Shown one piece after another: positions 1-64,000 of a stretch of DNA of 64,000 nt. Source of the DNA: Escherichia coli (GTDB taxonomy: Bacteria; Pseudomonadota; Gammaproteobacteria; Enterobacterales; Enterobacteriaceae); the NCBI RefSeq assembly GCF_013315695.1, contig NZ_CP054353.1. One strand, 5' to 3'. Each line of letters begins with the position of its first letter. Position 1 is the first letter of the stretch. The notes beneath the pieces were generated by a model that did not search any database, was not told the origin of the DNA, and was given only the letters and a program-made list of their open reading frames with translations. Position numbers and translations under genes: made by a program.

Positions 1-533
1 GCGCGAAGATCATCCACGATCCACGTCTCTCCTGGAACACCGTTGATGTGGTGACTGCCGCAGGCGGCACCCCGGTAATGTCGAAAACCGGACACGCCTT
101 TATTAAAGAACGTATGCGCAAGGAAGACGCTATCTACGGTGGCGAAATGAGCGCCCACCATTACTTCCGTGATTTCGCTTACTGCGACAGCGGCATGATC
201 CCGTGGCTGCTGGTCGCCGAACTGGTGTGCCTGAAAGGAAAAACGCTGGGCGAACTGGTGCGCGACCGGATGGCGGCGTTTCCGGCAAGCGGTGAGATCA
301 ACAGCAAACTGGCGCAACCCGTTGAGGCGATTAACCGCGTGGAACAGCATTTTAGCCGTGAGGCGCTGGCGGTGGATCGCACCGATGGCATCAGCATGAC
401 CTTTGCCGACTGGCGCTTTAACCTGCGCTCCTCCAACACCGAACCGGTGGTGCGGTTGAATGTGGAATCGCGCGGTGATGTGCCGCTGATGGAAGCGCGA
501 ACGCGAACTCTGCTGACGTTGCTGAACGAGTAA
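1..533 (+). CDS. cpsG: Phosphomannomutase, 3' portion (5' end outside window)
   Basis: ORF 48..533 stays open to the window edge. PGM/PMM-family C-terminus. Lies directly upstream of wcaJ as in the colanic acid cluster. Confidence 0.9.
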
Positions 534-587
534 TGTCGGATCTTCCCTTACCCCACTGCGGGTAAGGGGCTAATAACAGGAACAACG

Positions 588-1982
588 ATGACAAATCTAA
601 AAAAGCGCGAGCGAGCGAAAACCAATGCATCGTTAATCTCTATGGTGCAACGCTTTTCAGATATCACCATCATGTTTGCCGGGCTATGGCTGGTTTGCGA
701 AGTGAGCGGACTGTCATTCCTCTACATGCACCTGTTGGTGGCGCTGATTACGCTGGTGGTGTTCCAGATGCTGGGCGGCATCACCGATTTTTATCGCTCA
801 TGGCGCGGTGTTCGGGCAGCGACAGAATTTGCCCTGCTGCTACAAAACTGGACCTTAAGCGTGATTTTCAGCGCCGGACTGGTGGCGTTCAACAATGATT
901 TCGACACGCAACTGAAAATCTGGCTGGCGTGGTATGGGCTGACCAGTATCGGACTGGTGGTTTGCCGTTCATGTATTCGCATTGGGGCGGGCTGGCTGCG
1001 TAATCATGGCTATAACAAGCGCATGGTCGCCGTAGCGGGGGATTTAGCCGCCGGACAAATGCTGATGGAGAGCTTCCGTAATCAGCCGTGGTTAGGGTTT
1101 GAAGTGGTGGGCGTATACCACGACCCAAAACCGGGCGGCGTTTCTAACGACTGGGCGGGCAATCTGCAACAACTGGTCGAGGATGCGAAAGCGGGCAAGA
1201 TTCATAACGTCTATATCGCGATGCAGATGTGCGACGGCGCGCGAGTGAAAAAACTGGTCCATCAACTGGCGGACACCACCTGTTCGGTGCTGCTGATCCC
1301 CGATGTCTTTACCTTCAACATTCTCCATTCACGCCTCGAAGAGATGAATGGCGTACCGGTGGTGCCGCTGTATGACACGCCGCTTTCCGGGGTTAACCGC
1401 CTGCTCAAACGTGCGGAAGACATTGTGCTGGCGACGCTTATCCTGCTGCTGATCTCCCCGGTGCTGTGCTGCATTGCGCTGGCGGTGAAACTGAGCTCAC
1501 CGGGGCCGGTTATTTTCCGCCAGACTCGCTACGGCATGGATGGCAAACCGATCAAAGTGTGGAAGTTCCGATCCATGAAAGTGATGGAGAACGACAAAGT
1601 GGTGACTCAGGCGACGCAGAACGATCCGCGCGTCACCAAAGTGGGGAACTTTCTGCGCCGCACCTCGCTGGACGAATTGCCGCAGTTTATCAATGTGCTG
1701 ACTGGCGGGATGTCGATTGTCGGTCCACGTCCGCACGCGGTGGCGCATAACGAACAGTATCGACAGCTCATTGAAGGCTACATGCTGCGCCATAAGGTGA
1801 AACCGGGCATTACCGGCTGGGCGCAGATTAATGGCTGGCGTGGCGAAACCGACACGCTGGAGAAAATGGAAAAACGCGTCGAGTTCGACCTTGAGTACAT
1901 CCGCGAATGGAGCGTCTGGTTCGATATCAAAATCGTTTTCCTGACGGTATTCAAGGGCTTCGTTAACAAAGCGGCATATTGA
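588..1982 (+). CDS. wcaJ: Undecaprenyl-phosphate glucose-1-phosphate transferase (colanic acid initiating enzyme)
   Basis: 464 aa with N-terminal TM segments and a C-terminal bacterial sugar-transferase domain (PRPHAVAHNE..KPGITGWAQINGWRGETD). Synteny fits. Confidence 0.95.
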   Translation: MTNLKKRERAKTNASLISMVQRFSDITIMFAGLWLVCEVSGLSFLYMHLLVALITLVVFQMLGGITDFYRSWRGVRAATEFALLLQNWTLSVIFSAGLVAFNNDFDTQLKIWLAWYGLTSIGLVVCRSCIRIGAGWLRNHGYNKRMVAVAGDLAAGQMLMESFRNQPWLGFEVVGVYHDPKPGGVSNDWAGNLQQLVEDAKAGKIHNVYIAMQMCDGARVKKLVHQLADTTCSVLLIPDVFTFNILHSRLEEMNGVPVVPLYDTPLSGVNRLLKRAEDIVLATLILLLISPVLCCIALAVKLSSPGPVIFRQTRYGMDGKPIKVWKFRSMKVMENDKVVTQATQNDPRVTKVGNFLRRTSLDELPQFINVLTGGMSIVGPRPHAVAHNEQYRQLIEGYMLRHKVKPGITGWAQINGWRGETDTLEKMEKRVEFDLEYIREWSVWFDIKIVFLTVFKGFVNKAAY

Positions 1983-1983
1983 T

Positions 1984-3462
1984 ATGAGCTTACGTGAAAA
2001 AACCATCAGCGGCGCGAAGTGGTCGGCGATTGCCACGGTGATCATCATCGGCCTCGGGCTGGTGCAGATGACCGTGCTGGCGCGGATTATCGACAACCAC
2101 CAGTTCGGCCTGCTTACCGTGTCGCTGGTGATTATCGCGCTGGCAGATACGCTTTCTGACTTCGGTATCGCTAACTCGATTATTCAGCGAAAAGAAATCA
2201 GTCACCTGGAACTTACCACGTTGTACTGGCTGAACGTCGGGCTGGGGCTTGTGGTGTGCGTGGCGGTGTTTTTGTTGAGTGATCTCATTGGTGACGTGCT
2301 GAACAACCCAGACCTGGCACCGTTGATTAAAATATTGTCGCTGGCGTTTGTGGTGATCCCCCACGGACAGCAGTTCCGCGCGTTGATGCAAAAAGAGCTG
2401 GAGTTCAACAAAATCGGCATGATCGAAACCAGCGCGGTGCTGGCGGGCTTCACTTTTACGGTGGTTAGCGCCCATTTCTGGCCACTGGCGATGACCGCGA
2501 TCCTCGGTTATCTGGTCAATAGTGCGGTAAGAACGCTGCTGTTTGGCTACTTTGGTCGCAAAATTTATCGCCCCGGTCTGCATTTCTCGCTGGCGTCGGT
2601 GGCACCGAACTTACGCTTTGGTGCCTGGCTGACGGCGGACAGCATCATCAACTATCTCAATACCAACCTTTCAACGCTGGTGCTGGCGCGTATTCTCGGC
2701 GCGGGCGTGGCAGGGGGATACAACCTGGCGTACAACGTGGCCGTTGTGCCGCCGATGAAGCTGAACCCAATCATCACCCGCGTGTTGTTTCCGGCATTTG
2801 CCAAAATTCAGGACGACACCGAAAAGCTGCGCGTTAACTTCTACAAGCTGCTGTCGGTAGTGGGGATTATCAACTTTCCGGCGCTGCTGGGGCTGATGGT
2901 GGTGTCGAATAACTGTGTACCGCTGGTCTTTGGTGAGAAGTGGAACAGCATTATTCCGGTGCTGCAATTGCTGTGTGTGGTGGGGCTGCTGCGCTCAGTG
3001 GGGAACCCGATTGGTTCGCTGCTGATGGCGAAAGCGCGGGTCGATATCAGCTTTAAATTCAACGTATTCAAAACCTTTATGTTTATTCCGGCGATTGTTA
3101 TTGGTGGGCAGATGGCGGGCGCAATCGGCGTCACGCTTGGTTTCCTGCTGGTGCAGATTATCAACACCATTCTGAGCTATTTCGTGATGATTAAACCGGT
3201 GCTCGGTTCCAGTTATCGTCAGTACATCCTGAGTTTGTGGCTGCCGTTTTATCTCTCGCTGCCGACACTGGTGGTCAGTTATGCGCTGGGCCTATTGCTG
3301 AAAGGGCAACTGGCGCTGGGGATGCTGCTGGCGGTGCAAATAGCCGCGGGCGTGCTGGCGTTTGTGGTGATGATTGTGCTGTCGCGCCATCCGCTGGTGG
3401 TGGAAGTGAAGCGTCAGTTTTGTCGCAGCGAAAAAATGAAAATGCTTTTACGGGCGGGGTGA
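1984..3462 (+). CDS. wzxC: Colanic acid repeat-unit flippase (Wzx/MOP family)
   Basis: 492-aa polytopic membrane protein starting 2 nt after the wcaJ stop. Synteny fits. Confidence 0.95.
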   Translation: MSLREKTISGAKWSAIATVIIIGLGLVQMTVLARIIDNHQFGLLTVSLVIIALADTLSDFGIANSIIQRKEISHLELTTLYWLNVGLGLVVCVAVFLLSDLIGDVLNNPDLAPLIKILSLAFVVIPHGQQFRALMQKELEFNKIGMIETSAVLAGFTFTVVSAHFWPLAMTAILGYLVNSAVRTLLFGYFGRKIYRPGLHFSLASVAPNLRFGAWLTADSIINYLNTNLSTLVLARILGAGVAGGYNLAYNVAVVPPMKLNPIITRVLFPAFAKIQDDTEKLRVNFYKLLSVVGIINFPALLGLMVVSNNCVPLVFGEKWNSIIPVLQLLCVVGLLRSVGNPIGSLLMAKARVDISFKFNVFKTFMFIPAIVIGGQMAGAIGVTLGFLLVQIINTILSYFVMIKPVLGSSYRQYILSLWLPFYLSLPTLVVSYALGLLLKGQLALGMLLAVQIAAGVLAFVVMIVLSRHPLVVEVKRQFCRSEKMKMLLRAG

Positions 3463-3490
3463 ATGGCTATCCCCGTAAGGTCGTGCGCAT

Positions 3491-3535
3491 TTTCCCCCTC
3501 ACCCTAACCCTCTCCCCAGGGGGCGAGGGGACTGA
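3491..3535. repeat. GC-rich imperfect palindromic extragenic repeat (Box C-like)
   Basis: TTTCCCCCTCACCCTAACCCTCTCCCCAGGGGGCGAGGGGAC between wzxC and wcaK. Resembles the enterobacterial extragenic repeat that spuriously translates as PLTLTLSP. Family name is from memory. Confidence 0.4.
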
Positions 3536-3623
3536 TCGAGCACAGCTTTGAATATGTCACCGGTTTAACTCTTAATCATCAACCATAGCACCGACGCAAT
3601 TTAGAACTCCTTTTGAGGTCATA

Positions 3624-4904
3624 ATGAAATTACTTATTCTGGGCAACCACACTTGCGGCAATCGTGGCGACAGCGCCATCCTGCGCGGCTTACTTGATGC
3701 CATCAACATCCTCAATCCACACGCCGAAGTGGACGTGATGAGCCGCTATCCGGTCAGTTCTTCCTGGCTGCTCAACCGCCCGGTAATGGGCGATCCGCTG
3801 TTCCTGCAAATGAAAAAACACAACAGCGCGGCGGGCGTTGTCGGGCGCGTTAAAAAAGTCCTCCGTCGCCGCTATCAGCATCAGGTATTGCTCTCACGCG
3901 TCACCGACACTGGCAAGCTGCGTAATATCGCCATCGCCCAGGGATTCACTGACTTCGTGCGCCTGCTGTCAGGTTACGACGCCATTATTCAGGTCGGCGG
4001 ATCGTTTTTTGTCGATCTCTACGGCGTGCCGCAGTTTGAACACGCGCTTTGCACTTTCATGGCGAAAAAGCCGCTATTTATGATTGGTCACAGCGTTGGT
4101 CCATTCCAGGATGAGCAATTTAACCAACTGGCGAACTACGTTTTTGGTCACTGCGACGCGCTGATCCTGCGCGAATCGGTCAGCCTTGAACTGATGAAAC
4201 GCAGCAATATCACCACCGCAAAAGTCGAACATGGCGTCGATACTGCGTGGCTGGTCGATCACCACACAGAAGACTTCACCGCCAGCTATGCCGTTCAACA
4301 CTGGCTGGACGTTGCCGCACAACAGAAAACGGTAGCAATTACCCTGCGCGAACTGGCACCGTTCGACAAACGTCTCGGCACCACTCAGCAAGCGTATGAA
4401 AAAGCCTTTGCCGGGGTGGTCAATCGCATTCTCGACGAAGGGTATCAGGTGATTGCGCTTTCCACCTGTACGGGCATCGACAGCTATAACAAAGACGACC
4501 GCATGGTGGCGCTCAATCTTCGCCAGCACATCAGCGATCCTGCCCGTTACCACGTGGTGATGGATGAACTCAACGATCTGGAAATGGGCAAAATTCTGGG
4601 GGCCTGTGAACTCACCGTCGGTACGCGCCTGCACTCTGCCATTATCTCGATGAACTTTGCCACTCCGGCGATTGCCATCAACTATGAACATAAATCCGCC
4701 GGGATTATGCAACAACTGGGGCTACCAGAGATGGCAATTGATATCCGTCATTTATTAGACGGCAGCCTGCAAGCGATGGTTGCGGATACCTTAGGCCAGC
4801 TTCCGGCACTGAACACGCGACTTAACGAAGCCGTCAGTCGCGAACGTCAGACGGGAATGCAGATGGTGAAATCTGTGCTTGAACGCATCGGGGAGGCGAA
4901 ATGA
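3624..4904 (+). CDS. wcaK: Colanic acid pyruvyl transferase
   Basis: 426 aa, polysaccharide pyruvyl-transferase family. ATGA stop/start overlap with wcaL. Synteny fits. Confidence 0.93.
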   Translation: MKLLILGNHTCGNRGDSAILRGLLDAINILNPHAEVDVMSRYPVSSSWLLNRPVMGDPLFLQMKKHNSAAGVVGRVKKVLRRRYQHQVLLSRVTDTGKLRNIAIAQGFTDFVRLLSGYDAIIQVGGSFFVDLYGVPQFEHALCTFMAKKPLFMIGHSVGPFQDEQFNQLANYVFGHCDALILRESVSLELMKRSNITTAKVEHGVDTAWLVDHHTEDFTASYAVQHWLDVAAQQKTVAITLRELAPFDKRLGTTQQAYEKAFAGVVNRILDEGYQVIALSTCTGIDSYNKDDRMVALNLRQHISDPARYHVVMDELNDLEMGKILGACELTVGTRLHSAIISMNFATPAIAINYEHKSAGIMQQLGLPEMAIDIRHLLDGSLQAMVADTLGQLPALNTRLNEAVSRERQTGMQMVKSVLERIGEAK

Positions 4905-6121
4905 AGGTCGGCTTCTTTTTACTGAAATTTCCACTGTCGTCGGAAACCTTCGTCCTCAATCAAATTACCGCGTTTATTGATATGGGCTTTGAGGTGGAGA
5001 TTGTCGCGCTGCAAAAAGGCGACACACAAAACACCCACGCGGCATGGACAAAATATAACCTTGCCGCCAGAACCCGCTGGTTACAGGACGAGCCACAAGG
5101 CAAAGTGGCGAAACTGCGCCACCGCGCCAGCCAGACGTTGCGCGGTATTCATCGTAAAAATACCTGGCAGGCGCTTAACCTCAAACGCTATGGTGCTGAG
5201 TCGCGGAACCTGATTTTGTCTGCCATTTGCGGCCAGGTCGCAACACCGTTTCATGCCGATGTGTTTATCGCTCATTTTGGCCCTGCTGGGGTAACCGCGG
5301 CAAAACTACGCGAACTGGGTGTCATTCGCGGCAAAATTGCCACTATCTTCCACGGTATTGATATCTCCAGTCGGGAAGTGCTCAACCACTACACTCCCGA
5401 ATATCAACAACTGTTTCGCCGTGGCGACCTGATGTTACCAATAAGCAATCTGTGGGCCGGAAGGCTGCAAAAAATGGGCTGCCCGAGGGAAAAAATCGCC
5501 GTATCGCGCATGGGCGTGGACATGACGCGTTTTAGCCCGCGTCCGGTGAAAGCGCCCGCAACGCCGCTGGAAATCATCTCCGTCGCACGCTTAACCGAGA
5601 AAAAAGGCCTGCATGTGGCGATTGAAGCCTGCCGCCAGTTGAAAGAGCAGGGCGTGGCATTTCGCTATCGCATCCTCGGCATTGGCCCGTGGGAACGACG
5701 CCTGCGCACCCTCATCGAACAATATCAACTGGAAGATGTGATAGAGATGCCGGGCTTTAAACCGAGCCATGAAGTGAAAGCGATGCTCGATGACGCGGAT
5801 GTCTTCCTGTTGCCATCGGTTACAGGTGCGGATGGCGATATGGAAGGTATTCCGGTGGCGCTAATGGAAGCGATGGCGGTTGGCATTCCGGTTGTTTCTA
5901 CTCTGCACAGCGGAATACCGGAACTGGTGGAGGCCGATAAATCCGGTTGGCTGGTGCCTGAGAACGATGCCTGTGCACTGGCGCAACGACTGGCGGCGTT
6001 TAGCCAACTGGACACCGACGAACTTACTACGGTTGTCAAACGTGCGCGCGAAAAAGTCGAACACGATTTTAACCAGCAGGTGATCAATCGAGAACTCGCC
6101 AGCTTGCTGCAGGCTTTATAG
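4901..6121 (+). CDS. wcaL: Colanic acid glycosyltransferase (GT4-like)
   Basis: 406 aa with a GT-B/GT4 C-terminal domain ([20 protein letters not shown]). Synteny fits. Confidence 0.93.
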
Positions 6122-6131
6122 AGGAGAACGT

Positions 6132-7526
6132 ATGCCATTTAAAAAACTCTCCCGACGCACCTTCCTGACGGCAAGCTCGGCGCTTGCCTTCCTCCATACC
6201 CCTTTCGCTCGCGCGCTTCCCGCCCGACAAATCGTTAACATTAACGACTACAACCCACACGACTGGATCGCCTCATTTAAACAAGCCTTCAGCGAAGGGC
6301 AAACGGTCGTCGTGCCTGCCGGATTCGTTTGTGAAAATATCAACACCGGCATCTTCATTCCTCCTGGCAAAACGTTGCACATCCTTGGAAGCCTGCGCGG
6401 CAACGGCAGAGGGCGTTTTGTCTTACAAGACGGCAGCCAGGTGACAGGGGAGAAGGGCGGCCGTATGCATAACATCACCCTGGATGTGCGCGGTTCTGAC
6501 TGCATCATCAAAGGGTTGGCGATGAGCGGTTTTGGCCCGGTAACGCAGATTTATATCGGCGGCAAAAATAAACGCGTCATGCGCAACTTGACCATCGATA
6601 ACCTGACCGTCAGCCACGCTAATTACGCCATTTTACGCCAGGGATTTCATAACCAGATTATCGGTGCCAACATCACCAATTGTAAGTTCAGCGACTTACA
6701 GGGCGACGCCATTGAATGGAATGTAGCAATCAATGATCGCGACATTTTGATATCCGACCATGTCATCGAGCGCATCAACTGTACTAACGGCAAAATCAAC
6801 TGGGGTATTGGCATAGGACTGGCAGGAAGTACTTACGATAATAATTATCCGGAAAACCAGGCAGTGAAAAACTTTGTCGTTGCGAATATCACGGGATCAG
6901 ATTGTCGGCAACTGATCCATGTTGAAAATGGTAAACATTTTGTTATCCGTAATATCAAAGCTCGTAATATCACGCCGGATTTCAGTAAGAAAGCAGGTAT
7001 TGATAACGCCACAGTTGCTATTTATGGTTGTGACAACTTTGTGATTGATAATATTGAAATGATTAATAGTGCCGGGATGTTAATCGGCTATGGGGTAATT
7101 AAAGGCAAATATCTCTCGATACCGCAGAATTTCCGAGTGAATGATATTCAACTGGATAATACTCATCTTGCTTATAAATTGCGCGGCATCCAAATCTCCG
7201 CCGGGAATGCTGTCTCCTTTGTGGCGCTGACTAACATTGAGATGAAGCGTGCGTCGCTGGAGTTACACAACAAACCGCAACATCTTTTTATGCGAAATAT
7301 CAATGTGATGCAGGAATCCTCAGTTGGACCCGCATTGAGCATGAACTTTGACATGCGCAAAGACGTTCGCGGCGTGTTTATGGCGAAAAAAGAAACACTG
7401 CTGTCTCTTGCAAATGTTCATGCGGTGAATGAAAAAGGACAAATCTCCGTCGATATCGACAGGATTAATCACCATATTGTTAATGTGGAGAAGATTAACT
7501 TTAGATTGCCAGAACGGAGGGAGTAG
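6132..7526 (+). CDS. wcaM: Colanic acid biosynthesis protein WcaM
   Basis: 464 aa. Twin-arginine-like signal ([18 protein letters not shown]). Last gene of the cluster before galF. Confidence 0.9.
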
Positions 7527-7700
7527 ATTTGCGACCATTCCTGGAAAAATGGAGTCATACTTAGGAACAATGCTACTGCAATCCACAACGAAGCGGCGTA
7601 ACATCACAAGTAATTCAGTAATCAATTCAGGGTAATTGATGCTGGCGAAAAAAATCGAACAAGCTATAATTCAGCAACCATTTTACAGGTGGATGAAATA

Positions 7701-8594
7701 ATGACGAATTTAAAAGCAGTTATTCCTGTAGCGGGTCTTGGGATGCATATGTTGCCTGCCACTAAGGCGATTCCCAAAGAGATGCTACCGATCGTCGACA
7801 AGCCAATGATTCAGTACATCGTTGACGAGATTGTGGCTGCAGGGATCAAAGAAATCCTCCTGGTAACTCACGCTTCCAAGAACGCGGTCGAAAACCACTT
7901 CGACACCTCTTATGAATTAGAATCTCTCCTTGAACAGCGCGTGAAGCGTCAACTGCTGGCGGAAGTACAGTCCATTTGCCCGCCGGGCGTGACAATTATG
8001 AACGTGCGTCAGGGCGAACCTTTAGGTTTGGGCCACTCCATTTTATGTGCACGACCTGCCATTGGTGACAATCCATTTGTCGTGGTGCTGCCAGACGTTG
8101 TGATCGACGACGCCAGCGCCGACCCGCTGCGCTACAACCTTGCTGCCATGATTGCGCGCTTCAACGAAACGGGCCGCAGCCAGGTGCTGGCAAAACGTAT
8201 GCCGGGTGACCTCTCTGAATACTCTGTCATCCAGACCAAAGAGCCGCTGGACCGCGAAGGTAAAGTCAGCCGCATTGTTGAATTCATCGAAAAACCGGAT
8301 CAGCCGCAGACGCTGGACTCAGACATCATGGCCGTTGGTCGCTATGTGCTTTCTGCCGATATTTGGCCGGAACTGGAACGCACGCAGCCTGGTGCATGGG
8401 GGCGTATTCAGCTGACTGATGCCATTGCCGAACTGGCGAAAAAACAGTCCGTTGATGCCATGCTGATGACCGGCGACAGCTACGACTGCGGTAAAAAAAT
8501 GGGTTATATGCAAGCGTTCGTGAAGTATGGACTACGCAACCTCAAAGAAGGGGCGAAGTTCCGTAAAGGGATTGAGAAGCTGTTAAGCGAATAA
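7701..8594 (+). CDS. galF: UTP-glucose-1-phosphate uridylyltransferase-like subunit GalF
   Basis: Nucleotidyltransferase fold ([30 protein letters not shown]). Start placed at ATG 7701 (MTNLKAV); the ORF track begins at an upstream GTG. Confidence 0.95.
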
Positions 8595-8852
8595 TGAAAA
8601 TCTGACCGGATGTAACGGTTGATAAGAAAATTATAACGGCAGTGAAGATTAGCGGCGAAAGTAATTTGTCGCGAATTTTCCTGCCGTTGTTTTATATAAA
8701 CAATCAGAATAACAACGACTTAGCAATAGGATTTTAGTCAAAGTTTTCCAGGATTTTCCTTGTTTCCAGAGCGGATTGGTAAGACAATTAGCGCTTGAAT
8801 TTTTCGAGTTAAGCGCGAGTGGGTAACGCTCGTCACATCGTAGGAATGCATG

Positions 8853-8891
8853 CAGTGCTCTGGTAGCTGTAAAGCCAGGGGCGGTAGCGTG
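8853..8891 (+). promoter_or_regulatory. JUMPstart element containing the ops site (RfaH-dependent antitermination)
   Basis: CAGTGCTCTGGTAGCTGTAAAGCCAGGGGCGGTAGCGTG. ops core GGCGGTAGCGTG is at 8880..8891, 76 bp upstream of rmlB. Confidence 0.85.
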
Positions 8892-8966
8892 CATTAATAC
8901 CTCTATTAATCAAACTGAGAGCCGCTTATTTCACAGCATGCTCTGAAGTAATATGGAATAAATTAA

Positions 8967-10052
8967 GTGAAGATACTTGTTACTGGGGGCGCAGGATTTA
9001 TTGGTTCTGCTGTAGTTCGTCACATTATAAATAATACGCAGGATAGTGTTGTTAATGTCGATAAATTAACGTACGCCGGAAACCTGGAATCACTTGCTGA
9101 TGTTTCTGACTCTGAACGCTATGTTTTTGAACATGCGGATATTTGCGATGCTGCTGCAATGGCGCGGATTTTTGCTCAGCATCAGCCGGATGCAGTGATG
9201 CACCTGGCTGCTGAAAGCCATGTGGATCGTTCAATTACAGGCCCTGCGGCATTTATTGAAACCAATATTGTTGGTACTTATGTCCTTTTGGAAGCGGCTC
9301 GCAATTACTGGTCTGCTCTTGATGGCGACAAGAAAAATAGCTTCCGTTTTCATCATATTTCTACTGACGAAGTCTATGGTGATTTGCCTCATCCTGACGA
9401 AGTAAATAATAAAGAACAATTACCCCTCTTTACTGAGACGACAGCTTACGCGCCTAGTAGTCCTTATTCCGCATCAAAAGCATCCAGCGATCATTTAGTC
9501 CGCGCGTGGAAACGTACCTATGGTTTACCGACTATTGTGACTAACTGTTCGAATAACTACGGTCCTTATCACTTTCCGGAAAAATTGATTCCACTAGTAA
9601 TTCTTAATGCTCTGGAAGGTAAGGCATTACCTATTTATGGCAAAGGGGATCAAATTCGTGACTGGCTGTATGTTGAAGATCATGCGCGTGCGTTATATAC
9701 CGTAGTTACTGAAGGTCAAGCGGGTGAAACCTATAACATTGGCGGACACAACGAAAAGAAAAACATCGATGTTGTGCTGACTATTTGTGATTTGTTGGAC
9801 GAGATAGTCCCGAAAGAGAAATCTTATCGTGAGCAAATTACTTATGTTGCTGATCGCCCAGGGCATGATCGCCGTTATGCGATTGATGCTGAGAAGATTG
9901 GTCGCGAATTGGGATGGAAACCACAGGAAACGTTTGAGAGTGGGATTCGTAAAACGGTGGAATGGTATTTGGCTAATGCAAAATGGGTTGATAATGTGAA
10001 AAGTGGTGCCTATCAATCGTGGATTGAACAGAACTATGAGGGCCGCCAGTAA
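8967..10052 (+). CDS. rfbB: dTDP-glucose 4,6-dehydratase
   Basis: 361 aa, GTG start, SDR fold ([13 protein letters not shown]). Confidence 0.95.
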
Positions 10053-10951
10053 TGAATATCCTCCTTTTTGGCAAAACAGGGCAGGTAGGTTGGGAACTAC
10101 AGCGTGCTCTGGCACCTCTGGGTAATTTGATTGCTCTTGATGTTCACTCCACTGATTACTGTGGTGATTTTAGTAACCCTGAAGGTGTGGCTGAAACAGT
10201 CAAAAGAATTCGACCTGATGTTATTGTTAATGCTGCGGCTCACACCGCAGTAGATAAGGCTGAGTCAGAACCCGAATTTGCACAATTACTCAATGCGACT
10301 AGCGTTGAATCAATTGCAAAAGCGGCAAATGAAGTTGGGGCTTGGGTAATTCATTACTCAACTGACTACGTATTCCCTGGAAATGGCGACACGCCATGGC
10401 TGGAGATGGATGCAACCGCACCGCTAAATGTTTACGGTGAAACCAAGTTAGCTGGAGAAAAAGCATTACAAGAGCATTGTGCGAAGCACCTAATTTTCCG
10501 TACCAGCTGGGTCTATGCAGGTAAAGGAAATAATTTCGCCAAAACGATGTTGCGTCTGGCAAAAGAGCGTGAAGAACTAGCCGTTATTAATGATCAGTTT
10601 GGTGCGCCAACAGGTGCTGAACTGCTGGCTGATTGTACGGCACATGCCATTCGTGTCGCACTGAATAAACCGGATGTCGCAGGCTTGTACCATTTGGTAG
10701 CCAGTGGTACCACAACCTGGTACGATTATGCTGCGCTGGTTTTTGAAGAGGCGCGCAATGCAGGCATTCCTCTTGCACTCAACAAGCTCAACGCAGTACC
10801 AACAACTGCCTATCCTACACCAGCTCGTCGTCCACATAACTCTCGCCTTAATACAGAAAAATTTCAGCAGAATTTTGCGCTTGTATTGCCTGACTGGCAG
10901 GTTGGTGTGAAACGCATGCTCAACGAATTATTTACGACTACAGCAATTTAA
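10052..10951 (+). CDS. rfbD: dTDP-4-dehydrorhamnose reductase
   Basis: 299 aa, RmlD family. Start overlaps the rfbB stop by 1 nt. Confidence 0.95.
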   Translation: MNILLFGKTGQVGWELQRALAPLGNLIALDVHSTDYCGDFSNPEGVAETVKRIRPDVIVNAAAHTAVDKAESEPEFAQLLNATSVESIAKAANEVGAWVIHYSTDYVFPGNGDTPWLEMDATAPLNVYGETKLAGEKALQEHCAKHLIFRTSWVYAGKGNNFAKTMLRLAKEREELAVINDQFGAPTGAELLADCTAHAIRVALNKPDVAGLYHLVASGTTTWYDYAALVFEEARNAGIPLALNKLNAVPTTAYPTPARRPHNSRLNTEKFQQNFALVLPDWQVGVKRMLNELFTTTAI

Positions 10952-11008
10952 TAGTTTTTGCATCTTGTTCGTGATGGTGGAGCAAGATGAATTAAAAGGA
11001 ATGATGAA

Positions 11009-11887
11009 ATGAAAACGCGTAAAGGTATTATTTTAGCGGGTGGTTCTGGTACTCGTCTTTATCCTGTGACTATGGTCGTCAGTAAACAGCTATTACCTAT
11101 ATATGATAAACCGATGATCTATTATCCGCTTTCTACACTGATGTTAGCGGGTATTCGCGATATTCTGATTATTAGTACGCCACAGGATACTCCTCGTTTT
11201 CAACAACTGCTGGGTGACGGTAGCCAGTGGGGCCTGAATCTTCAGTACAAAGTGCAACCGAGTCCGGATGGTCTTGCGCAGGCATTTATTATCGGTGAAG
11301 AGTTTATTGGTGGTGATGATTGTGCTTTGGTACTTGGTGATAATATCTTCTACGGTCACGACCTGCCTAAGTTAATGGATGCCGCTGTTAACAAAGAAAG
11401 TGGTGCAACGGTATTTGCCTATCACGTTAATGATCCTGAACGCTATGGTGTCGTTGAGTTTGATAAAAACGGTACGGCGATCAGCCTGGAAGAAAAACCG
11501 CTACAACCAAAAAGTAATTATGCGGTAACCGGGCTTTATTTTTATGATAACGACGTTGTCGAAATGGCGAAAAATCTTAAGCCTTCTGCCCGCGGTGAAC
11601 TGGAAATTACCGATATTAACCGTATCTATATGGAACAAGGGCGTTTATCTGTTGCCATGATGGGGCGTGGTTATGCGTGGTTAGACACGGGGACACATCA
11701 GAGCCTGATTGAGGCAAGCAACTTTATTGCAACAATTGAAGAGCGTCAGGGGCTGAAAGTTTCCTGCCCGGAAGAAATTGCTTACCGTAAAGGGTTTGTT
11801 GATGCTGAGCAGGTGAAAGTATTAGCTGAACCTCTGAAAAAAAATGCTTATGGTCAGTATCTGCTGAAAATGATTAAAGGTTATTAA
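11009..11887 (+). CDS. rfbA: Glucose-1-phosphate thymidylyltransferase
   Basis: 292 aa with GGSGTRLYP motif, RmlA family. Confidence 0.95.
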
Positions 11888-11891
11888 TAAA

Positions 11892-12440
11892 ATGAACGTA
11901 ATTAAAACAGAAATTCCTGATGTACTGATTTTTGAACCGAAAGTTTTTGGTGATGAGCGTGGTTTCTTTTTTGAGAGCTTTAACCAGAAGGTTTTTGAGG
12001 AAGCTGTAGGCCGCAAAGTTGAATTTGTTCAGGATAACCATTCGAAGTCTAGTAAAGGTGTTTTACGCGGGCTGCATTATCAGTTGGAACCTTATGCACA
12101 AGGAAAATTGGTGCGTTGCGTTGTCGGTGAAGTTTTTGACGTAGCTGTTGATATTCGTAAATCGTCATCGACTTTTGGCAAATGGGTTGGGGTGAATTTA
12201 TCTGCTGAGAATAAGCGGCAATTGTGGATTCCTGAGGGATTTGCACATGGTTTTTTAGTGCTGAGTGAGACGGCGGAGTTTTTGTATAAGACGACAAATT
12301 ATTATCATCCTCAGAGTGATAGAGGAATAAAATGGGATGATCCAAGCATCAATATTTCATGGCCAGTCGATTCACAAGTGCTGCTATCAGCTAAAGATAA
12401 TAAGCATCCTCCATTAACAAAGATTGAAATGTATAGTTAA
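11892..12440 (+). CDS. rfbC: dTDP-4-dehydrorhamnose 3,5-epimerase
   Basis: 182 aa, RmlC cupin (FGDERGFFFESF, LRGLHYQ). Confidence 0.95.
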   Translation: MNVIKTEIPDVLIFEPKVFGDERGFFFESFNQKVFEEAVGRKVEFVQDNHSKSSKGVLRGLHYQLEPYAQGKLVRCVVGEVFDVAVDIRKSSSTFGKWVGVNLSAENKRQLWIPEGFAHGFLVLSETAEFLYKTTNYYHPQSDRGIKWDDPSINISWPVDSQVLLSAKDNKHPPLTKIEMYS

Positions 12441-12471
12441 GATCACGATAAATCTTGGAAGGGTTGCAAAA

Positions 12472-13710
12472 TTGAATAAAATAGTGAGCAAAAGTGAAAT
12501 AAGGAACGTAATCCACAATGCTGGCTATATGATGATTACTCAGATAGCTTTATATGTTGCACCATTATTTATACTGAGTTATCTGTTAAAAACACTGGGG
12601 GTTGCACAGTTTGGTAATTATGCCTTAATACTATCAATCGTTGCATATTTACAGATTATAACGGATTATGGTTTTTCTTTTAGTGCAAGTCGTGCGATCT
12701 CACAGAATAGAGAGGACAAAGAATATATATCAAAAATTTATCTGTCAACTATGACTATCAAGTTGGCGATATGCGCTTTCTTATTCTTATTGCTCATGCT
12801 ATTTTTAAATCTTTTGCCTGTGCAAGCTGAATTAAAACAAGGAATATTATATGGATATCTTCTTGTAATAGGAAATACTTTCCAACCACAATGGTTTTTC
12901 CAAGGTATCGAAAAATTAAAAATCATAGCCCTTTCTAATGTTATATCAAGATGCGCCGCGTGTTTACTTGTATTTATCTATGTGAGGAATAGCGAGGATT
13001 TACAAAAAGCACTTTTAGTACAGTCACTTCCATTAGTAATTTCTGCGATTGGATTAAATATATTTATATTGAAATATATCAATATTATTTTTCCGGAAAA
13101 AAAATTATTTAAGGTAATTTTAAAAGAAGGTAAGGATTTTTTTCTTGCATCACTTTATTCTGTTATTCTCAATAATAGTGGCATTTTTCTATTAGGGATT
13201 TTTACTAATCCTGTTATTGTTGGTGTATATGCCGCCGCTGAAAAGATAGTCAAGGCCGTATTGTCGCTATTTACACCACTGACGCAAGCTATATATCCTT
13301 ATAATTGTCGTAAGTTTTCACTATCCGTATTTGACGGCATTGAGGCAGCAAAAAAAACTGGTATACCAATTATAATTTTAGCATTTATAGCTGCTGTTAT
13401 CGTTGCAATTACCTTACCTGTTGCAATCGACTATCTTAATTTTCCAAAAGAAACAATTTTTGTAGGTCAAATATTAAGTGCATGGATCTTTTTTGGTGTT
13501 CTTAATAATGTATTCGGCATTCAGATATTGAGTGCATCAGGAAGAAGTAAAATATATAGTAGGATGGTATTCGTATCAGCGCTTATAACATTACTTTTGA
13601 TTACTCTATTATTGCAGTTTTGTAACGCCACTGGAGTGGCATGTGCAATATTATTGGGTGAAATGTTCTTATCAATATTGTTACTTAAGCGATATAAAAA
13701 AATAATTTAA
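12472..13710 (+). CDS. wzx: O-antigen flippase (Wzx); start uncertain
   Basis: Polytopic MOP-family membrane protein, AT-rich. Start placed at TTG 12472 after GGAAGGG. The ORF track's ATG 12424 overlaps the rfbC 3' end. Confidence 0.8.
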   Translation: MNKIVSKSEIRNVIHNAGYMMITQIALYVAPLFILSYLLKTLGVAQFGNYALILSIVAYLQIITDYGFSFSASRAISQNREDKEYISKIYLSTMTIKLAICAFLFLLLMLFLNLLPVQAELKQGILYGYLLVIGNTFQPQWFFQGIEKLKIIALSNVISRCAACLLVFIYVRNSEDLQKALLVQSLPLVISAIGLNIFILKYINIIFPEKKLFKVILKEGKDFFLASLYSVILNNSGIFLLGIFTNPVIVGVYAAAEKIVKAVLSLFTPLTQAIYPYNCRKFSLSVFDGIEAAKKTGIPIIILAFIAAVIVAITLPVAIDYLNFPKETIFVGQILSAWIFFGVLNNVFGIQILSASGRSKIYSRMVFVSALITLLLITLLLQFCNATGVACAILLGEMFLSILLLKRYKKII

Positions 13711-13719
13711 GGAATAGTT

Positions 13720-14847
13720 ATGAAGAAGTTATTATTAGTGTTCGGTACTAGGCCTGAAGCAATAAAGATGGCCTCTATCATTGAATTATTAAAAAAAGAT
13801 TGTAGATTCGAATATAAAATATGTGTGACAGGCCAACATAAAGAGATGCTTGATCAAGTTATGCAAGTATTTGATGTTAAACCTGATTATAATTTACGGA
13901 TTATGCAGCCTGGGCAAACATTAGTATCTGTAGCAACAAATATACTCTCACGGTTAAGTGAAGTTTTAATTATAGAAAAGCCAGATATTATACTTGTGCA
14001 TGGGGATACAACGACTACCCTTGCTGCTACTTTAGCTGGGTATTACCACCAAATAAAAGTTTGTCATGTGGAAGCAGGATTAAGAACAGGGGATATTTAC
14101 TCTCCTTGGCCTGAAGAGGGCAATCGTAAAGTTACAGGGGCATTAGCATGTATTCATTTCGCCCCAACAGAGAGATCAAAAGATAATCTCCTGAGGGAGG
14201 GTGTCAAAGTAAATAATATATTTGTAACGGGTAATACCGTCATCGACTCTTTATTTATTGCAAAAGATATCATAGATAATGACCCTAATATAAAGAACGC
14301 TTTACATAATAAATTTAATTTTCTTGATAAAAGCCGACGAGTAGTACTTATAACAGGTCATCGAAGAGAAAATTTCGGGAAAGGTTTTGAAGATATATGC
14401 TTTGCAATAAAGGAATTAGCTTTCATTTATCCTAATGTAGATTTTATTTATCCGGTGCATCTTAATCCCAATGTAATGGAACCAGTACATCGTATATTAG
14501 ATAATATATGTAATATTTACCTTATTGAGCCCTTGGATTATTTGCCTTTTGTTTATTTAATGAATGAGTCATATTTAATATTGACTGATTCAGGGGGGAT
14601 ACAAGAAGAAGCGCCTTCGTTAGGTAAACCGGTTTTGGTTATGCGTGATACTACTGAACGCCCTGAGGCGGTTGAGGCTGGTACTGTTGTATTAGTGGGG
14701 ACTTCTAAGATAAAAATAGTAAATAAAGTAACGGAGCTATTAAACAATGCTGATATCTACAATGCTATGTCTCTGTTACATAATCCATATGGCGATGGAA
14801 CAGCTGCTCAAAAAATTCTTAATGTGCTCGCCCAAGAGCTAATTTAA
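13720..14847 (+). CDS. UDP-N-acetylglucosamine 2-epimerase (non-hydrolysing, WecB/MnaA-like)
   Basis: 375 aa. FGTRPEAIKMA, HVEAGLRT and DSGGIQEEAPSLGKPVLVMRDTTERPE are typical of the family. Confidence 0.9.
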   Translation: MKKLLLVFGTRPEAIKMASIIELLKKDCRFEYKICVTGQHKEMLDQVMQVFDVKPDYNLRIMQPGQTLVSVATNILSRLSEVLIIEKPDIILVHGDTTTTLAATLAGYYHQIKVCHVEAGLRTGDIYSPWPEEGNRKVTGALACIHFAPTERSKDNLLREGVKVNNIFVTGNTVIDSLFIAKDIIDNDPNIKNALHNKFNFLDKSRRVVLITGHRRENFGKGFEDICFAIKELAFIYPNVDFIYPVHLNPNVMEPVHRILDNICNIYLIEPLDYLPFVYLMNESYLILTDSGGIQEEAPSLGKPVLVMRDTTERPEAVEAGTVVLVGTSKIKIVNKVTELLNNADIYNAMSLLHNPYGDGTAAQKILNVLAQELI

Positions 14848-14861
14848 TTTAAGCTAAAAAT

Positions 14862-15926
14862 ATGTTATTAATTATTGCTGATTATCCAAACGAAATGAAT
14901 ATGCGCGAGGGAGCTATGCAACGAATAGATGCGATAGACTCTCTCATTCGAGATCGCAAGCGAGTGTATTTGAATATTTCATTCAAAAAGCATCTAGTTC
15001 GCTCAAATAGTTCCTTTAATAATGTTATAGTTGAAAATCTAAATGCAATTATTCACAGAAACATCATAAAACAGTACATGCAAAAATCAACAACTATATA
15101 TGTTCATTCTGTTTATAATTTATTAAAGGTTATAACGCTCATTGATCTAAAAAAAACAATTCTTGATATACATGGTGTTGTACCGGAAGAACTTTTGGCA
15201 GATAATAAAAAATTACTTAGTAAAGTATATAACATGGTGGAAAAAAAAGGTGTCCTTGGATGCAAAAAATTAATACACGTCAGTACAGAAATGCAAAAAC
15301 ACTATGAAGCAAAATATGGAGTAAACTTGGCTGAAAGGTCAATAGTGCTCCCGATTTTTGAATATAAAAATATAACCCAATCGCAAAACAAATGGACAGA
15401 AAATAAAATACGAAGTATCTATCTTGGAGGATTACAAACATGGCAAAATATTGATAAAATGATTCAAATTTGTGATGACACAGTGATAAACAATGAAGCA
15501 GGTAAGTATGAATTCAACTTTTTCATCCCACAGAGTAACTTGGAAGGGTTTATAGATAAATATTCGTTAAAATTACATAATATCAATGCTAATGCATCTA
15601 CGCTATCACGTGATGAAGTAATTCCCTTTCTAAAAGAATGTCATATTGGTTTTGTATTGCGCGATGATATAATAGTAAACAGAGTTGCGTGCCCTACAAA
15701 ATTGGTTGAATATTTAGAGTGTGGTGTCGTTCCAGTTGTGCTCTCCCCACTTATAGGTGATTTTTATTCGATGGGATATCAATACATTACTACAGAGGAA
15801 ATGGCTAACAGAAGTATAAGTTTGTTGGATCTTGAAAAAATGGCTGCACATAATTTACAAATTTTGACTTCTTATCAGAAGAGAACCTACAAGGCACAGA
15901 AAGAACTTATTGCTCAACTGTGCTGA
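14862..15926 (+). CDS. Putative O-antigen glycosyltransferase (GT-B-like)
   Basis: 354-aa soluble AT-rich ORF inside the O-antigen block. C-terminal CPTKLVEYLECGVVPVV resembles a GT-B nucleotide-sugar binding helix. Specificity unknown. Confidence 0.6.
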   Translation: MLLIIADYPNEMNMREGAMQRIDAIDSLIRDRKRVYLNISFKKHLVRSNSSFNNVIVENLNAIIHRNIIKQYMQKSTTIYVHSVYNLLKVITLIDLKKTILDIHGVVPEELLADNKKLLSKVYNMVEKKGVLGCKKLIHVSTEMQKHYEAKYGVNLAERSIVLPIFEYKNITQSQNKWTENKIRSIYLGGLQTWQNIDKMIQICDDTVINNEAGKYEFNFFIPQSNLEGFIDKYSLKLHNINANASTLSRDEVIPFLKECHIGFVLRDDIIVNRVACPTKLVEYLECGVVPVVLSPLIGDFYSMGYQYITTEEMANRSISLLDLEKMAAHNLQILTSYQKRTYKAQKELIAQLC

Positions 15927-15977
15927 ATTTTTTACATATATAAAATTATGTAAGCATATCGCGGGTCAGGTAATTGT

Positions 15978-16982
15978 ATGCGTATCAAATATAAAGATAA
16001 CGGTTATATATTATGTTTTCTATTATGTTTCATTTTGAGCTACTTAGTTTTACTCAAATCTGACTACTTTCCTGCTGATTTTCTGCCATATACAGAAATA
16101 TACGATGGGACATACGGAGAAATCAATAATATTGAGCCTGCCTTTTTATATTTAACACGGTTGTTTCATTATTTAAATTTCCCCTATATATTTTTTGCAA
16201 TGTTAGTTTGTGCCTTATGTTTAAGTTGGAAAATAAAATATGCAAGAAAAATAATTAAAGATAGTTATATATATTTATTCTTGTATGTATATGTATCATT
16301 TTATGTGTTTTTGCATGAAATGACTCAATTGCGCATAGCAATTGCAGTCACTATGTGCTATGTGTCGGTTTATTATTACTTTTATAAAAATTGTATTAAA
16401 CATGCACTGCCATGGATGGTGTTGGCTATTTTGTTTCATTACAGCGCCTTGCTTTTATTTATGTCATTATTTATATACAGTTATAGGAGGTTATTAATAG
16501 TAATTATAGGGTTTGTAATATGTATGAGCTTTTTAAACGTGTATGCAGATACAATTGCACTATATTTGCCAAATGAAAAAATAGTAAATTATTTATATAG
16601 TATTTCATCATCATTAGACAATAGAAATGATTTGGCAATATTCAACCTGAATAATATAATATTTTTATCAATATTTATTTTGATCTTTTATCTTAGCCGA
16701 TATATAAAATTAAATGATAATGAGGCGAAGTTTATTAAGTATGTGCAATGTTCAGGAATATTAGCCTTTTGTATTTTCTTTCTGGCTAGTGGAGTCCCGG
16801 TCATTGCTTATCGAACTGCAGAGTTGCTGCGAATATTTTATCCGATGGCTTTAGTATTAATCCTTTCGCATATAAAAAATAATAATATGCGTTATTTTAT
16901 TGCAGTCATTATAGTTATCCTTTCAGGCTTAATGTTGTTTATAACACTAAGGGCTGTATCAATAGTTGGTCAAGGATTATAA
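15978..16982 (+). CDS. wzy: O-antigen polymerase (Wzy, EpsG-like)
   Basis: 334 aa, about 10 predicted hydrophobic segments, very AT-rich. Position is typical for wzy. Confidence 0.75.
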   Translation: MRIKYKDNGYILCFLLCFILSYLVLLKSDYFPADFLPYTEIYDGTYGEINNIEPAFLYLTRLFHYLNFPYIFFAMLVCALCLSWKIKYARKIIKDSYIYLFLYVYVSFYVFLHEMTQLRIAIAVTMCYVSVYYYFYKNCIKHALPWMVLAILFHYSALLLFMSLFIYSYRRLLIVIIGFVICMSFLNVYADTIALYLPNEKIVNYLYSISSSLDNRNDLAIFNLNNIIFLSIFILIFYLSRYIKLNDNEAKFIKYVQCSGILAFCIFFLASGVPVIAYRTAELLRIFYPMALVLILSHIKNNNMRYFIAVIIVILSGLMLFITLRAVSIVGQGL

Positions 16983-16983
16983 A

Positions 16984-17943
16984 ATGAATGTTGCTATTTT
17001 GTTGTCTACGTATAATGGCGAAAAATATTTAGAGGAACAACTGGATTCATTGCTGCTTCAAAGTTATCAGGATTTTGTAGTGTATATCCGTGATGACGGA
17101 TCATCTGATAGAACTGTAAATATAATAAACCAATACGTAATGAAAGATAACAGATTTATTAACGTGGGTAATTCAGAAAATCTTGGTTGTGCTGCTTCGT
17201 TTATTAATTTATTAAGAAATGCTTCAGCCGATATTTATATGTTTTGTGACCAAGATGATTATTGGCTTCCGAATAAATTACAGCGTGCTGTGGATTATTT
17301 TTCGGCTATTGATCCTTTACAACCTACCTTGTATCATTGCGATCTAAGCGTTGTTGATGAAAAACTTAATATTATACAAAATTCATTTTTGCAGCATCAG
17401 AAAATGTCAGCGTATGATTCAATGAGAAAAAATAATCTTTTCATACAAAATTTTGTTGTTGGTTGTTCATGTGCTGTTAATGCTTCACTTGCGGAATTTG
17501 TTCTTTCGCGAATTGGAGAGCAGCATGTAAAAATGATAGCTATGCATGACTGGTGGTTAGCCGTGACTGCAAAACTTTTTGGTCGAATCCATTTTGATAA
17601 TACTCAAACGATTCTTTATCGACAACATCAGGGCAATGTATTAGGTGCAAAATCATCAGGTATGATGCGTTTTATTCGATTAGGATTAAATGGGCAAGGG
17701 ATTTCGCGAGTAGTATCTTTTAGAAAAAAAGTTTGTGCGCAAAATAAGCTTCTTTTAGATGTCTATGATAAAGATTTAAATCTTGAGCAAAAAAAATCTA
17801 TCAGGCTTGTAATTGAGGGCCTTAAAGAGAACTCTTCAATTGCTGACCTTTTAAAATGTTTCTATCATGGTAGCTATATGCAAGGTTTTAAACGTAATCT
17901 TGCCTTAATATATTCAGTTCTTTACACAAAAAAAAGAAGATAG
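16984..17943 (+). CDS. Family 2 glycosyltransferase (probable rhamnosyltransferase)
   Basis: N-terminal GT-A signature (AILLSTYNGEKYLEEQLDSLLLQSY..YIRDDGSSD, CDQDD). Start placed at ATG 16984. Confidence 0.8.
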   Translation: MNVAILLSTYNGEKYLEEQLDSLLLQSYQDFVVYIRDDGSSDRTVNIINQYVMKDNRFINVGNSENLGCAASFINLLRNASADIYMFCDQDDYWLPNKLQRAVDYFSAIDPLQPTLYHCDLSVVDEKLNIIQNSFLQHQKMSAYDSMRKNNLFIQNFVVGCSCAVNASLAEFVLSRIGEQHVKMIAMHDWWLAVTAKLFGRIHFDNTQTILYRQHQGNVLGAKSSGMMRFIRLGLNGQGISRVVSFRKKVCAQNKLLLDVYDKDLNLEQKKSIRLVIEGLKENSSIADLLKCFYHGSYMQGFKRNLALIYSVLYTKKRR

Positions 17944-17952
17944 TGTATCCTT

Positions 17953-19017
17953 ATGAAAAAAATTGCTATTATCGGTACTGTTGGCATACCAGCATCATAT
18001 GGCGGATTTGAAACATTAGTTGAAAATTTAACAAGATACAATTCCTCGGGAGTTGAATATAATGTTTTTTGTTCATCGTTTCACTACAAATCCCACCAAA
18101 AAAAACATAATGGGGCCCGTTTAATTTATATTCCGCTTAAAGCCAATGGATGGCAGAGCATTGCGTATGACATAATTTCGTTAGCATATTCTATTTTTTT
18201 GAAGCCTGATGTGATTCTGATTTTAGGGGTTTCTGGTTGTTCATTTTTGCCTTTCTTCAAACTCTTAACACGCGCTAAGTTTATTACTAATATTGATGGC
18301 CTGGAATGGCGAAGAGATAAATGGAATTCAAAAGTGAAACGTTTCTTAAAATTTTCAGAAAAAATCGCAGTTCAATATTCGGATGTCGTTATTACGGATA
18401 ATGAGGCAATTTCTGAGTACGTTTTTAACGAGTATAATAAAGATAGCCGAGTTATTGCCTATGGAGGGGATCATGCATGGTTAAATACTGAGGATGTATT
18501 TACAACAAGAAATTATAAAAGCGATTACTACCTTTCTGTATGTCGTATCGAACCCGAAAACAATGTAGAATTAATTTTAAAAACATTTTCAAAGCTAAAA
18601 TATAAAATAAAATTTATTGGAAATTGGAATGGCAGCGAGTTTGGAAAGAAACTTAGGCTGCATTATTCTAACTATCCAAATATTGAAATGATTGATCCGA
18701 TTTATGATCTTCAACAATTATTTCACTTACGAAATAATTGCATAGGATATATACATGGTCATTCGGCTGGAGGAACAAACCCTTCTTTAGTCGAGGCAAT
18801 GCATTTTAGTAAACCTATATTTGCATATGATTGTAAGTTTAATAGGTACACTACTGAAAATGAAGCATGTTATTTTTCTAATGAATCTGACCTCGCAGAG
18901 AAAATCATAATGCATTGTGAGCTATCATTAGGTGTCTCTGGCACGAAAATGAAAGAAATTGCTAACCAGAAATACACTTGGAGACGAATAGCAGAAATGT
19001 ATGAGGATTGCTATTAA
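17953..19017 (+). CDS. Glycosyltransferase, DUF1972/GT4 type (RgpA/WchF-like, probable rhamnosyltransferase)
   Basis: 354 aa. N-terminus KIAIIGTVGIPASYGGFETLVENL is characteristic of DUF1972 GT4 enzymes. Confidence 0.75.
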   Translation: MKKIAIIGTVGIPASYGGFETLVENLTRYNSSGVEYNVFCSSFHYKSHQKKHNGARLIYIPLKANGWQSIAYDIISLAYSIFLKPDVILILGVSGCSFLPFFKLLTRAKFITNIDGLEWRRDKWNSKVKRFLKFSEKIAVQYSDVVITDNEAISEYVFNEYNKDSRVIAYGGDHAWLNTEDVFTTRNYKSDYYLSVCRIEPENNVELILKTFSKLKYKIKFIGNWNGSEFGKKLRLHYSNYPNIEMIDPIYDLQQLFHLRNNCIGYIHGHSAGGTNPSLVEAMHFSKPIFAYDCKFNRYTTENEACYFSNESDLAEKIIMHCELSLGVSGTKMKEIANQKYTWRRIAEMYEDCY

Positions 19018-19121
19018 CTCTGTTAAACTTCAAATCTTTTACAATATATGGCATGACTATAAGCGCATTAATTGTTTTTCAAGCCGCTCTCGCGGTGACC
19101 ACCCCCTGACAGGAGTAAACA

Positions 19122-20528
19122 ATGTCAAAGCAACAGATCGGCGTCGTCGGTATGGCAGTGATGGGGCGCAACCTTGCGCTCAACATCGAAAGCCGTGGTT
19201 ATACCGTCTCTATTTTCAACCGTTCCCGTGAAAAGACGGAAGAAGTGATTGCCGAAAATCCAGGCAAGAAACTGGTTCCTTACTATACGGTGAAAGAGTT
19301 TGTTGAATCTCTGGAAACGCCTCGTCGCATCCTGTTAATGGTGAAAGCAGGTGCAGGCACGGATGCTGCTATTGATTCCCTCAAACCATATCTCGATAAA
19401 GGTGACATCATCATTGATGGTGGCAATACCTTCTTCCAGGACACCATTCGTCGTAACCGTGAACTTTCTGCCGAAGGCTTTAACTTCATTGGTACCGGTG
19501 TCTCCGGTGGTGAAGAAGGCGCGCTGAAAGGTCCTTCTATTATGCCTGGTGGGCAGAAAGATGCCTATGAACTGGTTGCACCAATCCTGACCAAAATCGC
19601 CGCAGTAGCTGAAGACGGGGAGCCATGCGTTACCTATATTGGTGCCGATGGCGCAGGCCATTATGTGAAGATGGTTCACAACGGTATTGAATACGGCGAT
19701 ATGCAGCTGATTGCTGAAGCCTATTCTCTGCTTAAAGGTGGCTTGAACCTTTCCAACGAAGAACTGGCGCAGACCTTTACCGAGTGGAATAACGGTGAAC
19801 TGAGCAGCTACCTGATTGACATCACTAAAGACATCTTCACTAAAAAAGATGAAGACGGTAACTACCTGGTTGATGTGATTCTGGATGAAGCGGCTAACAA
19901 AGGTACCGGTAAATGGACCAGCCAGAGCGCGCTGGATCTCGGTGAACCGCTGTCGCTGATTACCGAGTCTGTGTTTGCACGTTATATCTCTTCTCTGAAA
20001 GATCAGCGTGTTGCCGCATCTAAAGTTCTCTCTGGCCCGCAAGCGCAGCCAGCAGGCGATAAAGATGAGTTCATCGAAAAAGTTCGCCGTGCACTGTATC
20101 TGGGCAAAATCGTTTCTTACGCTCAGGGCTTCTCTCAACTGCGTGCGGCGTCTGAAGAGTACAACTGGGATCTGGACTACGGCGAAATCGCGAAGATTTT
20201 CCGTGCTGGCTGCATCATCCGTGCGCAGTTCCTGCAGAAAATCACCGATGCTTATGCCGAAAATCCGCAGAGCGCTAACCTGCTGCTGGCTCCGTACTTC
20301 AAGCAAATCGCCGATGACTACCAGCAGGCGCTGCGCGATGTCGTCGCTTACGCGGTACAGAACGGTATCCCGGTTCCGACCTTCGCCGCTGCGGTTGCCT
20401 ATTATGACAGCTACCGCGCCGCTGTTCTGCCTGCGAACCTGATCCAGGCACAGCGTGACTATTTCGGTGCGCATACTTATAAGCGCATTGATAAAGAAGG
20501 TGTGTTCCATACCGAATGGCTGGATTAA
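19122..20528 (+). CDS. gnd: 6-phosphogluconate dehydrogenase, decarboxylating
   Basis: 468 aa, matches the Gnd sequence as I recall it ([21 protein letters not shown]). Confidence 0.97.
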
Positions 20529-20556
20529 TCTGATTTAATCAACAATAAAATTGAGG

Positions 20557-20585
20557 CCCGGCGTATATTATGCCGGGTTTTTTTT
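20557..20585 (+). terminator. Rho-independent terminator after gnd
   Basis: CCCGGC..GCCGGG stem followed by T8. Confidence 0.8.
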
Positions 20586-20766
20586 ACCAATTATCTTATA
20601 GACTAAATTTCACTGCTTAATATTAACTTAATAAATATCAGCTATTCTTATAAAGAAATTCTGAATTGTTTTTCGTTGCGTTGACCATCTTACAACGTAG
20701 CGTTAAAACTTTTAACTCTTATCAGGATGCTAAAAACATCATGATTCACAGTTAAGTTAATTCTGA

Positions 20767-21942
<1,176 letters not shown>

Positions 21943-22087
21943 CATCCTGTTATCAGGGCTATTTACGCCCTGATTGTCTTTTGTTACTTGCGTAACAATT
22001 CATTATTTTTATCAATTATCCTATAGCATTCATGAGGATTATCGCTAAACTATGCGGACTTGGAAATTTCCGTCAGTTAGGGTAATG

Positions 22088-23068
22088 ATGAGAGTAGAAA
22101 ATAATAATGTTTCTGGGCAAAACCATGACCCGGAACAGATTGATTTGATTGATTTACTAGTGCAGTTGTGGCGTGGCAAGATGACAATCATCATTTCCGT
22201 CATTGTGGCTATTGCCCTGGCTATTGGATATTTGGCAGTAGCGAAGGAGAAATGGACGTCAACAGCAATTATCACTCAGCCCGATGTGGGGCAAATTGCT
22301 GGCTATAACAATGCCATGAATGTTATCTATGGTCAGGCTGCACCGAAAGTATCGGATTTGCAGGAGACGTTAATTGGTCGCTTCAGTTCTGCCTTCTCTG
22401 CATTAGCAGAAACGCTGGATAATCAGGAAGAACCAGAAAAACTTACCATCGAACCTTCTGTTAAGAACCAGCAATTACCATTGACTGTTTCTTATGTTGG
22501 GCAAACTGCAGAGGGCGCACAAATGAAGTTGGCCCAATACATTCAGCAAGTTGACGATAAAGTGAATCAAGAGTTAGAAAAGGATCTCAAGGACAACATT
22601 GCTCTGGGACGGAAAAACTTGCAGGACTCTTTAAGAACGCAGGAAGTGGTTGCGCAGGAGCAGAAAGATCTGCGTATCCGTCAGATTCAGGAAGCGTTGC
22701 AGTATGCGAATCAGGCGCAGGTGACAAAACCGCAGATTCAACAGACTGGCGAAGATATCACACAAGATACGTTGTTCCTTTTGGGGAGCGAAGCGCTGGA
22801 GTCGATGATTAAGCATGAGGCGACCCGTCCGTTGGTGTTCTCACCAAACTACTATCAGACTCGTCAAAACCTGCTTGATATCGAAAGCTTAAAGGTTGAT
22901 GATCTTGATATTCATGCTTACCGCTATGTAATGAAACCGACGTTACCTATTCGTCGTGATAGCCCGAAAAAGGCAATTACCTTGATTCTGGCGGTGCTGC
23001 TGGGTGGCATGGTTGGCGCGGGGATTGTGCTGGGGCGTAATGCTCTACGCAATTACAACGCGAAGTAA
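22088..23068 (+). CDS. wzzB: O-antigen chain-length regulator
   Basis: 326 aa from MRVENNN. TM segments at both ends with a coiled-coil periplasmic domain. Lies between ugd and hisI. Confidence 0.93.
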   Translation: MRVENNNVSGQNHDPEQIDLIDLLVQLWRGKMTIIISVIVAIALAIGYLAVAKEKWTSTAIITQPDVGQIAGYNNAMNVIYGQAAPKVSDLQETLIGRFSSAFSALAETLDNQEEPEKLTIEPSVKNQQLPLTVSYVGQTAEGAQMKLAQYIQQVDDKVNQELEKDLKDNIALGRKNLQDSLRTQEVVAQEQKDLRIRQIQEALQYANQAQVTKPQIQQTGEDITQDTLFLLGSEALESMIKHEATRPLVFSPNYYQTRQNLLDIESLKVDDLDIHAYRYVMKPTLPIRRDSPKKAITLILAVLLGGMVGAGIVLGRNALRNYNAK

Positions 23069-23085
23069 TCTTTTCGGTTTTAAAG

Positions 23086-23122
23086 AAAAAGGGCAGGGTG
23101 GTGACACCTTGCCCGTTTTTTT
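23086..23122. terminator. Bidirectional terminator between convergent wzzB and hisI
   Basis: AAAAA-GGGCAGGGT..ACCTTGCCC-G-T7. A REP-like GCCGGATGCGGC..GCATCCGC follows. Confidence 0.75.
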
Positions 23123-23163
23123 GCCGGATGCGGCAACAATATCGCATCCGCTTACCCCGCAAC

Positions 23164-23768
23164 TCACTGATGCCGTTTACGCAGGTTCTCAATTACCGTC
23201 GTTAAATCCAGCCCCTGATCCTGCAACAACACCAGCAGGTGATACATCAAATCAGATGCCTCGTTGGTCAGCTCAAAGCGGTCATGTACCGTCGCGGCCA
23301 GCGCGGTTTCCACGCCTTCTTCGCCTACTTTCTGCGCAATGCGTTTGGTGCCGCTGGCATACAGTTTGGCAGTGTAGGAGGTTTCCGGGTCGGCAGATTT
23401 ACGTTCGGCGAGCAGTTGTTCCAGTTGATACAGGAACAGCCACTGGTGAGCGGTGTCGCCGAAGCAGCTGCTGGTGCCTTTGTGGCAGGTTGGCCCGATG
23501 GGATTCGCCAGCACCAGTAACGTGTCGTTGTCGCAGTCCGGGGCAATACTCACCACATTGAGAAAATTGCCCGACGTTTCGCCTTTGGTCCACAGTCGCT
23601 GTTTAGTGCGCGAGAAGAAGGTGACTTTGCCGCTTTCGAGGGTTTTGTCCAGAGCTTCCGGGTTCATATAGCCCAGCATTAGCACTTCGCCGGATACCGC
23701 ATGTTGCACAATCACCGGCATCAGTCCGTCGGTTTTTTCCCAGTCCAGTTCGCGACGTTGTTGTTCTG

Positions 23769-23775
<7 letters not shown>
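23164..23775 (-). CDS. hisI: Bifunctional phosphoribosyl-AMP cyclohydrolase / phosphoribosyl-ATP pyrophosphatase
   Basis: 203 aa, last gene of the his operon. Confidence 0.96.
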
Positions 23776-25853
<2,078 letters not shown>

Positions 25854-25854
<1 letters not shown>

Positions 25855-26920
25855 TACAGCACTCCTTTCGACGAGGGCAGGGTGTCGCCTTCCACGCGGA
25901 TGGCCTGGCGTAGGGTGCGGCCAAACGCTTTGAACAGGCTCTCTACACGGTGATGATCGTTTTTACCTTTGGTTTTCAGGTGCAGCGTCACGCCCATGGT
26001 GTAAGAGAGTGAGCGGAAGAAGTGTTCGATCATTTCAGTGCTGAGATCGCCCACACGCTGGTAGGTAAATTCAGCTTTATATTCCAGATGCGGGCGACCA
26101 GAGATATCCAGCGCGCAGCGGGCAAGGCATTCGTCCATCGGCAGCACAAAACCGAAGCGGCAAATACCGCGTTTGTCGCCAAGAGCTATTTTTAACGCTT
26201 CGCCCAGCGCCAGACCGGTATCTTCGACGGTGTGGTGATCGTCGATATAGAGGTCGCCTTTGACGTTGATTTCCATACGGAAACCGCCGTGGGTAGCGAT
26301 CTGATCCAGCATGTGATCAAAGAAGCCAACGCCGGTGTTAATCTTGCTGCCACCTTCGCGATCCAGCCACACCTGGACGTCAATTTGCGTCTCTTTGGTG
26401 TTGCGCACTACATGGGCGTAACGGTCTCGTTTCGTGAGTTGCTCGCCAATCATCGGCCAGTTCAGGATTTCGCGGTCGTAGCGTAAACCATTAATGCCCA
26501 TGTTTTCAGCGAGTTGAATATCGGTCGCGCGATCGCCAATCACATAACTATTGGCACGATCCATCGCTTGCTCAGCGAGATAACGCTCCACCAGTTTTAC
26601 TTTCGGCTTACGGCAGTCGCACTCATCGGCGGGCAGGTGCGGACAAATCAGCACTTCATCAAACTGCACGCCTTGCGAGGTGAAGATCTGCATCATCAGG
26701 TTGTGCGGGCCATCAAAATCCGCCTGCGGGAAACTTTGTGTTCCCAGACCATCCTGATTAGTGATCATCACCAGCTTGTAGCCCGCTTTTTGCAGCTTCA
26801 GCAGCTCCGGGATCACGCCTGGTTCAAAGGCGAGTTTGTCAAAACGGTCCACCTGAAAATCACTCGGCGGTTCGCTAATCAGGGTTCCATCGCGATCGAT
26901 AAAAAGATACTTCTGACTCA

Positions 26921-26921
<1 letters not shown>
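25854..26921 (-). CDS. hisB: Bifunctional histidinol-phosphatase / imidazoleglycerol-phosphate dehydratase
   Basis: 355 aa from [13 protein letters not shown]. Confidence 0.96.
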
Positions 26922-29292
<2,371 letters not shown>

Positions 29293-29297
29293 GGCGA

Positions 29298-30197
29298 TCA
29301 CTCCATCATCTTCTCAATCGGCAGGACCAGGATTGAACTGGCACCCAACGCTTTCAGTTTTTCCATCGTTTCCCAGAACAGGGTTTCGCTACTCACCATG
29401 TGCATCGCTACGCGCTGTTGGTCACCCGCCAGCGGCAGAATGGTTGGGCGTTCGGCACCTGGCAGCAGGGCGATGACTTCATCCAGGCGTTCGGTCGGTG
29501 CGTGCATCATGATGTATTTTGATTCGCGCGCCTGGATCACACCCTGAATACGGGTCAGCAGTTTGTCGATCAGTTGCTGTTTGGATTCTTCCATTTCGCC
29601 ATCGCGCTGGATCAGGCAGGCTTTCGAGCGGTAGATAACTTCGACTTCGCGCAGGCCGTTAGCTTCCAGCGTGGCACCGGTGGAAACCAGATCGCAAATC
29701 GCATCCGCCAGTCCGGCACGCGGCGCAACTTCGACAGAACCGTTCAGTAAGCAGGATTTAAAAGAGATACCTTTCTGATCGAGATAACGCTTGAGCAGGT
29801 GAGGATAAGAGGTGGCGATACGTTTACCGTTTAAGGAGAGCGGACCGTCCCAGGCTTCATCAACCGGCGTTGCCAGTGAAAGTCGGCAGCCGCCGAAATC
29901 CAGACGACGCAGGGTAAAGTAGCGCGGATCTTCACCCTGGGCTCGGCGGTTAAGCAGCTCTTCTTCCAGCACGTTTTCGCCGATAATCCCAAGGTCTACC
30001 ACGCCGTCCATTACCAGACCGGGAATGTCGTCGTCACGCACGCGCAGAATATCAATCGGCATGTTTTCTGCCATCGCGATCAGGCGCTGGGTGTGAAGAT
30101 TGATTTTAATGCCACAGCGCGCCAGTAATTCGCGTGAGTCATCACTTAAACGGCCGGATTTCTGCATAGCTATGCGTAAACGAGTGTTGTCTGTCAT
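29298..30197 (-). CDS. hisG: ATP phosphoribosyltransferase
   Basis: 299 aa from [15 protein letters not shown]. Confidence 0.96.
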
Positions 30198-30243
30198 TTT
30201 CTTATTCCTCTTTAAACCTGTCTGAACCGTTATCAACCGCGCA

Positions 30244-30280
30244 ATAAAAAAGCCCCCGGAAGGTGATCTTCCGGGGGCTT
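30244..30280 (-). terminator. his operon attenuator terminator
   Basis: Minus strand reads AGCCCCCGGAAG-ATCAC-CTTCCGGGGGCT followed by TTTTTTATT. Lies between hisL and hisG. Confidence 0.9.
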
Positions 30281-30342
30281 TCTCATGCGTTCATGCACCA
30301 CTGGAAGATCTGAATGTCTTCCAGCACACATCGCCTGAAAGA

Positions 30343-30393
30343 CTAGTCAGGATGATGGTGATGATGGTGGTGTTTAAATTGAACGCGTGTCAT
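30343..30393 (-). CDS. hisL: his operon leader peptide
   Basis: Minus-strand ORF MTRVQFKHHHHHHHPD with seven consecutive His codons. Confidence 0.95.
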   Translation of the reverse strand: MTRVQFKHHHHHHHPD

Positions 30394-30642
30394 AAAAGTC
30401 TCTGTGAATGTTTATTCAACTGATGTCTTTTAACCTAAACCACTTTCACGTTAGAAAGCAAGGGCTTTTTTATATATTTTATGGCGATAGATTTGTTTAA
30501 TGAATGAGCGGGGAAAGAAGGGGGCTAAGAGGACTGTCCTCTAACTTGACAGCACCAAAAAGAGCAAAGTCTGATTTTTCGTCTCGCTGACAATGTCTTG
30601 ATCTACAAACTAATTAATAAATAGTTAATTAACACCCATCAT

Positions 30643-30660
30643 TGTACAATGAACTGTACA
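30643..30660 (+). promoter_or_regulatory. yefM-yoeB operator (paired TGTACA palindromes)
   Basis: TGTACA at 30643..30648 and 30655..30660, just upstream of yefM. TGTACA cores are the reported YefM-YoeB binding motif. Confidence 0.7.
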
Positions 30661-30675
30661 AAAGAGGAGATTGAC

Positions 30676-30927
30676 ATGCGTACAATTAGCTACAGCGAAG
30701 CGCGTCAGAATTTGTCGGCAACAATGATGAAAGCCGTTGAAGATCATGCCCCGATCCTCATTACTCGTCAGAATGGAGAGGCTTGTGTTCTGATGTCACT
30801 CGAAGAATACAACTCGCTGGAAGAGACGGCTTATCTACTGCGTTCCCCCGCTAACGCCCGGAGATTGATGGACTCAATCGATAGCCTGAAATCAGGCAAA
30901 GGAACGGAAAAGGACATTATTGAGTGA
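30676..30927 (+). CDS. yefM: Antitoxin YefM
   Basis: 83 aa from [14 protein letters not shown], preceded by GAGGAG RBS. Confidence 0.95.
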
Positions 30928-31178
30928 AACTAATCTGGTCTGAGGAATCATGGGATGATTATCTGTACTGGCAGGAAACAGATAAGCGAATTGTTAAAAA
31001 GATCAATGAACTTATCAAAGATACCCGCAGAACACCATTTGAAGGTAAGGGGAAACCAGAACCCCTGAAACATAATTTGTCAGGTTTCTGGTCCCGACGC
31101 ATTACAGAGGATCACCGTCTGGTATACGCGGTTACTGATGATTCACTGCTCATTGCAGCATGTCGTTATCATTATTGA
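30924..31178 (+). CDS. yoeB: mRNA interferase toxin YoeB
   Basis: 84 aa, GTGA overlap with yef[18 protein letters not shown]. Confidence 0.95.
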
Positions 31179-31260
31179 AGAGATTCATTCATAGAATGAA
31201 TTGTCAGTTTTGATACGCTAGCGTAGCCTTATAGATCTAAGGTGTATCAGGAGATAACGG

Positions 31261-32085
31261 ATGAAAAAGGTCGCAATTGTCGGGTTAGGGTGGTTAGGCA
31301 TGCCGCTGGCGATGTCACTTTCAGCGCGAGGCTGGCAAGTCACCGGGAGTAAAACCACACAAGATGGTGTCGAAGCGGCCCGAATGAGTGGCATTGACAG
31401 CTATCTGCTTCGCATGGAGCCTGAGTTAGTTTGCGATTCTGACGATCTGGATGCCCTGATGGATGCCGATGCGCTGGTCATTACGCTTCCGGCACGTCGT
31501 AGCGGCCCCGGCGATGAGTTCTATTTACAAGCGGTACAAGAGTTAGTGGATAGCGCGCTGGCCCATCGTATTCCCCGAATTATTTTTACCAGCTCAACGT
31601 CTGTCTATGGCGACGCGCAAGGCACGGTGAAAGAAACCACCCCGCGTAATCCGGTAACCAACAGTGGACGAGTATTAGAAGAACTCGAAGACTGGCTGCA
31701 CAATTTACCCGGTACTTCGGTCGATATTCTGCGTCTTGCGGGTCTTGTCGGACCGGGACGTCATCCCGGACGCTTCTTTGCCGGAAAAACCGCCCCTGAT
31801 GGTGAACATGGTGTTAATTTAGTCCATTTAGAAGATGTTATTGGCGCTATCACTCTGTTGTTACAGGCACCTAAAGGCGGACACATCTATAATATATGTG
31901 CGCCAGCTCACCCTGCGCGTAATGTTTTCTATCCGCAGATGGCCCGTTTACTGGGGCTGCAACCTCCGCAGTTCAGAAATAGTCTGGACAGCGGCAAAGG
32001 TAAGATTATTGATGGCAGTCGGATTTGTAATGAACTGGGATTTGAATACCAGTATCCCGATCCGCTGGTAATGCCGCTGGAGTAA
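31261..32085 (+). CDS. yeeZ: NAD(P)-binding Rossmann-fold protein YeeZ
   Basis: 274 aa with GLGWLG dinucleotide-binding motif. Synteny fits. Confidence 0.9.
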   Translation: MKKVAIVGLGWLGMPLAMSLSARGWQVTGSKTTQDGVEAARMSGIDSYLLRMEPELVCDSDDLDALMDADALVITLPARRSGPGDEFYLQAVQELVDSALAHRIPRIIFTSSTSVYGDAQGTVKETTPRNPVTNSGRVLEELEDWLHNLPGTSVDILRLAGLVGPGRHPGRFFAGKTAPDGEHGVNLVHLEDVIGAITLLLQAPKGGHIYNICAPAHPARNVFYPQMARLLGLQPPQFRNSLDSGKGKIIDGSRICNELGFEYQYPDPLVMPLE

Positions 32086-32130
32086 ACGATCACGCCAGCA
32101 GGACGCCGCATGCACTGCAAGGGGGCGTGT

Positions 32131-33060
32131 ATGAAACCACTGCTGGATGTGTTGATGATCCTCGATGCCTTAGAAAAAGAAGGCAGTTTTGCGGCGGCGT
32201 CGGCCAAACTCTACAAGACGCCGTCCGCTCTGAGTTACACCGTTCACAAGCTGGAAAGCGACCTTAATATTCAATTGCTTGATCGTAGCGGACACCGCGC
32301 TAAATTCACCCGCACCGGAAAAATGTTATTAGAGAAAGGGCGGGAAGTTCTGCATACCGTGCGAGAACTGGAAAAGCAGGCGATCAAACTGCACGAAGGC
32401 TGGGAAAACGAGCTGGTGATTGGCGTGGACGACACGTTTCCTTTTTCTCTGCTTGCGCCACTCATTGAAGCTTTTTATCAACATCATAGCGTGACGCGCC
32501 TGAAGTTTATCAATGGCGTACTCGGTGGTTCCTGGGATGCCCTGACTCAGGGGCGAGCGGATATTATTGTTGGCGCGATGCATGAGCCACCATCTTCCAG
32601 TGAGTTTGGTTTCTCGCGGTTAGGCGATCTGGAACAAGTCTTTGCGGTCGCGCCTCATCATCCGTTAGCCCTGGAAGAAGAACCGTTAAACCGTCGTATC
32701 ATTAAGCGATATCGGGCGATTGTGGTGGGGGATACCGCGCAGGCAGGCGCTTCTACGGCCTCACAACTTCTCGACGAACAAGAAGCTATTACCGTTTTCG
32801 ATTTTAAAACCAAGCTGGAGCTGCAAATTAGCGGCCTCGGCTGCGGCTATTTACCCCGTTATCTGGCGCAACGTTTTCTCGATAGTGGCGCGTTAATCGA
32901 GAAGAAAGTAGTCGCCCAAACTCTCTTTGAACCCGTCTGGATTGGCTGGAACGAACAGACCGCAGGGCTTGCCAGCGGCTGGTGGCGAGATGAAATTTTA
33001 GCAAATAGTGCGATCGCCGGTGTTTATGCAAAATCTGATGACGGAAAATCAGCCATTTAA
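32131..33060 (+). CDS. yeeY: LysR-family transcriptional regulator YeeY
   Basis: 309 aa from MKPLLDVLMILDA, N-terminal HTH. Confidence 0.9.
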   Translation: MKPLLDVLMILDALEKEGSFAAASAKLYKTPSALSYTVHKLESDLNIQLLDRSGHRAKFTRTGKMLLEKGREVLHTVRELEKQAIKLHEGWENELVIGVDDTFPFSLLAPLIEAFYQHHSVTRLKFINGVLGGSWDALTQGRADIIVGAMHEPPSSSEFGFSRLGDLEQVFAVAPHHPLALEEEPLNRRIIKRYRAIVVGDTAQAGASTASQLLDEQEAITVFDFKTKLELQISGLGCGYLPRYLAQRFLDSGALIEKKVVAQTLFEPVWIGWNEQTAGLASGWWRDEILANSAIAGVYAKSDDGKSAI

Positions 33061-33145
33061 AGAAAAATTATTATGACAAGCCTCTCATTCTCTTGTCATT
33101 TCCCCCCCATTTAGGCACAATGCGCCGCTGTCAAAAAATGACTAA

Positions 33146-33178
33146 AAACCGACGTTTAATTAGCGTCGGTTATTTTTT
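33146..33178 (+). terminator. Probable terminator after yeeY
   Basis: ACCGACG..CGTCGGT stem followed by TATTTTTT. Confidence 0.55.
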
Positions 33179-33326
33179 GCTTCAAACCAATCATTCATAC
33201 CAAGAGGCCGGGCTTCGTACCGGATAGATATTTACTAAAAATCGACAGTTGTTGTCGCTGAGGAATCCAAAAAAATGGGGCAATTTTTTGCTTACGCGAC
33301 GGTTATCACCGTAAAGGAGAATGACC

Positions 33327-34685
33327 ATGTCGCATAACGTTACTCCAAACACCTCTCGCGTGGAATTGCGTAAAACGCTTACGTTAGTTCCGGTTGTAAT
33401 GATGGGTCTAGCCTATATGCAGCCGATGACGCTGTTTGATACATTTGGTATCGTTTCAGGCCTCACGGATGGTCATGTGCCGACAGCCTATGCGTTCGCA
33501 TTGATTGCGATCCTGTTTACGGCTCTGAGCTACGGGAAGCTGGTTCGCCGCTATCCTTCTGCTGGCTCTGCATACACTTACGCCCAGAAATCCATTAGCC
33601 CGACTGTCGGCTTTATGGTGGGTTGGTCTTCTCTGCTCGACTATCTGTTCGCGCCGATGATCAACATTCTGCTGGCGAAAATCTATTTTGAAGCTCTGGT
33701 GCCTTCCATTCCATCGTGGATGTTTGTGGTGGCGCTGGTGGCCTTTATGACCGCCTTTAACCTGCGTAGTCTGAAATCCGTAGCGAACTTCAACACTGTA
33801 ATCGTCGTGTTGCAGGTAGTGCTGATCGCGGTGATTCTGGGCATGGTTGTTTATGGCGTATTTGAAGGTGAAGGCGCTGGTACGCTGGCGAGCACTCGTC
33901 CGTTCTGGTCTGGCGATGCGCATGTTATCCCGATGATTACCGGGGCGACAATCCTGTGCTTCTCCTTTACCGGCTTTGACGGCATCAGCAACCTGTCGGA
34001 AGAAACCAAAGATGCAGAGCGCGTGATCCCGCGTGCGATTTTCCTGACTGCGCTGATCGGCGGCATGATCTTCATCTTTGCAACTTACTTCCTGCAGCTG
34101 TACTTCCCGGATATCTCTCGCTTTAAAGATCCGGATGCGTCACAGCCTGAAATCATGCTGTACGTTGCGGGTAAAGCGTTCCAGGTTGGCGCGCTGATCT
34201 TCTCCACCATTACCGTACTGGCGTCCGGTATGGCGGCGCACGCGGGCGTTGCGCGTCTGATGTACGTAATGGGGCGTGACGGTGTGTTCCCGAAAAGCTT
34301 CTTCGGTTATGTACACCCGAAATGGCGTACTCCGGCAATGAACATCATCCTGGTTGGCGCGATTGCCTTGCTGGCAATCAACTTCGACCTGGTAATGGCT
34401 ACGGCGCTGATTAACTTTGGTGCGCTGGTGGCGTTCACCTTCGTTAACCTGTCGGTTATTTCGCAGTTCTGGATCCGTGAGAAGCGTAACAAGACGCTGA
34501 AAGATCACTTCCAGTATCTGTTCCTGCCGATGTGTGGTGCGCTGACTGTAGGTGCGCTGTGGGTTAACCTGGAAGAGAGCTCAATGGTTCTGGGTCTGAT
34601 CTGGGCTGCTATCGGTCTGATTTACCTGGCTTGCGTAACCAAGAGTTTCCGTAACCCGGTTCCGCAGTACGAAGACGTAGCATAA
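33327..34685 (+). CDS. plaP: Low-affinity putrescine importer (APC family)
   Basis: 452 aa from [10 protein letters not shown], 12-TM amino acid/polyamine permease. Confidence 0.93.
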
Positions 34686-34703
34686 TCATCTTTTCTAATA
34701 ATA

Positions 34704-34742
34704 AACCGGAGTCGAATGAACATTTGGCTCCGGTTTTTTTAT
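34704..34742 (+). terminator. Rho-independent terminator after plaP
   Basis: ACCGGAG..CTCCGGT stem followed by T-run. Confidence 0.8.
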
Positions 34743-34863
34743 TCTTTTTTATCGAAATCCTCATTAATAACCATTTGTTCTAATTTAGATAATTTGGTTA
34801 TTGGTCTGCATTCCACCAGTCATGAATAGTTTCCCCATTAACATTCATCTGGTTAATTAATTT

Positions 34864-35922
34864 ATGTTTTCAATGATATTAAGCGGGCTAATTTGTGGTG
34901 CTCTGCTGGGATTTGTCATGCAGCGTGGGCGTTTTTGCCTGACTGGTGGTTTTCGCGATATGTATATCGCGAAAAATAATCGCATGTTTTACGCCTTGCT
35001 GATTGCAATTTCGGTACAAAGCGTGGGGGTTTTTGCGTTAATTCAGGCGGGCCTACTGACTTACGAAGCCGGGGCGTTCCCGTGGCTTGGTACTGTTATA
35101 GGTGGGTATCTTTTCGGGCTGGGAATTGTTCTGGCGGGTGGATGTGCCACCGGGACCTGGTATCGCGCGGGTGAGGGATTGATCGGCAGTTGGATCGCGC
35201 TTTTCACTTATATGGTGATGAGTGCGGTGATGCGTTCTCCACACGCCAGTGGTTTAAATCAAACCTTGCAGCACTACACTACTGAACATAACTCTATTGC
35301 TGATACTTTTAATTTGTCTGTGTGGCCGTTGGTTGCCGTTTTGCTGGTGATAACGCTCTGGGTGGTGATGAAAGAGTTGAAGAAGCCAAAACTCAAAGTC
35401 GCGACCTTACCGCCGCGCCGAACCGGGATCGCTCATATTCTGTTTGAAAAACGCTGGCATCCCTTTGTCACAGCTGTACTCATCGGTTTGATTGCGCTTT
35501 TAGCCTGGCCCCTGAGTGAAGCAACCGGACGTATGTTTGGGTTAGGCATCACTTCCCCAACGGCCAATATTCTGCAATTTCTGGTCGCGGGTGACGTGAA
35601 ATACATTAACTGGGGCGTTTTCCTGGTGTTAGGGATCTTCGTGGGGTCATTTATTGCCGCCAAAGCGAGCCGTGAGTTCCGCGTTCGCGCTGCTGATGCA
35701 CAAACAACATTACGTAGCGGGTTAGGTGGTGTACTGATGGGCTTCGGTGCCAGCATTGCAGGTGGTTGCTCTATCGGTAATGGACTGGTCATGACTGCAA
35801 TGATGACCTGGCAGGGCTGGATTGGCCTTGTATTTATGATTCTCGGAGTCTGGACTGCGTCCTGGCTTGTGTATGTTCGACCGCAGCGTAAGGCGCGACT
35901 GGCAACTGCTGCGGCAAATTAA
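34864..35922 (+). CDS. yeeE: YeeE/YedE-family thiosulfate transporter
   Basis: 352-aa polytopic membrane protein with conserved GGCxxG motifs. Confidence 0.92.
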   Translation: MFSMILSGLICGALLGFVMQRGRFCLTGGFRDMYIAKNNRMFYALLIAISVQSVGVFALIQAGLLTYEAGAFPWLGTVIGGYLFGLGIVLAGGCATGTWYRAGEGLIGSWIALFTYMVMSAVMRSPHASGLNQTLQHYTTEHNSIADTFNLSVWPLVAVLLVITLWVVMKELKKPKLKVATLPPRRTGIAHILFEKRWHPFVTAVLIGLIALLAWPLSEATGRMFGLGITSPTANILQFLVAGDVKYINWGVFLVLGIFVGSFIAAKASREFRVRAADAQTTLRSGLGGVLMGFGASIAGGCSIGNGLVMTAMMTWQGWIGLVFMILGVWTASWLVYVRPQRKARLATAAAN

Positions 35923-35935
35923 GTAAGGTGTAAAG

Positions 35936-36163
35936 ATGGCGATTAAAAAGCTGGATGTGGTGACGCAGGTCTGTCCGTTTCCACTCATAGAAGCAAAAGC
36001 AGCACTGGCAGAAATGGCCAGCGGCGATGAGTTGGTAATTGAGTTTGATTGCACCCAGGCAACTGAAGCAATCCCACAGTGGGCGGCAGAAGAAGGACAT
36101 GCCATCACCGATTATCAGCAGATTGGCGATGCAGCGTGGAGCATCACCGTTCAAAAAGCCTGA
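35936..36163 (+). CDS. yeeD: TusA-like sulfurtransferase YeeD
   Basis: 75 aa with CPFPL active-site motif. Confidence 0.92.
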   Translation: MAIKKLDVVTQVCPFPLIEAKAALAEMASGDELVIEFDCTQATEAIPQWAAEEGHAITDYQQIGDAAWSITVQKA

Positions 36164-36174
36164 CTCAAAATTGT

Positions 36175-36198
36175 CCTCCGCCGTACCAGCGGCGGAGG
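36175..36198. terminator. Hairpin between convergent yeeD and sbcB
   Basis: CCTCCGCCG-TACCAG-CGGCGGAGG. No strong T-run. Confidence 0.5.
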
Positions 36199-36205
36199 CT
36201 TCACA

Positions 36206-37633
36206 TTAGACAATCTCTTGCGCGTACTGCCAAAGCGCTTTTAACAGCGCCACTTTCTCTTTGTCATCGGCATACTGTTGTGCCAGCATCTGCAATTCAT
36301 CAGCGTAGCCCTGCAAAAACTCTGGCGTGAAGACCTGGCGGCGGTGCTCAAGCCAGCGTTGCTGCTCGGCATAATCCAGCGTCCCCGGGAAGTTGCGCGC
36401 TCGATAATTGAACAACAGTTTTTCAATTCGTTTATCAACAAAAGTGATATCCAGTGCCGGTAAATTACGCGGCTCGGTTTCCAGCACAATTTTCATTGCT
36501 GCACGATCGGCGTCACTGAAAAAGCCATTATAAAGCTGTGCATCCACGTTATCTGAAGGCGTAAACGGTTCGGCTTCCGCGAATATCGCCACCACTTTTT
36601 CACGCACTTGCGGATTTTCACGCAGAATTTTTAGGTTATCGAGGCAATGCTGACGATTAATTCCCAGTCGGTCGGCATCTTCCGGGCGTAGCGTATTCGC
36701 CTGGGCCAGTACCGGACATTTATTGATATGCACCAGCTTAACCGGAACGGCGGCGTTATCGCCAAGATCGGCTCTTGCGGTATATAAACGCTCGCGCAAT
36801 GTGTCGCTATCCAGCTCCAGTAATGGCGAAATGTCTCCTGCCAAATCCACCATAATTACGGCATTGCGATTTTCAGGATGCCACGCCAGCGGTGCCACCC
36901 AGCTGGTATTGCCGCGCCATGCCCCAAACATTCCGGAAACGTGAACCAGGGGTTTCATCTGCGGAACATCAATCAACGCCATCAGTTTGTGTTTATTACG
37001 ATGGGTAAAGAGATAATCAAACAGGCGTGGCTGACGCGTTTTTACCAGTTTCGCCATCGCAATAGTGGCGTACACATCAGCCATCGCATCGTGGGCGTTG
37101 CTATGTTCAATACCATTCGCTTTGGTTAAATGCTCAAGGCGAAAGCTCGGTAGACCGTCATCATTTTCAGGCCAGTTTATTCCTTCCGGGCGTAGGGCAT
37201 AACAGGCACGCATAACATCCAGTAAATCCCAGCGCGAGTTATCATGCTGCCAGCTCCAGGCGTAAGGATCGTAGAAATTACGATAAAAAACGTTGCGTGT
37301 GACTTCGTCGTCGAAACGCACATTGTTGTAGCCCAGAATACAGGTCTTCGGTACGGTAAAAAGCGAGTGAATACGGGCGGCAAATGCGGCTTCGTTTTCT
37401 CCTTTCGCCCGAGCTTCCTGCGGGGTAATACCGGTAATTAATACTGCTCCAGGCTGGGGTAAATAGTCATCCGCGGGCTTGCAGTAAAAGACTTCGGGTT
37501 CGCCGATGACATTGAATTCGCTATCGGTGCGAATGGCTGCGAACTGTGCAGGGCGATCTAACGCGGGGTGCGTGCCAAAGGTTTCGTAATCGTGAAACAA
37601 AAAGGTAGATTGTTGCTTACCGTCATTCATCAT
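36206..37633 (-). CDS. sbcB: Exodeoxyribonuclease I
   Basis: 475 aa from MMNDGKQQSTFLFHDYETFG (DEDDh exonuclease motif). Confidence 0.96.
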   Translation of the reverse strand: MMNDGKQQSTFLFHDYETFGTHPALDRPAQFAAIRTDSEFNVIGEPEVFYCKPADDYLPQPGAVLITGITPQEARAKGENEAAFAARIHSLFTVPKTCILGYNNVRFDDEVTRNVFYRNFYDPYAWSWQHDNSRWDLLDVMRACYALRPEGINWPENDDGLPSFRLEHLTKANGIEHSNAHDAMADVYATIAMAKLVKTRQPRLFDYLFTHRNKHKLMALIDVPQMKPLVHVSGMFGAWRGNTSWVAPLAWHPENRNAVIMVDLAGDISPLLELDSDTLRERLYTARADLGDNAAVPVKLVHINKCPVLAQANTLRPEDADRLGINRQHCLDNLKILRENPQVREKVVAIFAEAEPFTPSDNVDAQLYNGFFSDADRAAMKIVLETEPRNLPALDITFVDKRIEKLLFNYRARNFPGTLDYAEQQRWLEHRRQVFTPEFLQGYADELQMLAQQYADDKEKVALLKALWQYAQEIV

Positions 37634-37835
37634 TAGGTTAAATCCGTTGTTTCTGCTGTCTGCCAGAGTATCAAATATCACCGTGCTAATCAGCTTTAGC
37701 GCGACAATTTGGCAGCGAGTGGCAACAGATCATGTCAGATAAAAATGAGAGGGTAGTCACATTTTCTTGCACTTTATTCCAGCCAGTTCATAAGTATTTC
37801 CGTAAAAAGAACAGCTATTTGAAACTCCTGAGGGT

Positions 37836-39008
37836 TTGCTGTTGAAACGCCGTCTTATTATTGCTGCTTCTTTGTTCGTTTTTAATTTATCGTCTGGTTT
37901 TGCGGCGGAAAACATTCCTTTTTCACCTCAACCTCCAGAGATTCATGCCGGGTCCTGGGTATTGATGGATTACACCACCGGTCAGATTCTCACCGCGGGT
38001 AATGAGCATCAACAGCGCAATCCCGCCAGCCTGACAAAGCTGATGACGGGCTATGTCGTGGATCGCGCTATCGATAGTCATCGCATTACGCCAGACGATA
38101 TTGTCACCGTGGGGCGTGATGCGTGGGCGAAAGATAATCCGGTGTTTGTCGGTTCTTCACTGATGTTTTTGAAAGAGGGCGATCGCGTATCGGTACGTGA
38201 TTTAAGCCGTGGTTTAATTGTGGATTCCGGAAATGACGCTTGTGTTGCACTGGCTGACTATATTGCCGGTGGGCAACGGCAGTTTGTTGAAATGATGAAC
38301 AACTATGCCGAGAAGCTGCATCTCAAGGATACGCATTTTGAAACAGTGCATGGTCTGGATGCACCTGGCCAGCATAGCTCGGCTTATGATTTAGCTGTGC
38401 TTTCTCGCGCTATCATCCACGGCGAGCCCGAGTTTTATCATATGTACAGTGAGAAAAGCCTCACCTGGAACGGTATCACCCAGCAAAACCGTAACGGGTT
38501 ATTGTGGGATAAAACCATGAATGTTGACGGCCTGAAAACGGGTCATACTTCTGGTGCCGGGTTTAATCTCATTGCTTCGGCTGTAGATGGGCAGCGTCGT
38601 CTCATTGCAGTGGTAATGGGGGCTGACAGCGCAAAAGGTCGTGAGGAAGAGGCAAGAAAATTACTGCGTTGGGGTCAACAAAACTTTACTACGGTGCAAA
38701 TTTTGCACCGTGGGAAAAAGGTTGGTACGGAACGCATCTGGTATGGCGATAAAGAAAATATCGCCCTGGGAACGGAACAAGAGTTCTGGATGGTGCTACC
38801 GAAAGCCGAAATTCCACATATCAAAGCCAAATATACCCTTGATGGTAAAGAACTCACCGCGCCAATTAGCGCCCATCAGCGGGTAGGGGAAATTGAACTT
38901 TACGACCGTGATAAACAGGTGGCGCACTGGCCGCTGGTTACCCTGGAATCTGTCGGGGAAGGCAGCATGTTTTCCCGGCTGAGTGATTATTTCCACCATA
39001 AGGACTGA
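37836..39008 (+). CDS. dacD: D-alanyl-D-alanine carboxypeptidase PBP6b
   Basis: About 390 aa with TTG start. SxxK (ASLTK), SGN and KTG motifs. Confidence 0.94.
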   Translation: MLLKRRLIIAASLFVFNLSSGFAAENIPFSPQPPEIHAGSWVLMDYTTGQILTAGNEHQQRNPASLTKLMTGYVVDRAIDSHRITPDDIVTVGRDAWAKDNPVFVGSSLMFLKEGDRVSVRDLSRGLIVDSGNDACVALADYIAGGQRQFVEMMNNYAEKLHLKDTHFETVHGLDAPGQHSSAYDLAVLSRAIIHGEPEFYHMYSEKSLTWNGITQQNRNGLLWDKTMNVDGLKTGHTSGAGFNLIASAVDGQRRLIAVVMGADSAKGREEEARKLLRWGQQNFTTVQILHRGKKVGTERIWYGDKENIALGTEQEFWMVLPKAEIPHIKAKYTLDGKELTAPISAHQRVGEIELYDRDKQVAHWPLVTLESVGEGSMFSRLSDYFHHKD

Positions 39009-39092
39009 CCTTTCTTTTGCAGCAGACTGGCAGGAGTGCGAGTCTGCTCGCATAATCAACACTCATTCCTTGTGGTTTTAATATTGCAACTA

Positions 39093-39106
39093 TACTGTAT
39101 ATAAAA
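39093..39106 (+). promoter_or_regulatory. Left part of a split LexA box (TACTGTATATAAAA)
   Basis: CTG half-site retained. The position where CAG should lie is now GGT of the IS end. Confidence 0.75.
39099..39106. repeat. Target-site duplication, left copy (ATATAAAA)
   Basis: Identical to 40992..40999 and immediately outside the left inverted repeat. Confidence 0.9.
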
Positions 39107-39205
39107 GGGTCTTCCCCTGTTGTGGTGGGTGGTACATAATTGAGTGATTTTCAAACACCACACAGTACCTTTATGGTGTCTCTTTTTACATGAGAGGGAA
39201 TTCTT

Positions 39206-39724
39206 ATGAGTGTGCCGCAAACAAAAGCTGAACTGCTTTTAGCTATTGATAAAAATTTTAGTAAATTAATTAGTTACCTCAACACAATCCCACCAGAAAT
39301 TACTTCAGATAAATCAATGGACGGACACGCCAAAGGAACGGAGATGAGTGTTCGTGATCTCGTTTCGTATCTGCTTGGATGGAATGCTCTTGTTGTAAAG
39401 TGGATCGCTTCTGATGCTAAAGGTCTGCCTGTCGATTTTCCGGAAACTGGCTATAAATGGAATCAGCTTGGCCTTCTTGCTCAAAAATTTTACTCAGATT
39501 ACAGTGAGTTAAGTTATGAGTTGTTAGTAGCTGAACTTCAGACTGTAAAAAATGAGATTGTGAACCTTATTAATGATCGTACCGATGATATTTTGTATGG
39601 AAGACCATGGTACACAAAATGGACGATGGGGAGAATGATCTCATTTAACACATCTTCGCCTTACGCCAACGCTAATGGAAGATTAAGAAAGTGGGCAAAA
39701 AATAATAATATCAGTTTAAAGTAA
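39206..39724 (+). CDS. ClbS/DfsB-family (DUF1706) four-helix-bundle protein, colibactin self-protection-like
   Basis: 172 aa with GAGAGGG RBS. Motifs GHAKGT..SVRDLVSYLLGW, FPETGYKWNQLGLLAQKFY, LYGRPWYTKWTMGRMISFNTSSPYANANGRLRKW match my recollection of ClbS and its family. Confidence 0.8.
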   Translation: MSVPQTKAELLLAIDKNFSKLISYLNTIPPEITSDKSMDGHAKGTEMSVRDLVSYLLGWNALVVKWIASDAKGLPVDFPETGYKWNQLGLLAQKFYSDYSELSYELLVAELQTVKNEIVNLINDRTDDILYGRPWYTKWTMGRMISFNTSSPYANANGRLRKWAKNNNISLK

Positions 39725-39742
39725 GCTTCAGAATGAAATTAT

Positions 39743-47824: not shown

Positions 47825-49250
47825 AAAACGGAGTTGAAAAAATGGTGTCTGAAAGAAGGTACCATCATTGCGATGACAAACACTTTGGCGTGGATAATGT
47901 AATTAATTGCTGAAATTGACCGTATATGCGGTAAGACTCATATCAGTATCAGGTCCGGTTAATTGCTGATACTGACATAAACTTTTTACAAAAGGATGAA
48001 TGCAGAAGGTTACTCTAATGGCCAGAGTGATGACAATGATGGTCAGACGTTGACCTGCAGAAACTGCATTTTAATTGGTCTATAAAGTCTGCAAGAGGAA
48101 TCAGGGTCAGATCAGTGAGTCTTATCGCGGCCCGAAGCTATGACTGAAAGAAGGCTGGATACAGAATTGCAACAATTTGGCAATGTCAGAACACAGAAGC
48201 TTTGCAAGCAGGTGAAAGGTTATGTCTAGAAAAAGGAGTATATCAGAATACATCTACTGATGTACAAAACACAACAATAGCTTCATGATATATAAATACG
48301 TGATGACGAGTGGTACTCCGCATGGTTATTTAACTTCTCAGCACCACTAATGATCCTGAGCAACTTCGTATTTGGGCCATTGCCATGGAGTAGAAAGCTG
48401 TGTCTGAGAATGCAGAATTTGAGAAAAGAATTCGCTTTCTTGGAGAGCTTCTGAAAATGGCACGCTAACAACGCTTTGTTAAAAAATGTGAATCACTTGC
48501 CGAGGCTGCATTTTCTATTCGAGGAGAATGTTGACGTAGATATTACAGAAATCTCAGCGCATCAGGATAAACTGCTACCTTAGGTCAACCACCAAAAGAA
48601 AATACAATACGTCCAGTTTGTATGCCTTTAATAACACATCTTTTAAATGTTGAAGAATTATCCCGCCTGCTGAAGAACGTTGCTCTGAGTGTGATAAACC
48701 TTTTTATTCTTGATGATGTCAGCGAGAAGATGGAATATATCCCCGACTGGGTCGTGGTTACCCGGTTAAACATCTGGTGGCGCTAATAAATCTGGCAAGT
48801 CACATTCTGTTGAATGCTGTGACAGTGCCTTACCGAGAGAGCGAAATTGTGGTGTTCTAGTGCATAGTCGCCACCATTCCGGATAATTTTATTGCGTTGT
48901 TTTACAACTTCTTTTACAGCGCAGATCTGTCGCTGACGTTGAATCAATAGCCTGGATTTCAGAACACAATGCCCGTTTGCTGGTTGGTCCGGCAGTAGCA
49001 TTAATTCATTATCTGAATGAAATGTGTCAATCCACAGAAACCGCTGTCAATGACGCATTTTGTCGGACGTTAACACGAGAAAGTCTGGCTATTCCGTAAT
49101 GCCATCTTATTTCGTAATGGATTGAGAATGCTGGATTTTTAATTATATTACGCGCAGTATTAATCGCGTAAATGTTTTGCGGTCAGCAACGGTGGGGGAT
49201 CCATTGCTCTGTTCAATGAATACCATCATACATTTGAATCAGGAGTCGGT

Positions 49251-49796
49251 ATGATGATTTTGGTGACGGGAGGCGCACGGAGCGGGAAGAGTCGCCACGC
49301 AGAGGTGCTTATTGGGGACTCTTCACAGGTTCTGTATATCGCTACCTCGCAAATCCTTGATGATGAGATGGCTGCACGGATAGAACATCATCGGCAAAGC
49401 CGCCCGGAGCACTGGCGCACAGTGGAGCGCTGGCAACATCTTGATGAATTAATTCATGCAGACATTAACCCGAATGAGGCTGTGTTGCTGGAATGCGTTA
49501 CCACAATGGTGACTAATCTGTTGTTTGATTATGGCGGCGATAAAGACCCTGATGAATGGGATTATCAGGCGATGGAACAGGCGATTAATGCTGAGATTCA
49601 GTCGTTGATTGCTGCCTGCCAACGTTGCCCCGCAAAGGTTGTATTAGTGACTAACGAAGTGGGAATGGGGATTGTGCCGGAGAGTCGTCTGGCACGACAT
49701 TTTCGTGATATTGCCGGGCGGGTAAATCAGCAGTTGGCCGCTGCGGCAAATGAAGTATGGCTGGTGGTTTCGGGTATTGGAGTAAAAATCAAATGA
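49251..49796 (+). CDS. cobU: Adenosylcobinamide kinase / adenosylcobinamide-phosphate guanylyltransferase
   Basis: 181 aa with P-loop GGARSGKS and AGGAG RBS. Confidence 0.95.
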
Positions 49797-50536
49797 GTAA
49801 ATTATTTTGGGCGATGCTCTCATTTATTACGCGTCTGCCTGTACCGCGTCGCTGGTCCCAGGGACTGGATTTCGAGCATTATTCTCGCGGTATTATTACT
49901 TTTCCTTTGATTGGATTATTGCTTGGCGCGATTAGCGGGCTGGTCTTCATGGTGCTGCAGGCATGGTGTGGCGTACCACTGGCGGCACTGTTTAGCGTAC
50001 TTGTGCTGGCGCTGATGACCGGGGGATTCCATCTGGACGGCCTCGCTGATACCTGTGATGGCGTATTTTCTGCACGTAGCCGCGATCGCATGTTGGAAAT
50101 CATGCGTGATAGCCGTTTAGGCACCCACGGCGGTCTGGCATTGATTTTTGTGGTACTGGCAAAGATTCTGGTGTTAAGCGAGTTGGCTCTGCGTGGCGAA
50201 CCGATCCTTGCATCGCTGGCGGCAGCATGTGCGGTCAGCCGCGGGACTGCCGCATTATTGATGTATCGTCATCGTTATGCGCGGGAAGAAGGGCTTGGCA
50301 ATGTGTTCATTGGCAAAATTGATGGGCGACAAACCTGCGTCACACTCGGCTTAGCCGCTATTTTTGCTGCCGTATTATTGCCGGGTATGCATGGTGTGGC
50401 TGCTATGGTGGTGACGATGGTGGCGATTTTCATCCTCGGTCAGCTTCTCAAACGTACGCTGGGCGGGCAAACGGGCGATACGCTGGGAGCAGCCATAGAG
50501 TTTGGTGAACTGGTTTTCCTGCTGGCACTGCTATAA
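49793..50536 (+). CDS. cobS: Adenosylcobinamide-GDP ribazoletransferase (cobalamin synthase)
   Basis: 247 aa from [15 protein letters not shown] overlap with cobU. Confidence 0.95.
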
Positions 50537-50547
50537 AGAGACGTGAC

Positions 50548-51627
50548 ATGCAAATACTTGCCGATTTACTGAATACGATCCCAGCCATCAATTCTGCCGC
50601 TATGTCGCGTGCACAACGGCATGTTGACGGGTTACTCAAACCTGTTGGTAGCCTGGGAAAGCTGGAGGCGCTTGCCATACAACTGGCAGGAATGCCGGGG
50701 TTGAATGGCATACCGCATGTGGGCAAAAAAGCAGTACTGGTTATGTGTGCCGATCACGGCGTCTGGGAGGAAGGGGTCGCTATTTCTCCAAAAGAAGTGA
50801 CAGCCATACAGGCTGAAAATATGACCCGTGGAACAACCGGCGTGTGTGTGCTGGCAGCACAAGCGGGCGCTAACGTCCACGTAATTGATGTTGGTATTGA
50901 TACTGCTGAGCCTATCCCCGGGCTTATCAACATGCGTGTCGCACGAGGTAGCGGCAATATTGCTTCAGCTCCGGCAATGAGTCGCCGTCAGGCTGAAAAG
51001 TTGCTTTTGGACGTCATATGTTATACGCGGGAGCTGGCAAAAAACGGTGTCACGCTGTTTGGTGTAGGTGAACTGGGGATGGCAAACACGACACCGGCAG
51101 CGGCAATAGTCAGCACAATCACTGGCCGGGATCCTGAAGAAGTGGTTGGGATTGGCGCAAACCTGCCGACAGATAAACTGGCTAATAAAATTGATGTTGT
51201 GCGTCGGGCGATTACGTTGAATCAACCAAATCCTCAGGATGGTGTTGATGTCCTGGCAAAAGTGGGTGGATTTGATTTGGTCGGAATAGCTGGAGTGATG
51301 TTAGGTGCTGCTTCCTGCGGTTTACCCGTGTTGCTGGATGGATTTCTTTCTTATGCTGCTGCGCTCGCAGCCTGCCAGATGTCTCCTGCAATCAAACCGT
51401 ATCTCATTCCTTCTCACTTGTCGGCAGAAAAAGGCGCGCGTATAGCGCTCTCGCATTTGGGGCTGGAGCCTTATCTCAATATGGATATGCGTTTAGGTGA
51501 GGGGAGTGGTGCAGCTCTGGCGATGTCCATCATCGAAGCTGCTTGTGCGATATACAACAACATGGGCGAACTTGCTGCCAGTAATATTGTTCTACCGGGG
51601 AATACGACTTCTGATTTGAACAGCTAA
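50548..51627 (+). CDS. cobT: Nicotinate-nucleotide--dimethylbenzimidazole phosphoribosyltransferase
   Basis: 359 aa, CobT family. Confidence 0.95.
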
Positions 51628-51691
51628 AAACGAAAAGTCTGATAAAAGCTATACTTATCGGATAGTATTCGCGACTTAGGAAAGGGACATG

Positions 51692-52624
51692 ATGCGTCGT
51701 GTAAATATTCTTTGCTCATTTGCTCTGCTTTTTGCCAGCCAAAATAGCCTGGCGGTAACTTATCCATTACCTCCAGAGGGTAGCCGTTTAGTGGGGCAGT
51801 CGCTTACTGTAACTGTTCCTGATCACAATACTCAGCCGCTGGAGACTTTTGCCGCACAATACGGGCAAGGGTTAAGTAATATGCTGGAAGCGAATCCGGG
51901 CGCTGATGTTTTTTTGCCGAAGCCTGGCTCACAACTCACCATTCCGCAGCAACTGATTTTGCCCGCCACTGTTCGTAAAGGGATTGTGGTTAACGTCGCT
52001 GAAATGCGTCTTTATTACTATCCGCCAGACAGTAATACAGTGGAAGTCTTTCCTATTGGTATCGGCCAGGCTGGGCGAGAAACCCCGCGTAACTGGGTGA
52101 CTACCGTTGAACGTAAACAAGAAGCACCAACCTGGACGCCAACGCCGAACACCCGGCGCGAATATGCGAAACGAGGGGAGAGTTTGCCCGCATTTGTTCC
52201 TGCGGGGCCCGATAACCCCATGGGGCTGTACGCGATTTATATTGGCAAGTTGTATGCCATCCACGGTACCAATGCCAATTTTGGTATTGGGCTCCGTGTA
52301 AGTCAGGGCTGTATTCGTCTGCGTAATGACGATATCAAATATCTGTTTGATAATGTTCCTGTAGGCACTCGTGTACAAATTATTGATCAGCCAGTGAAAT
52401 ACACAACGGAACCGGATGGTTCAAAGTGGCTGGAAGTTCATGAGCCGCTGTCGCGCAATCGTGCAGAATATGAGTCTGACCGAAAAGTGCCATTGCCGGT
52501 AACCCCATCTTTGCGGGCGTTTATCAACGGGCAAGAAGTTGATGTAAATCGCGCAAATGCTGCGTTGCAACATCGATCGGGAATGCCTGTGCAAATTAGT
52601 TCTGGTTCAAGACAGATGTTTTAA
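51692..52624 (+). CDS. ldtA: L,D-transpeptidase LdtA (ErfK)
   Basis: 310 aa from [10 protein letters not shown]. YkuD domain with HGTN..SQGCIRL catalytic motif. Confidence 0.94.
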
Positions 52625-52645
52625 GAGCGTTGGTAATTAGAAAGT

Positions 52646-52675
52646 AAAAAGCCTGCTCGAAAGCAGGCTTTTTTG
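52646..52675. terminator. Bidirectional terminator between ldtA and asnV
   Basis: AAAAAGCCTGCT-CGAA-AGCAGGCTTTTTT. Confidence 0.85.
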
Positions 52676-52679
52676 AATT

Positions 52680-52755
52680 TGGCTCCTCTGACTGGACTCG
52701 AACCAGTGACATACGGATTAACAGTCCGCCGTTCTACCGACTGAACTACAGAGGA
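52680..52755 (-). tRNA. asnV: tRNA-Asn (GUU)
   Basis: Reverse complement is TCCTCTGTAGTTCAGTCGGTAGAACGGCGGACTGTTAATCCGTATGTCACTGGTTCGAGTCCAGTCAGAGGAGCCA. Anticodon loop CTGTTAA, encoded CCA end. Confidence 0.97.
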
Positions 52756-53010
52756 ATCGTGTGAACGGGGCGCATATTAATGGCAGTGCATGGTGATGTC
52801 AAAGGGTGAAATGCATTTTTTTGTTTGTTTGCTGACAATTTCAACAAAGTGGTGAGCTTTCAATCTTATTGGGTAATGAACCATCGTGGTGCATACCCCC
52901 CTTTTATAGGGCAGGTGAATGCGACTGCTGATAAAAAGGGCCAATGACGAATCTATCATAATCTCTTATTTGACAGTTGGTTAGCTTGCGCATCAACGCT
53001 AAAATAGAAC

Positions 53011-53026
53011 TGGCAAGCATCTTGCA
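53011..53026 (+). promoter_or_regulatory. Sigma-54 promoter of nac (-24/-12 elements)
   Basis: TGGCAAGCATCTTGCA fits TGGCAC-N5-TTGCA, about 55 bp upstream of the nac ATG. nac is a known sigma-54/NtrC target. Confidence 0.8.
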
Positions 53027-53081
53027 TTCTGGTTGTAAGTAATGGCGGCACTTGGGCCGATTCTTAAAAACCGGAGGCAAC

Positions 53082-53999
53082 ATGAACTTCAGACGCCTGA
53101 AATACTTCGTAAAAATTGTAGATATTGGTAGCCTGACCCAGGCTGCTGAAGTATTGCATATCGCACAACCAGCGCTCAGCCAGCAGGTTGCCACACTGGA
53201 AGGTGAGTTAAATCAACAGCTTTTGATTCGCACAAAACGGGGCGTTACGCCAACAGGCGCCGGAAAAATTCTCTATACCCATGCACGGGCCATTTTACGT
53301 CAGTGTGAGCAGGCCCAACTGGCGGTGCATAACGTTGGTCAGTCATTATCGGGGCAAGTCTCGATTGGCTTTGCGCCAGGAACCGCTGCGTCATCCATCA
53401 CCATGCCCTTATTACAGGCGGTTCGCGCTGAATTCCCGGAGGTCGTTATCTATCTTCATGAAAATAGTGGTGCAGTGCTTAACGAAAAACTGATAAATCA
53501 CCAACTCGATATGGCGGTGATTTATGAGCATTCCCCTGTGGCTGGGGTATCCAGTCAGGCTTTGCTGAAAGAAGATCTTTTCCTGGTAGGAACTCAAGAT
53601 TGCCCGGGGCAAAGCGTTGATGTTAATGCTATTGCGCAAATGAACCTTTTTCTCCCCAGTGATTACAGCGCTGTTAGACTTCGTGTTGATGAGGCTTTTT
53701 CCCTACGGCGGCTCACGGCAAAAGTCATTGGTGAAATTGAGTCTATTGCCACGCTTACTGCAGCGATTGCCAGCGGCATGGGCGTTGCAGTATTACCTGA
53801 ATCGGCTGCGCGTTCGTTATGTGGCGCAGTAAATGGGTGGATGTCACGCATTACCACTCCTTCAATGAGTCTCTCTTTGTCCTTAAATTTACCCGCCAGA
53901 GCAAACTTGTCACCACAGGCACAGGCAGTGAAAGAGTTGTTAATGTCAGTGATTAGTTCTCCAGTGATGGAAAAAAGGCAGTGGCAATTGGTGAGCTAA
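53082..53999 (+). CDS. nac: Nitrogen assimilation control protein (LysR family)
   Basis: 305 aa from MNFRRLKYFVKIVDIGSLTQAAEVLHIAQPALSQQV, GGAGG RBS. Confidence 0.95.
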   Translation: MNFRRLKYFVKIVDIGSLTQAAEVLHIAQPALSQQVATLEGELNQQLLIRTKRGVTPTGAGKILYTHARAILRQCEQAQLAVHNVGQSLSGQVSIGFAPGTAASSITMPLLQAVRAEFPEVVIYLHENSGAVLNEKLINHQLDMAVIYEHSPVAGVSSQALLKEDLFLVGTQDCPGQSVDVNAIAQMNLFLPSDYSAVRLRVDEAFSLRRLTAKVIGEIESIATLTAAIASGMGVAVLPESAARSLCGAVNGWMSRITTPSMSLSLSLNLPARANLSPQAQAVKELLMSVISSPVMEKRQWQLVS

Positions 54000-54100
54000 G
54001 CGTTATATCGGGATGGAATAAGATGCGGGTTTTTATTATTTGTTATGCCGGGCATTAGACTTTAACAATAACGGGATATCTGAACTGCCCGGAGTTTACC

Positions 54101-55051
54101 GTGAATTTCCAACAACTAAAGATAATCCGCGAGGCTGCACGTCAGGATTACAACCTGACAGAGGTTGCGAATATGCTTTTTACCTCACAGTCAGGCGTTA
54201 GCCGTCATATTCGGGAACTGGAGGATGAACTTGGCATCGAAATATTTGTTCGACGAGGTAAGCGACTGCTGGGCATGACTGAACCGGGCAAAGCATTACT
54301 GGTCATTGCAGAACGCATTCTGAATGAAGCCAGTAATGTTCGTCGGCTCGCAGACCTGTTTACCAACGATACGTCTGGCGTTCTCACTATTGCAACGACG
54401 CATACTCAGGCACGTTATAGCTTGCCTGAGGTCATTAAAGCTTTTCGCGAACTTTTCCCGGAGGTTCGGCTGGAGCTAATCCAGGGTACACCACAGGAAA
54501 TTGCGACGTTGTTGCAAAATGGCGAAGCTGATATTGGTATCGCCAGCGAGCGTTTGAGTAATGACCCGCAGCTCGTCGCCTTCCCGTGGTTTCGTTGGCA
54601 CCATAGTTTGCTTGTTCCACTCGATCATCCCTTGACGCAAATTACACCGTTGACGCTGGAATCAATAGCGAAGTGGCCGTTAATTACTTACCGACAGGGA
54701 ATTACGGGGCGCTCACGCATTGATGACGCATTTGCCCGCAAAGGTTTGCCGGCAGATATTGTATTAAGTGCACAGGATTCTGCTGTCATTAAAACCTATG
54801 TTGCTCTTGGGCTTGGGATCGGATTAGTTGCCGAACAATCCAGCGGCGAACAAGAGGAAAAGAATTTAATCCGCCTGGATACGCGGCATCTTTTCGATGC
54901 TAATACTGTCTGGTTGGGACTGAAGCGAGGGCAACTTCAGCGTAACTATGTCTGGCGCTTTCTGGAACTTTGTAATGCAGGACTGTCAGTTGAGGATATC
55001 AAGCGCCAGGTGATGGAAAACAGTGAAGAGGAAATTGATTATCAGATATAG
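54101..55051 (+). CDS. cbl: CysB-like transcriptional activator Cbl (LysR family)
   Basis: 316 aa, GTG start, MNFQQLKIIREAARQDYNLTEVANMLFTSQSGVSRHIRELE. Confidence 0.95.
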   Translation: MNFQQLKIIREAARQDYNLTEVANMLFTSQSGVSRHIRELEDELGIEIFVRRGKRLLGMTEPGKALLVIAERILNEASNVRRLADLFTNDTSGVLTIATTHTQARYSLPEVIKAFRELFPEVRLELIQGTPQEIATLLQNGEADIGIASERLSNDPQLVAFPWFRWHHSLLVPLDHPLTQITPLTLESIAKWPLITYRQGITGRSRIDDAFARKGLPADIVLSAQDSAVIKTYVALGLGIGLVAEQSSGEQEEKNLIRLDTRHLFDANTVWLGLKRGQLQRNYVWRFLELCNAGLSVEDIKRQVMENSEEEIDYQI

Positions 55052-55054
55052 CAA

Positions 55055-55079
55055 AAAGCCCGCTATAAAAGCGGGCTTT
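55055..55079. terminator. Bidirectional terminator between cbl and asnU
   Basis: AAAGCCCGC-TATAAAA-GCGGGCTTTT. Confidence 0.8.
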
Positions 55080-55088
55080 TCAGAAATT

Positions 55089-55164
55089 TGGCTCCTCTGA
55101 CTGGACTCGAACCAGTGACATACGGATTAACAGTCCGCCGTTCTACCGACTGAACTACAGAGGA
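55089..55164 (-). tRNA. asnU: tRNA-Asn (GUU)
   Basis: 76 nt, identical to the copy at 52680..52755. Confidence 0.97.
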
Positions 55165-55324
55165 ATCGCTGTTGAGGCACATCTTAACGGCGAAAAATAT
55201 TTTGTCAAACCCGATTTTTAAATTTCCCAACTGTTTGCCGTTTCTATCAACAGTTTGTTGCATTTGCAGACAATTTGTTGGCGAAAATCTTTGCAGCTTT
55301 GCTGATTCTCCCTCATCATTTGAA

Positions 55325-56812
55325 ATGTGGTTTCACTTTCTGCAATTAAGGTCGGCTTTGAATATCTCCTCTGCTTTACGCCAGGTTGTTCACGGCACTC
55401 GCTGGCACTCTAAACGCAAGAGCTACAAAGTGTTGTTCTGGCGCGAGATAACCCCGCTTGCTGTTCCTATCTTCATGGAGAACGCCTGTGTCCTGTTGAT
55501 GGGGGTCCTGAGCACTTTTCTGGTCAGCTGGCTGGGAAAAGATGCGATGGCCGGCGTGGGGTTGGCGGACAGCTTCAATATGGTCATTATGGCTTTTTTT
55601 GCAGCTATCGATCTTGGTACTACTGTCGTTGTAGCATTTAGTCTCGGTAAGCGAGATCGACGACGAGCGAGGGTGGGGACGCGGCAGTCATTGGTGATCA
55701 TGACGTTGTTTGCCGTACTGTTGGCAACGCTAATTCATCATTTTGGCGAACAAATTATTGATTTCGTCGCGGGTGATGCCACGACAGACGTTAAAGCACT
55801 GGCGTTGACTTATCTGGAGCTGACCGTACTCAGTTATCCAGCAGCTGCCATCACTCTTATTGGTAGCGGGGCACTTCGTGGTGCAGGGAATACGAAAATA
55901 CCGCTACTGATTAACGGTAGCCTGAATATTCTTAATATTATTATTAGCGGCATATTGATTTACGGCCTTTTCTCCTGGCCGGGACTGGGATTTGTCGGGG
56001 CTGGGTTGGGTTTAACCATTTCTCGTTATATTGGCGCAGTTGCAATTTTGTGGGTGCTGGCGATTGGTTTTAATCCTGCGCTAAGGATTTCATTAAAGAG
56101 CTATTTTAAACCGCTGAATTTTAGCATTATCTGGGAAGTCATGGGGATTGGTATTCCAGCGAGTGTCGAATCAGTGCTATTTACCAGTGGTCGGTTATTA
56201 ACCCAAATGTTCGTTGCCGGGATGGGGACCAGCGTTATTGCCGGAAATTTTATCGCGTTTTCAATTGCGGCTCTTATCAACTTACCCGGAAGTGCGCTCG
56301 GTTCTGCTTCTACGATCATTACAGGCCGAAGGTTGGGGGTAGGGCAGATAGCGCAAGCAGAGATTCAGTTGCGGCATGTGTTCTGGCTGTCCACTCTTGG
56401 ATTAACGGCCATCGCCTGGCTAACGGCTCCCTTTGCCGGGGTTATGGCATCGTTTTACACCCAGGATCCACAGGTTAAACACGTCGTTGTGATTCTGATT
56501 TGGCTAAATGCTTTATTTATGCCTATTTGGTCCGCCTCATGGGTGCTACCCGCTGGATTTAAGGGTGCTCGTGATGCCCGTTACGCCATGTGGGTTTCTA
56601 TGTTGAGCATGTGGGGTTGCCGGGTTGTAGTCGGTTATGTGCTGGGAATCATGCTTGGCTGGGGTGTGGTTGGTGTCTGGATGGGAATGTTTGCCGACTG
56701 GGCTGTGCGGGCCGTGCTGTTTTACTGGCGAATGGTTACTGGACGTTGGCTGTGGAAATACCCTCGACCCGAGCCGCAAAAGTGTGAAAAAAAGCCAGTT
56801 GTGTCGGAATAA
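55325..56812 (+). CDS. yeeO: MATE-family efflux transporter YeeO
   Basis: 495 aa from MWFHFLQLRS. The ORF-track start at 55172 would abut the tRNA and is rejected. Confidence 0.9.
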   Translation: MWFHFLQLRSALNISSALRQVVHGTRWHSKRKSYKVLFWREITPLAVPIFMENACVLLMGVLSTFLVSWLGKDAMAGVGLADSFNMVIMAFFAAIDLGTTVVVAFSLGKRDRRRARVGTRQSLVIMTLFAVLLATLIHHFGEQIIDFVAGDATTDVKALALTYLELTVLSYPAAAITLIGSGALRGAGNTKIPLLINGSLNILNIIISGILIYGLFSWPGLGFVGAGLGLTISRYIGAVAILWVLAIGFNPALRISLKSYFKPLNFSIIWEVMGIGIPASVESVLFTSGRLLTQMFVAGMGTSVIAGNFIAFSIAALINLPGSALGSASTIITGRRLGVGQIAQAEIQLRHVFWLSTLGLTAIAWLTAPFAGVMASFYTQDPQVKHVVVILIWLNALFMPIWSASWVLPAGFKGARDARYAMWVSMLSMWGCRVVVGYVLGIMLGWGVVGVWMGMFADWAVRAVLFYWRMVTGRWLWKYPRPEPQKCEKKPVVSE

Positions 56813-56912
56813 ACGACAAAGTGCAGATTATTTCAGCAAACGATTTCAAATTTAAAAAACAGGCTTTGACATTGTGGATGGGCATCGCTAATATTCGCCT
56901 CGTTCTCACGAT

Positions 56913-56988
56913 TCCTCTGTAGTTCAGTCGGTAGAACGGCGGACTGTTAATCCGTATGTCACTGGTTCGAGTCCAGTCAGAGGAGCCA
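56913..56988 (+). tRNA. asnW: tRNA-Asn (GUU)
   Basis: 76 nt, identical to the other two copies but on the opposite strand. Confidence 0.97.
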
Positions 56989-57050
56989 AATTTTAGTTTT
57001 GAGACATCTCTATGAGTCTCAGGACAGTTAAAAAATAAAAATTATTTTTA

Positions 57051-57084
57051 CCCGGTCACTTTGTAAAAAAGTGGCCGGGTTTTT
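57051..57084 (+). terminator. Terminator after asnW
   Basis: CCCGGTCAC..GTGGCCGGG stem (one G-U pair) followed by TTTTT. Confidence 0.7.
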
Positions 57085-57441
57085 GATTTCTGTGTTTCGT
57101 GCGCTTAATCGAGTCTCACGCTTCAGTGAGCAAATTGCCCCTCCCCAACAGACATCACGATTCACAAGGTCAAAAATTCTGTTCCATGAAGTACCGTACA
57201 AAGATAAAGAGAAAAATGCCTTATGCGGGATGTAGCTGTCGCGTCTTTATCGGGAAACTATACGTAATTGCCACTTTGTCTTCGGTAATCAGAAAAAGAA
57301 GACCTGCCATTTTAATAAATATTATTTCTCTGGGAACGGGGATTTTTTATAAGCAATATGACGAGTTAAACATTATATTTTTATAAGGATTATATGAGAT
57401 TAAAGAAATCTGCCATAAAGACAGATTTCTTTAACATATAA

Positions 57442-58158
57442 TTAGAGATTTGCGACGTTATGATAAACTTTTTGTACATCGTCGTCATCTTCAAGGGCAT
57501 CAACAAGCCCTTCAAAGATTTCTAAATCTTCTGGGGAAAGCTCAACTTCAGATTGAGCAATCATTTCTAATTCTGTTGTTGAGAACTCAGTGATTCCAGC
57601 TGCTTTTAGCGCCGCGATTCCTTTATGAAGGTCAGTAGGTTCAGTATAAATAACAATATTACCTTCTTCTTCAGTTACATCACGAACATCAATTTCAGCT
57701 TCAAGCAAAATTTCAAAAATATGGTCAGGGTCTGTTCCTTTAAATACAATCACCCCCGTATTGTCAAACATATAGCTGACAGAACCTGCCGCTCCGATAT
57801 TGCCGCCTTTTTTATTGAAAATTGTGCGAACGTTAGCAATCGTACGGTTAACATTTGAAGTCAATGTCTCAGCAATAATCATTGAGCCATTAGGACCAAA
57901 GCCTTCATAACGTCCCTGTACGAACGTTTCATCTCCACCGCCTTTGGCTTTATCAATTGCTTTATCAATAACGTGCTTTGGAACTTGTGCCTGCTTTGCA
58001 CGTTCAATAACGAATTTTAAAGATGTGTTTAATTCTGGATCGGGTTCACCTTGTTTGGCAGCAGCATAGATTTCTACACCGAATTTTGCATAAATTTTAG
58101 ACGTTGCACCGTCTTTAGCCGTTTTTTTAGCAACAATATTGGCCCATTTACGTCCCAC
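57442..58158 (-). CDS. yeeN: YebC/PmpR-family transcriptional regulator YeeN
   Basis: 238 aa from [17 protein letters not shown]. The gene is visibly AT-rich. Confidence 0.92.
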
Positions 58159-58500
58159 TGGAATGATCTCCTCGAAAATTTATTTACATTACTGGTAAAT
58201 CGTTAACATGTGTTAATTCGGCATATTATATCATAACAGGAAAAATCTCGTCTATTAGAAATAAAAATATTCTAAATCCATAATTTTATATTTAATTTTA
58301 TAAAAAATAATGTTGTTGGCGGGATTTTTTATAATTGTGTTTTGAAAGCATACTTGCTTTTAATATGTGGAAATCATTAAGACGATAATAAAACTCGCAT
58401 CTGCCCAAGGAAGCAAACAGCCAGCGTTTATTGCAGGCTATTTGCCAGATGTCTTACTTAATCCTTCACATCTATTTCTGATAAGAAGGTTCATAACTTA

Positions 58501-64000: not shown

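Follow-up and report, generated by a model that had tools for sequence, protein, structure and literature searches.

A clbS-like gene between dacD and sbmC of Escherichia coli is cargo of ISEc53, an ISL3-family element found in LexA operators

The window, a stretch of 64,000 nucleotides of Escherichia coli DNA, carries a clbS-like gene between dacD and sbmC (Table 1). This gene lies inside an insertion sequence, ISEc53 (RefSeq name), which occupies positions 39107..40991 (1885 bp) and was delimited by the K-12 empty site and a repeat search. From the nucleotide sequence, the gene had earlier been read as an orphan resistance gene against the genotoxin colibactin, in a strain whose asnW site carries no pks island.

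Table 1. Features of the dacD–sbmC region and of the asnW site in the window.
Feature	Position	Strand	Basis or remark
dacD (D-Ala-D-Ala carboxypeptidase), left neighbour of the insertion	37842..39008	+	ORF; RefSeq annotation of the identical locus in Nissle 1917 and MSB1_4I
Putative sbmC promoter -10, CTATACT (39090..39096), sigma-S-like; overlaps left LexA half-site CTGT (39095..39098)	39090..39098	+	Consensus only
Left 8-bp duplication ATATAAAA, spacer of the sbmC LexA box	39099..39106	.	Sequence; K-12 empty site
IRL of ISEc53, GGGTCTTCCCCTGTTGTGGTGGG	39107..39129	+	Inverted-repeat search; same end at every other copy
clbS-like passenger gene	39206..39724	+	172 aa; WP_000115885.1 (RefSeq); identical to PDB 5COF, EcDfsB
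ISL3-family DDE transposase of ISEc53	39743..40963	+	406 aa; WP_000343765.1; Pfam, NCBIfam, RefSeq name
IRR of ISEc53, ...CCCACCATGATCGGGGAAGACCC	40969..40991	-	Inverted-repeat search
Right duplication ATATAAAA (40992..40999), then right LexA half-site ACAG (41000..41003)	40992..41003	.	
sbmC (gyrI), SOS- and stationary-phase-induced DNA gyrase inhibitor	41020..41493	+	NCBIfam PRK10016 SbmC, E=1.2e-90; RefSeq
tRNA-Asn asnW (usual pks attachment site, unoccupied)	56913..56988	+	ARAGORN; gene order (directly after yeeO)
yeeN	57442..58158	-	453 bp after asnW

The ClbS-like protein and the element that carries it

The open reading frame begins with ATG and is preceded by a Shine-Dalgarno-like motif (GAGGG). 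Its product matched the Pfam family PF08020 (DUF1706) with 183.9 bits (E=3e-54; cut-off 24.2), from residue 1 to 165 of the protein and from position 1 to 166 of the profile, that is, end to end; the NCBIfam profile search gave no match for the 172-aa protein. In BLASTP, 89 of 166 residues (54%) were identical to ClbS of Nissle 1917 (WP_000290498; E=7e-66) with one gap, which bears out the whole-length alignment of the sequence-only reading. The four sequence blocks named in that reading (GHAKGT, SV..LVSYL.GW, FPE.G.KWN.LG.LAQKFY and LYG.PWY.KWT.GRMI.FNT.SPY.NA.GRL.K) were all present in the ClbS alignment. The 172-aa product is confirmed as a real, full-length member of the ClbS/DUF1706 family.

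A phmmer search against PDB sequences identified 5COF (E=1e-114), identical across all 172 residues, and the ClbS entries 6ANR, 7MTL and 7MTT (E=1.1e-55 for 6ANR). The AF2 model of the protein (pLDDT 91.3) superimposed on 5COF with a TM score of 0.93 and on ClbS (6ANR) with 0.89, the outcome of the structural comparison suggested with the earlier reading. The DinB-like four-helix-bundle fold is given both by the identity of the sequence to a solved structure and by the superposition of the model. Furthermore, Tyr55 aligned with Tyr55 of ClbS. This residue and 35 other columns were invariant in an alignment of 17 diverse members (identity down to 49%), all of which the window protein retains, and Tyr55 was also invariant across 36 homologues. 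In ClbS, Tyr55 is described, in literature citing Tripathi 2017, as the active-site residue critical for cyclopropane hydrolase activity, whose mutant does not protect cells. The catalytically important Tyr that the earlier reading placed in the VSYL motif agrees with the alignment, with the role of this one residue taken from the literature and the other active-site residues judged by their conservation.

The structure 5COF corresponds to EcDfsB of E. coli UTI89, encoded on plasmid pUTI89, which was reported in a bacteriocin-precursor context and given no assigned function (Taylor et al. 2016). This name, the common Pfam family (DUF1706) and the common fold, with a Foldseek TM score of 0.80 between the AF2 model and the bacteriocin precursor DfsB (5CIV), would fit a role like that of DfsB in Paenibacillus dendritiformis, the precursor from which a secreted bacteriocin, the sibling lethal factor, is made. 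However, identity to DfsB is only 26%, the phmmer match begins at residue 34, and the N-terminus (MSVPQTKAELL) has, by inspection, no hydrophobic stretch resembling a signal peptide. Taylor et al. (2016) report no evidence of EcDfsB cleavage to a toxin, and ClbS is far closer in sequence. We therefore regard a bacteriocin precursor as scarcely credible for this gene.

The transposase encoded downstream of the clbS-like gene contains the Pfam domains DDE_Tnp_ISL3, HTH_Tnp_ISL3 and Zn_ribbon_ISL3 and matched the NCBIfam model transpos_ISL3 with 328 bits. The terminal inverted repeats of the element are 23 bp long and imperfect, matching at 18 of 23 positions. In K-12 the empty site is contiguous, and the target was duplicated exactly (8 bp, ATATAAAA) on insertion. 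The same 1885-bp unit, with other flanks and other duplications, was found in fimB, pUTI89, dinD, symE, umuDC, prophages and further loci, and wherever both ends could be located it measured 1885 bp (30 distinct left flanks overall). The dinD and symE insertions are in E. coli M1/5 (RefSeq gene names), and the classical fimB::ISL3 insertion of ST131 is ISEc53. In addition, the full-length element is carried by at least 203 plasmids, whose hosts are E. coli, Klebsiella and Enterobacter.

ISEc53 resembles ISKox3 and ISCfr12, ISL3 elements of 1316 bp, in its transposase (85–88% identical DNA), its terminal repeats, its 8-bp duplication and its insertion into CTGT-N8-ACAG. These two elements have no passenger, whereas in ISEc53 the first 25 bp from the IRL side, which are shared, are followed by a further approximately 570 bp. 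In the alignment, this extra segment consists of a 5' leader and the clbS-like gene and ends before the shared transposase start. The alignment with ISKox3/ISCfr12 and the presence of the identical unit at many loci show that the clbS-like gene is cargo of a mobile IS that moves as a unit. The orphan-gene reading had missed the element.

Insertion into the sbmC operator and other LexA boxes

In K-12 the target reads TACTGT ATATAAAA ACAGTA, which is the CTGT-N8-ACAG LexA box of sbmC, a gene under SOS and stationary-phase regulation according to the literature. The rebuilt target of the window, CTGTATATAAAAACAG, lies likewise upstream of sbmC. ISEc53 is located exactly between the two LexA half-sites, so that the spacer is duplicated and the operator split, and a pattern scan found no intact CTGT-N8-ACAG anywhere in the 64-kb window. 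The empty K-12 site in the sbmC promoter region reads tactgtATATAAAAacagtat; with the element in place, sbmC is 1.9 kb from its own operator and promoter.

A consensus scan returned no convincing sigma-70 promoter for the clbS-like gene inside the element upstream of it, and a pattern scan returned no terminator-like site on the + strand inside ISEc53. Because the putative -10 element is still upstream of the IS, transcription should enter IRL and read through the clbS-like gene. From this arrangement we infer that the passenger would be transcribed from the operator-less sbmC promoter and that sbmC itself would be deregulated by the insertion.

To rebuild the target sites of ISEc53, copies were collected from annotated records and by look-ups of the exact protein, and metagenome as well as viral sequences were scanned with the 30-nt IRL. 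CTGT occupies exactly -12 to -9 in 27 of the 30 distinct left flanks (1/256 expected per site), with per-position counts of 28 for C, 29 for T, 30 for G and 27 for T; the spacer consensus is (AT)4. At the sites with both flanks, 12 of 18 are exact CTGT-N8-ACAG and 15 of 18 have identical 8-bp duplications. The background frequency of CTGT-N8-ACAG was 2 in 226 kb of E. coli DNA and 0.6 per 64 kb in shuffles. The left and right duplications differ in two metagenome contigs, as expected from recombination between copies, and the insertions have no orientation bias, as expected with a palindromic target. The LexA box of sbmC itself was struck in both orientations, in the window and at a second locus (L087). 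Other struck operators include chromosomal umuDC, dinD, a dinI-umuDC intergenic region, the entD-ybdK (hokE) region, dinI-like/umuD-like operons on plasmids (two different ones) and two prophages, one Mu-like and one lambdoid. The names of the umuDC, hokE-region and prophage sites derive solely from their Pfam content and synteny. The symE site is a near-match (CTGG...TCAG).

The same target was observed in relatives of ISEc53. ISKox3 on an IncX3 blaNDM plasmid is inserted in CTGT ATGCATAT ACAG, upstream of a truncated umuD-like gene, and the target of ISCfr12 is CTGT ATATATAT ACAG. A Yersinia element with 73% transposase identity has a LexA-type target in 4 of 4 copies, one of them upstream of dinI, and a Providencia element (64% identity) has the same targeting. 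In the case of Sodalis, a copy of ISSoEn4 beside uvrD lies at a near-match, and its right end is decayed. The targeting clade was traced down to approximately 64% transposase identity; the ends of a 46%-identical Achromobacter element were not located.

ISL3-family elements are generally described as preferring AT-rich or palindromic 8-bp targets. The position in the sbmC LexA box could accordingly be a chance landing of an IS that favours AT-rich DNA, and two ISEc53 sites that are not LexA boxes would agree with this: one in the puu region (L082) and one in fimB, where the K-12 empty site ATGG-ATATATAT-ACAC (TGG-(AT)4-ACA at its centre) is a degenerate LexA-like palindrome. Against a chance landing stand the exact and symmetric placement of CTGT and ACAG at independent sites, the repeated strikes in known SOS genes, the two opposite insertions in the sbmC box, and the same pattern in ISKox3, ISCfr12 and the Yersinia and Providencia elements. 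We consider chance very improbable and state with high confidence that the ISEc53 clade targets LexA operators.

The transposase could be directed by reading the CTGT/ACAG half-sites themselves, or by DNA that is bound or has been vacated by LexA. Our search of the accessible literature, in which papers on ISL3 and LexA were judged by title and abstract, returned no description of LexA-operator targeting by ISKox3 or other ISL3 elements. A broader proposal is that ISEc53 and its relatives (ISKox3, ISCfr12 and the Yersinia, Providencia and Sodalis elements) are "SOS-box hunters", whose targeting is both previously undescribed and coupled to the LexA/SOS state. We put this combined proposal forward tentatively, with the odds somewhat against it.

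Distribution of the gene, the pks island and the possible role of the passenger

The sequence-only reading proposed stand-alone protection in a probable non-producer of colibactin. Its account of the attachment site was accurate: the pks island normally lies at asnW, as in Nissle 1917, where asnW is followed by an integrase and then clbS..clbA. In the window, asnW precedes yeeN by 453 bp (about 450 bp had been stated) with no pks genes between them. ARAGORN identified three tRNA-Asn genes in the window, asnW, asnU and asnV, all of them empty; the same empty state of asnW was observed in 4970 of 5426 complete E. coli genomes. Among complete genomes, the nearest to the window is NZ_OZ547117.1, that of isolate AF3 from a blood culture taken in the UK, with 100% identity at three sampled stretches. 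In this genome asnV, asnU and asnW are empty and asnT carries the yersiniabactin island only. With the pks check outside the window consisting of these four asn-tRNA sites of NZ_OZ547117.1, pks is likely absent from the rest of the window's genome. The window also holds an O1-type O-antigen cluster.

The clbS-like gene is here because the IS transposed here, and not through any link to pks. The 2 kb at 39000..41000, flanks included, are 100% identical in Nissle 1917, ATCC 25922 (NZ_CP009072.1) and M16807, three strains in which the clbS of pks is also present; the co-occurrence of both genes is read from these named examples and the preprint of Maklin et al. Since the same insertion occurs in pks+ producers, its presence in the window is no signature of adaptation to a bystander life. 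The parts of the earlier proposal that stand are the homology to ClbS, Tyr55, the empty asnW site and the lack of linkage to pks; the part that does not is the stand-alone chromosomal gene, given that it is an IS passenger and that producers have the identical insertion. A nearly invariant mobile gene is found in producers and non-producers alike, and it is not a private bystander adaptation. The gene in pks+ strains that already have clbS is not predicted by a model of pure bystander defence, and orphan bystander defence is a plausible but non-specific reading.

Protection of bystander bacteria by ClbS-like proteins, to which the earlier reading also appealed, is indeed published. Silpe et al. 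(2022) described ClbS-like proteins of pks-negative bacteria and found that 12 of 12 tested homologues, 27–80% identical to ClbS, protected E. coli from colibactin. Their supplementary table includes WP_000115885.1, at 53.6% identity to ClbS, and the proteins tested were other homologues, among them E. albertii WP_000115842 (168 aa), E. coli 69 QDM73539 (172 aa) and one of Dickeya dadantii. We considered the E. albertii protein as a near-identical form of the window protein and rejected it as a different, 168-aa homologue. In the preprint of Maklin et al. (2025), "clbS-like 1" genes adjoin one ISL3 transposase, both chromosomally and on plasmids, in ST131, ST69 and ST95, and clbS-like genes are reported in pks-negative E. 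coli and also in many pks+ isolates. Neither sbmC nor dacD was found in Silpe 2022 or Maklin 2025, and the IS boundaries, the sbmC site and the LexA-box targeting are not defined there. A 2026 preprint follows "ClbS-like-1" in gut metagenomes. The clbS-like gene itself adds little, being a further copy of a catalogued gene whose part in colibactin ecology is already debated.

The exact protein sequence was found on at least 1000 contigs. The clbS-like gene is present in 674 of the 5426 complete E. coli genomes, in 678 chromosomal and 260 plasmid locations and with up to 9 copies per genome, and the clbS of pks is present in 297. The records are nearly uniform, with 722 of 732 E. coli clbS-like records at least 99% identical. 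The dacD junction of the window occurs in only 79 of these genomes, which excludes the dacD-sbmC insertion as the site of most carriers; most chromosomal copies are elsewhere, for example in fimB in ST131. Members of a subfamily with 70–90% identity are widely distributed in Enterobacterales for which no encounter with colibactin is known (Dickeya, Rahnella, Proteus, Citrobacter), and more distant relatives were found in marine Flavobacteriia and Rhizobiales. This wide distribution indicates that the natural substrate may be broader than, or other than, colibactin. In Proteus mirabilis and Providencia stuartii, a decayed relic composed of an IRL-like end, a clbS-like gene and approximately 95 bp of dead transposase was observed inside an island.

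The family, the fold, Tyr55 and the protection given by tested homologues suggest that the passenger is a predicted cytoplasmic ClbS-type cyclopropane hydrolase acting on colibactin or a related warhead and brought to this locus by an operator-seeking IS, a reading to which we assign a probability of about 75%. ISEc53 consists of an ISKox3-type transposase module and a cassette of approximately 570 bp that follows the left inverted repeat and precedes the transposase start. Its integration into the 8-bp spacer (CTGT, ATATAAAA, ACAG) split the LexA operator of sbmC. When expressed, the passenger would hydrolyse the electrophilic cyclopropane warhead of colibactin, or of a closely related genotoxin, in the cytoplasm via Tyr55, and this would result in less DNA cross-linking, SOS induction and prophage induction. 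ClbS also binds DNA, and hydrolysis may not be the sole activity.

The passenger might instead detoxify, or protect DNA from, another electrophilic natural product or stress and have spread mainly through the IS, pUTI89-like plasmids and clonal expansion, with selection by colibactin producers not the main force. That the subfamily is common in bacteria from plants, soil, insects and the sea points in this direction, as do the co-occurrence with clbS in producers and the second, DNA-binding activity of ClbS, and the near-identity of the E. coli records together with an active IS is consistent with recent hitch-hiking. On the other hand, all ClbS-like proteins tested so far, down to 27% identity, protect against colibactin, Tyr55 and its surrounding motif are invariant, and the fold is nearly superimposable on that of ClbS. 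We judge another substrate to be unlikely, and the ClbS-type hydrolase remains the preferred reading.

The vehicle may matter more than the gene, as this ISL3 clade is apparently aimed at LexA operators. Integration into such operators would explain why ISKox3 is always found beside a "split umuD" on IncX3 blaNDM plasmids and why the clbS-like gene lies beside a dinI/umuD-like operon on pUTI89-type plasmids, and the fimB insertion of ST131 would appear as an off-target event at a LexA-like (AT)4 palindrome. With every insertion an SOS operator is lost (sbmC, umuDC, dinD, dinI, symE), and mutagenesis, the protection of gyrase and the expression of toxins may consequently vary among carriers. 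Were the target masked or marked by LexA occupancy, DNA damage would gate transposition and the element would jump when the SOS response is on. In that event, the favoured landing sites would be SOS-regulated operons on conjugative plasmids and prophages which are themselves being mobilised, with one SOS gene rewired per insertion, and ISEc53 would disseminate its genotoxin-resistance gene at the very time of exposure to genotoxins. DNA damage, transposition and the dissemination of genotoxin resistance among ExPEC lineages would thus be linked in a way that can be tested directly.

Comparison with known systems

The clbS-like protein shares with ClbS (WP_000290498; 6ANR, 7MTL) the Pfam family, the four-helix bundle, Tyr55 and the motifs GHAKGT, LVSYLxGW and FPExGxKWNxLGxLAQKFY. 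It differs from ClbS in 46% of its residues, in being IS-borne and in its presence in both producers and non-producers. [quoted passage not shown] A comparable chemistry is known from the GyrI-like cyclopropanoid hydrolases YtkR7 and lin2189, which hydrolyse a DNA-alkylating cyclopropane warhead for self-protection (Yuan et al. 2017); it is analogous to the ClbS type, but the fold is unrelated. By coincidence, sbmC, next to the insertion, also belongs to the GyrI-like family and lacks the catalytic residues and the activity (Yuan et al. 2017).

EcDfsB on pUTI89 has an amino acid sequence identical to that of the window protein and is carried by the same ISEc53 at 99.9% DNA identity. On this plasmid the element occupies the LexA box of a dinI-like/umuD-like operon, whereas the copy in the window is chromosomal, at sbmC. 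Target-specific transposable elements include IS1397 and ISKpn1, which insert into REP/BIME palindromes, the IS1111-attC elements, and the "res hunters" Tn5053/Tn402. These elements insert into short, conserved, functional palindromes that are also present on plasmids and phages, which provides a safe and transmissible harbour. ISEc53 differs from all of them in targeting operators of LexA, the repressor of the SOS response.

Target sites of ISEc53

Comparison of the target sites in the window and in other records (L001, L003, L007-L009 and L066-L146) revealed that insertions of ISEc53, an ISL3-family element with a clbS-like passenger gene, fall within LexA boxes (CTGT-N8-ACAG), in the 8-bp spacer between the half-sites. 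The CTGT half-site was in register at 27 of the 30 distinct sites. Known SOS genes were repeatedly targeted, including sbmC, umuDC, dinD, dinI, symE, plasmid umuD-like operons and prophages. At least two copies are present in E. coli M1/5 (NZ_CP053296.1; L170, L171), one upstream of dinD and another upstream of symE, and as many as 9 copies of the clbS-like gene per genome were counted over the genome collection.

The same element constitutes the classical fimB::ISL3 insertion of ST131 (L066, L068, L071, L072, L078, L080, L084), and the clbS-like gene is therefore carried there. The empty fimB site of K-12 reads ATGG ATATATAT ACAC, a LexA-like palindrome in degenerate form; at the fimB copies, the duplication is 3 nt short on the right side.

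Relatives lacking cargo are likewise located within CTGT-N8-ACAG with exact 8-bp duplications. These encompass ISKox3 and ISCfr12 (L147; L148), as well as elements with 64-73% transposase identity in Yersinia (L153-L156) and Providencia (L159-L164). A LexA box is the familiar location of ISKox3, beside the "split umuD" of IncX3 blaNDM plasmids.

Coordinates of selected features
Feature	Record	Position
LexA-box halves flanking ISEc53	window	39095..39106 (left) and 40992..41003 (right)
sbmC	window	41020..41493
O-antigen cluster	window	8967..19017
Start of the shiA/GT9/Ig-like-fragment region	window	62868..63977
ISKox3 copy	L147, IncX3 plasmid pNDM-20	2434..3749
Cargo-less relative	L148, Klebsiella plasmid	

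Recombinant and decayed copies

In two metagenome contigs (L096, L123), the left and right flanks of ISEc53 derive from different target sites, for example the left from an unknown box and the right from a pUTI89 or fimB flank, which indicates recombination between IS copies. Decayed relics in island-like contexts were observed in Providencia stuartii and Proteus mirabilis (L010, L046; 3898..4628) and also in L011 and L062. They comprise an IRL-like end, a clbS-like gene of 90% identity and approximately 95 bp of dead transposase; in L011 and L062, CTGT+8 is again found at the left flank.

The sbmC locus

In the window, sbmC has lost its LexA operator, with a 1.9-kb IS between the gene and its promoter region, and a change in its regulation by the SOS response is probable in this lineage. 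The same box is occupied by ISEc53 in the opposite orientation in L087. SbmC belongs to the GyrI-like family, which includes some cyclopropanoid hydrolases (YtkR7); this activity is absent from SbmC itself (Yuan et al. 2017). Two "genotoxin-defence" folds, those of the clbS-like passenger and of sbmC (40975..41493), lie next to each other, an adjacency that looks coincidental in view of the operator targeting by ISEc53.

Genomic surroundings and the asn tRNA region

Matching RefSeq records call wzx and wzy "O1 family", which places the O-antigen cluster in the O1 type; it is common to 91 of 5426 genomes. In the closest complete genome (L004, NZ_OZ547117.1), the region that begins at window 62868..63977 and extends past the window end has, after shiA and a GT9 gene, pseudogenised Ig-like/inverse-autotransporter fragments, followed by a yersiniabactin island at asnT, whose irp1 and irp2 are annotated as frameshifted in that assembly. 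In Nissle 1917 (L005/L006), the pks end adjoins ldtA, where IS3 remnants are present, and nac-cbl-yeeO, located between the asn tRNAs, forms a segment in inverted orientation compared with window 52680..58158.
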